A stretch of DNA of 63,739 nucleotides, counting the filler, from Klebsormidium nitens (lineage: Eukaryota > Plantae > Klebsormidiophyceae), in NCBI GenBank assembly GCA_000708835.1. It is 5 parts of 5 records of this genome, joined end to end, with 100 filler letters (N's around TTAATTAATTAA, not from the genome) between each part and the next. Parts side by side here need not be neighbours in the genome. Positions count along the whole stretch, not along the records: positions 55,959 to 59,073 come from DF238608.1; 4 more parts are not named here. One strand, written 5' to 3'. Under the pieces are notes generated by a model. The model was given only the letters and a program-made list of their open reading frames with translations. It searched no databases and had not been told where the DNA came from. Positions 1 through 63,739 of the stretch are shown here, in pieces. The position numbers and the translations under genes are program-made. The number at the start of each line of letters is the position of its first letter. Position 1 is the stretch's first letter.

Positions 1-25
1 AAAATGGTCGCCCAAACTTGCCTGA

Positions 26-3000
26 ATGAGTGACCAGCCACTTGCATTTACATCTGCTGGATCCTTCTTCGTTTCCCTAAGCCTCCGCTCCTTTCGTGCA
101 GGAGCTTCGCTATCGCGCCGTGGGGACATTCCCCGGCAGGGTCGCGCCGAGAGCCAGCTCAAGCCCTGGTACGCAATTGTGCGGGATTTTCTCCAGGAGG
201 GGAAGCCTGTGGCCAACATGAACAGGGGCGAGAAACATCTTCCGCAACGCAGAGAGAGCAGGTCGCCTGCGGCGGACGCAACGAGGCAGGGTCGGAGGGA
301 AAGGAACCGTGATGCCAGAAGAGGAGAGAGGGATCACCGGAGAGAGCGGTCGAGATCCTGCGATTGGGAGGCGAGGCCAGAATATGCCTCTCCTGAACGC
401 GAGAGAAGTCTGCGGGATGAGCCGGACAGGGAGAGGAGGCAGCGGGAGAAGGAGCGTGCGCGTCCACAGAAGAGGAGGTCTCTGTCGAGGGAGAAAAGTG
501 AGAGGCGAGAGGAACGAGGGCGCAATGTGCACACGGAGAAGGAGCAAGGGGGTCACAGAGAGCGCAGGCGTGGGGACGACAAGGGTGTTTCCAAAGGAGG
601 TGAAAAGAGAAGAGGGGACGCGAAAGTAGAGGAGCGGGGCCAGGGCGATCCTATCAGCCCCCTTGTAGAGTTTGATCGTGAGGAACAGGCTTCAGAAGGG
701 AGGGGCGCCAGATCAAAACTCAGTCCGGGATTCCTGCGGAAGGACGGGGGTGAAACTCTGCAAGAGACGGCGGGCAGAAGTGTAGGGAGAAGCTCAGACA
801 AGCCGGAGAGAAGAAAGTCGGGAACAACTGGGGAGAGAAGCTCAGACAGGGCGGGGGGCCGGAGGCAAGAGGGTGGGGGGGAGAAAGATATAAGGAGCGA
901 GAGGAATGTAGAGAGGGGCAAGGGGAGAAGCTCAGACATGTCGGAGAGACAAAAGTCGGTGACAACCTCGGAAAGGGGCTCAGACAGGGCAGGGGGCCGG
1001 GGGCAAGAATCGAGAGGAAAGGAGAGGGAGAGCGAGAGAGGGGGGGTGAAAGAAGGCAGAAGTCAGGATAGCGGGAGGGCTGATAGGCCGAGGTGGACCG
1101 TAGCACTGGAAGAAAACGCGCATGAGGGTTTGAGAAAGTTGCCGGAGGTGAAGAGGGAGGAAAAGAGGACAGGTGAAGTCAGCTGCAGAGATTGCGAACT
1201 TGGAGACGACCGTCGGGGCAGAAGCGGGCGGTCCCCAATCTGGGCGGAGGAACAGCTCCCTGCATCCTCGGAGGCTTTGGAGAGGGAAGCCCGTTTTAAG
1301 GAGAAGCGGAGGAAAGATGCTGCCTATGCGGCGTCTCGCTTGAAGTTGTCCATTGTTGCAGATCTGTGGATGAGGGAAGAGGAGGATGGTATCCTTGAGG
1401 GCCCGCCAGGACGCCGAGGCGACTCAAAGAGCGCTGGAGAACCACACACTCCGAGCAGAGCGTCTGGAGGTGCGCAGGCAGGGGGTCCACATGTTGACTT
1501 TGTCAGGGAGGCTTTCGGAGGGGCCGCGATGGAGCCCTTGCGGGTGAGGGAGGACAGCCCTGCCTCGGTGGAAGCTGTGGACTCTGGCAGTCCCTGGAAG
1601 AGCAGGTCGCGTCCAAAGGTGCTGGCGCCAAAGTCATCTGGGATGGTCACGAAGGGCAACGAGAGGAGGCCTGGCGAATCCCCGGGGATAGCCACAAAGG
1701 GTGGGGAGAGGAGGCCCAGCGATGGCGGGAGCTCAGTGGTCGAGGATGGAAAGCGGACGGCTTCTGCTTTTGGCTTTGGCCAGCAGGAGGGTGGGAGCGC
1801 CAGACAGATCGGCTGCGCTGAGAAGCCTGGGGCTGCCGCTGCTGGAGTAGAGAAGGCGAATGGTAAGACAATTGGCAGCAGAATCGCCGCCGGGGAGGTC
1901 GCCACTCGGGGCCCGAGCAGGGGAGGCGCTGGTCCTGCTGGGAAGGAAGAGGCGCTCAACGGTGCAAACGGGATGCAAGATTTGGACCGGATGGCGGCGC
2001 AGGGAGTTGCGCGTGGGGACGGGGAGAGGGTGGACTTTGGGCGCTCCCTTGGGGTGTCAGCTGGGGCTGTAAAGCGGATGGAGAAGGCAGCGGGCGTGCA
2101 GAGCCCGGCCGCCAGTGTGCAGAGGCTTGCAATGTCAGGCGGAACGGGGGTTGTAGAACTGCTATTGGGCCCAAGTCAGTCGGAAGAGGACTTTCACACC
2201 GTGTTTGAGGAGGCGAGCGGACCGCAAATCAGCACGGCTTTAACAGCGCTTCAAATATATTCTGAGAGTGAGTCTGAGAGTGGAGATGAGGAAGCAGACA
2301 GACCGCTCTTTCAGAGAATGGGAAGCGAAGCGGCTGCGGCATGCCAGGGGGCGGGCGGTACCTTGCAATCGGATGGGGGGGGAAGTCTCTTGAGTGAGAT
2401 TGGGGCCGAAAACTTGGTGAGCCCACCACCGGCTGCCATCTGGGCGGCAGCGGCGGGGGGCGCCGTAGAGGAAGGGGTGGAGCAGGTAGCAGAGGTACGG
2501 GCGGAGCCTGGCAGTGCAGGCGATCAGGAGGAGCCGCTGGGAGATCAGGTAAGCAGTCTGGCATGTACTGCCCGTTCCCTTGGCTCTGTACTTCTGTTTT
2601 TTGGCCGGCCCTTGAGAGCTTCACACTACTTCAATCAACCTAAAAGCGTTTGCTCTAGACAACGTTAGTGCTCAGCGTTCCTGCTTTTGAGCGGATCCGT
2701 CGAATCCAAACAAAACGTCCCTGGAAGGTCCTTCTTGTTGTTCACTGTACTGACGACCTTGGAGGGACACGATGCGGCTGCCAGAAGATCAAAAGGGCTT
2801 TCCAAAGCCCTACCTATTTGTGTCGCTTCTCCCCTGTAATGAGCAGTCCGGCCCATCGAAGTGCCAACTTTGTCTGATCTTGACTGATCGACTGAAGAGT
2901 TTGGGCTCCCATCTCTCTCAGGGACCCCCTGCCAGCAGCAACAGTCAACCCAACGTCCCTGGTCTTGCTACCAAGGGATCGCCAGAGCCCCGCATGCCCC

Positions 3001-6000
3001 CTCTTGAGGATCCCAATACCCCTTCCCCCGTCTTTGCCCCAACCGATACTCGACTCTTTCCCCAGGCAGATAACCCAGTAAGCAGTGTTACCCCAGCGGC
3101 TTCATCGGATAAAACACCGGGGGCTGTGGACACCGGCGTGCTGATGTCAGCGAGCGCGCCGCAGGGTCCAGAGGGAACGGGGATCGAGACGGATGATATC
3201 ACTGGTGTGGCTAACGAGGGGCCAGGGGGGGACTCGGCGGAAGGAAGGCACGCGGTTGGACTGGGGGCGCTTGGTGCAGCTGCTACTGCGCCCCCGGCGG
3301 GAGGGCTCTCAGTCCCTCCTCCTGAGGTCTTGGCAGAGTCTTCCAGTGGACCTGCTGAGGAGCCGGGGGCCAGGAAAATGACAAGCGCAGGAGACCCGTC
3401 CTTCGAGGATGGGGTGGCGGTCGAGGAAGAGCTGCCTGTTTGGCAAGGGCAGCGAAGCGGAGGAGAGCAGCCAAGCGAAGGAGAGCAGCCAAGTGCCCCA
3501 ATAGAACGGCCGACAGCCCTGGACGACGAACCTGCTGACAGTGGTGCGGTGCCTGGGGAAAGGACGCCGGAGGAGGGGTCTTGTCCCGTCTCTGTTACAA
3601 ACCCTGCGGCAGTAGAAGAACAAAGCACAGCAGCCCTTGTCCAATTAGGCCAGGAGCCCAGCATCGGCCAGTGTGAAAGGGGCGGTGTCCAGCGGAGAGA
3701 TGCGCTAACAGCAGAGGAGGAACGAGAGGAATTGCCTGACGCCAGGCAAAAGGGCCCCCCTGAGGCACCGGCACAGGGGGCGCCTGAAGTAGTTGCGGCG
3801 GGGTTAGCCGACGGTGCTCCGGAGGCCTTGGCTGGGACGCCGAAACAGAATTTGGTTCCGCTCCTAGTTGCTAGGCTGCTGCCAAGCCCTACGGAGCTCT
3901 TGTCAGAATCTCTGGGGCCGGTGGGGGGTAATTTGACCGCGCAGGAGAGGCGCGGTCTAGACCTGACGGCGCTGCTTAAGAAGGGGTGGGAGACCGATCG
4001 CTGTCCTGCCCACCCTAAGCTGGTGGCAGCTCGGATCTTTTGCGTGGACTGCTCCGGTGCGGAGGGTCAGGGGATGCCTTGCTGCGCAGCTTGCAGCAAG
4101 GGAGATCACAGAGGCCACTTGGTTTTCGACGTGAGCAATTTAGAATGTCTTTCGTAATGGGCTTGATTGGTTCATCCCTAACGTGATGGTGACGTTCTTG
4201 CTGTTCACTGCACTTTCCTGGTTGAAGCGATGGATACGTTTTGAAACTGGATTGTGGGGGTTCCACATGTTGTGCAATGTTGCTTTCGCTCTTGAAGCAG
4301 CACAAGTTGAGTCCTTCAAAGCTCGGACGAATGAGCACCACTGACAAAGATCGCCCTTCAACCCGTGCAGATCAAATACAAAGACCGTGAGTGGCTGCTG
4401 GTGATGGACAATCGGCGCAACCTGAACGTGTCCGACCTGCCCTGTAAAGTAGTTGGCAGCGCAACCGGGGTGCGGATCTGGCCTCGAGAGTCTGCACGCC
4501 CGTCGTCTGCAGCCCTAACCTGCAAGGCCTGCGGTGGCTTCCTGTCTGCAAGGAGCGAAGAGCAGCTTGTCTTCTGTTCGTTGCAGTGCAAGGTGCGCTC
4601 CGAACACAGCCCGACACGCCTGCTTTTGTGCCCTTCTTTGGCTTTCGAGACTTCAGGCTTCAGACTCCGCCTCTGTTCCAACATGAGCTTGCACTCCATT
4701 TGAGTCCCAGACTGTTGCACACCCCTTTCTATGGCCTAGGCGGACGATGAAGATTGTCACCCCAATCAGACCGTCGAAGCACATTAGTTAGCATGCTACA
4801 ACACAATTAACTTCATTCTGTTGTTGTTGACAAGACTTTTTGAGTGCGCTTGTCCGTTTTCGGATGGACAAACTTCTCTTGTTCTGCCAATCCACAGATT
4901 GGAACTGGATGCTCTTGCAAGTAGTCATGTGCTCACAGGGCTATGAAAAGCTGCGTTCCCACTCACCTCCTGAGAGCATCCCTGTCACTTGTGTCAGCAA
5001 CCCTCGCCGGGATCACGTCAGACAAAGCAAGCGTTCATCTCAGGCCGCTTGTTTCGTTTGCAGATGGCAACCAACCCGAAGGCACTGCTGACCACAAGTG
5101 CGGCCGATTGCCACCTTCCCCAAGCAGAGCAGACGCAGTCAAGTACGCCAGCAGAGGAGGAAGCCACAGAGTCCAGAACGGCAGCTGGCAGGAACGGGGC
5201 GGGTCACATTGTCGCAGACGGAGGCGTGGACGCTGCTGAATTGGCTGACGCTCTCAACATCGCCGATGACGTCAGTGAAAGAGTTGCTTCGGAGGCCCCG
5301 GCGAGGGCAGCTGATACCCGGACGGACAAGGGGGCCTCTGCTGCGCGCTCACTTAGCCCGTCGGACGCCGATTGGCTGGATACGGTGCTGGAGAAGGGGT
5401 GGGAGAAACCGTGTCGTGAGCATGCGGGGGGCAAGCGGCTGTTCTGCATTGACTGCGCGCACAAACCAGGCTACGAGCGCCCAGTCTGCGCTCAGTGCGT
5501 CAAGAAGGAGCATGAGGGACACAGGGTTGTGAATGTAAGGTCTCCGGTGGATTTGTATTGTACGTGAGAGTGTAGAGCCGTGCTGCCACGCCTAAGGTTT
5601 GGCCTTGCACTGGCTTGGCACTTTTTGACAGCTACTCAGGTCCAACTCAAACAGCATTTGTTAATTCAGTTCCAAATGCAAAGACTTCTCTGAGCATAAG
5701 CGTGCGTTTGAAATGCTCCGAATGCTAACCACGCAAAGTCTCCTGCAGCTGTCCCCTGGCCATTGGTCCGCCGACTACTGGCTGCTAATGGACGGCGTGC
5801 ACGACCTCGACGTGTCCAACGTCGCCAGACGGAAGACAAACAATGCAGCAGAGAACTCGAGCGGAGCGGTGATCTGGCCGCGGGAATCCGAGCCCAAGAA
5901 CCAGACCTGTTTCAAGTGCAAAGGCTGCCGTCGCCTGGCCATGGCGCGCGGGTGCGTTCAGAAGAAGGAGCCGGAATTCTGCTCGGTACTCTGCAAGGTG

Positions 6001-9000
6001 CGCGAGTTCAGCGAGACAATGTTGAGCCCCACTGCTGTTCTTACATAACGTAGCATGACAGTGGCTTGTGCTTGAAGCTGGCATAGTGCTTATAGCGGTT
6101 GAAACAGGTTGGGCAACAGGCATGTGCTGCTTGTAGGCCAACTTTACAAGGATACTTTCTCTTACTAGCGATCGGCCTCGGTTGAGTCGCTCTGTCTTTT
6201 GACGCATGTACCTTTTGGAAGCTTGGGTGCAAGAGTTGTTGGCCGCAGTGCTTTTGAGAAGCATTTTTCTGTTCTGGTACATCAACTTTTTATAGAAAAT
6301 GGCATCTGCCGGCCTCCGGCCCACGTTCAAGTGACGTCTTTTCTGGCTGAGTGTTTCAGTCTGACTCGTTGACGTCTTCTTCAGGTTCGAGCAGTCCCCA
6401 ACATGATCCGGAAAACCAGTGTGGACGACTGTCGTCCCCAGCAAACAGGCATAAAGCAGCCAACCGCGCCTCTGAAGCGGAAGGTGCTGTCTGCCGCAGC
6501 GGGTAGACCGGATCCGCCGACAGCTGTCAGGGGTAGAGCAGGACATGTACTGGCCGGAACGCCGGCGCCTGCCGCAGCGCTGCCACCTTGTGCCGATGAC
6601 AAAACGGGTACGACGGGCGAGTCTCGCACGACTGGTCTGAACGGCGAATTTGGCCGGCTTTCAGCCAGGGCGGATTCAGAAGGGGCGGTCGGCGCTCTTG
6701 TGAAGGAATCAGCAGATGCGCCCGGGGAAGGGATAGCGGATGGCGTCGAGGAGACCGCCGATGGAGCGGCTGTTGAGCGGACAGCGATCGCAACCGCTGC
6801 TGAAACGGATGGAACCCCATGTACCAACGCGTCGGCAGAGGGGGCTGTTTCTGCAGCTGTTCCGGCCCCCCGAGAACGATACTGGGGCCCTGCGTGGCTG
6901 GAAGCGGTGCTCGAAAAGGGGTGGGAAGAGCCGTGCGACAAACACCCCCAGCCGAAGCGTTTTTTTTGTGTGGACTGCGCTGGTTTGCGAGGATGCGAGC
7001 GGCCGGTCTCCGCGGGCTGCTTCGACAAGAAGCACAAGGAGCACAACACGATAGAGGTAAGGGCCACGTTACTAAAATGTTAAGGCGATGCGGGTCTGCC
7101 GACATCCTTACTGCTATATGGTCTAATGCCTAGGCAATCCGTCTGCTTGCAGTCGTATCCACACTCCGTCCTTCTGATGGGTTGACGAAAGCTGTGGCGA
7201 AACCTGTCAATCAGAAGCTGATGCACCAGCTGTATGCTTCGAATGACAGTGAACCCATTGAAAGGACGGAGTATGGATCTCACCGGAACCCGAAGTCGCC
7301 GGTTTTCAGAAACTTAGATTGAGGCCATTGATTCGGCTGGAGCAGTGCTTGATGCTCGTACCTCCGTATCCTCGATACCTGACTCCCAAACCCCAGCTTT
7401 TCTGCAGTTGAGAATTAGAGATGGTGTCTGGCGTCTGGTGGACACAGGCCTTGGGGAGATGGAGGTTTCCGACCTTCCCAGACGAAAGCTGCCGGAGGGG
7501 CCTTACGGGGTCCCGATCTGGGCGGTACAGTCCTCGAAAAGGACGACAAGCGTCGTCCTCTGTCAAGGCTGCTTCGGTCCAGCCAGCTTTCGGAACGACC
7601 CAGCGCGCACCTTCTGTTCGCTCGAGTGCAAGGTCTGTCGTGTCCTCTTTTCCTTCTTCTCGTTTGTGGACAACCTGAGAATTGCATCGTGTCGCTGCTC
7701 TTTGGGCACGTTGCCGAGGGCAGTGAGGCCTTCTGCATCGAGCAAATCCGTGGAGCGGCAAATCCGTCCTGCAACGGTTTCAATCTTGTGCACAAGGCGG
7801 ACTCTCGATGCTTTCCGAATTGGGACTTTCCTGCTCGTTTCTCCTGGTGAAGCTGTTGATATCTGATTTGAGTCGTCGATCTGGTTGTCGTCCGCAGGTT
7901 CTCTCTTGAGGCGGTGCTTTACTTTCCCTTCTTTTGCTTCAGTCTGCTTTGCTCTCGCTCCGCAATTTCTTCGCAAGACCTGCGCGTACATCCAACACCA
8001 CATATGCCACCCACCTGCCAATTTCGATCCGCAATGTAAGGTCCGAGATCTTGCGGTCCTGTGAGTCGGACCTCTTCATCAAACATCCCGATGCAATCCC
8101 GGTAGAACGCCTGGCGTGGTACTCAAAGCTGTGGAGAAAAGTGTAGAAAAGGTTCATTCAGTTTACAGAGGCTTATGTGGTAACATAAAAGTGTGGTACT
8201 CACACCAATAAATACATCCTCGTTTCTCGCGTGTCTAATCATTGATCAGCAAACTGCCTGAATACCCGTACCCTTAGTCCCACACCTGCTTGATAGTTTC
8301 GGCTTTCCTTTCCAACAGGCCCGCACGGACCCCAAGTCAGTGCGCCCCACCAGCACCGACCCCTCGCCTGGTCCGCCAGCAGAGTCGGAAGCGCCGACTG
8401 AGCTCCCGATGGAGGTTGCTGGAGAGATAGAAGGCCTTCGAGCAGTTGGCTTCAAGTCTATCAACGCTCTTGACTTGAGGGGCGAGGAGGCTGACGGCCT
8501 CACAGGACGGACTTGGCGCAAAGCCAGTCTCGCCACGGACGGTGCTCGAACGGTCGCGGAACAGGGAGTAGATTGCAGCGGGGGGGAGCAGCTGGAGGCG
8601 GCCGCCCTGCTGGAGGACCCCCCGACTGCGGACCGAGGTGACGAACCTAGGACCGGCGACGTCATCTTGGCGCAAGAAACGACGGCTGTGGCAGCAGAGA
8701 AGCAGACGACGGGAGGGCATGCAGAACGCCGGGAGACGGAGAACGGAGATGGGGACATGGAGACGCCGGAAGGGCTAGCTGAGGCTGCCCCGAGAGGGAC
8801 CGCCGAGAGGCCAATGAAGGCGGCCGTGGATTCTTCTGCCGCGGCAAGAGAAGGCGGGGGTGGGGCCGCTGAAGAGACGGTCGCTCTGTTGGCGACCGCA
8901 GGAGATGCTCCGGGCCAGAGTGCAGGCAGTGCGAGTGGGGCGGAGGAAAACGATGGGCTTGCAACGAGGGAAGCCGTCCCGCCTGGAAGTCTAGGAGTTT

Positions 9001-12000
9001 CGGGGGCCGGGTTAAGCAACGCAGCTGTCACGACGGTGCCTCATCCGCCTCTAGAGGGGACGGAAAAGCTACCTGCGAGCACAGGAGCGCCTGGCGAAGC
9101 GATGGCGATGTCCGATTGGCCGGTAGAGGGGACAGCGGATGGGGGAGAAGAGGCGGCGAGAAGTGAAGTGGGAGAGAAAGTTGTTGACGGTGTCGGGGAG
9201 GGGCTGGGGCCTGTGCCTGCGGCGGGAGGAGGGACGGGGAGCGGAGGCGCGGAAGGTACGCTGGCAGAAGGGGGCAGCGACGCAGCTGTGCAGAACGTTG
9301 ACGACGCCCCCTTTACGGTTGAGGACGCTACGGAGACAGTACTCACCGCCAGCGAAGAAAGGGGCCGGATTCTTGAGGGAGGTGAGGGTCAAGTTTACAA
9401 GAGCGAGAAATCAGCCGATGGATTGGAAGAGAGAGCCGACGGGGTAGCAGGGGGGATGGCTCGGGCGCCTGGAGAGGGGGCTGCAGAAGTTACGGCTGCT
9501 GACGCTGGCGCGTCCGCCGAGAAGGTCGCCGAGGGGGATCCCTCTGCTGATGCAGCTGCTACGGAGATCCCTGCAGCAGGCCCGCGGCGCCACTGGGGCC
9601 CCGACTGGCTGGAGACGGTGTTTGAGAAGGGGTGGGCGAAGCCGTGTTCGACGCACAAGTATGGCAAGCTGGTGTTTTGCCTTGACTGCGCCGGCACGAC
9701 CCAGCAGACCCGCCCGACGTGCGCCGGTTGCTTGAGAGGGGATCATCAAGGCCACGAATTAGTAGAGGTACGGAGTTGTGGGGGTCTTCTGATCTGCTTT
9801 TGTGTTCTGGAGCCTGCTTATATCTCCTGGCCTCGCAAATCCTGCCAGAATTTTGAGCACCGCAGTCTTCTGGGCGTTAAGTCAGCTGCTCGCCGTAAAT
9901 TAAGGAGGAGACGGACGACATTATGGAGCCGTGCCGTGTCCCTTCTACGGCATATCTAAGTCTGCGCTTCATCCCCTTGCTTTCACAGCTCACAATTCTA
10001 AGCACAGCTACCAAGAAACTCAGGGAGTGGACCCAGAGTTTTAAGAAGCGGAGAATCCAAGAACCCACAAGTCAAATCACCCGAACACCTGCAAATCACC
10101 TCGATCTGTTGCAGCTTGAAAGAACAGACTCCCAAGTGCACGTTCAGAGCCTTTTTGCATCGCAAACTTAGAAACCCTGATTGCGCAGATGCGAGTCCAA
10201 GACCAGGTCTGGATGCTGGTCGACGGCACACACGACTTGGACGTCTCCAGAATCTACGCAAAGAAGGGATCGGGCTGGAGCGGGATGCCCATCTGGCCGC
10301 GCCACTTCCAGACGCGGCAAACTGGCAACCTCTGCCTGTGCTATGGCTGCGGCGTACAGTGGCCGTTCAGGGGCGGCGAGGTGCCGGCGTTCTGCTCGGT
10401 GCTGTGCAAGGTGCGTCAGAAATGGTCTTGCCCAGGCGTGCACCCGGTCACTAGAGTTTGAAGTTAGCAGCTAGCTTTGCAGTTGGATTGGTTTCTTTTT
10501 ATGGTTAGAATACATTTCCATACACCAAAACATTTCCGCTTCAGAAGCATCTACGCAGCCAAGAAATATGCTCTTTACTTTGCTACGTTTTCAAGCAGCG
10601 CAAGAGCTGGTTAATTCATCCACAGAAGATTTCAGGCCGACTTCAAAAACCGTCTTACTTTGTTGATGCTTGTGTTGACAAGTGTCTGTACGGAGTCCCG
10701 CATTTCTTGAAAAGTGGCAGAGACGTTGCGAGCTCTTGATGCTTTGCTCTGAGCCAAAAGAGTCTGCTCAGAAACTTGCAGAACAGACATTTTGATGGCT
10801 TTGTTAAGACATTGGCGAGGTGCTCCACTGACAGACTCTGGTGAAGTGTGTTTTGTCGCGCTTCTAGTGCCACTTGTAGCCTTCATTTGGCAACCTGCCT
10901 TACCCTCCGTAGTCTTTGACGTGTCTTTCTCCTTTCAGGCCCGAACCAACCCCCACTCAGTCTCGACGTACGAGTACCGGGCTCAACAGATTGAAGCAAC
11001 GGATAGACGCGTGGCAGCCGGCCGGATAGCCGCTTGTGCTCCGCTGGGCATAAGTGATCCCCTCGTGGACCTGGACACAGGCCCTGAGGAAACGGGAGCT
11101 CAGAGAGCAAAGGCTCGAAAACCAGCGACGGAGGACGCGGAGTTGAGCCCCGGAAGATCGGGCGTAGAGGAACCGGGTACCGAAAGGCCGGGCGTTGAAG
11201 AACCAGGGACTGCCCGCTGTGCAGAAGGCGCGTCACATAAGGGGCCGCTGTCGCGTGACCGGGACGGAAAGAAGCGGGAAGAGGGGATTGACGACGGCGC
11301 AAGGGCAAAGGGGGTGGAGAGTGCGGCGACATCCGAAGGAAGGGTTGATGCTGCGGCAGCAAAGCGGGCGCTCGTTGGATTCCGAGTCGGCCGGGAGCTG
11401 CCACGTGGCACGATCGTGCTCATCACCGTGGGGCCGAAGCGCATGAAAAATGTCCCCGGCTTCCACAAAAAGCAGGGAGTTGTGATCGAGGCGCAAGCTG
11501 ACGGGACCCATAAAGTGGTGAGGCGCAGGGCTTGCCTCTCCTGACAGCCTAAGTTCGGCATATCTAGAAGTGTAGGTGGCCACGGGTGGAAAGGTTCAGA
11601 GTTTTGAACCCGAGAAAGCGCCCACGTTGTAGAAGTGAAACACTGGCTACGTTCTATAGGCAGGGGGAGTAGTCATCTCGGGTGCTCCGGCAGTTTGCAA
11701 ACCGTTGACCGGATCTGCTTTGAAGCAAGCCAAGGTCGAAAGCTCTTTGTCTGTACAGACGGAGAAGGTTGCACCAAGGACTTGGAGTGCTTGCGTCTCG
11801 TTTGAGCGCTGCTTTCTACAGGCTAAAGTACCGGGTCAAAAGTGTCAGAGTGCTTTTAGCATCACTTTCTGAATGCTTAACGACCATCGTTCTTGTTTTG
11901 CCCGCAGTTCCGTGGAAAGGCGGTCTGCAAGTGGAACCGGAGTTTTCAACGGAGTGAGCTCCAAGTCATGGGCATTCCAAAGGGCCATCACCTTCGCGCA

Positions 12001-15000
12001 AAGGATTTTGAGAAGGGGTCATGGGACGGAAAGATGACTGCCGAAGAGATCACGAACGGGGCCGGCCTCTTAGACGCAGACGGCCGTAGTTTCTACAAAC
12101 TGCGCAAGACTCTCGTGTCGGCTGGGGAGAAGGAGAAAGCAGGAGTGGAGGGGAGTGACGCGAGCAGATGGGGAGATGACATCAGTGAGGGCGGCGTGGT
12201 TCTGGGCAAGAGGAGACAGAGCGGCTCGGCAGGAGAGTCGCACGACGATGAGGGGGGGAGGAAGATGAGCTTGAAGAAAGTCATGGAAGCATCGGACGCG
12301 TCGAAGAAGAAGCCGCGGGGCGGGGCCGCGAACAGCGCGCAGGAGGCAGCTTTGAAGAAACCTGCTCCAAAAGCTTCGGAAAGGAGGGTGTCTCGAGAGC
12401 TTTTGTGCATTGTCGGCGATGTTGATCTGGTTGCTAGGGAGGAAAGGCGGGCAACGAGAGCGAGAGCAAAAGATCCCCAACCCGCTGTCGGCACGGGGCG
12501 CAGGGGAACGGGGGGAAAGCGGAAGCTGGACAGAGCGGTCGAAGCGCCCAAGGAGAAGAAGGCGAGAAGTGCGGGGGATAATGAAGGCGACGAGCAGGCC
12601 AAAGGAGGAGCAGAGACACCAAACCGAGAAAGCGGTGCGCTGAAGCTGTTCACGGGGGGCATGACGGAGCTTGCGGCTCTCCTAGCGAACCTCGGCAACG
12701 AGGGCATCGGTCTCGGTCTCGATGCGCATGCCGTTCTGGCGGGTGCGGCGGATGTCGTCAGCGCGAGCGCGGCTGCTGACGTCAGCGGGAGCGCGGCACT
12801 AGCGCAGACCGTAGCACCACCGGCCGAGGCTGCGTCGCAAGGGGGGGCCGAACCGGGAACGACGGTGGTTGACTTGGATCAAGACGAGCCATCTTCAGAA
12901 GATGCGACCCCCAAGAAGAGACAACGGAGAAGCGCGCCAGCAGCGTACCCGCTCCTAAGCGATGGCGTGCAACTTTTGGATCGGTCGAGCAAGCGGGCGG
13001 CTGCAACCAAGGCCTGCCAGAAGATCAAGCAGAATCTGATCCGAGAGCGGATCCCGATAACCGACGACGGGGAGCAGGTGCCTCAGGAGAAGGCCGAGCC
13101 AGTCCCTCAGGCAGCGGCAAAAGCTCTGGCCGTCCCGAACCGGGAGACCGAACCCCACGGTTTAAAGGCGCCCCGCCCACCTACGGCGCCGCCAGCGGGG
13201 CTGTGCTGGCTCGGAAGTGGGCGGGTGGCCCCAACTGGGGGGTCGCTACCAGGGCAAATGCAGGCCCCCGCGAGTGCTCACCCTGCAACTTCGAGCATCG
13301 GGCACTGGGCACCTTTTAAACTTGGGGACCCAGTGGCCGATCAGTTTGCGTCGCAAATCCTAGCCACCAGCTTCCGAGCGTCCCGCAATGCCTCCAGGGA
13401 CCCATCGGACAGACTAATTATCTTCAGGACTGAGACAAGCCTCGTCGTCGGCGGCCGCGTGACTGCGGCAGGGGCTATACTCCTGGATCAATGGGGCTTG
13501 CAGCTGCATCGGATGGGTTTTCCTGGCGTCGTCGTGGATCGATCTGCAAAGACGGTGGTCAGTCTGCTCCCCGTTCCAGTGCCTTTTCCCGGAGCGCCCA
13601 TAGCCAGCGTATTCTCACCCGCAGTCCAAAAGGGTGCCACTGCGGAGCTCCAAGCCCGAGGGTCAGCCGCCCCTGCAACCGAAGTGCCGCCACTCATCCC
13701 GAGCCGACAAACGAGCGACCAAGAACCCGTTCTCGGCCCCGGGGCAATGCGGAATGGAGCTCCGAGCGTTCCGACATCAGTTGCGCAGCCTGTGACTGCC
13801 CAACCGCCTCCCCCGGAGCGCATCCCAACTCCAAGTCCGAGAGCGGGATCGATCCCCCCTGAGGAAGGGGTCGGTCCAAAGGGCAAGAGACAGAGCGCCG
13901 CGACAGTTGCGTGCCTGGCACTAGGGACTCCAAGGGAATGGAAGCGCCAGAGGCGGGCGGAGGAGGAGTGTAGCCCTGCCGCGGAGGGCTCCGAGGTGCG
14001 CTCAGAAGATCTGAGTGAGGCTGCCGAATTGGAGCGACACGAGGCAGAGGGGACCGGTGGCCCCGTCCCGTCGGATCCGGTCCTGGTGTCCCCCCCGCCT
14101 GCGGATTCGACGGAGCTGCCGGATTCGAAAGAGTCGCAGCTAGGGATGGGGCCGCTGGGAATCGAAGCCGTGCCGATTCCTCTGGAGGAGCCGCATGTGA
14201 GGCCCAAGAGAAATGCGCGCGTCGAGACCTCGAAATTGGCAGCCCCGCCGGCGGCAGCTCGGTACGCTGTCATACGTACGCGGCCCGCGAAAGGGGGCCC
14301 GTTCGCCACTGAGAAGATCATCGCGGCCCCGGACGCGGGGGTCCACGAATCCCTGGGTGAAAAGCAGTCAGGCCCGCCAGCCCAAGAACAGACTCGTCAA
14401 GGCGAAGTGGGGGATCCCCCAGAGACTGGCCCGCCGACGATGCCAGTGACGAAGCGAAAGGGTAGGCCGCCCAAGAAGAAGCTCGACGAGGCCGTGGCGG
14501 CGCCCGCCGCTGACGTCACCGGCGGCGCTGACGTCAGCAAGGGCCACTCCAGCGGCGCTGATGTCGGCAAGGGGGCCGCAACACCCGCTGCCCACACCCC
14601 CCAGAAGAAGAGGTCCCAAGGGGGCAAGCGGCCGCAGGAGAAGGCGGCGGGGGCGGCAGGCGCGGCGGCCGCTGACGTTGGGGTCACGCATGCTGACGTC
14701 AGCATGACGGAAGCAGCGGCTGTTGCAGCGCCCCTAGTGGTTCCGAAGGCGGCAAAAGGGGGCAAGGGGAGGGGTCTGCAGCAGCAGCAGGCGGGCCGGA
14801 GCATGAGCGCCGTTGCGGGGGGGGCAGCTCACAATGCCATCGTTCCCAGGGGGGCAGTTTCTGCGGTGGGAGAGGGGGGGGCGGCGAGCAACGGGGCTGC
14901 GAACGGGAAGAAGCTGGTAGTGGCAGGGGGCCGGCGCGTGGTGAACCTGCCAGCGTTTCTGCTGGACTCGTCGGATGAGGAGAGTGACGATGAAGAGGAA

Positions 15001-15913
15001 GAAGAGGAGGACCATGGGCCTCCGGAGGAAGTGAGTGGTCATACTACTGATTTGTAGGGTTTGCAAGTCCAGAATAAAGGTTTACAAGCCCGTATGAGGC
15101 TTTTCGCTGCGTTTCCCATCTACAATGGTCGGCCTGCTGGTAACACTCGCTGGATTCTGTCTGCAATGGCTAGTCTTTCGATACTCCGACTCGTTGATTG
15201 CTTCTGTGAAGAACAGGACGATTAGGAGACCGAAGACTAGTGCTAAGTAGAGGGCGCTAGAAACGGTGCCCCAATCTCCTTTCGTCAAGATTGACTCTCT
15301 CAGGCGAGTGTTGTCGTTTCGTGTGCAGCTGATGGCCATGTGCAAGCTCTTCGACGAAGTTCGCACCGATTACAAAAAGGTTAGTTCATCATTCTGCGAT
15401 GTCTGCTGGATTCCAATTTCATTATGCAGCGCCTTGTGGTCTTGCCTGCGGCACCTGAGTATCTCTTGACTTCTTCTGCAACTGCAAAAGTGATGACAGG
15501 CGCTGGACAACAAAGTGATCAAATGAAACAAACATTGATCAAATACTTTGCCATGAATATACAAAGTTTCTGGAAGGATTCTCCGCTCAAATCGGGATGC
15601 AAGCTCTTTGGGGAACGAAGGGTAATGAGAGTAGAAGCTGTCACATGTTGGACTTGTGCACGCCTCGTTTCTTGCAAATGGTTTGATGGATCTTTTTTCC
15701 GTGCCACGTCCAACTCTCTTTGATATTTCGTAACAGGTCCGCGAAGCCATCTTCTACCTGCACTACCTCAAGGGCGTGACGATGACCAAGGACCTGCTGG
15801 CCAGCTCGCAAGTGGACGTCCGAGTGCGCGCCCTCATGGCTCACGCCCATGCGGGCGTCCGCAACCAAGCCCAGAAGCTCGGGCAGCAGTGGGAGCCGTT
15901 GAGGAGAGCATGA
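26..15913 (+). CDS. Giant multi-exon protein (~3,700 aa): four PLATZ domains, KOW/SH3-like module, AT-hook, C-terminal TFIIS-N (TND/LW) domain. Exons ~26(or 102)-2548, 2922-4130, 4371-4592, 5064-5534, 5749-5997, 6385-7056, 7408-7632, 8319-9767, 10189-10410, 10939-11517, 11908-15030, 15329-15379, 15737-15913
   Basis: All 12 introns are GT..AG and phase 0, and join the listed ORF segments in frame (e.g. CAG|GTAAGC 2549, TCTCAG|GGA 2922, GAA|GTGAGT 15031). A likely acceptor at 100-101 means the gene may start upstream of the window. Confidence 0.75.
3960..4592 (+). other. PLATZ domain 1 (two exons)
   Basis: CPAH..CVDC..CAAC..HRGH then CKAC..FCSLQCK matches the PLATZ C-x2-H/C-x2-C/C-x2-C/H-x2-H plus C-x2-C/C-x3-C pattern. 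Confidence 0.85.
5373..5997 (+). other. PLATZ domain 2
   Basis: WLDTVLEKGWEKPCREH..FCIDC..CAQC..HEGH, then LDVSNV..CKGC..FCSVLCK. Confidence 0.85.
6892..7632 (+). other. PLATZ domain 3 (one Cys replaced, SAGC)
   Basis: WLEAVLEKGWEEPCDKH..FCVDC..SAGC..HKEH, then CQGC..FCSLECK. Confidence 0.8.
9606..10410 (+). other. PLATZ domain 4
   Basis: WLETVFEKGWAKPCSTH..FCLDC..CAGC..HQGH, then LDVSRI..CYGC..FCSVLCK. Confidence 0.85.
14452..14481 (+). other. AT-hook-like motif KRKGRPPKKK in the PLATZ gene
   Basis: GRP core flanked by basic residues. Confidence 0.55.
15329..15913 (+). other. TFIIS N-terminal (TND/LW)-like domain in the last two exons of the PLATZ gene
   Basis: AIFYLHYLKGVTMTKDLLASSQVDVRVRALMAHAHAGVRNQAQKLGQQW fits the L..L..L...T.+LL.....V..L..H....V...A..L...W pattern. 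Confidence 0.65.
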
Positions 15914-17243
15914 CGTGTGCCACGTCACTTGTAAGTATCCTGGGGCCTAGCCTAGCTGTATGTTTGATAAGCGGATGATTAAGTTGTGAGGTCGACAGTA
16001 GTTTACTGCTTTAGTAAGTTCAGACTGCAAGACGGTGCCTATATTTCAATAGGTTTGAGCTATAAGCTGCCGGACGCAAGTACAGCGAGGATATCCTTTT
16101 CGTCCCTCGATTTTTTTGCGCAATGTAAGATGATCAATCCAATCACCGAAGCGCACCGTCGTTATACATCTGTGACGGCCAGGCTGCTCGCGCAGTATGC
16201 ATGAGAAACTATCATTTGAATAGATCCAGATGGCCCGCGCCTTTATATAAAGACTGCGCGAAGAACTCTCGGTTCCATGCAATTTGTGTACACGCGTGTG
16301 GAATGCACCGCTACGTATATGGCTGCATATGCGCATAAACTGCGCGACGGCCAAAATTGTCGCACACATTGTGGGCAGTCAAGCGTGCAAATCTCCAAGG
16401 CCGCATGGCCCCATGGAGCAACGTACCTGCGGTGCGCTCATTTATAACATGCATAACGCAGGACGATGCTTCCATTGTTACGAACATCCATGTTCTTAGT
16501 GGCACATTGTAGGGAGCATTGCATGAGCTGAGCAGATGTCAACTTTAGGATCGAGGCGCAGACTACAAAATGCTACATACAACCCCTTTTGGGATTCGGC
16601 ACACTGAGAGATTTTGGCCTCAATCACAATGAGCTGAGGACAACGGAGGTTCCAGAATTGTTGTCGGGATACATCAAGTGAGTATGATGATATAGATGCC
16701 CAATCCAAGGTGCCGAAGTAGAGTGTTCCTGCACGAGGCGCAACCAATCAGAAGCTGAACGCTTGCTTCTGAACATTCCGCCTTTCATATGCGCTCATTA
16801 CGACGTCGTGACCTTGCAGGCAAACCAAAATCATGTCTATTTCCACTTGATAAGGTCAAGCAGAAATTGAAGAGACGATGCCACTCAACGACAGCTACAG
16901 CTTTCCCAGCGGATACTTGATGAAGCTTGCGGGATGCCTGAGCAACTTGCCGCTGACTCTAGTTAGCGTTAGGTTCTGCCGTTGTACTTACCGGCTTCAT
17001 TCCAGCGGCTAACGTGTCGCCAAAGAGCTCCCAGGCCTTGCGAGAGCCGTCGAACGGAAGCCGTACTAAAAAGTGGGCCCCTCTGCACATGACACGTCAG
17101 CAGCGAACTAAGCGTCCGAGAACGTCCAGCGACCTTGGAGCGGCAACGAGATAGTTCGTTCCACTGGCCTCAGAGTGTAAGATCTCACAGGAGGACTTTG
17201 TCCGACTTGCTACTGTGAGGGTGAAAAGGGCTGCGCGGCTCAC

Positions 17244-20241
17244 CGTCGTTCCCAAACGCATCGTCGTCGTCCCCATACAACTCGTCGTCCTCGAACTGAT
17301 AGCCCTGCACGGGAGCACATGACTGCGATGAGAAGTAGCCACTGAAAACGGAGATACTTGCAGAATCTCCCAAGCTGGTTGGATGCACCCTTTGAGAGCC
17401 GGCAGCAAGGCTTTCAGCAGCAAGAAGGACCTTAGCTAGATTTCAAAACTCTAAGAAACGTTTAGAAAAGTTCTGACGGTACAGAGCCTCTGCTTTGTTG
17501 TTTGTTCAGGGAGTGCCGGTGAAACGACTGCTGCCAGCAGCGAGAGGGTTCGTTCTGCAGCGATCCCAGTAAACCGGTCTGCTGCAAAGCGAGAGGCTCA
17601 TCTTAAGGAAGAAGTTGACACGGAAAAGGGGGGGTGCTTTCATACCTGTTCATAGTCTCCCTCGCCCATCTCGTCCTCCTCATCGAGCGCCTCCTCCTCG
17701 TCCTCTTCCCCGCCCTCGCCTTCCTTCGGCTTTTCCTGCACCAAAGAATAAACGACAACGTCAGCGCTTCTCACGGACCGTTGTCACAATTCTCGTGATC
17801 CCAATGTAGTGCGGCTGCGGGGAAAAGAGGGTGCATAGAGCAAGCGGAAGGAGAGAGTGCATTGACCGTACCAAATCCTCGGGACAAAACTCGAGATCAG
17901 AAGGCGAGGACACCCCGAAACTGTCACCGCTCAGACAAGTGACCTCTGGTGTCATTGAACGTCATATCGTAGTGGAAGAGCGGTCCGCACCGAAGTGGTT
18001 CTCCAAGACTGACGGAGAAAAAGATTCTCAGAACAGTCATTTACTTTCGCGCCCCCCCAGGTGTTGAGCACGAAGCTCGTGGTTGATGCAAAGAGCTTTG
18101 TTCCAAAACGGCAGAGTCTCATACGGTAAAGAGACCTATAAACATTCGCTGACTCTTTTCAATAACTTCAAGGAACTAAAAGCGACTCAGTCGTCCCAGC
18201 ATCTGGGCAGGTGTCTCAAGATCTGGGTCGACGTCAGCAAGGCTCAGTCAGAAAGGGGTCCCCTGGGCGTCACTTACAGTGGCTTTATCCCCATTCGCCT
18301 CGATCTTCTGCTCGAGGTTTGCAAGGCGCTCCAGCCTTTGTATGTCTGCGATGACAATTGACAGTGGGTTTGTGTTCAAGACACGTCTCATGGCAGATGG
18401 GCAACTGACTACTTTGCGACAGATCTTACAGCATCTGCCCTGATAATAGGGATCTTAGAGAGGGCAGCCTCACTAGGACAAACATAAGTGCATTCGCGTG
18501 GTGAAAGCGAGCGTCTTGCATGCGTAAAGTCGTTTCCAACACGAGCTTTGACCTTAACTGAGAACTCATTGAAAACAAACGTGAAGGCTGCCAGGATTCA
18601 ATAAGGACAATGAAACTAAAGTTTGAAAAGCAGTCGAAGGCAAACCTGTGGTTGCTAAAGGAGCCGATTTCCAGGGGGCGCTTGCCGCCGTTGCTTGCGC
18701 GGCCCCTCCGCCCCGCCCTTTTCCTTTCTCTGCAAAGGATGAAAAAAGTGGTGACGCCCGGATTTTGGTGCCAGAGACTCCTAATGATACATGCGACACC
18801 TGTTGACACTTCATTTTGACAAGCAGAAGAAGGCAAATAAAATCAGCCAAAGAACCACTCTGATCCAGCAACATGTTGGGAATACCTGGAGAAGAATAAG
18901 GTTCTTAGAAAACACCCGTGGCAAGCTTGCAGGGTCACGTGGGTGGAAATTTGACACCATCCCAGACTTGCCCGGAATGCCTACCTGGCCCCAATAGCTC
19001 GGCTGGAAAGTGTTTTGGTGTCAACTTCAGGACCGAGGATAGGGGCGCTCGGATGGCGTGCGGGTTTCGTCGGTACCGATCAGCGTACCTCTCTATCTCT
19101 GCAGCTAAGCCCACTGCAAAAAAAGCAGAAGCACAATGTGTTCAAAATAAAGATTATCGTTCTAGGTGCCCACATAAGGGTGCATAGAGGACCATTGAGA
19201 TTACTAAAATGAGCCGCAAGTACTGTTGTAAGGACCAGGCTTTGAAAGTGTACCTCAGACTGCAAGACTTGCAGCCCCACTGTTATCCCTTTCTGATGGA
19301 AGTGGTCTTGGAGGAGCTCTGATCGATCTGACATTGGCAAGTGGAATTTTTGGCATGTGGGCTGTTGTAATATGGGCTATCCCTGGACACTCGGCCACAC
19401 CCACCTGTCCCGCTTTCACGTTCCTCGATGTGGGCTGTTCCCGGAAAACCTCAAGTGGCATAAACTCCAGACAAGAGACATGCGGAGGCATGATTGCTCT
19501 GAATTTCTCATGTGGGCTGTTTCCAAAAGCTCAAGCAAGACAAATAAAGGCATACCTGTTTTGCTTTTTGGTTTCTCGATGTGGTAGGGCGAGTACAGCC
19601 AAGCGCTTTCGAGGCGCCTCCGCCGGTTCAGCAGCTCTTCTTCCTCGTCTCCAATTTCAGGGACTTCGGGCAGGTTCTCGATGGGCTGTCAAGAGACGCA
19701 CATCATCATCTGCTAGTCACCTTGACACAGATTATTTTCCTCGTTCGATGCTAAACACAATGTTGTCGCAGGCAGTGTGACGTTCGAAGACTGCAGGCCT
19801 TCCGAATGGTTGGAAACAGCTTTCAGGAAACAACCATTTGCTTGATGAGCTCGCTTTCTCAAACACTTGGAACAAGCTAGCGATAGAGCAGGGAGGCACT
19901 TTCTGAAAGGGCAGCGCCACGCGATGAAAAGCAAGTGGTGGTGCGGAAGCAGTGGGCAGCATTGCTCTACGCTGTGATCAGACGTGGATGAAAAACAAAA
20001 GTCCGATCAGTGGAGCGCCAGGCACTGGCCAAAACCAACTATTGATCTCAAACGACGGCAGCTCACGAAAATTATCCACACCATCATTTCATCAAGCAAA
20101 GGGGAGCTCCGGTCTGCGACTCACCGGGAACAGTGGCGGCGGCCCGCTCAGCTTGTCTGGCAGGACCATGTTCCCGTCATCGTCTCGTATCACAAAACCA
20201 CTCCCTCTGCCCCACCCACGACCCCGCCCGCGCCCGGCCAT
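17244..20241 (-). CDS. RPC7: RNA polymerase III subunit RPC7/C31 (POLR3G-like). Exons 20125-20241, 19556-19685, 18985-19098, 18646-18729, 18278-18345, 17646-17735, 17244-17304; last exon unresolved
   Basis: MAGRGRGRG..GPPPLFP|PIENLPEVP..LESAWLYSPYHI..EIERYADRY..HFPAELL..LERLANLEQK, then an acidic tail with DYEQGYQFEDD. All splice phases are consistent. Confidence 0.85.
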
Positions 20242-21625
20242 GCTTTCACCACCTTGTGGGGCGCAAGTGCTGCTATGGTTATTCTACAGGACAGAGACCC
20301 ACACGCGGAAAGGAGTATTGGAAGAGACTTTATTGGAGTATTTGTTCAATCGGCTATGTGGGCGGAGAATGCAGACTGCAATGCGTTTGACCTCGTCTAT
20401 GTAATTTGTGGCATGTGCCTTGAGCAGAATGGTGGCTATATGATAGGCTTGATTTGAGAAGCTGCCATGGATTTGGCGGGAGCTGTTAAGCTTATGGTTA
20501 GCACCCCTGCTTTTCAACCCCACTCCCTTCGTCGAACTTTGAACCCCAAGATCAAACAGGGGAACGTTCGACGATCAAAAAGTCAGAATGTCAGAATGTT
20601 AACCGAGCAATTCAGCAAGCATCCTCGAATTCAAAGCTTGAATTTGAAGTGAGCTGAGAAAGCTGCTTGAAAGAAGACGCACCTCATCAGGAAGGCTACA
20701 GGCTACTGGCGCAATGTTCCGCTATTTGTGAACCCTCTGTGCATTTTCTAAAGAGGTTTGACTGTGCAAGTTTCTTTTGATGTGCGCCAGAAAAGGGTTG
20801 CGCTTTCGAAGGCCAATGTCAACTGAAGAAGTGGAGCTGCTTTGAGGCCAGCCTCTGAAATGGACTCAGGTGAGTTTGTTCATCAACTTTTCCACCGCAC
20901 TTCTGATGTTGGCACCAACCTCAGTGGGTATGAATGTGGGGGTTACAATTCTGCAAAAGAGCTTCTGCTTTGCTCTGTCCTCAAATGGCAGTATGCTAGC
21001 CAATGCAAGGCTGTAATCTGGCTTGGCATGGTCTCCATTGCTACCTAGGAGGCTTGACAAGGGTCATTGCGGTGCTGAGCAGTATTCTAGCAGCCTAGAG
21101 ACAGAACATGTGATCTAAACCCATTTGATATCATCCCAGCTTTCCCTTCTATACAATGCACATGTGGTACTTTGCAATTGGTGCAACCAGTCAAGTGCTT
21201 TGTGTGAACGTTCTCAGCTTGTGCATGCCCAGAATGCAGTGGAAGCAGGATGAAATGTGGGGCGGTTCAAAGCAGGTGGTCTAAACCATAGCCCCTTTGA
21301 GTCTGCATACAATCAACCTTTCGTCATTTCATGCTTTCTTGCCCCCACGAATGATCATTCTGGTTTCCTAGACACCGGCATCTTCTTTCTTTTAGACCCA
21401 TCTTCAGAAGTGCCCACTTGAAGGTTCATCGTTACAAGCCTCTTCCCAATCAGTCTTGACTTCTTAGGCAAGTACGCTGACTGCTTCTACCCTACTTCCA
21501 CTTTCTTCCACTTCCCTTGTTTTCGTTTCTAAAACCACTTCTGTCGTTCACTGCAGCACGACCAACTGACCACGAAGGAAGGGGGTGGCCGGTCCCCCCT
21601 CAAGCAGTCCCCCCGCTACAAAACG

Positions 21626-22661
21626 ATGCGCTCGCTCTCAGATAACCAGTGCAGCGAGTGCAAGCAAAAGTGGAGCTCTCGCTGGTACCCCTGGAGGAGG
21701 CGTCCCGCCTCCTGTGCACCGCTTGCTACGACAACGAGCGGAACGCCAGCCGCTACCCCGCCAAGTCATGCGAGGCATGCGGCAAAGAGTCCAGTTCGCG
21801 GTGGCACCCAGGGGCCAACCCCGATGCAAAGCTGTGCCACGCGTGCTATGGTAAGAAGCAGAAGAAGGAACCCCCGCTCAAAGTAGATATGGTTGAGGAG
21901 GACGGCAAAACCGTAGGGTACGCGCGCCCCAACCCCCTGTCGGCCGTCAGAAGATCTGCGGCGGCAGTGCGCGCTTCAGTAAACGAGGTGCAAGACGCCG
22001 CGGAAGCTCTGGGCATCTCTTCGGGGGCTGCAAACCTTTTGGGGGGGTCAGGAGAGGCTGAGGAGCCTGAGGCGCCAGGACCCCCTAGTGAAGATGCGGG
22101 CACTTTTCCAGGGGCTTCGAACCTTTTGGTGGGGGCGGATGAGGCTGCTGGTGATGGAACGACGGAGCCCCCCGGTGATGCGGCTACGTTGCTGGCATTG
22201 CCCACTTTGGGGGACCAATCGGTAACAGCGCCTCAGGGGGTGCAAGAGATGGCGGGGGGAGTGGAGAAAGCAGGGGAGGGAGAATTGCAGAAAGAAGCGG
22301 ACCTGATCATTCTGGGAGACTCGAGCCCGGCAGCTGGCCGGGCAACAGAGCCCGCCGTGGGTGTACTGGAACTGGCAGGAAAGCGCCAGACTCGGCAAAG
22401 CAGTCAGGGGGAGGCTGGGGGAGCGTCACCAAGGACTAGGGCGAAGCCCTCGGCTTCGGCAGGCGGAAAGCGGTCGCTGAGATCCTCAATGGAGGGTGCG
22501 GCGGAAGCATCGGCAGAGGAGGACGGGCCCAAGAGAAAGCGCTCGCTTCGGGAGATCCATCAGGGGTCTCCAAAGCGTGCGCCGCCAAAGGTCCCCGCTG
22601 TAACGGCACGACTGCGCACCGACTTCTGGCTGCGCGCCAAACTTGCGGCCGCGCATCGTCC
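21626..22661 (+). CDS. Protein with two tandem GATA-like zinc fingers (C-x2-C-x18-C-x2-C); 1-nt frameshift in the first finger; 3' end lost in the gap
   Basis: CEAC-GKESSSRWHPGANPDAKL-CHAC is intact. CSEC-KQKWSSRWYPLEEASRLL-CTAC is restored by adding one C at CCCC 21688-21691. Confidence 0.65.
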
Positions 22662-22761
22662 NNNNNNNNNNNNNNNNNNNNNNNNNNNNNNNNNNNNNNN
22701 NNNNNTTAATTAATTAANNNNNNNNNNNNNNNNNNNNNNNNNNNNNNNNNNNNNNNNNNNN

Positions 22762-24210
22762 CTTGATTCCATTCCTACATATGTCTTAATATCTGGGATA
22801 CGATTTGTTCCCATGCCAATGGCTGCACCCGGTACTGATAAGTCATGTGCATCCGAGTCAATCTTGATGCGCTTGATATATGCTAAGATGCAGTCACGAC
22901 GCAAACAAGCTTGTACATAGTAGCATCTCCAACATACCGTTGCAACATCCAAATACAATTCGCCGCTTGCACAAGGCATGGCCGAAGGGTGGCCCACTTG
23001 CATAAGGCTTCATACTAGTTAGTCATCTCGATTCATTGATTCGGAGCTTCGGACACGACGGTCTGATTCATATCTGATACTGCCGAGTTTGAATATTATT
23101 GAGAACTCACGAATCCTGCATCGGAGGCTACTTAGAAGCTGAAAGTCGATGGAAAAGGTCTGATTGCCTCACTCCATTAGTGAATGTATCATTCTTCAGG
23201 AACAAGCATCGGACGTTTGAAGCAACCGTTGCCATTAACCTGAACTTCACGACCCTGCTAAAACCTTAATAAGTACTATGCATAGTCGAGCAAATGATGT
23301 ACCTGGCCTTGCTCGTCGACAACTGTCTGCTCCTGGCTGCATCCGAGAGCACGCGCTGCGAATCCGTCTTGAGGGGCCACTTCCTGCAAATATCATCAGT
23401 CATCGTCAAGGCTGGGGACCAGACCGCCATGTAATACAACACACAGAAAGACGAGCAATGCTAGCGCGCACATCTGGGCCTTCAACTAGTACATACTGTA
23501 TCCGCATCTTGGTGAAGTCACTAACTGCAAGCTCTATGCTGCAGGTACGATCGCATATTCACCTCTGGAAGCAGTCGTGGGGACAGCAGATGCTCTCCCT
23601 CAGAGTCTTGCGAGAAGATGATGCGGCCACGCTTCCTGTCAAGCGCTTGCCCTGTCAATATCATGGGGCTGAGGTCCTCTTCGAGAGAATCTTCGCCTGA
23701 CAACCTCTTGCCCACACCGCCGTGCTGCTGCTCAACTAAGGGGCGGCGAGACGGAGCCATCTGTGAAATTCGACAAGTGCAGGATGTCAAATATGGATGC
23801 AAGCAAACCCCAATGAGCAGCCATTAACAAAGGGTGTTGCGCCGCATACAGCCGTGTAGCATGACCCTCGAAAACTTGATGTTGTTCATGCTTCAATCAA
23901 GTTAGAGGCACACCCATGACAACCAGCTGCAACAAGTCACTGCCAAGCTTGCACGAATAGCCGCCTTCAGGCTTCCGTTCTTACCTTGCGTATGCACGGT
24001 GGTGGTGTGCCGAATCCCTTCTTGAAAGCGCTGCCAGAGGTCCAAGGGAACGGAGAGGTAGGTGAGAACCCCTGGACAAGTATATAGGGGGACGAGAGTA
24101 AGTGAAAGTGCTCGTGCGTCAGCCGTGCCTGAGATCGATCGGGAACAAATATTGATTCCATTTCTATAGATGTCTTAATATCTGGGACACGATTTGTTCC
24201 CGCCATATTT
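22762..24210. repeat. Dispersed ~60-bp direct repeat pair (22762-22830 and 24152-24210)
   Basis: TTGATTCCATT..ATGTCTTAATATCTGGGA(T/C)ACGATTTGTTCCC is shared. The minus strands encode GTNR(I/V)PDIKT..MES. Confidence 0.7.
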
Positions 24211-25854
24211 ATGAGCACCGCAGCAACTGGTCTAGAGACACATTTTATGAATGCAAGGTCACGCTAGACTGCATTCTGCCAGGATGCTAGAAGCAGACTA
24301 AAGCGCGGCTAGAAAGAATCAAACTGCGAAGTCCCTGATAGTCTGGCCCATGGATGTATATGGACTTGGGATAGAGCAAGGTCTGCCAACCACATTGAAG
24401 CAATGTGTGAGTGACTCACCGGAGCGCGGCTCTTCCTGCTCTTCTCAAGACGTTTCGGCAGTTGAGCTGGGCTGAGACTGTTTTCATTTGTGAGAGCCCG
24501 GTAGAAGTTCGGGCCTTGAATGCTTGCGGAGTCTCCGTCATTCAAGAAATCCTCTAGAGAACGTCCAGACTTGGACCCGTCAACAGACCGATCAGCGTAC
24601 TCAACACCTTCAATGTCCTCGCCTTGGGTTTCGTCAGAAGCAGATGAGCCGCTGGAGAAGAGAAAAACAGGCGCACATCAGCTGACTGTTGACCAGGGTT
24701 GGTATGAACAGCGGATGGCATTCTGATTTCAGCTTCTCATGCAGCTTATCAGTCTGTGACTTGCGAATGAGCTGGCAGCGCTACTAGCAAGTAGCCAGCT
24801 GAGATTCAGCTCAAAGCCCCCCATCTCTGCTAGCAGGATGGGCGACGCACCCCGCTGCCTGACTACGCTAAGCAGTCTTGCTGATTTTCCTCACAGATGC
24901 ATGAGCTGCCTGCTTACTACTTGTTTTTCCATTCTCATGAAGCCACGAGAGCTAGGCCTTGCAGACCCCAAGATCTAATCTAATTGAAGGCTCCTATTTG
25001 GCCATGCATATTGAGGGGAAGAAGTTATTCCTGCAACCTTCGCTAAGTGCAAAGAGCGGGACTGTATTGACGGAGAGGCCATTCAAAAAGAAGCGTTTCC
25101 ACAATTGAGGCAAAGCCAGAGGTCACAAACACGCAATGCAGCTAGCAGCGCTTACCTTTCCCAATGGAAACGCAGGTTGGAAGCCATTGCCCCGCAGCTC
25201 TTAATTGCAGCTTCAGTGGTGGTGCTCTTCGCCAGCTATTTTGATGGCGCTGCTCCTATAATGCCGACGGCTTGAAGTTAAGTGTACTGGAGCTCAACTT
25301 TGGCAGCTCAACGTGCGGTAACTTGATGCTGGTGACCCCAGATCGAGCAGGCTGCGCACAGTTTCTGATGCCCAAGGCTGTGGAGCTGCCCTCCACCACC
25401 TAACCAGCTCAAGTTGCTGGTAGCCAGCTTCCACCCTGCAAGATTAGGCCGGCAGTGTCAGAGTATTCTATGGTGTGGTGAAAAGCGAAGCTAGTCACTC
25501 GGACGTGACGCTGAGACTGGAGAGAATGCTTGCGGCGGCTTGCTCCCATTTGTCCATCTGCACAGGCCAAGACTAAGCAACTAACCATGGCTCCAGCCAC
25601 AGAAGAACAGGTTCCGGCCGCACAGGCACCACCCACAGAGAACGGTGCAGCAAGTCAAGAGGACGCACAGGAAGAGGACGCACTGGAAGTCACCCCAGCT
25701 TACAGCTCGGCGATCTTGCTTGCTCTCTGCCTCTGCGAGGCGCTCAGTCAAAGACCGGATCGCGACGCCCACCTCGCCGTCCTGCTTGTCCTGCTTGTTC
25801 TGCCGTTCTGCTTGATGGATGCTGGGTGACCGACGCTGGGAATGAGGCTGCACG

Positions 25855-25890
25855 TTCGGAACTTCGGAACTTCTCGGAACTTCGGAACTT
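25855..25890. repeat. Short tandem repeat (TCGGAACT)x~4
   Basis: TTCGGAACTTCGGAACTTCTCGGAACTTCGGAACTT read directly. Confidence 0.85.
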
Positions 25891-26632
25891 ATTTATTATA
25901 CTTCGGGCCTTGGGGGCGGTGGATGCTGGAAATGAGAATTTACGTTCAGAACTTTGGAATTTATAGGCCCGCATTGCTGCCACACGGGACGGTCCGGTCG
26001 GGACGGTCCGACCAGAAAGGCCCCACATTCATCCACGTATAAGGAGGCAAACTCCGGAATTTTGATTGTGCATCCACGTGGTGCAATGTGAGGGCGACGT
26101 ATAAGTCCAGAACTGTCCAGGGCCCGGGGCCGTGCGTATATGGCTTCAAGCTTCAAAGTTTGGGACAAGTTTGAACCGTCCCGCTCGGGTCGGGACGGGA
26201 CCCTTAGCGATCCGTCGAGGCCACCGGCCGGGACGGTCGGGGGGACACGTGGCGGCACGGGAGTGGGCAGTTTTATGCCGGATTTCAGTTGCTGTCACTT
26301 CATGCAGTAGACTCCAGCATTGTAACAGCTGCCAGCACAGAAACAAGCTCGCAAGCTGAGAAGGATAACATCTGAGCTTGCAGGGGGCGGAACTGCTAAG
26401 CGCCAAGCCGCAAGCGCGGAGTGTTTTCAGGGCAGACTGACGGCCTTCCATACTTGGGAGTTTTGCCTTGATTCAGCGTGTCTGCGATGCCCTCGCTTGT
26501 GATTGCCGCTTAAGCGCATTGCAAGGGTTTTCCAAGCTATCAAGCGCTTCAGTGTTTCTTCATTGTGGACAAATCAGTCTTCTCTTTTGTGTGACTGCAG
26601 CTGTGACCAGCGGAGCTTCTGCTCAATAGAAA

Positions 26633-29600
26633 ATGGCAAGAAGCCGGCCTTCTGGCAGGTCCAAGTCTGATCACAGGGTCTGCCAGGCTGCTCGCTTTGC
26701 ACGCGCTGCAGAGTACAGGGAGCGCATCTCAATTAGTGCAGAAAGGCAAGAGATTCTGATCGCNNNNNNNNNNNNNNNNNNNNNNNNNNNNNNNNNNNNN
26801 NNNNNNNNNNNNNNNNNNNNNNNNNNNNNNNNNNNNNNNNNNNNNNNNNNNNNNNNNNNNNNNNNNNNNNNNNNNNNNNNNNNNNNNNNNNNNNNNNNNN
26901 NNNNNNNNNNNNNNNNNNNNNNNNNNNNNNNNNNNNNNNNNNNNNNNNNNNNNNNNNNNNNNNNNNNNNNNNNNNNNNNNNNNNNNNNNNNNNNNNNNNN
27001 NNNNNNNNNNNNNNNNNNNNNNNNNNNNNNNNNNNNNNNNNNNNNNNNNNNATTCGAAGCATGAGGGGCAGCCTGCTCGAGAAGTTCCAGCACGCGGACG
27101 CTGCAGCGCTGCGGATCAGAAAGCAAAGCGGCAGAACGTGCGGGTGCTCAGAGAAGCTGTGAATTGCGCTGCGGAACGTGGTGAGTTTGCTTCTTCAAAA
27201 GCCAATTTTTGAGGTCAGTGGATTGCTGGCTGTGCAACCATACCACTGTTTCAGGAAAAGAGTGTTCTTGATTAGAACATTGGGTTGATGATCTTTCATC
27301 AACATCGACCAGCAGAATGGCTGGCCGTGCGCAGGAAAGGGTACCAGATTTTGACCAGTTATATCTTCATGTCAGAGATTTCAAAAGGATCATTTCCTGT
27401 ACAAAGCCAGGAGTTGTAGGCATGGCTGGGGGTGCCTTGAAACATGAGAAGGGCGCAAGAAGTTAAAGTAGGAAGTGTACCAAGAAATGGCCGATTATTT
27501 CTTTGGAATATCAATGGGTTATTTCCTGGTTTAGTGCCAGAAGTTGATGGCATGGCAGGAAAGTAAACCAAGTGCTGGCCGATTCTTTCCTTGGTATCAA
27601 TAGGTCACTTCTTGGTAGAATGCCTGAAGTTGATGGCATGGCCGGTCTTTGTGTCAGGTGTGATCGGCCCTGATTCCCTTTGCCTTTGTCTCTTTTCCAG
27701 ACCCACATGCTATCTTTTGCCATGAGTGCGATTCGACAGCAGAGTGGGGGCTCCGGGGAAGCAAGACTGGAGGGAACATCGGGTACTACTGCGAGCTGCA
27801 CGGCCCAACACAGGGTTGTTTCCATATTGACAGGGACCGAGCAGGTAAGAAAAGACGCACACACCCCGCTTGTGGGCAAGAGGAGGCAAGATTGACCTTG
27901 GATCACGCAGGACTTGGCATGGCTGCAGCTGCTGCAGCTCTGGACCGAACGTGCCCTTTTCTCATTGCAGCATGGGTTCAGGCTCGCGAGGAGATGCTGC
28001 GGAAGGCGAACTCTGCCTGTCATCAATGCGAGCAGGAGAAGAAATTGTTGGGATCATCTGACCCTCCTTGGTCATGGGTAGGGTCAGCAGGTGAGTACCA
28101 AGCCAGAGGTCCAATCACTACTTTGCATGCCCCGAGCTACAAACCAGGTGTCAGGTGTCACGCAACGAGACGAAGAATTGAGAGTTCTTTTGCTGGTGAC
28201 GTTGGGCTCAGGTGGCTATGTTTTGTTCATCTGGAGGGGTTCCTAAGCGGCATACCGAAAGCTGCGTACTAAAGAAGAAGCGTTCGATGGTACATCTTTC
28301 GCGATTTGGCCAACTTTGCAGCTCTTCAAGACCATGTACTATGATGAGGTTTAAAATTATAGTCTTTAGAATTTGGATTGGCGTTTTCTGATATACCAGT
28401 TGGTTGTTCTCTTGGATACAGTTCAAGGCAGCAAGGTCTCTGTCATGCCTCTGATTCGCTTTGCTTTCTTTGGCTGTGCATTTAACACAAATCATGAGCA
28501 ATCCCAATCCAACTTTCCGCTCTTTTCTCTTGCAGCTTGGAACGATTCTGAAAAAAAGGGGGTTTGGGCTTCCATGCCCATGAGCCAGTTGCTGATAGGT
28601 AAGGCACTTGGATAGCAACTCTGGATCTGCAGTCTCTCAGGAAGCAGCAGGGCTTCATCTGAACATGCAAACACGTGAAGAGCTCTTGGGCTTGTCCCAA
28701 TACCACCTATCTGTCGACTTGTGTTTGGAATCTGCTGATTGCTATTTGGATGAAGCCAGCAGGTCGCATATGCAGCATCTGACCGTGGCATCCTTTCGTG
28801 CAGCCACTCTTTTAAACATTGGCGGTGTTGAACCAAACCCTGGACCTTCTCCCGAGGAGGTGAGCCTTGAGAAGGGGATGTCCCGCCAACAGTTCAGGGC
28901 AAGACCAGCATGAATTGTACTCCAGCATTACAGAGCAACTTCTCTTTGTGTTCATCCTACCAGTACAGCGGCGTGTACGTTGTTGTGCTAATCTTTCAAT
29001 GTTCCCCCCCCACAGATTGAACAAGAGTGGCAGAGAGCTTATCCAGATATCGACACCATGCTGCTGAGTTACCTGGCACAGAAGAAGGTTGCCCTGGCAA
29101 AATGGAGAGAGTCCACAGCTGAGCAGCGCTCGACTCTTCTGGACATGTGGGCACACCGGTACATAGGGGAGTGGTTGGGGGCCTGGGATATGTTCCTCAT
29201 AGGGATTCCGGGTAAGCAGCTCCCTCTTTGATCGAGTAGGCTAGCTTTGACGTAATTTGTTAGAGACCAGGATTTGAGATTGGGATAAGGGTCAAGCATT
29301 CTAGTACTGCTAAATGGCATGTCTTGGTATGTCCTGTGGGAGACGTTATCGCTGGGGCCTCCGTCAAGAGCAAGCGAGGTCAATGACCTGGCAGCAGAAG
29401 CGGAAAGTCTCGTTTGCATGATTTCTCTCGGTCTGCACTCTGGGTTGTTTGAAGGGAAGGTGAGTCAAAACAAGTGGTTTCTCAGTCAGAGAACACCCCA
29501 CAAAAGTCAGACTTGTGCAACATTTGATCGTGCATGCCTGCGATTGGGCAGGGTGCCGGAGCTCTCTGGTTTATGGTAGACGCCGTGGCTACCACCAACC

Positions 29601-30345
29601 CTTCAGTGTGACGGAGCTTGTTTGGAGTATGTCCCTCTGTTTCCCTGGTCCGTTTCATGTGTCAGGCCGGAATCATATCACATTCTTGCTGAGATGGGTG
29701 GCCTGCTGTGGAAGTTGCCTGGTCGCAGCATCAAAGGCAGCCTCTGCTTGGGACAAGACAATGCTCAACAAACCTCTTTATAGTTTCAATTGTTTGCAAG
29801 AGTAAGCACGCTGAAGGTCTTGTCAGGTTGGATAAAAATGTTCAGCGCTGTCAATTCAATTGCCTTTGCAAGCTTGATGTTTGCCAGCATCTTTTGGGGT
29901 TTCTGCACATGCAAGCATAAGTGCTTGCTTGCCGGCGATTTAACAGAGTAGTGGAACACCGCTGATTGCAATATGTAATCAGGAGAGTCTGTCAGCATGG
30001 GCCGCGGAGGCTTCAGAAAGTTTACACATCTTTGAGGATATCATTGCTGCTGACTACCGAAGCCCGCTTCTGTTGTCCTTGAGCATACCAGAAGGGAGCG
30101 GCTGGTGTGCCCTGAGGAACTTGGGTCTGGGTTGCTGCCTGCCGCTCCTCTTCGATGGTCTGGTTTGCTCGTAGACTCTGCCAAATCGCGGTGCGGCGTG
30201 GGGGACGCTGGCTGCCACAGAAGTGAAGACGCATCCGCTAATTCCCTCTCTCTATGTCCCAGCTGCTGCACGATGGGGAGGGGCCGAGAGCGCAGGCCCT
30301 TCAGGGGACGTGGCAATGCCGGATGTTGACTACAGGAGATGTGAG
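26633..30345 (+). CDS. Hypothetical multi-exon gene carrying a 2A-like motif (probable exons ~27750-27844, 27911-28077, ~28633-28859, 29016-~29157, ~29330-29459, ~30218-30340)
   Basis: Coding-like segments bounded by canonical donors and acceptors; several adjacent phases match. No family recognised. Confidence 0.35.
27480..27642. repeat. Imperfect ~87-bp tandem duplication
   Basis: TGGCCGATT at 27488 and 27576; GAAGTTGATGGCATGG at 27540 and 27626. Confidence 0.75.
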
Positions 30346-31033
30346 TGCCTTGCCTGGGGCGTCAGTCTTGGACATGCATGGCTGGTGTGTGTGGTTNNNN
30401 NNNNNNNNNNNNNNNNNNNNNNNNNNNNNNNNNNNNNNNNTTAATTAATTAANNNNNNNNNNNNNNNNNNNNNNNNNNNNNNNNNNNNNNNNNNNNAATC
30501 GGCTCCAACATCTTTTGGATCTCGCCAGGGACGCGCTGTGTGTATGACACGAGTGGCGGCGCAAAGACCGTCCCTTGCCGGGAGCGTGGGTTTGGAGACA
30601 TAATGAGACAACAATGGTGCAAAGGAACATCTTCTTAAGCAGAGGCAATTATGTCACCCAATCATGGTTTTTTCCGCGATGATGCCCCGTGCATTGTGTT
30701 ATCGCACAATTCTTAGTGTTTCGATTTGACTTGGATCCATGTATAGTACATACATGTTGTTACCATGAACCGCCTACAGTCCCAGCACAAGCCAATTGGC
30801 ACAGTGGCTTGTTTACTCTCTCGATGGCTTTGCTGCTCAGAATGTTCTTACTGAGCAGCAAAGCCAAAGGCTGCAACAAATCATTTATGCGCACTTGTTG
30901 GAAAGACAACAATCATAGGTTGGAAAAACAACATGCAATTGAGAGTTGTGGCCAGAAACGCATTACAATCAAGCCCAGAGAGTGGTTGTGCGCAACCTTC
31001 TAGACACCAACATTAGACACTGCCACATCAAAG

Positions 31034-34000
31034 CTACTTAAACGCGAGCTTCCGCTTGGTTGGCTGCTGCTTGTGCCCGAACCTTGACACGTCGCTGTGC
31101 TGCTGCACATACCTCATCCGAGCGACAAAGCTCGTCCCACTAACCCCTGCCATGGGAGCTGCAAACCCGATATCTGCAAAGTATCCTGCTTCAACAATGT
31201 TCTGCCTTTCCTCCTGAGTGAACGAGCTCCTCAAGCATACAAACTTCTTCGTCTCCATCTCCAACACTACCCGCAACTCGAGGAATTTGTTGTGCAGGGC
31301 GAAGGGGATCTGGTAACCTTTGGGGCCGCTGGAAGTGACGAACGTGGCGTGCCGGACAGGTCTGTTCCGGGTGATGGACGCTGACAGTTTAAGGAGCCCC
31401 CCGATGTGGACGCGAAATTTCGCCAGCTCTGGCTCAGCGGCGTGGTTTTCGAGGGCTTTGAGCAGTTGGGGCCCCTTCGCCCCAAGTTCCTCAAGGACCA
31501 AGTCGAGGTCCACCGTATAGGGGGGATCGGTGCACATGGTGAAGGGCCGGGCGTCTGGGAACTCCTGCTCGAAAAACTCCTTGAGTGTCAGATCCTGCTG
31601 CTGCAACCAGGGCGCCAGTGGCCGATCGCCCACATCCACTTTCACCGGTTCCTCGGCCTCCTCCCCCTCGTCGCTCGAGGCGCTCCCGTCTCTTTCGTCC
31701 TCCACCGGCGGCCCTCCACCAACAGCTCGGGCTTCCGGGAGGACAGGGCTCGTGACCGGGTCTCGGAAGTACTTCACCCTGTCCCTCCATGTGTGCTTCT
31801 TCGTACTCTTCAGGAGGGTGTAGTTTTGGGGAGGGTCGACGAAAGTGCCGTCAGCCTTGCGGGGGAGGGGGACGCGAAGAGGTGTTGCCCTCGTCGTGAC
31901 CGTGGTCTGCAAGTGGATAGCATTGGGTGAGTTGTGTATTTCACCAGCCCGAAATAGTAGCTGTTGCCACAACTATCCATGCATCGGCCCTGGAATGCAA
32001 GGGTTCAGTTGCATTCTACTGACCTCGTCGAGCCTCGTAAAGGCTGGAGTCTGGAGATAGTTGGGCTGGCGTTCGTAGTCCTCCGTCCACTGCTTCCCCA
32101 GCTTGTAAGCATTGATCATCTCCCAGAGCTCGGGGCTGCACAACACGGGGATGCGCCTCCTATCCGGCCAATGGCCGCAGGCTCGAGAGAGGATCTGAAT
32201 AGCCCTGTTGAGATCAATCTGAGTGCTCGAGCACAGTGTCTCGTGAGGCGAGAGCTGCACCATGATCGCGGTTGGGTGAGTGACGTCACCTGCACAATAA
32301 ACACAGAGAGTGAGCTTGGGTAGATCTGTGCAACAGTCTTATCGAACGTTGGAAATCAACACGATGACACGATGACCCAGTAGTCGCACACTCTGTTGAC
32401 TTCCTCACCGTTGTCATCCCTGGCGACATAGCTGTTGACCCGATCCACGTGGTTGACTGAACACTCGATAGCCATGTGTGTGTCGAACGTCAGCAGCATC
32501 TTGATCAGGTCCTCTGGCAACACCCGTCCCAGCTCCATGTGGCCATCCGCCCCGGGTTTTTCGTAGAGCGCATTCCCCGCATGGTATGTGCCGGCTGCTA
32601 ACCGAACCCCAAGGACGCCCTCAACCCACGTTTTCCTGGAGGAGACAAGTGACAAGCTTGTGAAGGGTTGACACCTCTCGTATGCCATGGGAAGCCACAT
32701 CGTGTTAGATGGGATGGCCATTTTGACAATCTCTTTCAGACACCAATGGAGCGTTCGCACCTGATGTGACTCCTTGTCACAATGTTCTCCTCGCCCAGGG
32801 AGTGTTCTTTGATGCTCGTGCTGACGAAGCTGAGGTACAGCGCCTTCCCCGCGCCTCCTTCGCCCAACTTCAGTGCAGCCAGGAACCGTTTCTCATCGTC
32901 GTTCAGGGGGCCATTCAGGTCCTTCTTGCGAATCGGGGTTGTCAAGGTGATGACCCCAGCATCGTCGCTGAGACGCTCGAGTTGCTCGAGGCCCCGGTAC
33001 AAGCTGCCCGCTCGAGCTATGACCACGTTGTCAACGGGGACGTCTTTCTTCTCAGAACGCATGCAGCGCAGCGGTGTAGCAGTGATGGAGACGCTGAGGA
33101 TGGGGGCAGGGTGAAGGCTGGTCACGAACTCTTGGGCAGCCTCGCTGGTGTAGCTGGTTTGCCCCGCGTCGAGCTGAGCATCAGCTTCGTCGGTCAGAAG
33201 GATGTACCTGCATGATTGCGACCAGTCTTTTTGGGGTGCTTGACAGGAGATCCTTTTCTAACCATGTTGCAGCAAGGGAAACCTAGAGTGGAGCACAGGA
33301 TTTGGGTTTGACTGTCCACAAGCGGCTTCAGGTGAGTCATAACCAAGGCTTTTACTCTATGCTGAGTCTCACAATCAAAGGACTCACCTCCTGTTGGCCT
33401 TGGATATGACTCTCTTCAGGGCTGTCACCTGTGACCCGTTGAGGAGTGCCCCAATCATCCCGAAGCCCTTTATCGTGTTGACCAAGGACAGGTCATCGAC
33501 TGCTCTTGACCCTCCCGAGTCGACGACAGACCGAACGAGCGCGACCCCATGGTAGAGCTCCTCAACAGCCCCATAATGCACACACTGCCGCAGCCTGTAT
33601 CGCAGCTGCTTCTCCACAAAGTCCTTGGACTGGTTGAGAGTGCGGTAGAGTCCAACGACTGTCGCAACCTTACAGGTGCCTGCTATGTAGGTGATCTCCC
33701 CTGTCAGGAGGGATTTCCCTATTTGGCAAGCGGCTGTCAGGATCGCTTCTACTGTGTCCAAGGACGTCTTGCAGAGGCAGGCATCGAAGAACTTCCAGTA
33801 GTCGGCAGCTTGCAGGTAGACGATGTCGTGGAACTCCTGGAACCTGCAAATGTCAGGCAGATGATTAGGAGTTTGTTCACTAACCTTCAACATTGAGGGG
33901 CAGCACAAGCCTTGCATGTTTGCATGGGTGGATGGAGCTGCTAAGCATTACATTTGCTGTTAGAGCTTCAGATGTGAGATGATGACCAACCTGAATATGC

Positions 34001-34828
34001 CGCTGATGTCTTTCCAGCGTCCACTGGGGTCATAGCTCCGGAGCCCTTCCTGTACCTCATACGAGAGCCCAAACCAGCCTGAGCCGACCATGATGGCTGG
34101 CATGCTCCACAACACACCCTGTCCGCCAAAGTCGGTTGCCATTGCTTCCAAGAACGGAAGCTGATGAGCGTCAGGGCCCATGAGTGCTGAAGCTCTCTCC
34201 TCGACATATGGAAGAGGTAGGGACAGGAAGAAGCACTGGATGCCAAGAACACACTCCTCAATGATCCTGTCCGACCAGCCATCACTCTTGAGCTGCTCGC
34301 CAAGCCAGTGGCACAGCGCAGCCTCAGAAGACCTGAGGTCTCGGTCATGCTGGACGAACGGCTTCCCGCACCTGCACGGAGGGCGCTGGCTTGCTCAGGC
34401 ATTTGAGCTTTGCACTTCATGGCAAGAGGTTTAAAAAGGGTGATTGAAAGTCAACAGAAGATCAATGAGGATCATCTGCAGGCGCTGGTAGCGTTTCTGA
34501 TGTCAATAACCGTTACCGCTACCGTTACCGCTACCGTTACCACTAGCGAGATCTACCATTACCGGTCAGATTCCGAGTTAAGCGGCCTAATCATGTTGCT
34601 TACGTCAAACAGACGCAAGCATTTGCCATGAGGTACGGACCAAATCATATGGTAGGGATCCTATTACCTGACAGTGGTCTGGTTCTTGATCAGCACAACT
34701 TCACAGTCGGGGGCAATGCCAATCTTCCAGTTCTTGTTGTCCCAGACTATCTCGTCCCACTCATGCCCTCTGACTTGATGGAGCTTGAGAACCCAGCCAT
34801 ACTCCTTGTCTTGGAACCTCAAAGTCAT
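31034..34828 (-). CDS. SF2 helicase (Z1/Res-like) fused to a putative beta-class DNA methyltransferase domain, ~936 aa. Exons 34668-34828, 33991-34371, 33388-33843, 32761-33207, 32409-32635, 32024-32289, 31034-31906
   Basis: Walker A-like AACQIGKS (33711-33734), DEAD (33180-33191), ITATP (33072-33086), motif VI-like IQILSRACGH. C-terminal DPPY (31517-31528) is followed by APMAGVSGTS. Six GT-AG introns give a continuous frame of 2811 nt. Confidence 0.7.
34509..34543. repeat. Hexanucleotide microsatellite ACCG(T/C)T in an intron of the helicase gene
   Basis: ACCGTTACCGCTACCGTTACCGCTACCGTTACCAC. Confidence 0.8.
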
Positions 34829-35227
34829 TCACATCCAGACTCCTCCGGAGGCTCTCGTGTTGACTGGCATTCCCGCCAGCGAGCGTCTTGAATACTGTGT
34901 CCACGATGTATTTGGCTTTCAGTTTCAGCAAGGCAAGCCGGAGTTCATGCGTAGGCACCTGTGCTTGAGAGCCGCTGCCCGAAGCCCCGTCATCGACAAC
35001 CAGCGATCCAAAGCTCCGCGAAGAAGCCATTTCGGGTATTCCACGGGCGTCTGCTGGAAGAGTGAGTCAGCGGGGGCTACCCATGCCTCCTTTGTGAGAT
35101 CAATGTAGGCCATGCGTCTATGGATAATGCCTGTGTGATGCAAGTTGCCCCCATTCTCGACGGATCCGGGAGGATAAGGCCCAATCTGCCGTTGATGTGT
35201 TATGCTTTGTCGGATCTTTTGTGACGG

Positions 35228-36351
35228 GTGACTGGCACAACCAAGTACTTCCAAGACAAGAAGGGAGAGAAGCTCACCAAGTCGCGAGCAATTGAAGACA
35301 TGGGACAGACCGCGTCCCTTGAGGCAACGGTCGCTCATGCTGAAACCTTTCTTGCTCAGGTCCAAGAGTTGAAAAAGGAACGAGATGCTGCGCAGGCGCG
35401 GTGCCAAGGTGCTGAAGACGAACTTGCTGCTGAGCAACAAAAGTTGGTGGTGCTGAACAGCATCAGCGTAGCCCGGAAGAGGAAAGCTCGTGAGGAGAAA
35501 AGTGACTTTGAGGCAAAGATTGCTCGGCTGGAGGAGGAACTACTTGCTAAGAACATCAGGATACAGGAGTTGACCAAGACAACAAGCCCCAACGTGAATG
35601 TTGGGCCACGTGTTGACAAACATGTGACATTTCAGGTGGATTCAGGACCTGAGGACTCTGATGATGACAGGCCCTTATGCATCAGACGGGCTCGTCAGGT
35701 AAGGGAACACGATGAGCATTCGTGATCCTTCCTTGAGTGCTAAGCTTACATGTGAAGGCCAGCAGATGAGTGATCTTCCACGTTTGTGAATTCTCACCTG
35801 TTGTTGCATGTTGCAGGGAAGCGAACGTGGCAAGGAGATAACCTGGATACCGGACTGCGACAAAACAGGGGACTTTCAAGTGAAGGGGCTGGAGGCGGGC
35901 GCTACAACAGTTGTCACTCCCTTGATGAGTCATGTGAAGGTGCGGTCACATCTCATGACCATCCCTTCTTGCACGCTGCTAAAAGTGGGGAGTATGCAGA
36001 CTACGCAGTATCATGACGGACAGGTTCAAACCTTGACATATGTGTGTACAGGAGGTTGAGGCGCTCTCGCCCCTGGAACGACTGGTGGCAGCAAAGTGCT
36101 ACCTGATGAAGGTCCTACGGCTGAGGTGTACAAGCTGTGAAGAGCAGATTGATTTTGCCATGGAAGGGTCCAACGTAGTGCTCCCGTGTATGTGCCGTTC
36201 CACCAAGGCTCAACCGGTCTACCTTGGCGTGTTCTTCAGAGGGGATAGGTACAAGCTTGTTCTTACCAGTGTAGCGAAGCAGCGGAGTATCTCTGACTTT
36301 GTTAGCAAGGCCCTTGCCAAGATTGTTCAGAATCACTCAGCAGAGCTTTGA
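35228..36351 (+). CDS. Hypothetical coiled-coil protein, probably spliced
   Basis: Heptad-like stretch QVQELKKERDAAQARC..KIARLEEELLAKN; donor near 35698; Cys-containing last ORF 36040-36351. Confidence 0.4.
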
Positions 36352-36501
36352 CATGTGTATCAGGTCCGTACATGTAAGATGGGGGGGCCACTCCAGAGAG
36401 GTTGGAGAGGAGGGAGGGGTGGTAGACGGGTCAAATGGAGCAGAAGGGGTGTACCTTACTTCGACAAACAATAATAAAATCTGTTTAGATGCTATCCGAG
36501 G

Positions 36502-37371
36502 ATGCCTAACCTCCCTGCTCCAATACGTGTGTGGCCAAACAGGGATGATCCACATTGGTTGCCATGGACACCAGCGACGTATGATCGTTATTTGACTCAA
36601 AGCTGGTATACGTCACACAACCTTTCAAAACTGATGTTATGCGTGGCTGCTCAAGACATCCAAAGTACTGGGAGTCGCATCCAAGATTGGACCATGTGGG
36701 ATCCAGCCGCTGGCAGCGGACGCTTGTATGCCCAATTCCCAAGCAAGGACCGCTATGCCTCTGATTTGAGAGGAACCAACTTCGAATTCATGCCAGACTC
36801 ACACTTCTTTTCAGGAGGGGACTTCCTCGAACATGTCATTCCAACTCTGACCAAGCGCAAGCAAATCTACATGATTGCAAATCCTCCCTATGGAGATCTC
36901 ACGCATCAGTTCATAAACAGAGCATTTGATGGCACATATCCAATCAAACGCGCATTGTTTCTGGTAAGTGCTCAATCGAAACTTCCCCGTTATTTAAGCA
37001 TGATTGACTATTCCCGGTGTGTGCTCGTTCAGCGGAGCAAGACGTTCAAGGCAGACTTTGAAATCATGCTTGAACCCCGTCAAGGAGGGCCACCGATATA
37101 CCGTACACAAAGGTACCCTGTGCAATTACTGATGTTCTACTCTATTGAAGAGTTTGAGAACGTACTGAAAACGGCTGCCAAAGGGCACCTATGCACGCCT
37201 ATCATACAAAAGGGCCCATGTAACGGTGGAGCTTCGTTCACAGATGCTGTTCGACTCGATCCAGCAACACCACTGTGCAAAGGGCGAGCAAGAAACTCTT
37301 CAGCCAACCAGAGCAATTCCGCTTCCCCCCGATATGCTACTCGCTCCCGGAAACGTTTGCGGGTGAAATAG
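36502..37371 (+). CDS. N6-adenine DNA methyltransferase (gamma-class motif order), intronless
   Basis: QSWYT (motif X), WDPAAGSG (motif I), DFL, IANPPYG (motif IV). Confidence 0.85.
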   Translation: MPNLPAPIRVWPNRDDPHWLPWTPATYDRYLTQSWYTSHNLSKLMLCVAAQDIQSTGSRIQDWTMWDPAAGSGRLYAQFPSKDRYASDLRGTNFEFMPDSHFFSGGDFLEHVIPTLTKRKQIYMIANPPYGDLTHQFINRAFDGTYPIKRALFLVSAQSKLPRYLSMIDYSRCVLVQRSKTFKADFEIMLEPRQGGPPIYRTQRYPVQLLMFYSIEEFENVLKTAAKGHLCTPIIQKGPCNGGASFTDAVRLDPATPLCKGRARNSSANQSNSASPRYATRSRKRLRVK

Positions 37372-37420
37372 TGGTTGCGGTCGCGTTCCTTGGGCGGTCT
37401 TTTTGGCAGCCCAATGTAAA

Positions 37421-39005
37421 ATGCTAACTGTAAGCGCCCCATGCCTCATTTTAATTCTTGTCTTGTTCGCGTCCCCTCTTGTGATGTGTGACGTCTATTC
37501 GGATGCTCTCTCCAAAGGCCTCCTCTTCTTCGAGGCTCAACGGAGTGGTAAGCTACCGGCAGATAACAGGATCCCCTGGCGTGGTGACTCCTGCCTGTCT
37601 GACGGCTCGGATGTGGGCCTCGATCTGTCAAGAGCCTACTTTGATTCGGGCGACCACGTGGTCTTTGGCCTACCACTGTCTTTCACGTTAAGCATGATGG
37701 CCTTTGGCTTGGTCGAGTATGGGGACCTTTATGGGACCGAGCAGGACCGGGCAGTTGCGGCCCTCAAGTGGGGCACCGATTGGCTCTTGAGAGCACACCA
37801 TTCCGAGAACGAGCTCTACGTTCAGGTTGGGGACGGGGAAAAGGATCACGCGTGCTGGACGAGACCCGAGGACCTCGACATGGAGAGGTCTACCGAGCTT
37901 CAAGGTAGATTCGAACAAGCCCGGCTCTGAAGTGGCGGCAGAGGCAGCGGCTGCGCTCGCTGCAGCATCGATCGTGTTCAGGGAGCGGGATTCTGCTTAC
38001 CATGATGTCCTCATCTTTCATGCGACCCAGCTCTTCCACTTTGCCGATAAATACCGGGGGAGTTATAGCAACTCTGTCCCGGCTGCAGCAGCATTTTACA
38101 AATCGTACTCGGGGTATGGTGATGAGTTGCTGTGGGCTGCTGCGTGGCTTCACAGGGCCACGTCGGACCCAACCTACATTGCCTACATGACTGGGCCCAA
38201 TTCGAACGATGGCCCCTTGAATTGGAAGGGAACGGCGTCCGAGATCTCTTGGGACGACAAGAGGGCAGCCGCGCAGCTCTTAGCGGCTCGGCTCGTCCTC
38301 CTCGGTCAGCAGCCTTCAGGGACGGCTCTAGATCATTACAAGAAGGCCCTCGACGGCTTTGTGTGCTCGTACGTGACAGGGAATACACCAGAGACTGCTG
38401 CGGGGCTGCCATGGATCCGAGAGTGGCTGCCTTTGCAATATGTGACCACGAGCGCCTTTGTGATAGCGGTTTACGGTGACCTTTTGCGGCAAGCAAATGC
38501 ATCGCTCACATGTTCGGGCAGCACGTACACGAGCGACATGCTGCTTGCGTATAGCAAGAAGCAGGCGGACTACATCCTTGGCGCGAATCCGCGGGGCATC
38601 TCATATATGGTCGGCTTGGGGGAGTCGTTTCCTCAGAGGGTGCATCATCGTGCAGCATCGATACCAAAGGACGGGGTTCATTACAAATGTGGCGAAGGCT
38701 TCAAGTTCTTCCAGACTTCGGATCCCAACCCAAACGTGCTGGAGGGCGCAATCGTGGGCGGCCCCGACCAGGCCGACAACTTTCAAGACGCGAGGACAAA
38801 CTTTAAGCAGTCTGAGGCTAGCACATACACTAATGCTCCATTCTTGGGGCTTGTGGCCCGTCTGAGCAGCTCGAGAGCTCTGCCTTTGGCAACTCCAGTG
38901 CCTACTTCAGCGGGGCAACCGGCCCCGGCAGCTACTCCAGCTGCCACAACCCCTGATGTGGCACCGGGACCTGTCGCTTGTGATTGTGACTGTGAGGGAT
39001 TTTAG
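37421..39005 (+). pseudogene. Plant-type GH9 endo-1,4-beta-glucanase with signal peptide, intronless; frameshift at ~37889-37892
   Basis: YSDALSKGLLFFEAQRSGKLP, YFDSGDHVVFGLP, DHACWTRPED, PGSEVAAE, YGDELLWAAAWL, RVHHRAAS, FKQSEASTYTNAP. Confidence 0.9.
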
Positions 39006-39027
39006 TTGGGTCATCACTTGGAAGGAG

Positions 39028-40230
39028 TCAACCGTTGTGTTGAGAATACCTCCAAATGAAGCCGGTCTTCTTCCCCCCGGTCTCTGCCGAACTTCGTATG
39101 AGGCTGCGTGCAAATCCACTTTCCTGTACAGCCTGTGCAACGGAGCCATATGTCTTGAGAAGGCGCCCTTCAAGATCGTACTGATGGACGATTCTGTTGC
39201 AACTTCGGTTCGTTGCCTGCTCCTCTTTAGTGGCCCAGCGCAGGTTGGTGAGAAGGTTGTCCTGGCAGTTACCGTTGATGTGATCCACAGTGTGCTCCGG
39301 ACTTGGGCGGGGGCCGAGAAAAGTAAATGCTATGATCACGTACACAAAACATTGTTTGGTCTTTGCTCCAATTTGGATGCCAACCTTGTGCCGGCCGTGG
39401 TGAATGAAACCGGTCGTACACCTTCCATTCTGCATTTGAACGCGGCCCATGTTGCTGACCCTCACGCCTTTGATGTGTTGTCCATCGTAGAGAGCATCTC
39501 TCCACACTTCACCTGACTGGTCTGCCTGTGTGGCCAGGTGATCTGGGCACCGCCGGAATACGTAGCCCTTCAATCCAATGATGGAAGCTCGCCTTATGTG
39601 CTTGCCAACCGTTTGATGGTGAAGCCCCAATCTCTTTGCAGCCTCTTTGATTGATTCATATCGTGTCTTTCTGCCACTTGCTAGGTGATGTGCGACCACT
39701 GGAAAGCCCACTGTCAATCCCCTCTTCTTGCCCGCTTGAGGGTTGTCTACCCGGGTTTTGCGGTTGTGCTCTTTCCTAGGAAGCTCCTGCAGATTCTTCC
39801 AGCTGTCGTCTTGAGGCGGGCGTTTGGAACCGTCTGGCGGAGACACAATGTGATCAATGTCCATACCGGGCCCTATTGGGCGGCCCATGGCAATCTCAAA
39901 GTTGAGGCGATGTTTTCGAACCCCTTTTCCATCAATCTCCAGCACCGTGTACCCTTCTTTCCTGTACCCCTTCTGGAAGCACCCAAGTTTGGTGTTCCAT
40001 ACTCGGCCGTCAGGAAGACCATAGATTTGCTTGTACTTGTAGTGTTGCTTCCAGCCTTGAAGATCCCTTGGGGGCGCATTCCGCTCAGTGTGGGTTAGCT
40101 GATGACGAGTGAAGCTTTGTTTGAAGCTGAATGACTGCAGACAACCCGGATACTCACAGACAAACCTCTCTTGGTCGTCGACCATGTCAAGCTTGCGCTT
40201 GATGCCAATTGTACTGGTCACGGTAGCCAT
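39028..40230 (-). CDS. C2H2 zinc finger plus two HNH/NUMOD modules (viral homing-endonuclease-like)
   Basis: CEYPGCLQSFSFKQSFTRHQLTH; IDHIVS..WKNLQELPRKEHN; VDHINGNCQDNLLTNLRW; NUMOD1-like YESIKEAAKRLG and YGSVAQAVQESG. Likely ATG at 40230. Confidence 0.85.
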   Translation of the reverse strand: MATVTSTIGIKRKLDMVDDQERFVCEYPGCLQSFSFKQSFTRHQLTHTERNAPPRDLQGWKQHYKYKQIYGLPDGRVWNTKLGCFQKGYRKEGYTVLEIDGKGVRKHRLNFEIAMGRPIGPGMDIDHIVSPPDGSKRPPQDDSWKNLQELPRKEHNRKTRVDNPQAGKKRGLTVGFPVVAHHLASGRKTRYESIKEAAKRLGLHHQTVGKHIRRASIIGLKGYVFRRCPDHLATQADQSGEVWRDALYDGQHIKGVRVSNMGRVQMQNGRCTTGFIHHGRHKVGIQIGAKTKQCFVYVIIAFTFLGPRPSPEHTVDHINGNCQDNLLTNLRWATKEEQATNRSCNRIVHQYDLEGRLLKTYGSVAQAVQESGFARSLIRSSAETGGKKTGFIWRYSQHNG

Positions 40231-40349
40231 GTCACAAAGGTATGCTTTCTTGACATTCTCGTTAGCCCTAAGTAACCCCACGTCATTTTGGCTAAAGCGG
40301 CCAGGTCAGCTTTAAGGCAAAGATTTCCTGTCCTAAGTGGTAGAGATGC

Positions 40350-42330
40350 ATGGAATCGCTGCCCACCATCTGTGGCCTGCTCATGGTGTTGGCTCTGCTG
40401 TACATCCTGACTGCGGACAGAGCTCGTGCAGAACACTTTGCGAGTAGACCGCCTCCCGCACCACCTGCCCGGCCGCCTCCCGCACCACCTGCCCGGCCGC
40501 CTCCCGCACCACCTGCCCGGCCGCCTCCTGCACCACCTGCGCGGCCGCCTCCTGCCCCACCTGCGCGGCCGCCTCCTGCCCCACCTGCGCGGCCGCCTCC
40601 TGCACCACCTGCGCGGCCGCCTCCTGCCCCCACCNNNNNNNNNNNNNNNNNNNNNNNNNNNNNNNNNNNNNNNNNNNNNNNNNNNNNNNNNNNNNNNNNN
40701 NNNNNNNNNNNNNNNNNNNNNNNNNNNNNNNNNNNNNNNNNNNNNNNNNNNNNNNNNNNNNNNNNNNNNNNNNNNNNNNNNNNNNNNNNNNNNNNNNNNN
40801 NNNNNNNNNNNNNNNNNNNNNNNNNNNNNNNNNNNNNNNNNNNNNNNNNNNNNNNNNNNNNNNNNNNNNNNNNNNNNNNNNNNNNNNNNNNNNNNNNNNN
40901 NNNNNNNNNNNNNNNNNNNNNNNNNNNNNNNNNNNNNNNNNNNNNNNNNNNNNNNNNNNNNNNNNNNNNNNNNNNNNNNNNNNNNNNNNNNNNNNNNNNN
41001 NNNNNNNNNNNNNNNNNNNNNNNNNNNNNNNNNNNNNNNNNNNNNNNNNNNNNNNNNNNNNNNNNNNNNNNNNNNNNNNNNNNNNNNNNNNNNNNNNNNN
41101 NNNNNNNNNNNNNNNNNNNNNNNNNNNNNNNNNNNNNNNNNNNNNNNNNNNNNNNNNNNNNNNNNNNNNNNNNNNNNNNNNNNNNNNNNNNNNNNNNNNN
41201 NNNNNNNNNNNNNNNNNNNNNNNNNNNNNNNNNNNNNNNNNNNNNNNNNNNNNNNNNNNNNNNNNNNNNNNNNNNNNNNNNNNNNNNNNNNNNNNNNNNN
41301 NNNNNNNNNNNNNNNNNNNNNNNNNNNNNNNNNNNNNNNNNNNNNNNNNNNNNNNNNNNNNNNNNNNNNNNNNNNNNNNNNNNNNNNNNNNNNNNNNNNN
41401 NNNNNNNNNNNNNNNNNNNNNNNNNNNNCCCCGCCTCCACCTTTAAAAGCACCTGCAAGACCTCCTCCTATACCATCAAAAGCGCCCGCTAGACCTCCTC
41501 CTATACCCCCAAAAGCACCTGCAAGACCTCCTTCTATATCCCCAAAAGCACCTGTAAGACCCCCGCCCCCACCGGCGAAAGCACCCACAAGACCTCTTGC
41601 AGCATCGAAGCTGCTCCCCAAAGTCATGCCTTCTCCTTCAACCCCGAAAGCCGTTTTAAAGCCTTCCCCACCGGCTCAAAAAGCCGCCCCGAAGCCCGCT
41701 CCATTGTCGAAGCTCCCTCAGGCCCAAAGATCGCCCCCAAAGCCTGCAACGTTCCAGCCTCCAGCACGAGGCGCAGCTGCCAAGCCCCCTCCTTCAGGCC
41801 CGAAGCCGGCCCCGCCGCCAAGAACTGTTCCTGTGCCTCGGATTCCCGCAGCAGCGCAGCGGCCTATTGCCGCTCTCACGCCTCCGAAACCTGCACAGTC
41901 CACACCGCCGCAACCCGTCCCACAAGCCCCTGCACCTCGCCAAGCTGTCAGAGAAGCATCTGTACATCAGGCCCCGAAACCTCCAAGTCAACCCCCTGCA
42001 CAGTTTTTGCCAGTCCAATCGAAAAAGCCTGGTGCCCCGGTCATTCCTGCAGGCACTACCACTCAAGGTCAAGCGATCAGGGCGCCTCCGGCTCAGAACC
42101 CAGTGAACAGCAGCATCCCCACAGGCACGGGGCTCAGTGTCAACCTGGCACCAAAGGATGCACGGAGCGAGAACGGACCCCCGAGACAGTACGTAAAGGC
42201 AATCGACGCAAGGCTGTTTGACTGCATGCGAGGCGAAGGAGGGACATTTGCGTGCAATGGCACCTACTCCGCCAGCCGTCGCCCGAAACCCACCTTTGAC
42301 ACTCTGCAGCATCTGGTGCGGGTCATGTAA
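40350..42330 (+). CDS. Secreted or surface proline-rich repeat protein (interrupted by gap 40635-41428)
   Basis: Hydrophobic N-terminus MESLPTICGLLMVLALLYILTA, RPPPAPPA repeats, KAPARPPP repeats after the gap, short Cys-containing C-terminal domain. Confidence 0.65.
40446..40634 (+). repeat. 24-bp coding tandem repeat (RPPPAPPA) running into the gap
   Basis: GGCCGCCTCC(C/T)GC(A/C)CCACCTGC(C/G)C repeated about 8 times. Confidence 0.9.
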
Positions 42331-42383
42331 GCAAGAACCTTCTCGTCTGGCACAAACCTTTTTTTACTTGGTAAGAGTACAGG

Positions 42384-43251
42384 ATGACGAGCGAGGCCAA
42401 AACGGGACATCCGCGAGCTGGCAGCAGAGCGGGGAATCAACCGGGCAAACGTCGAGGCGATCCTCAACAAGTTCCGGAGCCCCGAGGCACCCCCACTGCG
42501 CATCTCCGATCTGGACGAGTACATAACGGCTTTCACTCACAAGAGCACCTTAAAGGAATACAAAGCCACTCATGGTTCAAACGAACGGCTTGAACTCATG
42601 GGTGACTCTGTGCTTAGCCTGGTGGTGACAAAGTACATCTACGACCGGTACCCTCTGTGCGACGAGGGCTTTATCACCCGAATACGCACCAAACTGGTCT
42701 GCGGAGCCGCCCTGTCCGCGTGGGCATTGCAGCTGGGTCTCCAGAACCACATCATGATGAACCGAAAGGCCATGGACCAAGAATGGTACCTGAACCCGAG
42801 CAAGCTCGAGGACACGTTCGAGGCGTTCCTGGGAGCCCTGTTTGTCGACCAAGGTATTGCAGCGTGCAGGGACTTTGTCTACCCTATGCTCGATCAAAAG
42901 GACTTTGAGGAGGTTGAGAAGGATTGCAACTTCAAGGACGTTCTCATGCGGCACATGCAAGCGGTTTGGAGCAATGCGGTAGCTTCAGATGGTATCAGCC
43001 GAGCCCAATCAGACTTTATGCCACAGTATCAGGTGATTGCTGCCTGTGGGCCGGATCACATGCGGGTCTTTCATGTGAATGTAAGCATCGGAGGTTCCTT
43101 CATGGGTACGGGATCCGATCTGAAGAAGAAAGCGGCCGAGCAAGAGGCTGCTAGGCAGGCCTTGATCCGCATCACGAATCACGGGACGCTGCCCGTGTTC
43201 AGCAACAAGCAGACAATGTACTTGCCCGACATCGGTGAGTTGACATCTTGA
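42384..43251 (+). CDS. rnc: Ribonuclease III (RNase III plus dsRBD), phycodnavirus-like; +1 frameshift at AAAA 42399-42402
   Basis: AFTHKS..NERLELMGDSVL..EGFITRIRTKLV..LEDTFEAFLGA; dsRBD ending GSDLKKKAAEQEAARQAL. Removing one A links the ATG at 42384 to the main frame. Confidence 0.9.
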
Positions 43252-43256
43252 TAAGT

Positions 43257-43328
43257 TGATCACTTCATCACTTGATTACTTGATCACTTGATTCCTTGAT
43301 CACCTGATCGCTCGATCACTTGATCACT
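43257..43328. repeat. Nine-unit 8-bp tandem array TGATCACT between convergent RNase III and A32 stops
   Basis: tgatcact tcatcact tgattact tgatcact tgattcct tgatcacc tgatcgct cgatcact tgatcact; six GATC sites. Confidence 0.9.
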
Positions 43329-44100
43329 TGGACTTTCGGATTCTCACTCCGTTCACCTCTGTGATAGAGGACTTGTCTTCCTCCTGGCCGTAGCACTTTT
43401 TATGGAATGACCAGTATTCGGGCGCACCGAGCTTGAAAGGCTTGTGGATCTGTGCTTTGTACCAGAAGATGCAGTCTTCCGGGTTGGAAGATTGCAGAGT
43501 GTTGTCCAGAACCATGCACTCAAAGTCTGAAGTGCATGCCTTGTAGACAGCCTCAAACTGCTGAAACGACCTGAAGACCCCAAAGTAGTGCTCGTAGAAG
43601 CGCTTGCGGTTGTTCACTATCGGGTCATTGAAAACAAACACGTAGTCGCTGTTGGCACGGATTGCAGCTGGGATGTCCATCACCCATTGTGCCGCAAGGA
43701 TGAGTGTGATGTTGAAGTGCCTCCCATTCATGAACAGGAAGCGCATCGTATCACCCTTTAGTATCTTGGGGTTGAAGAGGCAATCGTCGAGGAGAAGGAA
43801 GCACTCCGAGTGCTTTGCATTCAAGCGCTTCAGGTTCTTCTGGCGGGCAATGAGCTTCTGTACGACGTCTTCGTCATATGCTCCATAGATAAAAGTGTCC
43901 GGAATGAACTGACGGTAGTAGCTGTTCCCGTCTTCCGTCCCCGACATCACGAGCCCTGCCGGTATTTCGCGCTTGCGATACAGGATATCGGTGATCAGTG
44001 TCGTCTTCCCTGTACCTCTGCGACCCACGACAACGATTGACTTATGGTCCTTGATCTTGGTCAGGTCAAACTTCTTGATGTTAAAGTCCCCTACTGCCAT
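43324..44100 (-). CDS. A32: Vaccinia A32-like virion packaging ATPase (NCLDV hallmark)
   Basis: GRRGTGKT, VMSGTE, FLLLDDC, LFMNGRHFNI, Q..MDIPAAIRANSDYVF, DCIFWYKA. Confidence 0.95.
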   Translation of the reverse strand: MAVGDFNIKKFDLTKIKDHKSIVVVGRRGTGKTTLITDILYRKREIPAGLVMSGTEDGNSYYRQFIPDTFIYGAYDEDVVQKLIARQKNLKRLNAKHSECFLLLDDCLFNPKILKGDTMRFLFMNGRHFNITLILAAQWVMDIPAAIRANSDYVFVFNDPIVNNRKRFYEHYFGVFRSFQQFEAVYKACTSDFECMVLDNTLQSSNPEDCIFWYKAQIHKPFKLGAPEYWSFHKKCYGQEEDKSSITEVNGVRIRKSK

Positions 44101-44162
44101 AGGATCAGTCTGCTTTGGCATTCGAAAAGATTTGGATGATCCAACCGATGCAAAGCGCCTGA

Positions 44163-45866
44163 CTACACGATAGACATAGGGATGGCTTCGTTCCTCTCCC
44201 CTGCGTCCAGGTTAAGCTGCGGAACTACCGGGTTTGGTTCATCCACGTCCATATCCGTCACCCCGTTGTTGTTGGACCGCACCTGAGCGTTTCTGATGTT
44301 CATCTGCAGCGGGGGGCCCGCAAGTTTCGGCTGAGGGCAGACCTTGCCGGAGCCAGGGAGTGGGCTCGCGGGGGCCTCAAAGAGCCTCTGTATGCTGTAC
44401 GCCTCTACTACGGTGCGCCCTGCAAGATCGACCATATCGACGATGTTGTACTTTGCATACTCTTGGAGAACGTCATTTGCACTCCCTGCGCCTGCCCGGG
44501 AAAGGTCGATCTTGCTGGATCTTGGAAACACACACTTTGACCTCAACGCTGACGGGTCGACCTCGTTGGACAACGAGATGGGGTAGTTGTAGTGGAAGCA
44601 TGAGGAGTATGTCGTGTGGATCTGAGCATCAAACGTCTGGGAACGCCTTGGGTCTCTCTGGAGGGCTGCTGCGACCTGCTGCGGAAGAGCACTTGCGAGG
44701 TTGAACGTCCGTTCGGAGCAGGCATTGAAAGAATCAAAGCTTGTCCACCTTTTCAATAGCTGCGAGATCTGTACCCACTTTCTCACTGGAGAGAAGCCAG
44801 CGGGTGAGCGGCCCCACTCATAGGCATCATGGACGACAAACGTTCCCCTCCTTGTCTGTCTTGGGATACCTGATGTCGTTAGGAGGTGGAGAAGGAACTT
44901 GTGTGCATCGACGTGAGCGTCCAGCTCCCTGCAAAAGGGTTCAAATATGTAAGAGAGCCCGACATCCATAAGAAAGCGGTTCGCGACACTGCCCGCATAG
45001 TGTGGCTTCAAACGGCCGAGGTGCATCGCCGTGTTGTTTGGGAATGCGTGTTTCACGCCATGGTCAAAGTCAAATATCTTTGGAAGCCATCCGTAGTACG
45101 GCACGTAAAAGACGTACCTGCGAAGGTCCCAGCTCACATACTCGTAAGCCCGCACCTTGGTATCGTCGGCCGGCTCTGGATACAGCATGACGTTGCCCAG
45201 GTGAAGGTCCAGATGCATGATGCCGGTTCTTACCATGCACTCAATCGTGTAAAGGACCTGGAAGATGACCATGGCAAGCTGCCTCTCGCTCAACAATGCA
45301 GGGCTGCCATCGCTTGGGAACAGGGCGTCCACCAGGCTGATTGCCCCAGGCTTGAAAAAGGTTGGCAGGATCATGTACTCTTTGCCAGACTGTACAGCCG
45401 CAGCAGCCTGTCTACTCTTTCTTTTAATGACGTTGATCACGTTGGGATTGGCTAAGTTGGCCTTTGCATTGGGGTGACGGAGATGCTCGAACATCTGGCA
45501 AACATGAGGCGTTGCACCATCCTCCAGGAAGTGGTTGGTGTACCGGTAGAGCAGTAGCTCAGTAGTGGCATCGCTGGCATCTGAGGGTTTGATTTTATCT
45601 GGGTCAACAGTGGAAGCATAGTACTTGCTGGCAACCCAGTTTCCATTCGGCCTGCTGCGGTCTGCAGGGCGCGCCCAGACGATGGCCCCAGATGCAGAGC
45701 CAGCTGCAGCTATAAGCTTGTTGGTCCGCAGCTTTATGGGCTTGTCCATGCTTGAATAATGCAGCAGAATATTTCTAAGCCTTGCATTGTAAATGGTCAA
45801 TTTTGCGTAAAGTTTATTACCGTTTTCGTCGAAAGTGTCACACCAAACCGCCCGGCTGGTTAACAA
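44163..45866 (-). CDS. NCLDV-type Ser/Thr protein kinase
   Basis: IFQVLYTI..GIMHLDLHLGNVML..PKIFDFD; intronless, 567 aa. Confidence 0.8.
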   Translation of the reverse strand: MLTSRAVWCDTFDENGNKLYAKLTIYNARLRNILLHYSSMDKPIKLRTNKLIAAAGSASGAIVWARPADRSRPNGNWVASKYYASTVDPDKIKPSDASDATTELLLYRYTNHFLEDGATPHVCQMFEHLRHPNAKANLANPNVINVIKRKSRQAAAAVQSGKEYMILPTFFKPGAISLVDALFPSDGSPALLSERQLAMVIFQVLYTIECMVRTGIMHLDLHLGNVMLYPEPADDTKVRAYEYVSWDLRRYVFYVPYYGWLPKIFDFDHGVKHAFPNNTAMHLGRLKPHYAGSVANRFLMDVGLSYIFEPFCRELDAHVDAHKFLLHLLTTSGIPRQTRRGTFVVHDAYEWGRSPAGFSPVRKWVQISQLLKRWTSFDSFNACSERTFNLASALPQQVAAALQRDPRRSQTFDAQIHTTYSSCFHYNYPISLSNEVDPSALRSKCVFPRSSKIDLSRAGAGSANDVLQEYAKYNIVDMVDLAGRTVVEAYSIQRLFEAPASPLPGSGKVCPQPKLAGPPLQMNIRNAQVRSNNNGVTDMDVDEPNPVVPQLNLDAGERNEAIPMSIV

Positions 45867-46078
45867 ATTCGTATCGAGAAGTTCATATATTGCAACCGAT
45901 GTATAATATATGAGATCGCAGAAAGCACATCTGCCCAGGGCAGGCTGCTAAAGCCCCAGCAATGGAAGGTGCCCAGCCCCACAGGACGTTGCCCCTAGGA
46001 GCTGGTGTCACCAGACCTTGGTGCGTTCAGATCTCGTGAAATTTTCCTAAGGAGAGTGTATAGCGGGGGCAAGCGGGC

Positions 46079-47956
46079 ATGCCTTCTAAGAAGCCCCCCC
46101 ACATTGCCCTGGAGCATGAGTGCTTGGCCTACGCTAGCAAGCTCTTCAAGGAGCCCACTCGCACTCGTGAGGACGTCAAGCTCCGTGCTCAGAGGAACAA
46201 GGACACCGAGTGTACAGTGGTCAAGACCAGCCTGAACAGCTTCTGCAAAGAGGCTGCAAGGGCCCTCCCTCTGGAGAATGTCCTCAAGGAGGTGAACAAG
46301 GCCATTTGCGAGGCTTACATCCTTGCTAACCTGCATGTATTGCGCATGTGTGAGCTGGGGAGAGAAGTGCCACCTCTCGATCAGTCCTTCTTCTATGGAT
46401 GCTTGTCTGCTGTTAGTGTGGCTGGGAGACAGAAGAGTCCGATCAAAGACCTCTTCTTTAGAGAGACCGTGGATCTCTATCTATCCTCACGCCCCCAGGG
46501 TTACAAGCCGCCAGATGGTGAGCATCTGGCTTCTGGATGGTATCAGAATGCCAGCCTGCAGATGAGTACATGCACCAAGAACTCTGTCTCTGTGAACTTC
46601 TACAGGCGCTTCAAGCGCTATCTCAAGCACAAGTACTCGCTGGATGGCTCAACGTGTTCTCAGAAGATGAAGAACATCCTGGCTGACACCTACGATGGAG
46701 ATGTCCCGCTGATTGTTAGATATCGCGCCATGCTTTCAAAGGCTATCGTTGGCAGGGCAGATACATCCCCTCACCTGCTCATGCCCATGCAATACATGTT
46801 TTTGCGCTACATAGAGTCCCACCACCCTCTGACGGAGGAGGCCCTCAAGAAGGGCAAGCAGCTGAGGCTCTTCAGCCTCCTTCCCACCAAGAGGGGCTTT
46901 GAGTGCAGTAACCTGAAGATGTGCACCAATGGCCTTTACGGGTTGCTGAAGCGAGGAGGCATTAGGCTGCCCGCTTTTGGTGCCGAGTTCCGGAAGTTGG
47001 CGGATGACTATTGGAGGCAGCTCTTTGAGATTGAGAAGTTTGAGACGAGCAGCAGGAAGTTTGCGGGCGAGATCTTCACGGATGGGAAGGCTGTTTGCAT
47101 CCTTCTGAGGAAGCCCAAGCCAAAGCAAGCTGCGAGAAGACCTCCTGCCAAGGATGATGGAGAAGAGCTGTGGGGCTTGGACCCAGGCAGAAGGGACCTC
47201 TTTGTCATGGTCAACGATGAGGGTGAGAAGCTAAAGTGCTCGACCAGGGAGTTCTACCACGATGCCAAGTACAAGCTGAGCAACGCCAGGGTCAAGGGTT
47301 GGTATGAGCAGAGCCCAGAGGTGCTTGAGGCGATCCGTAACATGCCTACCAAGAAGACTTCAGAGAGTGCCAAGCTGCTCAACTACGTGCAATTCATGCT
47401 TCCTCGGCTGGAAATGCTTCTGAGCTTCCACATGAGGAAGGGCTTCAGAGCTCTCAAGTTCAAGCGGTACATCTTTGCTCAGAAGAAGCTGCACGCCCTC
47501 TGCAAGTCGATCACCAGGCGAGTCGGGACCAAGACGGTGGTAGGCTTTGGAGACTGGTCCAACAAGGATTCCGGAGGGGTGAACAGAGGCTCGCCCTCCG
47601 GGCCAGTCAAGCGGCTTGAGCGAGAGCTCGGGAAGCATTGCCGAGTGGTCTCTGTGGACGAGTTCAGGACCAGCAAGCTGCACTTTGACTGCAAGATGGC
47701 ACTGCACAACCAGTTCTCTGAGAAGCGGTGCAAGGATGGGGCGGTGAAGACCGTTAAAGTTCACAGTGTGCTCCACTGCCGTAACAGTGGCTGTAATGGC
47801 ATGACGGTGAACCGAGACGTGAACGCTGCCCGAAACATCCTGGCGCTGCTGAAGGTGCAACTGGAAGGGGGCGTCCGACCGGCAGAGTATAGCCGGACGG
47901 CGCCTAGAGAAGTATCTGCGGATACCGGGCGTCATAACCCGGCGGTTCGTGGATAG
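46079..47956 (+). CDS. Fanzor: Fanzor (eukaryotic TnpB; Fanzor1-like) RNA-guided nuclease, intact, 625 aa
   Basis: TVVKTSLNSFC N-terminus; RuvC-I WGLDPG; GFGDWS; RuvC-II VDEFRTS; Zn-ribbon HFDC..CRNSGC; RuvC-III NRDVNAARNI. Confidence 0.92.
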   Translation: MPSKKPPHIALEHECLAYASKLFKEPTRTREDVKLRAQRNKDTECTVVKTSLNSFCKEAARALPLENVLKEVNKAICEAYILANLHVLRMCELGREVPPLDQSFFYGCLSAVSVAGRQKSPIKDLFFRETVDLYLSSRPQGYKPPDGEHLASGWYQNASLQMSTCTKNSVSVNFYRRFKRYLKHKYSLDGSTCSQKMKNILADTYDGDVPLIVRYRAMLSKAIVGRADTSPHLLMPMQYMFLRYIESHHPLTEEALKKGKQLRLFSLLPTKRGFECSNLKMCTNGLYGLLKRGGIRLPAFGAEFRKLADDYWRQLFEIEKFETSSRKFAGEIFTDGKAVCILLRKPKPKQAARRPPAKDDGEELWGLDPGRRDLFVMVNDEGEKLKCSTREFYHDAKYKLSNARVKGWYEQSPEVLEAIRNMPTKKTSESAKLLNYVQFMLPRLEMLLSFHMRKGFRALKFKRYIFAQKKLHALCKSITRRVGTKTVVGFGDWSNKDSGGVNRGSPSGPVKRLERELGKHCRVVSVDEFRTSKLHFDCKMALHNQFSEKRCKDGAVKTVKVHSVLHCRNSGCNGMTVNRDVNAARNILALLKVQLEGGVRPAEYSRTAPREVSADTGRHNPAVRG

Positions 47957-48049
47957 CCGGTGTTGAACTCCGGTATTATTATCGTTTTACCGCCTGAGAA
48001 GCGCCCGGTTCGGGCGACATTTTGGGCGAAAACGGTAATAATGGTCCCC
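47915..48049 (+). ncRNA. Predicted Fanzor omegaRNA scaffold overlapping the ORF end; guide predicted from ~48050
   Basis: Stems TACCGG 47923-28/CCGGTA 47970-75 and TTATTATCGTTTT 47976-88/AAAACGGTAATAA 48029-41, plus inner hairpin CGCCCG-GTT-CGGGCG. Homologous to 58655-58785. Confidence 0.75.
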
Positions 48050-48056
48050 ATATATA

Positions 48057-48595
48057 TCAACAAAGACAATAGTCCTCAGAAATGTGCAGGCCCCCATTCT
48101 CTTTGCCTAGCAGCCCTAGCACCTCGTCCCTGACTTTGAAGATCAGAGTGTCCCAATACCCATCCAGCTTTTCCAATTGCAGCCCGGTGTGCTGGGTGCT
48201 GACCTCTGCTGCCTGGCGATACTCCTTCTCAGTCCACTCAAATAGCTTGAAGGTCTGCCACTTGCACCCGGTAATAGCTGCGTCCCTCGCCCTCTGCACT
48301 TCATCGAATCTTCCAAAGAAGACCGGCAGGATCCTTCCCCGGCCTGCGAAGGTCTGCAGCTCCTTCATACACCACTCCCTCTCGAAAAAGCCCGCTGATA
48401 AGATGATAATGCCATATGTAGCAGTATCCATAGCCTTCTCCATCTCCTTCGCAGCATCTTCTCCAGGGTTCAAGGAGCGGTCATCGAAGAAGCAGTGCAA
48501 TCCCACATTCTCGAGCACCCTCAAGAGCCAGACCGCAAAGTCTCGCTTGCAATCTGCTCCACAGTGGCTGATAAATACGTCTTAGGTCCCCATCC
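48057..48595 (-). pseudogene. TIR domain fragment; no NB-ARC follows
   Basis: DVFISHCGADCKRDF..CFFDDRSL..IIILSAGFFEREWCMKEL..ILPVF. There is an in-frame TAA or 1-nt deletion just before DVFISH, and the ORF ends beside the Fanzor. Confidence 0.85.
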
Positions 48596-49802
48596 TGTGA
48601 TCACGACTGCATGTCCGAGAATGGTATGAGCGTCAGGAAGAGCCAACAACCATTACCGCCCAAGAGCATACCGCCAGAGTGCACAGAAGAATGCCTTGCG
48701 CTAAGCTCTCAAGAAGGGAGATGCCGGATCCACTCACCTAAAAGGGAAGCAGCTGGTCCACCCTGGAAACCCGGTTATAGGCCATCATGCCCGACATATA
48801 AGCAGACATAAAAGTCGAGCAATCCAATTTTTGAACGTGCTTTCAAGGTTCAACGTGCAACTCTCGTGCTGGCACACAGTAAATTACCAAACTCTTCTCT
48901 GAAAACCCGAATACAGAATTACATCTTTTCAGGTANNNNNNNNNNNNNNNNNNNNNNNNNNNNNNNNNNNNNNNNNNNNNNNNNNNNNNNNNNNNNNNNN
49001 NNNNNNNNNNNNNNNNNNNNNNNNNNNNNNNNNNNNNNNNNNNNNNNNNNNNNNNNNNNNNNNNNNNNNNNNNNNNNNNNNNNNNNNNNNNNNNNNNNNN
49101 NNNNNNNNNNNNNNNNNNNNNNNNNNNNNNNNNNNNNNNNNNNNNNNNNNNNNNNNNNNNNNNNNNNNNNNNNNNNNNNNNNNNNNNNNNNNNNNNNNNN
49201 NNNNNNNNNNNNNNNNNNNNNNNNNNNNNNNNNNNNNNNNNNNNNNNNNNNNNNNNNNNNNNNNNNNNNNNNNNNNNNNNNNNNNNNNNNNNNNNNNNNN
49301 NNNNNNNNNNNNNNNNNNNNNNNNNNNNNNNNNNNNNNNNNNNNNNNNNNNNNNNNNNNNNNNNNNNNNNNNNNNNNNNNNNNNNNNNNNNAATAATCTG
49401 TTATAATTCCTTCCCTGGAGAAGAAAGAAAATATAACAGATTGTAGTATAAGAGTCTTGGACTTTCCCAAGAGTTGCCGATATGTATGTATGTAAGGTTT
49501 CTTCTGTAAAAGACAACGAAAGCAGAGCGGGATGGTGGCTCACCTTTTTCACCGGAGCTTGCTTGTGAAGGAATCGGCGGCTTCCTGCTGCTGCTCTTGG
49601 TCTGAATTGCTGGATTGTGTTTTATGATTTGTGAGCATCTTTCGACCCTTTTATAGTCAGCATGCCTGCCACCGGTTGCCAGCTGGATCGCCACCAGCCG
49701 CCATTCACGCCACCAGCTGCCGGTTGCCAAAAATACCTTCAGGTAGGTCCACCAAACTTTATCATTTTTCTATAACCCTTGACAAAGACCACCATATCCA
49801 CC

Positions 49803-50755
49803 ATGATGGAGGACGGCCCATACCTGAACTGGCTTCACCGCATCAGGCAGCTCTGCATGGGGCCGGGGGCCAGCAAGTTTGAAATCCCGGTTGAGCTGGA
49901 GGCTTCTGCCAGCGAGAAGCTGTTGACGTGCTGCTGCGAGCGCTGGGCGCAGCTGTCTCGTAGTGGGACAACCCCAGAGTCCAGCATGTCAATCTTTGAA
50001 GGCAAACGCCCTGCCACTGTTTCAGTTCAAAAGTACGGAAAGCACTTAAGCCGCTATCTCGACCTCTGTCCAGTGGCAGTGATAGGGGCATGTGTGTACA
50101 TTCTCAGATTTCTCAACAGGAAGGAGCGGGTGCACCTTTCGGCCTTCAACATCCACCGCCTGCTCCTCACCGCCCTGCTGCTGAGCTGCAAATTTTTCGA
50201 CGATCAGTGAGTCTCTTGAAACCCTAAAAGGGTGCCGCTTCTTCCTTGTTGGCATCCGGTGTCCCGGAATCGCTAACCTTCTTCGCATTCGGGCAAATCG
50301 ACGGCTATCAAGGAAACTCATTACATACGGAGTTTTGTGGTTAGCCGTCGATCTTCAGGCAGCGCCGTTCGGGGTACAGTCAGGGCCGCTCAGCGCGCAC
50401 TTGTCTCTACTCGCCCGGGCCTGGCAAGGAGACGTGCACCTCTTGACTTTACTCCACCAACTGCAGGTGCTATGGAAACGCCTACTTTGCTGAGGTGGGA
50501 GGGGTCTCTGTGCTTGAGCTCAACCTCCTGGAAGTGGAGTTCCTTTTCCACATCGACTTCAAGTTGAATGTCACTGAGGCCGAGATCGAGGAAGCACTAC
50601 AGGAGATTGTCAGGGTGCGGTGTGAGGGACGGACGTCCCAGAAGCGCAAGGCAGAACCTACGGAGCCCGTGCCTTATAGCTTTCGATGCAGGGTGAAGTT
50701 GGCAAGGCTGCTGGAAGTGGGTACGTATCACTGGAAAAAGGAACTGGCCCTCTGA
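49803..50755 (+). CDS. CYCU: P/U-type (PHO80-like) cyclin; exons 49803-50206 and 50467-50755
   Basis: [31 protein letters not shown]|[27 protein letters not shown]; phase-2 GT-AG intron. Confidence 0.88.
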
Positions 50756-50762
50756 GTAGGGT

Positions 50763-52091
50763 ATGGAAGCAACAACTAGCCTTGGAACTTTCATTCAGTT
50801 GCTGGCCAAGGGTGCCCAGGATGTACATACAACTGTAGAGCCAACTCATTCATGTTTTTCAACTGGACAACGCACCTGGAGGACTTACGATGCCTTTGCC
50901 AAAGACCCTGTGGTGAATGATTTCAGTGAGCCTCAACCAGTGTTCAGCAACGATGATGTGCAGCCTATCTTCAGATGCCCACTGCAACGCTCTGGTGATC
51001 TCATCGTAGGCATGATGCTTGTGATAGAATTGCCAGAGCTAAATAGTGAGTATTCGTACGTGAGCGACCTGGGGTACAAGTTGATTGATCTTATTTCCAT
51101 CTCAGTGGCGGGTATTGAACTCGACCAGATGACCGGCCTACACATGCTCGTCAAAGCTGTCATGTCAAATGCACACAACGAGTATTCAAAGTTTGGCGAG
51201 ATGCCGAATGGTGTGTCAGTTCCCGGTATGCTGGACAGTGAGGCAGAGATCCAGGATGGTGAGGCCACAACACACAAAGTGCTGCATGTTCCCATCCCAT
51301 TCTGGTTTGCAAGGGCTCAGGTCAGCAACGGATTCCCGCTAGCAAGCCTCATTACTGCTGAAGCAATTATAAGGCTAAAGCTGAGCAAGCTCAGCTCAAT
51401 AGTCCAACCTGCCCCTGCTGATGATGTCAGGCTGCAGCCCCGCATCTCGGTGCTGACTGACAATGTTTGGCTCGATCCAAAGGTTGCTTTTGCACTGATC
51501 CGTTCGGGCCCTTCAAAGTCTCTCTATCAGCAGAATCTTCACCAGGACCATGCTGTTGATGCGAACTCGCCCGTCCAGCGGATTGAGCTCACATGCAACA
51601 AGCCTGTGAGGCGGCTTCTGTGGCTTGTCACTGCTTCTGATGACCCTAATGAAGTCATCCCTAACAGCGTGCTCTCTTCGCGGCTCATCCTGGAGGGCTA
51701 CGACCTCATGTCTCGAGCCCCCTCCAACCCAGACACTGGGGAGAGAGTGGATAGCACGTACAGCAACCTAGTTAACCCATATCTGTACGGGTCAGCCAGC
51801 ATGCCCGGTGTGTATTCACACTCCTTTGCTCTGCGACCGGCTGATGTTCCTTACAGCCGATCCACCAAAGGGATGCAGCTATACCCCTGGGGTCCTGCGG
51901 AGTCGTCCTATGAGAGCCCGTTCGTTGATCAGCCCACAGGTGCGTTTGACTTCTCATTGACTCGGAACTTCTTGGAGCTTAATCTGACTTCTGAGATTGA
52001 CGTGGAGGGCTGTACAGTACACATCTATTTTGAATGCTACAACATCTTGGAGCAGTCTTTGAATGAAATCAGGCCTCTCTTTACAACCTAA
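50763..52091 (+). CDS. MCP: NCLDV major capsid protein family (double jelly-roll), divergent
   Basis: GTFIQLLAKGAQDV, LQRSGDLI, LGYKLID..ISVAGIELD, VPIPFWF..GFPLA, NKPVRRLLW, GVYSHSFALRP..QPTGAFDFS. Confidence 0.9.
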   Translation: MEATTSLGTFIQLLAKGAQDVHTTVEPTHSCFSTGQRTWRTYDAFAKDPVVNDFSEPQPVFSNDDVQPIFRCPLQRSGDLIVGMMLVIELPELNSEYSYVSDLGYKLIDLISISVAGIELDQMTGLHMLVKAVMSNAHNEYSKFGEMPNGVSVPGMLDSEAEIQDGEATTHKVLHVPIPFWFARAQVSNGFPLASLITAEAIIRLKLSKLSSIVQPAPADDVRLQPRISVLTDNVWLDPKVAFALIRSGPSKSLYQQNLHQDHAVDANSPVQRIELTCNKPVRRLLWLVTASDDPNEVIPNSVLSSRLILEGYDLMSRAPSNPDTGERVDSTYSNLVNPYLYGSASMPGVYSHSFALRPADVPYSRSTKGMQLYPWGPAESSYESPFVDQPTGAFDFSLTRNFLELNLTSEIDVEGCTVHIYFECYNILEQSLNEIRPLFTT

Positions 52092-52498
52092 TCGTCATCC
52101 GAGTCAAACGTGGAGTGCTTTGGCCTGACCCAGCGCTTTGCACTGTCACCTTCGAGTGTGATGTTGTGGATGCTGGCATATTCTCGTAGCTTGTCAGGAT
52201 GGTTGACAAGGGCTGCAGCCCACTCGAATAGCTTTTGGATCTCGTCTGATGGTGGGGTATTGATGAAGAGCTCTTTCGATGTGAAGGACTCAAATCGAAA
52301 AGGCCTGAGCCTAAAATGACAAAGGCGTTCCGCATTAGGTGCATCTGAGACGGCAATCAGGTTCTCCAACTCTACTAGACCTGCGTACCGCCTTCGAATA
52401 TAAGAGTCTGGATTCCGGTGAGTAGTCATGCCGACCTTCACAACAGGTGAGCCAATTGATCTTGCTGCATACACGAATCCTTCACGAACTACGTCCAT
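52088..52498 (-). CDS. T5orf172/MUG113-like (GIY-YIG-related) protein
   Basis: GFVYAARS....VKVGMT..AERLCHFRL..KELF. Confidence 0.75.
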   Translation of the reverse strand: MDVVREGFVYAARSIGSPVVKVGMTTHRNPDSYIRRRYAGLVELENLIAVSDAPNAERLCHFRLRPFRFESFTSKELFINTPPSDEIQKLFEWAAALVNHPDKLREYASIHNITLEGDSAKRWVRPKHSTFDSDDD

Positions 52499-52626
52499 TG
52501 CTGCGGCTCCTTTAGCGGCTTAGAAAAGCAGCTGGACTACGCACAGCATGGATCATTGTTCTATCAGAGTCCACCAATTGACTCCCTAAACCAAGAGTAG
52601 TCTTGCAGCAATATAAGGGGTACGTT

Positions 52627-53814
52627 CTAGGTACGCTTGCGCTTCCGTCCAGCTTTGCCGGACATGTCCTCTGCGTGGTAGTCGAAACCATCATAGAACA
52701 GGTGCTCAACGGTCACTTCCCAGTCAGGCACGTGCGTAAGGTGGTATGTCAGCCGCTCAAGGTACACTTTCATTCTGGCTTCCCATTTGGCCTGGTTCCT
52801 GATGACGGGCAGTCCTGTCTTGTTGTACTTGAAACAGCTGGGGTGCTTGACGCCGCTTGCGGATGTGAAGCTGTCAGGGTTGAATCGCAACTGCACTTGG
52901 GGCCTATTGCCAGCATCCTGAAAAAGCTCCATGAGCCTTTTGTTGTCGCAGGAGTAGCTGCCCACGGAGTGCTGGTTCTCGTCGCACTCCGAGTGCACGG
53001 TGTGGGTGTACACATCAACGAAGATGTCTGGCCTACGAGCCGAGCACCCACCCTGGAGCCTCTTGTCGAAGGTCACCTGGGGCGTGTCTGGGAGGATATC
53101 TGCTGCCTTTATGTAGTCGACAAAGTGCTTCTCTTTGATCTTGTAATTCCGAGAGACCTTCTCGTCGGGGAAGAGGAACACAAAGCACCGCACACAATAA
53201 CCCTTGTTGCGATTCTGTACGATTGTTCCACAACCATTAAGGCATTTTGCGTGCGTGACGTCCTCCATGGCCTCAGTTTTACACTGCGCACAATGGGTGG
53301 GTAAGCCGTCCTTGAGGCCAAAGCTTGGAACCCCCCTCTGGCAGAAGCACCTTCTGTTAACGACGTCGACCATGTCTGCTGTTCTGCATTTGGCACAATG
53401 GGTAGGTCGTCTCCACTTGAAACCGAAGCTAGGCACCCGTTTTCCACAAAAGCACTTCTTGTGAACGAGGTCGACCATTCCCTCGGCCTTGCAGCGTGCG
53501 CAGTGGGTGGGTTGGCCCTCTTCGAATCCGAAACTTGGTCGACTGTTTCCACAATTACACTTAGTATGCGTGAGATCAATCATCCCGTCCAGCTTGCAGT
53601 GAAAGCAACGGGTCGGCCTCTCGCCTTGAAGCCCAAAGTTTGGTCGCCCTCGTTTGCATGCACATCTCTTGTTCCTGACATCGATCATGCCCTCGACCTT
53701 ACAATTCAAACAACGGGAGGGCTTGTCTCCTTGAAATCCAAAGCAAGGCCGTGCTGTTTTGCAGAGGCAAAGGCGCCGTCTATGAGCAACTGTTGCAGGT
53801 GCGCTCTGATCCAT
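52627..53814 (-). CDS. EsV-1-7 cysteine-rich repeats plus C-terminal restriction-like endonuclease (NCLDV-type)
   Basis: Five repeats of C.C.K..P.FG....PT.C..CK..GM.D; C-terminus RRPDIF..SECDENQH..QLRFNPD. Confidence 0.85.
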   Translation of the reverse strand: MDQSAPATVAHRRRLCLCKTARPCFGFQGDKPSRCLNCKVEGMIDVRNKRCACKRGRPNFGLQGERPTRCFHCKLDGMIDLTHTKCNCGNSRPSFGFEEGQPTHCARCKAEGMVDLVHKKCFCGKRVPSFGFKWRRPTHCAKCRTADMVDVVNRRCFCQRGVPSFGLKDGLPTHCAQCKTEAMEDVTHAKCLNGCGTIVQNRNKGYCVRCFVFLFPDEKVSRNYKIKEKHFVDYIKAADILPDTPQVTFDKRLQGGCSARRPDIFVDVYTHTVHSECDENQHSVGSYSCDNKRLMELFQDAGNRPQVQLRFNPDSFTSASGVKHPSCFKYNKTGLPVIRNQAKWEARMKVYLERLTYHLTHVPDWEVTVEHLFYDGFDYHAEDMSGKAGRKRKRT

Positions 53815-54041
53815 ATCCTCCCACTTGCAGTTGCTGTGAAATGAAGGGAATCCTCCCCCCTGAGTGCCTTTTAAGTGCCAGATTGTGGCGGCAGTTGGTG
53901 GCGTATTGCTGGCGAGCCCCGGCGTCAAGTCGTAATTCTTGGCCCGTCCAAGCCACTTCATGCCACGACCTGCCACCTCTTTTGAGCCCTTAAACATCCA
54001 GGATTCTCACTGCAAATCTCATTTCAACCTTTTCAAGCAGA

Positions 54042-55858
54042 ATGGATACTCTCCCCCAAGAATTGCTTCTCGAGATCATCATGCGACTGAGCAAANNNNN
54101 NNNNNNNNNNNNNNNNNNNNNNNNNNNNNNNNNNNNNNNNNNNNNNNNNNNNNNNNNNNNNNNNNNNNNNNNNNNNNNNNNNNNNNNNNNNNNNNNNNNN
54201 NNNNNNNNNNNNNNNNNNNNNNNNNNNNNNNNNNNNNNNNNNNNNNNNNNNNNNNNNNNNNNNNNNNNNNNNNNNNNNNNNNNNNNNNNNNNNNNNNNNN
54301 NNNNNNNNNNNNNNNNNNNNNNNNNNNNNNNNNNNNNNNNNNNNNNNNNNNNNNNNNNNNNNNNNNNNNNNNNNNNNNNNNNNNNNNNNNNNNNNNNNNN
54401 NNNNNNNNNNNNNNNNNNNNNNNNNNNNNNNNNNNNNNNNNNNNNNNNNNNNNNNNNNNNNNNNNNNNNNNNNNNNNNNNNNNNNNNNNNNNNNNNNNNN
54501 NNNNNNNNNNNNNNNNNNNNNNNNNNNNNNNNNNNNNNNNNNNNNNNNNNNNNNNNNNNNNNNNNNNNNNNNNNNNNNNNNNNNNNNNNNNNNNNNNNNN
54601 NNNNNNNNNNNNNNNNNNNNNNNNNNNNNNNNNNNNNNNNNNNNNNNNNNNNNNNNNNNNNNNNNNNNNNNNNNNNNNNNNNNNNNNNNNNNNNNNNNNN
54701 NNNNNNNNNNNNNNNNNNNNNNNNNNNNNNNNNNNNNNNNNNNNNNNTGCACTGCTTGCTGGGTGGTTACTTACTGTTCATTGTACTGTGCAAGGAAGGA
54801 CCGCAATAGGCATCGCCCAGGACAGTGTGAGGAGACGTTCAGATATCAGGTTCGTGCAACATAGAGCTGTTAGACCACCCATTTTTGCGCGTTTGATGTA
54901 AGACATGCCGGTTTACGAAGCGAATCTCGGGACCGTCCGAGCAAACACCGGAGTGTTTAACAACCTGCATAGTGGCCGGGATGCGTCCGGTAGCAACGTG
55001 GATCTCACCGTAAATACGGACAACAGCATTGTCTTGAATGCCGGCAGGGATGTTCGTGTTAGCTCAGACCTCATCATAAGTGGGGTTACTGCTTTGGCCC
55101 ACGATCCCAGCAATGCTTTCCTTGGAACGCGTCTTATTGAGAGCCAAGCGGGCCAGGATTTGATTCTCAGGCCTGGTGCCTTGGCGAGAGTGTGCATTGA
55201 TGGCGATCTCATGCTCTCTGGAGACCTATATGGTATCGACGTAGGAAGCAACAGCATGGCAAACACGATGCTTTTAGATTCCAATGCAGTCGTTCTGGGC
55301 ACAGAAATTCGACCCGATTACNNNNNNNNNNNNNNNNNNNNACCGCAAACAGCCCAAAGGACCTGTGCGGTGCTGCCTGTGTGTCCAAGAGCTTTCACTC
55401 TGCTTCGTATGAAAAAGAGGTTCTCAAAAGTGCGGGCCCCGGCCTCATGCTTGTGCGCAACGTGCTCACTCAGCCTGGGGCGCTCAACTTCCTGAGCAAG
55501 ATAAGGAATGCTGGGTCTCTCGATGCCCTGTACGTCAGCGGGATGCTCCGCTTCTACTCAACGGAGGAGTACGGCATCGGGGCTGACATGCTCGTCGCGG
55601 CTGCGGAAGCAGGTCACGGTCCTGCGCTCTATGAGTGTGGACTGATACTGTCCCATGGGAGCGGAGGCGACAAGCTCGATGTTTGTCTCAGTTCGGCCAA
55701 TGAGCTCCTGTACAGGGCCGCGGTGCAGGGGTACGACCAAGCTGCAATCGAGCTGGCCATGCGCATCCGGAACGGCTGGGGGTTCCAGAAGGACCGGCAG
55801 CTCGGCTCCAAGGTCCGGAGGCTGGCAGAGGCCGGAAGGTTTGGCGAGATTGGCCCCC
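54042..55858 (+). CDS. F-box protein with SEL1-like repeats (At1g67340/At5g50450-like); split between 54095 and 55342 by two gaps and an unrelated contig
   Basis: MDTLPQELLLEIIMRLSK joins in frame to TANSPKDLCGAACVSK; LYECGLILSHGSGGDK..RAAVQGYDQAAIELAMRIRNGWG. Confidence 0.75.
54905..55321 (+). CDS. Beta-strand-rich protein, possible virion fibre or minor structural protein; 3' end in gap
   Basis: Repeating small-residue motifs (IVLNAGRDVRVSSDLIISG, LILRPGALARVCIDGDLMLSGDL); intronless. Confidence 0.45.
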
Positions 55859-55958
55859 NNNNNNNNNNNNNNNNNNNNNNNNNNNNNNNNNNNNNNNNNN
55901 NNTTAATTAATTAANNNNNNNNNNNNNNNNNNNNNNNNNNNNNNNNNNNNNNNNNNNN

Positions 55959-56514
55959 GTCCCTGTTCCTCCTCAGGGAACACCAATGGCGGCAACTGTC
56001 TCTCCAGCGGTACAGGCGTCTGCTCCTCCTGCCCCTGCCCTGCCTCAGGGATCATCGACCTTGACACAAGCTTCTCCTGCCCCTGCCCCGCCTCAGGGAG
56101 CATCGACCTGGGTGCCAGCTTCTCTTCAGGGAACACCGATGGCGGCGCCCCCAGCGGTTCAAGCGCTTGCCCCTCCTTATTCTCCCCAAAAAGCAACGCC
56201 TGCCTTTCCTTCAACCCAGAAAAGTCTTCCTTGTTCATTTCAGCAATCCTTCTTTCTAGTTCATCTATGTGCCGCTCCTGTGAATGCATGGCGTCAAAAA
56301 GAACTTGCACCAACCCTTGATTCAAAATAGGCATATATCTTGTGTGAATCTGTCGAGACCGTTGTGGCATGGTTTTGGGAAGAAACTCCAATACCTTTTG
56401 AGATAGTTTTCCATAATCTTCCCAGATATCACCTTCAACCTGTCTCCTGCTACAGAAACGTTGCAGACTCTTTATTTCTGCAAGATGCTGTATGTTGTGA
56501 ACTTCATCTTTCAA
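55959..56514 (-). CDS. Hypothetical protein with short coiled coil and PEAGQGQE repeats; 3' end in gap
   Basis: Open frame; duplicated RSM(L/I)PEAGQGQE and PP(S/L)VFPEE. Confidence 0.45.
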
Positions 56515-57196
56515 ACCTGCAAAACAACATCACAAACATTATCATAACAAGGATGACATTGTTCTAGCAAGTGCTGCATGCTTTGAACTTCATCCTTCAA
56601 ACCTGAGACACAATATCACTGGCCACTGGCAAGGGTTCAATCTTAACGCTTAATATTTCAAGACCCAACAACAAGTATAGACATAAAAACCATGATCGGG
56701 GTTGCAGAAAATACCAAATAAGAAACTTACCTTCAATGGCTGCTTTTACTCTAGTAGCAAAACCATCGCTTTTGGGTTTCTTGACTGCAGAAATGCCCGC
56801 CATCATAAAACCTGAGCAAGGTGTAGACTATTGACAGTGAGCTAAACACTACATAGATTGCAGTATGTGCTTGTATACGTGCAGATCTCCATGGGAATAT
56901 ATTTTGAGCGGGAGATACATATCAGAGAGTCATCCAGAACTGGTTGCAGAAGAAGTGCTCAAAATTTGTGGGGAATGGCTGGCCATAAAAGATGAAGCAT
57001 AGGTTGAAAGCTCTTGTGCTACAGTATCCATTGCTTCCGGTAAAATGCATGTCACCTGAGCGGGTATCCCCTGGCAAAATAGAGCAAATCAAGAGCTGCA
57101 GGTGAGAAGCACCAATCTGAAAACCAACCAAGTGGCGTGAATGTTACTTCAGTCCCTACGTTTGGCGATTCTTCAAACGTTGTGTTCTTGCGCTCA

Positions 57197-57722
57197 GGCT
57201 CTAGTTTCACTAGCGGCGGACGGCACAAGCTTTTCTTTTTTAAATTCGCTGATTGGCTCCGGCTACATCGGAACATCTCTACCGCGCTTCCACTAGCGGT
57301 TGTGCCGGCGGAACTCGAATAAAATTTGATGACGTAAGCGGCACAACAACTAATTAAGTTCGACCCTAGTGCCACCTTGGGTCGAACTAAATTGTTTTTG
57401 TGCCGGCCTCCCATGTGGTCCGATGGACCACTCACATAGCGCCAGGTCCTCAAGTTGGCGGGCACATTTCGCGCCAGCTACGGTGCACTCCGCAGAGTCT
57501 GCACTGGCAGCACAACTGCTCTTGACACATCTGTGGTTTAGGGGTTTGCCTGCCACCGTGGCACGTTTGAGACTCTTGTGCCGGCGGTTGTGCCGCGACG
57601 CAGTTTCACTGGCGGCCGGCAGAACTGCAATTTTTTCGCATTTTTTGGACTTCCGCGCAAGTTCCAGGCACCAAATAATTAAATTTAATGTTGTGCCGTC
57701 CGCCGCTAGTGAAACTAGAGCC
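57197..57722. mobile_element. 526-bp MITE, PIF/Harbinger-like
   Basis: Perfect 32-bp TIRs GGCTCTAGTTTCACTAGCGGCGGACGGCACAA (57197-57228 and 57691-57722); TCA target duplication at 57194-96 and 57723-25; internal TTGTGCCG motifs. Confidence 0.9.
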
Positions 57723-57949
57723 TCAGTGTTCCAGTGCTCCGCAGTCTGATGCAATTTTGCACCGAACAACGAACGATTAGGGTTAAGATCTCAAACGGTT
57801 GAGATTTGCTCGAGTTTTGACCAATCAAGATGCGCCACTGGACATATCTAGACAATTATGAACCGTCGATTTATACGGGTGCAACATGTTTACGTCACAT
57901 GACATCAACTAAAATACGACTGGTCCTACGTGCCCTGAGGGTGTGCAGC

Positions 57950-58655
57950 ACAGTAAGCATCATATTTGCAACTCTTCATCGTAGACTACCTCTACTTAAG
58001 GCCGTATTCGTTTGGCAAGCAGCTCATTCCCAAAGTACGGAGTCTCAGCCGCCCCTTCCCTTTCAGCATACCCTTTCACCTCGGATATTCTACCAACCCG
58101 GACCACAGAATCCCTCCGGATTCCAAGCTCTAAGCCACAGGTGGCTACCCCCGGACAGAGTGCTCCTTTACAAGACAAAGCGCCTCAATGGCAAACTACA
58201 ATGTCTCGGAGGGCATGTTGCGAGGACTTCGGAAGGCGGTCCCCAAGCAAGGGCAAGTTACTCTTTGATATAGGTACGCTTCTGCACCTCTGTTTTTGTT
58301 ACAGTTTTCGTGGAAAGTGTCGCCTGAGATATGTAACGCTTGAAGATCTGAATGTGCGTTTAAAACCCCTTGAAAATACTCAGAATGTACTGTATGTTCT
58401 AATTATGAGCATCACTTGTTACCGACTGGAAGAGTGGCTAGTACTGTCCTAAGCTTGCCCCATCAACATACGGTATGAGACCTCCATCAAAAGGCCCAAC
58501 TTCGAGCTTCCCTGAAGCGCAATTGCACTTTGTGCAATGTACCAGCGTCGCTTGGATTTGGGCTGGAGGTCTATGGCATGGCATAGGAGCATCGGTATTT
58601 GTCCACAAAAAGGAACAGTATTCTTCAGTACCCAGTTCCTCTGGTTAGGTTCTGC
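57950..58655 (+). pseudogene. Possible highly decayed Fanzor-like relic
   Basis: Broken fragments in Fanzor order: LSPRIFYQ, LRGLRKAVP..VTL, EEWL..S*ACP, WHR. They sit directly upstream of an omegaRNA homologue. Confidence 0.35.
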
Positions 58656-58785
58656 CTACCAAGGACGCTGGGCGGCTGAGGGATAGCTAGTTAACTCTGG
58701 TATTATTGCTATTCATCGCCTTTTCTTGTGACCCCCATTTCACAACGGGGCGACAGTTTGGGCGAAAATGGTAATAAAGGTGCAA
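58655..58785 (+). ncRNA. Second Fanzor omegaRNA-like scaffold
   Basis: Shares GGATAGC, AACTCyGGTATTATT, GGGCGACA, TTGGGCGAAAAyGGTAATAAwGGT with 47915-48049; the differences preserve pairing. Confidence 0.75.
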
Positions 58786-59173
58786 TAGGGGCACAGCACT
58801 AATCAAATAGATGTGTTTATTGCTACGTCTTTTCAGCTTCCTCAGGTGCAATCGGTCTTCAAACTAGCGTTGTTTATGCTCTGCCTTTCAATCTTTCTGA
58901 TCTGGTTTGCAGAAAACAACAATTCAAAAGAAATCGAGTATACATGGTTGCAATGTCTTTGTGGTTGCTGAAGAGATTATACTTGGCAGAGTCGTCAGTA
59001 AGATCAAGCCCGTGCTGGAGGTGAAATATTGTGAGCGCTCAATTCATTGTATCAACTCTCCTGCAGATCCCCCNNNNNNNNNNNNNNNNNNNNNNNNNNN
59101 NNNNNNNNNNNNNNNNNTTAATTAATTAANNNNNNNNNNNNNNNNNNNNNNNNNNNNNNNNNNNNNNNNNNNN

Positions 59174-61463
59174 CTCCGGTTTAGCCAATTCATACTCTTC
59201 CTTGCAGCGAATCCTTCAAAGTTTGCTGCTTTTCTGCATCCTCGCAGACACACTTCTCTTTTCAGTCGTGTGCCTACCTCTTCAAGAAGCAGTCTGGCTG
59301 CCGGGCTCTTCTGGAGAGGTCCTTCAGTCTTCGAAGGACAACAAGCCACTCTCCAAGGCAACAATACTGATCAAGGTCAGTCACTAAGTCTCCGCTCCAT
59401 TGCTGTTCAAAACGGAGCAGTTCCGCTCAGCTCAACGAGACCGGATTCTATATTATGTATCAGATCCGGACTCTCAGACAACAGACCAGCCATGGCTCCT
59501 GGTTTCGTTTGAGAATCAATGGTTCAACCTAGTAGACTTGAGAGAGATCCTGCACGACTGCGAATATCTGAACCCTTATCAGGGATTGCAACTGAGATGG
59601 CTATATCCACAGCCACCTCAAAAAGTCTTCCAGTCATTATACAAAGAGACTCTTCAGAATGTTGACTATGACATCTGGATCAATGCTATCAACCCTCGCT
59701 TTGAGGACTACACTCTCCATTGCCACTGTACAAATGATTTCATCGGAGAGTCCAGATTACAGGGTCACCTGGCCACTGGTGACCTTGATAAAATCATCTC
59801 AAATCCTGTCATACTCGACAGACTAGTACAAAGAGGTCCAATGTTTAGAGAAACTCCGAACGCAGATCTCAAGCTCGCCATAGACGCACTGAACAGCGCT
59901 CTAAGTGAGTTGTTTGAAAGAAAGCCTCACGTCCTTGCTGATTCATGGATATGCAAAAGAGTCTCTGAAGCCTTCAGACAAAGGGCAAATAGCCTGGTCC
60001 AGAAAGATAGAGCTGGTGAGATCAATCTTCAAAGTCTACTTTTCCCCGCCCCGGGGAAAATAGCAGAACATGAAAACGAACTCAAACAGATCCTCAGCAA
60101 GTACGTCCTCCTTTAAGCTGACAAGTGCCGAGGAAACTACTTCATTGTATGCAAAAACCTGTACAAAAAAGTTTGCGTCCAACTTGCCCTGCACGACGCC
60201 CCAGAGTATGAACGAATTGGACGCAGTGCTACGGGAAGATTCCGGGGAATTGCCTTACTTCTACACGCTTCCCAAAGTGCACAAAAATCCCGTCAAGTGG
60301 AGACCGGTTTCGGCCACCCACAGGTCAGTACTTTCTGTCCCCCAAAGAGTCCTTACCCAGTGCTTGGGTCTGGTTATGAATACGCTTCTTTCCTTCCACG
60401 AAAAGGAATATGCAGAAACCAGAATCAGAAAGTGTTGGATAGTTCAAAACAGTCTGGATATTCTACGTTCGCTTCCCGAAACGCTCACACACATGTTTTC
60501 CTCGGACATTGATTCAATGTACCAGAACATGAACCAGACAAGTGTCATCTCATCGACTGCTGAAGAGCTTCAACGAGCCGCTCAGATTGCAGAAGCAGAT
60601 AGCTTTTTCGTCGTAATTGGCAACACCTCTTTAGGGAACCACGTTGATCGATGCTTCTGGCATAACACGGAGTCAGGACTTGACCCTACGGACAAGTCTC
60701 TTTCAAGTCAAAAAGACAGCTGTAGCAAGGGAATCGTCTATCCAACTCGGAATATCATCATCCTACTTGATTACATCGTCAAACACTCTTACCTGACATT
60801 AGGTAATTCAGTCCACCATCAAATCAACGGAATTCCTCAAGGAGGCCACTCGAGTGGGTTCCTTGCTAACCTGCCGTGTCACCACAATGAGCGAAATGGG
60901 TCGAGAAATACCCGTTCCATAGACTTCAGTATGCGGCTTCCAGGTATATGGACGACTTTGGGATTGCAAATGCTCCCCGCTTTCAGGAAATGTACCGCGA
61001 CATATACCCACCTGAAACGGGAATAAGGCTTGTTCCGAACGTGGTTATTCCAAAGCCTGGAAGGATTTTCGAATGCAAGCTTCTTGACACTCTGATTTAT
61101 GTAGACTTGGAGGGCGTGGTGCACGTGACGCTGCACGACAAAAGATCAGATTACTCGTTTCAAGTCAACCGCTTCCCTGATTTTGACTCCAATGTTTCCA
61201 AAGCTTAGTCAATCTCCACCTTTTACGGAGAGGTAGTAAGGCTCTTCAGACTGAACACATACCCTGACGGCTTCCTTCTGAATGCAGCTCAGGTGGCCTC
61301 TTATCTTATCATTATGAAAAGATACCCTCAGGAAGAATTGAGCAGACTTCTGACACGATTTCTGAATACACAACGAGGAAATCCATGCCTCGTGACAAAT
61401 ACAAGGGACCTGGAGACCATATTTCAATTCTACCTCCAAAAATGTCTCTCTGAATTCAAATGA
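59174..61463 (+). mobile_element. Degenerate Penelope-like retroelement RT (Naiad/Chlamys-like N-terminus), no C-terminal GIY-YIG; stops at 60114 and 61206, frameshifts at ~60230 and ~60894
   Basis: HCHC..GHLATGDL..QRGPMFRE; ADKCRGNYFIVCK; LPKVHK..WRPV; DIDSMY; QINGIPQGGHSSGFLAN; RYMDD; FYGEVVRLFRL. Confidence 0.85.
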
Positions 61464-61503
61464 CTTAGCCAAACGCTTTGTCCCCCCTGTTCTCTTAGGA
61501 GCC

Positions 61504-63739
61504 ATGTACGGATTCCCGTACCCATACGTTGCCCCCGCCTATGGCGCTCCACCCCCGCCATACGGACAACACGCACCTTCTCCTTATAGTGCACAACTTC
61601 CTTCGTACAATCCGCCGGCGCCTGTTCCTTACACGCCACCTCAGGCAGTTGCACCGGCCCCCCCAACCATTGCTCAGGCCCCATACATGCAACAACCAGC
61701 TTACCAGCATCCCCCGGTTCAACAGCCTTATGCGCCTATTCACACTCCCGCACCAGCCCCTCCGGCTCCCACCCTGGCGCCGCAACAGGCTCCGCCTGAG
61801 ACGTACCCTCCGGCGGCAGCTGGTCCCCCGTTTGGACCGACAGCACCTGCTCAGGCGCCCATACAGGGACCTCCTTTCAGACCACAGACGGAACAGGAGA
61901 CCTGGAACAGTTCCGGACAGCCGGAATGGACGGAACAGTGGGGACCGGAACCGCCCAACGCGTGGCGGAACCCCCCGAGATATAACGAGGGCCCGAGTGC
62001 GCGGACCTGCGCCTGATAACCAAAACCAGTGGAACAACCCCCGCGGAAGAGCCCCCAGTGGGAACGCTCAGTTTCGAGGCGGACCGGGCCCAATCCGTGG
62101 AGGATTCTTTCCTCAGATGAACCAGCGCACGACCGGCCCACGTGCTCCGTACGTCCGACCATCAGCACCGGCCCCTCGAAACCTCACCACCCTGCGTCAG
62201 GCAGACATGCCAATCTTCACCACCGTTGAAGGCAAACTCACTGAGCTCTGCGTCTTCACTGCACGCAACCAGCCTTGTACCCGCACCAACTGTGCATACT
62301 CGCACGAACCGAAGGACAAACGGGTCTGCCGTCACTACTGGACGAAGGGCCTTTTCTGCTCCGACGACGCAGCGTGCCTGCTCGGACACCATGAGGCGCT
62401 TGCGGCGGTCAAGCTGCAAAGATCATTCCGCTCGATGGCCAACCAGGGCGCCGGTGGCGCCAACGTAGCAAACCAGGGCGGCGGAAACATTCAAGGCGGC
62501 GGCGCGACAATCAACGGCGGCGGCGTCGGCGGCGCGGCGAACGGCGGCGTCGGCGGCGCGGCGAGCGGCAACATCGCGGCGAGCGGAGCCCTGGCGGGAA
62601 ATGGACGGGCGAACGACGGCAGCGGAAACGGAGACAACGACCGGAACCCCTTCCTCATCCCCCTAGCCCCATCCCCTACCCAAACTTACCCTCCCGGAAA
62701 CCTGACACTTGCACCCCCCAACGGAAACGGAAACACCATCCCCAAAACCCCATCAACCAAAACCTCGCTACCGCGCTCGCGGCCGCGTCTGGCCCCGCAC
62801 TCGCGGGCGCGCCCGCGGCAGGCGCGCTTTCCGCACCCGCGGCCGCGACCGCGCTCGTAGCGGCACCCCTGTCCGCTCTCGGAACCGGGGCAAAACCCTC
62901 ACCACTAGCTGACCAAACCACCACCTTCGGGGCTGCCCCTACCAACTTTCAGGAGATGGCGCAGCGTCACGCGGCCGCCATCGCGCAAGACGAGATGCGC
63001 AGACTTGCGGTGCTGCAGAACGAGCTCAGCGCCGAGTTCGGTACCTTCAAGAAGAAGCTCGAGGAGAAAGAAAAGAACGAGCGGATCCTGCAGGAAACCA
63101 TGGGCGAGATTGAAGCCGAGAACAGGCGCCTCAAGGAAGACAACTCCAGTAAGTCGATTCCGAACGGACCGGTCGGTCCCCTTGATAGTTACTTTGAAGA
63201 TGTTGAACGGAACTATCCTGCTTACAGACAGTTCCTGAATCTTGACATTACTCAGCCAACGGAGGCAGCTTTGGAGGGCGCCCTCGTAATCCTGACCACT
63301 ATGTTTGCTCGTCCGATCGAACTGGCAAAAGGAGTCACCGTTGTCGATCTGGTCAATGGTCGACCTGCTTTTCGATTCGCTTCAGACGTACCGACGCTTA
63401 GCTCTTTGGGTCTGAATTTAAATGATCCAGAGCACGCTTTCTTTGCCAAATGCTACATGCAATTCCCGACCGATCCTTCTTTTTGCAACGAGGGAATCCC
63501 CCCTCAAAACGCCAATGTGATCAGTCTCCCGCCCGGGAGTGCTTTCCCCCCCAGAGCTTCAATCTTGAAAAAGATGCCTAAAAACTACAAGAAGCTCTTT
63601 CGACACCAGACTGCCAGTACAGCAGTCACGGATGTATCAAACTCCAGACTTAGCCTGCAGAGCAACGGAGGACTCCACCTTCCGGACTCACTTCCAGAAG
63701 AGGTGCATCGAATCTTCTTCAGATTTCTTAACCTTGATC
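61504..63739 (+). mobile_element. Long ORF running off the window (Pro-rich, two CCCH fingers, Gly/Asn linker, coiled coil); two frameshifts (~62002, ~62743); probable 5' part of a retroelement
   Basis: CVFTARNQPCTRTNCAYSH and CRHYWTKGLFCSDDAACLLGH; the frame from ~62744 is open to the window end; starts 40 nt after the RT stop. Confidence 0.55.

Follow-up and report, generated by a model that had tools for sequence, protein, structure and literature searches.

The locus KFL_009410010 of Klebsormidium nitens, on the + strand of scaffold DF237890.1, very probably encodes a single protein of more than 3,697 residues that, judged from its sequence, carries four divergent PLATZ-like modules. It combines four zinc modules, an exon structure that is conserved in a related alga and coding constraint on every exon. 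PLATZ proteins are regarded as small, single-module, plant-specific factors, the small ones being zinc-dependent binders of A/T-rich DNA; to our knowledge, their structure and DNA-binding mode are still unsolved. The locus is filed as nothing more than a hypothetical protein that faintly matches the B-box, and literature searches came upon neither the gene nor multi-PLATZ proteins.

Gene model and zinc modules

Positions given here refer to the window, the whole stretch of 63,739 nucleotides, filler included, of which 1-22,661 come from scaffold DF237890.1, present in full. GenBank holds the locus as GAQ92185.1 ("hypothetical protein KFL_009410010, partial"; 3,697 aa, 13 exons), an automatic prediction flagged partial. 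An independent GT-AG, phase-0 splice model gave identical exons, and both place all 12 introns in phase 0, in agreement with the original prediction of one frame joined across 12 junctions by phase-0 introns. The exons are as follows.

Exon 1 of the part on the scaffold, 102..2548, + strand: R/E/K/S-rich disordered region, starting at the conserved acceptor TGCAG/G (101/102); the donor cag/GTAAGC at 2549 is conserved in the ortholog contig
Exon 2, 2922..4130, + strand: acidic/Pro-rich linker, then unit 1 N-part (B-box-like, 3957-4130; zf-B_box 24-25.7 bits)
Exon 3, 4371..4592, + strand: unit 1 C-part, PLATZ-like, ending in FCSLQCK
Exon 4, 5064..5534, + strand: linker, then unit 2 N-part (5370-5534)
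Exon 5, 5749..5997, + strand: unit 2 C-part, 71% identity with unit 2 of the ortholog contig
Exon 6, 6385..7056, + strand: linker, then unit 3 N-part (6892-7056), with Ser at the fifth ligand position
Exon 7, 7408..7632, + strand: unit 3 C-part (PF04640, 13.4 bits)
Exon 8, 8319..9767, + strand: long acidic Ala/Gly-rich linker, then unit 4 N-part (9603-9767)
Exon 9, 10189..10410, + strand: unit 4 C-part
Exon 10, 10939..11517, + strand: opens with the ARTNP motif and closes with the first half (11395-11517) of the most conserved island
Exon 11, 11908..15030, + strand: second half of the conserved island (11908-12144), long disordered region, AT-hook-like motif, acidic patch
Exon 12, 15329..15379, + strand: beginning of a TFIIS-N (Med26/TND)-like domain
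Exon 13, 15737..15913, + strand: remainder of the TFIIS-N-like domain and stop codon

The original prediction had let the protein begin with the ATG at position 26. This start codon was ruled out: a TGA at 23-25 stands just before it, positions 26-101 are unconserved in the ortholog, and the conserved acceptor at 101/102, belonging to an extra 5' intron of phase 1, is found instead. Because this acceptor is conserved, one or more 5' exons are missing and the gene runs off the 5' end of the scaffold. An exact look-up of the ORF 26-2665 gave no match. According to our best explanation, which we judge likely as a whole, KFL_009410010 is thus a large intron-bearing nuclear gene of at least 13 exons whose 5' end is cut by the scaffold edge; the 3,697-aa model and the comparison below support the proposed single protein of ~3,700 aa, except that its 5' end lies beyond the scaffold.

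On the + strand, the four zinc modules, each a B-box plus a PLATZ-like part, occupy ~3957-4592, 5370-5997, 6892-7632 and 9603-10410; a phase-0 intron divides every one of them at the identical position, between its N-part and its C-part. They are homologous to each other (33-40% identity), with 14 invariant columns in the N-part and 15 in the C-part, metal ligands included, and a profile built from the four C-parts matches the annotated protein in 4 stretches with E = 1e-127, far beyond chance; the four Cys/His-rich units that had been predicted are indeed there. The ligands are spaced C-x2-H-x7/10-C-x2-C-x10-C-x2-C-x4-H-x2-H in the N-part and C-x2-C-x14-17-C-x3-C in the C-part. Their order (C,H,C,C,C,C,H,H, then C,C,C,C) is the PLATZ order in all four units, save that the fifth ligand of unit 3 is Ser, where units 1, 2 and 4 of K. 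nitens and unit 3 of the ortholog have Cys. The claim of four complete patterns therefore holds for the number of units but not for unit 3, which lacks one canonical cysteine. The spacings, in turn, deviate from the published consensus, C-X2-H-X11-C-X2-C-X(4-5)-C-X2-C-X(3-7)-H-X2-H plus C-X2-C-X(10-11)-C-X3-C (PMC11768212). Hydrophobic-poor and rich in A/G/E/S/P/T, the linkers are long and disordered, as had been proposed.

Conservation in a related alga

A 27-kb contig of a related alga (Logan SRR23617307) holds an ortholog that is colinear over residues 7-3696 and has five units, compared with four in K. nitens. The positions and phases of all 12 introns are kept, with donors and acceptors at the same places. 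Exons share 68-78% nucleotide identity with third-position change in excess, 46 of their 50 indels are multiples of 3 (14 of 14 in exon 8), and dN/dS is 0.25-0.58 across all exons at a dS of 0.35-0.99. In contrast, the inter-unit spacers show 47-59% identity, and only 11 of their 59 indels are multiples of 3; they evolve just like the introns within the domains, and every one of them is unconstrained. The units are one-to-one orthologous across the two species (49-71% identity, versus 30-41% between paralogs), and in two further relatives a unit is followed by an acidic linker exon. An xRTNPKSV-like motif stands right after the predicted acceptor downstream of each unit (MATNPKAL, VRAVPNMI, ARTDPKSV and ARTNPHSV), which marks these exons as continuations rather than first exons. 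Since the ortholog is colinear, its introns are kept, the exons are constrained as coding sequence and the spacers are not, these sequences argue that we are very likely dealing with one gene rather than four. Spliced stretches were used as parts of the database protein GAQ92185.1 only, the exons of the ortholog contig were searched one by one, and a junction-spanning piece of GAQ92185.1 (aa 1200-1560) retrieved no protein derived from transcripts.

Could the locus instead be a tandem array of at least four separate small PLATZ-like genes, together with unrelated flanking genes, that the gene predictor fused? The ~200-350 aa and single module of canonical PLATZ proteins (PMC9262033) would fit such an array, and so would the ATG (5064) that opens exon 4, the in-frame Met codons early in exons 6 and 8, and the stop that is reached 16-77 codons into read-through past each "CK". 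However, conserved coding sequence reaches up to strong acceptors without a conserved start codon: the ortholog contig has Phe (TTC) for the opening Met of exon 4, and it does not retain the earliest in-frame Met codon of exon 4, 8 or 10. Furthermore, both species keep the CK/GT donor and the phase-0 acceptor of every join, the spacers measure only 387-686 nt (4593-5063, 5998-6384, 7633-8318) and are under no more constraint than the internal introns, and all four units have the same post-acceptor motif downstream, which makes separate genes quite improbable. Least probable of all is a decaying or unexpressed relic without a functional protein. One might suspect this of a very long, mostly low-complexity protein that evolves fast (dN/dS up to 0.58), whose unit 3 has lost one ligand Cys and in which one unit of a relative is missing, but a frame of more than 11 kb is open in two species at the dS given above, with in-frame indels, conserved splice sites throughout and a dN/dS that stays below 1 in every exon.

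Kinship with PLATZ proteins

No unit reaches the Pfam PLATZ cutoff (PF04640, gathering score 25 bits), the very test that had been put forward for PLATZ identity: unit 1 scores 20.3, 19.9 or 18 bits by fragment, its C-part in exon 3 giving the 20.3 bits (E 8.9e-4, profile positions 11-79 of 79), unit 3 scores 13.4 bits and the whole protein 10.7 bits, while units 2 and 4 gave no match to PF04640. This family is, at the same time, the only Pfam family that recurs among the C-parts (5 of 11, best E 0.0012), with a nearly full-length alignment. No canonical PLATZ protein was retrieved with the C-part profile among 1.84 billion representatives, nor by a word search with the four-unit profile, the matches of which were two ORFs of the ortholog contig only, even at E <= 10. 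For the N-parts, zf-B_box (PF00643, gathering score 24.1 bits) matches the whole protein above its cutoff (41.6 bits, 3 stretches), with 25.7 bits for unit 1 alone and 16-19 bits for each of units 2-4.

A first structure model, from a 4-row alignment, was discarded (pLDDT 54). The AF2 model of unit 2 (pLDDT 82.3, pTM 0.77) found as its top match in ESM-Atlas a cluster with PF04640 in 98% of its members; the superposition, between two predicted models, has a TM of 0.64 with 135 of 154 residues aligned at an rmsd of 3.5 Å, whereas unrelated B-box entries stay at TM <= 0.35. The top clusters by language-model (ESM) features are likewise PLATZ (0.91). A structure search of the PDB (Foldseek, VIA-align) found no solved structure with the whole fold and only partial matches to B-box, UBR and ZZ fingers. 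Sequence and models together support a PLATZ kinship that is real but distant, or else a shared fold; in this weaker sense the proposed identity survives, while its Pfam hits all remain below threshold.

The units share with plant PLATZ proteins (PF04640; pea PLATZ1, maize Floury3, rice GL6) the succession of a B-box-like finger and a PLATZ region ending in C-x2-C...FCS-x2-C, the Cys/His ligand order, the best structural and feature match and the streptophyte lineage. Unlike them, KFL_009410010 has four modules (five in the relative) within at least 3,697 aa; the linkers between them are long and disordered, and the protein also has an AT-hook-like motif and ends in a TND-like region. Its units have other ligand spacings, and none passes the Pfam cutoff. 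It is conceivable that a B-box-type finger and an FCS-like finger were paired independently within one gene and merely resemble PLATZ. Such a pairing would account for PF04640 scores that stay under the cutoff throughout and are lacking altogether for units 2 and 4, for the failure of profile and word search to reach a canonical PLATZ protein, for the deviating spacings and for a weak profile match to the PHC1 FCS finger (2l8e, E 0.035). The N-part of each unit does fit the B-box model (PF00643; TRIM, plant BBX), and FCS-type fingers (Polyhomeotic/PHC1, MYM type, plant FCS-like), which bind nucleic acids, have a comparable C-terminal finger, C-x2-C ... F-C-S-x2-C. B-box proteins, however, are without the following beta-rich segment and FCS-like finger, and the PHC1 match covers ~35 residues only, whereas the whole 150-residue unit superposes best on the PLATZ cluster, PLATZ clusters top the feature search, and the order of B-box and then PLATZ region is identical. 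We therefore consider independent pairing unlikely and retain distant PLATZ kinship.

Regions outside the modules and possible function

An AT-hook-like motif, KRKGRPPKKK, with a G-R-P core and basic flanks, was recognised by motif match at 14452-14481, and the ortholog contig has KKRIGRPPKRK. The last 78 residues fit PF08711 (TFIIS-N/Med26) with 19.2 bits in K. nitens and 20.4 bits in the ortholog, at profile positions 3-48/49 of 52 and just under the gathering score of 20.6 bits. All seven PDB sequence matches of this end are TFIIS-N domains, aligned end to end (E 0.05-0.7), and exon 13 is the most conserved exon, with a dN/dS of 0.25. A C-terminal TFIIS-N (TND) domain is hence probable from these sequence matches, although, unlike in TND proteins such as TFIIS, Elongin A, IWS1 and Med26, it would be C-terminal and combined with PLATZ-like modules. 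Neither Pfam, nor the PDB sequences, nor the named Atlas clusters gave a match to the conserved island (aa 2520-2680). Because the AT-hook-like motif is conserved and the TFIIS-N domain probable, a nuclear, nucleic-acid-linked role of the protein is plausible. The chromatin scaffold that had been proposed would be a speculative role.

In the explanation that we favour, and hold to be likely, the protein, of no fewer than 3,697 residues and for the most part disordered, would begin with the R/E/K/S-rich region, continue with four divergent B-box plus PLATZ-fold zinc modules joined by acidic disordered linkers, pass through the conserved island into a long disordered tail with the AT-hook-like motif and the acidic patch, and end in a TFIIS-N-terminal (TND/Med26-like) helical domain. 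By analogy with small PLATZ proteins, the four modules and the AT-hook may provide multivalent, low-specificity binding of A/T-rich DNA, and the TND may dock transcription factors that carry TND-interacting motifs, so that the protein, tethered to DNA, would serve the transcription machinery as an adaptor or scaffold. A more specific picture strikes us as rather doubtful, namely that of a Klebsormidiophyceae-specific giant in which 4-5 PLATZ-fold modules and the AT-hook form a multivalent clamp on A/T-rich DNA while the TND recruits elongation or Pol III factors. If true, clamp and TND would constitute a new architectural type of transcription/chromatin scaffold, built on a module known elsewhere as a small single-domain factor only. 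On the same view, intron retention after each unit could yield shorter one-, two- and three-unit isoforms.

Conserved sets of four or five divergent PLATZ-fold modules, occurring naturally in a streptophyte alga that diverged early, would show the module to be capable of working as a repeat unit, and its physical link to a docking domain of TFIIS-N type suggests how A/T-rich DNA might be connected with the transcription machinery. The divergent module sequences offer material for structural work, and family censuses at the Pfam cutoff overlook such members.

Gene model and the four Cys/His units

G+C content in the first part of the window (1-22661, the whole of scaffold DF237890.1) is ~0.58-0.68 up to ~15,000 and ~0.50 beyond, and the + strand carries long open stretches interleaved with short ones of G+C 0.45-0.51. 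Translation revealed four Cys/His-rich units, each split into an N-part with the pattern '...WL..VLEKGW..PC..H......FC.DC..........P.C..C....H..H....' and a C-part with the pattern '..W.L......L.VS.......G..IWP.......C..C.............FCS..CK'. Identity among the four copies is 33-40%, and their invariant columns include all metal ligands with a sole exception in unit 3 (6892-7056), where the fifth zinc-ligand position is Ser; this position is Cys in the other units and in unit 3 of L001, the orthologous contig of a related alga. A nearby Cys of unit 3 (GCERPVS) might substitute for the lost ligand. Apart from this Ser, translation and the invariant ligand columns bear out the four units originally noted.

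A profile of the four C-parts, searched against 1.84 billion representative proteins, gave five matches in total. One of these, 3,697 aa long with four matched stretches, is GAQ92185.1, "hypothetical protein KFL_009410010, partial" [Klebsormidium nitens], whose coding region is 102..15913 of DF237890.1 (22,661 nt). Mapped back onto the window, it comprises 13 exons and 12 introns, all 12 of phase 0, so that the proposed protein of ~3,700 aa with 12 phase-0 junctions is the same as the existing automatic GenBank gene model. The first 10 of the 12 introns (2549 to 11907) were also derived independently of the annotation, with GT-AG sites, intron phase and open reading frames as the sole criteria.

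Exons of GAQ92185.1 mapped back onto the window, with the units as found by translation
104-2548, + strand, exon 1
2922-4130, + strand, exon 2; unit 1 N-part at 3957-4130
4371-4592, + strand, exon 3; unit 1 C-part (4371-4592)
5064-5534, + strand, exon 4; unit 2 N-part at 5370-5534
5749-5997, + strand, exon 5; unit 2 C-part (5749-5997)
6385-7056, + strand, exon 6; unit 3 N-part at 6892-7056
7408-7632, + strand, exon 7; unit 3 C-part (7408-7632)
8319-9767, + strand, exon 8; unit 4 N-part at 9603-9767
10189-10410, + strand, exon 9; unit 4 C-part (10189-10410)
10939-11517, + strand, exon 10
11908-15030, + strand, exon 11
15329-15379, + strand, exon 12
15737-15910, + strand, exon 13

The start placed at ATG 26 did not hold up. 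This ATG lies immediately 3' of a TGA (23-25), and 26-101 aligns poorly to L001, with out-of-frame indels; identity exceeds 90% from the acceptor TGCAG/G at 101/102 onward. The gene therefore extends upstream of the scaffold, with its 5' exon(s) missing, and the protein is therefore longer than 3,697 aa. The additional intron upstream of the 101/102 acceptor is of phase 1; a search of L001 for the upstream exon(s) identified none with confidence.

Literature searches found no mention of KFL_009410010, nor of any multi-PLATZ protein. In architecture, the four-unit protein represents a new form of a known module; GenBank already lists it, unnamed, as a gene model, and it is conserved in related algae.

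Comparison with related algae

Logan assemblies of relatives account for the other four of the five profile matches, all of them ORFs; one lies on the 27-kb genomic contig L001 (SRR23617307). This contig is colinear with residues 7 to 3696 of the K. nitens protein and keeps all intron positions and phases, among them the donor of exon 1 and both small exons at the end of the gene. Intra-unit donors follow H-x2-H-x4 (GTGAGC, GTAAGC, GTAAAG, GTAAGT, GTAAGC), a second set directly follows 'CK' (AAR/GTGAGC, GTACAC, GTGCGT, GTGCGT, plus one GCACGT), and the linker exons are preceded by pyrimidine-rich CAG acceptors conserved in L001. The GCACGT donor (AAG/GCACGT, after the 'CK' of unit 3 at L001 11900-11912) possibly belongs to a GC-AG intron; all other units have GT.

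These comparisons bear on whether each unit could instead be a separate gene. Exons share 68-78% nucleotide identity with L001, with 46 of 50 indels in multiples of three, a third-position excess and dN/dS of 0.25-0.58; for all spacers, between as well as inside units, identity is 47-59%, 11 of 59 indels are multiples of three, and no constraint was seen. The between-unit spacers (387-686 nt) fall in the size range of the internal introns, and the downstream intergenic region spans several kilobases. Separate genes would each require an unseen, unconserved 5' exon within these short spacers. Moreover, related short motifs stand directly after each post-unit acceptor in K. nitens (MATNPKAL, VRAVPNMI, ARTDPKSV, ARTNPHSV), so each linker exon is a homologous extension of its unit rather than a first exon. 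The exon at 5064 is the sole one of the post-unit type to open with ATG, a codon that is Phe in L001; nor does L001 conserve the earliest in-frame Met of exon 4, 8 or 10. Although a junction-spanning protein query matched no transcript-derived protein, the single gene originally proposed is well supported by this exon/intron comparison, and judging from sequence the four units are very probably encoded by one gene.

The L001 ortholog has five units, with an extra 'unit 0' (L001 6518-6685 and 7187-7417) upstream of the unit 1 counterpart. At this position K. nitens has an uninterrupted linker, and most simply it would have lost one unit. One-to-one C-part pairs between the two algae are 49, 71, 60 and 70% identical, compared with just 30-41% for paralogous units, so the array is old. 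Two short contigs from further runs, L003 (1-1835) and L005 (1-1581), from SRR14092360 (duplicate SRR14092359) and SRR23617210, show the same layout, in which an N-part and a C-part are followed by the beginning of an acidic linker exon; several related taxa thus share the architecture.

Relationship of the units to PLATZ

Against Pfam PF04640 (PLATZ; cutoff 25 bits), unit 1 scored 20.3 bits (E 8.9e-4, profile positions 11-79 of 79) and unit 3 scored 13.4 bits, while units 2 and 4 gave no match. By the curated Pfam threshold, the units are outside the PLATZ family, and the C-part profile reached no canonical PLATZ protein among the 1.84 billion representatives. The B-box model scored above its cutoff (41.6 bits, three stretches of the protein). 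Nevertheless, PF04640 was the sole recurring Pfam family among 11 C-parts from four sources (5/11), and PLATZ clusters ranked top by language-model features (0.91, 189 shared features). A confident AlphaFold model of unit 2 (16-row alignment, pLDDT 82.3, pTM 0.77) had among its best Atlas matches a cluster with PF04640 in 98% of members (TM 0.64, 135/154 residues aligned, rmsd 3.5 A); an unnamed cluster from streptophytes also matched (TM 0.67), and B-box-only proteins reached at most 0.35. No solved structure compared with the unit model had the same fold. The order of parts and of ligands is that of the PLATZ consensus (PMC11768212), but ligand spacings differ, and the last finger weakly resembles the PHC1 FCS finger (E 0.035). 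The PLATZ identity first assigned to the units thus fails at the Pfam cutoff, yet a distant kinship is probable, and we consider them likely to be divergent PLATZ-fold modules homologous to PLATZ.

Remaining regions, proposed role and neighbouring genes

Exon 1 is R/E/K/S-rich (19% K+R, 17% D+E), and in the linkers, which are acidic and Ala/Gly/Ser/Pro/Thr-rich, hydrophobic residues make up 13-17%. The stretch best conserved with L001, aa 2541-2660 (11395-11517 and 11908-12144, split by an intron; core 37/40 identical), had no match among Pfam families, PDB sequences or named Atlas clusters. By motif match, an AT-hook-like KRKGRPPKKK occurs at 14452-14481 (KKRIGRPPKRK in L001). The last two exons scored 19.2 bits (L001, 20.4) against the TFIIS helical-bundle/Med26 model (cutoff 20.6), and all seven PDB sequence matches of this C-terminal domain are TFIIS-N domains (TFIIS, TCEA1, Elongin A) aligned end to end. 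Among the exons, constraint is tightest in this TFIIS-N-like domain (dN/dS 0.25); domains of this type are docking sites for transcription factors.

Binding of small PLATZ proteins to A/T-rich DNA depends on zinc, and cereal members are reported to interact with RPC53 and TFC1, which are components of RNA polymerase III (PMC11768212). By analogy, four PLATZ-like modules on flexible acidic linkers, together with the AT-hook, would confer avidity for A/T-rich tracts, and the TFIIS-N type domain could dock transcription factors; from this combination we infer that the likeliest role is that of a DNA-tethered adaptor of the transcription machinery. Translation continued past any 'CK' into the intron would reach a stop within 16-77 codons, so one may speculate that intron retention could produce shorter isoforms.

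The adjoining annotated gene (17066-20241, - strand) carries PF11705 (RNA polymerase III subunit Rpc31); its adjacency is probably due to chance, despite the cereal PLATZ/Pol III contacts (PMC11768212). A further gene (20860-22661, + strand) is truncated by the scaffold end, with 351 aa present, and shows a weak GATA zinc-finger match (18 bits, below cutoff).

Follow-up and report, generated by a model that had tools for sequence, protein, structure and literature searches.

A recently inserted TA/TIR transposon with a conserved terminal hairpin in Klebsormidium nitens: a possible orphan omegaRNA-type scaffold

Background

Does a structured stretch of Klebsormidium nitens DNA represent a guide RNA that has outlived its nuclease? 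The DNA analysed here (the window) is 63,739 nucleotides long, filler included, and joins five parts of five records of assembly GCA_000708835.1; the stretch of interest lies in the part from DF238608.1 (positions 55959-59073). A preliminary description read 58655-58810 as an omegaRNA-like RNA that has kept its pairing while a Fanzor nuclease upstream decayed, and suggested its use in trans by an intact Fanzor. The latter idea is already published for Spizellomyces punctatus, in which 134 'ghost' loci of ~550 nt were found, with 30-nt inverted repeats and no ORF (Saito et al. 2023, PMC10432273). The Spu scaffold spans 75 nt across the 3' inverted repeat and is followed by a 14-15-nt guide derived from the flank. 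In human cells, SpuFz1 works with ghost omegaRNAs, and a repertoire of ghost guides used in trans was proposed (PMC10432273). Here we ask what kind of element carries the structured stretch of K. nitens, whether its pairing is conserved, and which explanation fits it best.

Results and discussion

A recently inserted 476-bp element

The element and its insertion site comprise the following features:

58297..58298, no strand: left copy of the TA target-site duplication (TG here; TA at the other copies and at the empty site)
58299..58774, + strand: non-autonomous MITE-like transposon, 476 bp (raised contig depth, differing flanks, orthologous locus empty)
58299..58324, + strand: left terminal inverted repeat, TTACAGTTTTCGTGGAAAGTGTCGCC (inverted-repeat search)
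58749..58774, + strand: right terminal inverted repeat, also the 3' arm of the terminal hairpin (inverted-repeat search and arm alignment)
58775..58776, no strand: right copy of the TA target-site duplication (empty versus occupied site)
58777..58797, + strand: host flank past the TA duplication, starting AAGGTGCAATAGGGGCACAGC (same as the unoccupied site of a relative)

Copy number and flanks were assessed by aligning contigs of four public runs to the window piece 55959-59073. In these contigs the stretch ~58299-58777 is multi-copy in the source organism, with sharp ends and with flanks that differ on both sides. Two metagenome contigs (L001 and L002), reached via the sole homologue of a neighbouring minus-strand exon, represent the orthologous locus of a close relative; they are 89-94% identical to the window and lack the element. 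The empty site of the relative reads ...CTGCACCTTTGTTTT[TA]AAGGTGCAATAGGGGCAC..., in short form GTTTT[TA]AAGG or GTTTT[TA]AAGGTGCA, the stretch around the TA being TTTT-TA-AAGGTGCAATAGGGG. The occupied site of the window reads ...GTTTT[TG]TTACAG...AAAATGGTAA[TA]AAGGTGCA..., with GGTAA[TA]AAGG at the right. Comparison of the two sites delimits the element to 58299-58774 (476 bp), with a TA duplication. Junctions of other copies read TTA/TTAC, and the left copy of the duplication has mutated from TA to TG in the window. The terminal inverted repeats are imperfect and ~26-30 nt long (arms 58295-58324 and 58749-58778, 30 nt, 77% complementary).

With respect to a possible TAM, the left flanks of three element copies have only a T before the TA in common. 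The DNA left of 58297 is host sequence common with the relative. On the right, at least 26 nt of flank match the empty site of the relative exactly, and other copies diverge from the flank onward; the 3' flank that the preliminary description calls different is ordinary host DNA. End and duplication models of Helitron, piggyBac (TTAA) and PIF (TWA) type fit the empty and occupied sites less well than TA. The element is a recently inserted TA/TIR non-autonomous transposon, a conclusion that we regard as solid, and it was inserted after the split of the source lineage from the close relative. The insertion lies at the loop edge of a 9-bp palindrome, TGCACCTTT-GTTTTT-AAAGGTGCA (58283-58298 and 58776-58784; L001 ~600-640); the two flanks in the window show 7-nt complementarity because this palindrome existed before the insertion.

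Matches of ~97% identity to the element also come from a soil metagenome and from a run that bears the name of another organism; across runs X6-X11, such matches extend to soil and sludge metagenomes and to runs labelled as four other organisms. Compared with the flank of the relative, which is only 89-94% identical, this could reflect horizontal spread, perhaps viral, or the presence of the same organism in the samples. An exact search for a 22-mer from the element end found nothing in collections of viral sequences, prokaryote genomes and metagenomes. A degenerate pattern of the inverted repeat had 58 matches in metagenomes and 7 in viruses, all of them attributable to chance, with no extended similarity.

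The surrounding piece (55959-59073) is eukaryotic in look and has 47.5% G+C. A gene with apparent introns occupies 55959-56806 on the minus strand, starting at 56806. It has no Pfam domain, contains a duplicated 48-nt exon-like segment (56486-56533 and 56572-56619) as well as a PEAGQGQE-type repeat, and has a single database homologue, a JGI hypothetical protein of 94% identity. A second, unrelated MITE lies at 57198-57721 (524 bp, 36-nt inverted repeats that are 97% complementary, 5-bp duplication CTCAG); it belongs to a multi-copy family, is absent from the locus of the relative, and has deep contig cover from an RNA-labelled run. A 56-nt stretch (56887-56942) is likewise present in the window and missing from the orthologous contigs of the relative. 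The relative carries a MITE of its own (L001 3985-4376), ~390 bp long, fully palindromic and flanked on both sides by TTAAG, with a terminal repeat (CAGTTTTCGTCGAAAGTGTCGCG) that resembles that of the window element.

Two hairpins at the right end

Three regions of secondary structure were recognized within the element:

58478..58576, + strand: central imperfect palindrome, in the interior earlier taken for coding remnants (inverted-repeat search, folding)
58614..58692, + strand: hairpin 1, 34 bp including 6 U-G (folding energy versus shuffles)
58703..58777, + strand: terminal hairpin 2, 25 bp including 4 G-U (MFE and centroid; corresponds to stem B plus the inner stem of the preliminary description)

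In the 75-nt hairpin 2, the right inverted repeat forms the 3' arm and pairs with an internal partner. The last 3 bp involve the TA duplication and the first base of the flank, and the hairpin stops where element and flank meet. The 91-nt stretch containing it folds at -29.4 kcal/mol (z -2.87; 1 of 200 shuffles as good). Hairpin 1, immediately upstream, is stronger, at -39.0 kcal/mol on the plus strand (z -4.56; 0/200 shuffles as good) against -26.5 on the minus strand (z -2.50). Hairpin 2 shows the same preference (-29.4 on the plus versus -21.0 on the minus strand), as do the two hairpins together (166 nt, -69.9 versus -47.9), and the arm alignments contain 10 G-U versus 3 A-C. The interior of the element is rich in hairpins and the fold of the entire element has a z of -5.07 (0/100 shuffles as good); a comparable hairpin is present at the right end only, the left end having a z of -0.65. 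Replacing letters with the majority letters of other copies did not improve the internal folds, and there is therefore no sign of constraint on the central palindrome. Rfam covariance models gave no relevant match at E<=1 across the whole piece, and ARAGORN found no tRNA in it. Contigs of one RNA-labelled run (X14) cover only 58380-58610, and contigs of this kind cannot reveal small RNAs or RNA ends.

These folds agree with the preliminary description in part. The complementary segments listed there do exist (TACCA 58657-61 with TGGTA 58698-702, 58703-13 with 58767-77, and CCCC 58732-35 with GGGG 58747-50), and stem B and the inner stem are paired in both the predicted MFE and the centroid structure. 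The TACCA/TGGTA stem, by contrast, is absent from every predicted fold. TACCA pairs upstream instead, within the 34-bp hairpin 58614-58692, so that an RNA starting at 58655 would cut a helix; the proposed interval 58655-58810 begins inside hairpin 1.

Homologues and a giant-virus-like contig

A 78.6-kb giant-virus-like contig (L068-L076, JGI Ga0590114_0001856) comes from the same samples as the close relative. It encodes a Prim-Pol/D5 helicase, topoisomerase II, the RNR small subunit and an mRNA triphosphatase, as well as dNK, SET, ATG8, KilA-N, TBP and kinases, and it contains one copy of the hairpin-bearing repeat, adjoining an IS630-type HTH fragment. This copy, homologue V, occupies L071 9579-9656 on the minus strand; L071 9578-9607 is identical to the right repeat at 27 of 30 positions. 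The HTH fragment is a 73-aa ORF located ~350 nt inward of homologue V on the opposite strand, and is recognized by HTH_28 (E 4.9e-6; 27 bits, which exceeds the cut-off) and by HTH_Tnp_IS630 (E 3.9e-4). Near homologue V neither a DDE domain nor a second element end was found, only this fragment. The HTH fragment, the TA duplication and the inverted repeats together suggest that the family belongs to the Tc1/mariner-IS630 group. In ~71 kb of the contig, the called genes include no Pfam family of Fanzor/TnpB type, and no Fanzor/TnpB was seen near homologue V, near homologue S (described below) or in the window piece.

Several other features of these contigs may be mentioned. L075 carries at 4100-5550 a tandem array of about six copies of a ~235-bp unit, in gene-dense surroundings of the giant-virus-like contig. 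L001 4374-5767 and L068 9452-10865 are 90% identical in the TBP region, the similarity starting exactly at the right end of the palindromic MITE of the relative; this junction, seen in two samples, may be a boundary between host and viral DNA (an endogenous viral fragment), or else a chimera made in assembly. L001 4663-5316 (P0002) encodes a divergent TBP-like protein with best matches of at most 73%, the nearest named one being the TBP of Klebsormidium nitens at 54%, and its sequence hints at a green-algal or viral affinity.

Homologue V folds into a comparable terminal hairpin, which ends ...GGTAATAA, and has CCGGTA where the window has TGGTA. A second homologue, S, comes from a soil metagenome (run X6), and its last 30 nt are identical to those of the window. 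Because MAFFT places the repetitive 5' arm out of register, base pairs of V and S were matched to those of the window with a script, by distance from the 3' end. Compared with the window, the outer 10-bp stem of V has five changes, four of them on the 5' arm and the fifth on the 3' arm; all 10 pairs remain standard, with A-U replaced by G-C in one fully compensatory case and wobble swaps in three others. Such retention of outer-stem pairing occurred in 0.06-0.65% of simulated random histories (p 0.0006-0.0065). Further inward, both bases of pair 11 differ in V (U-A to G-U), C-G / U-G swaps affect pairs 17 and 18, and a G-U/A-U swap occurs elsewhere. In homologue S, a quite different 5' arm still pairs with the identical 3' arm, and the inner stem is CGCCCG/CGGGCG, as named in the preliminary description. 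V and S, two independent homologues, thereby display changes of the type listed there. The outer and middle stems of hairpin 2 are kept in both V and S, and nearly all one-sided changes across V, S and the window are tolerated on the plus strand only. Among near-identical copies, the listed differences in hairpin 2 all lie in the apical loop (58740, 58743, 58745/6).

Two observations qualify this picture. First, the folding energy of homologue V has no strand bias (-29.2 versus -28.6). Second, the window copy lacks pairs that V and S have kept, at positions 12, 19-21 and 26-27 from the 3' end; it is therefore the most eroded of the three and may be drifting. The conclusion that the terminal hairpin favours the plus strand, and that its pairing is conserved with compensatory and wobble changes among three family members, is solid.

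A possible orphan omegaRNA-type scaffold

The explanation that we prefer is that the hairpin is an orphan scaffold of the omegaRNA type on a ghost element, usable in trans by a Fanzor/TnpB-type nuclease. It is plausible but unproven, and we would place its probability slightly below even. According to this explanation, 58299-58774 would be a non-autonomous cut-and-paste transposon of the Tc1/mariner-IS630 type, inserted after the lineage split, whose last ~165 nt (plus strand) are predicted to fold as two hairpins, the second stopping exactly at the host junction. The right end would encode a structured RNA, which would be transcribed outward into the flank and presumably processed. If the hairpin is indeed an omegaRNA-type scaffold, the 'guide' would be the DNA beside each copy, i.e. 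58777-58797 for the window copy. Carrying no nuclease of its own, the element would be used only in trans, by a Fanzor/TnpB-type nuclease that is encoded elsewhere and that would bind the RNA, cleave and support homing.

This reading is based on the match of the architecture to the S. punctatus ghost system, on the strand bias and on the pairing-preserving changes. The presence of Fanzor1 mariners in algal giant viruses (PMC3627910), together with that of homologue V on a giant-virus-like contig, can be counted as additional support. The geometry of the right end, as far as the predicted fold goes, is that of a scaffold plus guide. What survives of the omegaRNA-like label in the preliminary description is thus a nuclease-less, pairing-constrained right-end hairpin running into a unique flank; the decayed nuclease does not survive. 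On the other side, no Fanzor lies near the homologues, the element has no similarity to the Spu scaffold or to Rfam families, V lacks the strand bias, the window copy has lost pairs, and V lies ~350 nt upstream of, and antisense to, an IS630-type HTH fragment. The position of V beside a transposase HTH fragment also fits a role related to the transposase.

If the hairpin is transcribed and loaded into a Fanzor, the element would constitute a second, unrelated lineage of gene-less elements that spread guide RNAs, which would support the view that eukaryotic RNA-guided nucleases use a genome-wide repertoire of orphan guides. The empty site of the relative would then be a natural target for homing. 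Should Fanzor play no part, a DDE transposon with a base-pair-constrained RNA at its end would in turn call for an explanation.

Other explanations

The strongest competitor of the orphan-scaffold explanation is that the terminal hairpin is a feature of the Tc1/mariner-IS630 family itself, independent of Fanzor and inherited by the short element. It could give rise to an outward regulatory or antisense RNA (like IS10 RNA-OUT), or act as a single-strand structure at the transposase-proximal end. We consider this unlikely, while granting it real weight. In the one longer family member seen, the HTH ORF lies downstream of the hairpin end, and the space between the two is too small for a nuclease gene; no Fanzor is detectable in the sequences examined; and the pairing constraint and strand bias would suit any functional single-stranded fold. 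However, no DDE cut-and-paste transposon is known to need an encoded end hairpin. The hairpin is ~350 nt from the transposase start and does not overlap it, whereas RNA-OUT does overlap, and a stem whose end coincides exactly with the element/flank junction is the hallmark of omegaRNA/reRNA scaffolds (PMC10432273, PMC10530073).

Alternatively, the hairpin may have no function: as in many palindromic MITEs, an internal inverted copy of the terminal repeat would have produced it as a neutral side effect, and the apparent covariation would result from shared ancestry and transition bias. Consistent with such an origin, the reverse complement of the repeat can be aligned with the 5' arm of hairpin 2, and the relative's related element (L001 3985-4376) forms a single long palindrome with a z of -11 to -16; several pairs of V and S are gone from the window copy, and the comparison is limited to three homologues. 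Neutrality nevertheless sits poorly with the outer 10-bp stem, in which all five substitutions preserve pairing at the simulated p given above, with one-sided changes that are nearly all viable on the plus strand alone, with the confinement of the listed hairpin 2 differences among near-identical copies to the apical loop, and with the absence of a matching hairpin from the left end. We therefore regard it as improbable.

A broader version of the RNA explanations is a long shot: the constrained, outward-reading hairpin might act as the guide-type RNA module of a Tc1/mariner-IS630 family that shuttles between an alga-like host and its giant virus, serving either a Fanzor in trans across both genomes or the DDE transposase as its partner. 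If the hairpin does work with the transposase, an RNA partner of a DDE cut-and-paste transposon would be previously undescribed.

Finally, it is very improbable, and on the sequence evidence already contradicted, that a Fanzor gene decayed in place just upstream and left its own omegaRNA behind, so this reading is rejected. TnpB-like snippets can be recognized by eye in the plus frames ('YVTLEDLNV' at ~58330, 'CTLC' at ~58527 and 'HRY' at 58590), but the broken Fanzor-like fragments reported upstream gained no statistical support in any search. All stop-to-stop fragments were compared with Pfam, NCBIfam and PHROGs, and three fragments with PDB (phmmer), in each case at E<=10 and with no match; a word search returned no candidate, and the window ORFs have no exact match in public assemblies. 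An exhaustive phmmer search of the 68-aa piece next to the hairpins against 1.84 billion representatives returned only three repetitive proteins, by summed weak repeats, and these were rejected. The C-terminus of MmeFz2 (Fanzor2; supplement of Saito et al.) aligns no better than shuffles in any frame, and neither RuvC nor zinc-ribbon similarity was detected in any frame of the interior. In place of the 'HRY', which resembles a RuvC-III motif, all other copies have HQY (58594 G>A). The defined ends, the TA duplication, the palindromic interior and the host DNA left of 58297 argue that the element moved as a gene-less 476-bp unit. What had been taken for a nuclease decayed in place is thus a TIR/TA element with interior hairpins and no trace of Fanzor/TnpB.

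Comparison with known systems

The demonstrated part of this analysis is a well-delimited MITE with a conserved end hairpin; the ghost concept itself is already published for S. punctatus. The closest parallel is ghost Spu-1 of that species. Both elements are ~0.5 kb long and ORF-less, with ~30-nt inverted repeats and a TA duplication; both have a ~75-nt structured region that runs across the right repeat to the junction, and many copies with different flanks, and for both, use in trans is hypothesized. SPu-1 of S. punctatus is 2.1 kb long, with 33-bp TIRs and a TA duplication (Bao & Jurka 2013, PMC3627910). However, the window element comes from a different organism, and its sequence is not similar to that of the SpuFz1 or Ghost1 scaffold; it is predicted to form one long and one upstream hairpin, whereas the 75-nt Spu scaffold forms two small hairpins. 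Membership of the Spu-1/ghost family was considered and rejected, the element end and the neighbouring MITE repeat being absent from the locus files of Saito et al. A resemblance of GTTTTC...TGTCGCGCG to the SpuFz1 scaffold, noticed by eye, is not significant.

A second parallel is provided by the Mariner elements of algal giant viruses that carry Fanzor1, Mariner-2_PGv as well as Mariner-1_OLpv (PMC3627910). They resemble the present family in the TA duplication, the TIRs, the giant-virus setting and the IS630/Tc1-type HTH beside a family member. They differ in that no Fanzor ORF lies by homologue V or in the ~71 kb of the giant-virus-like contig, and in that the window copy is a 476-bp gene-less derivative.

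Stowaway-like MITEs, which are non-autonomous Tc1/mariner derivatives, share with the window element the small size, the TA duplication, the TIRs, the high copy number, the insertion polymorphism and the strong secondary structure. Unlike them, the window element is asymmetric, with a base-pair-constrained hairpin, favoured on the plus strand, at one end instead of a simple end-to-end palindrome.

The last group includes the omegaRNA/reRNA of TnpB (IS200/IS605-IS607) and the fRNA of Chlamydomonas, with 20 extra fRNA copies in C. reinhardtii (Jiang et al., PMC10530073). A right-end scaffold, a guide taken from the flank and stand-alone copies are the points of likeness. Those systems, however, are either without TIR/TSD or linked to Helitrons, whereas the window element is of the DDE-type TIR/TA kind.
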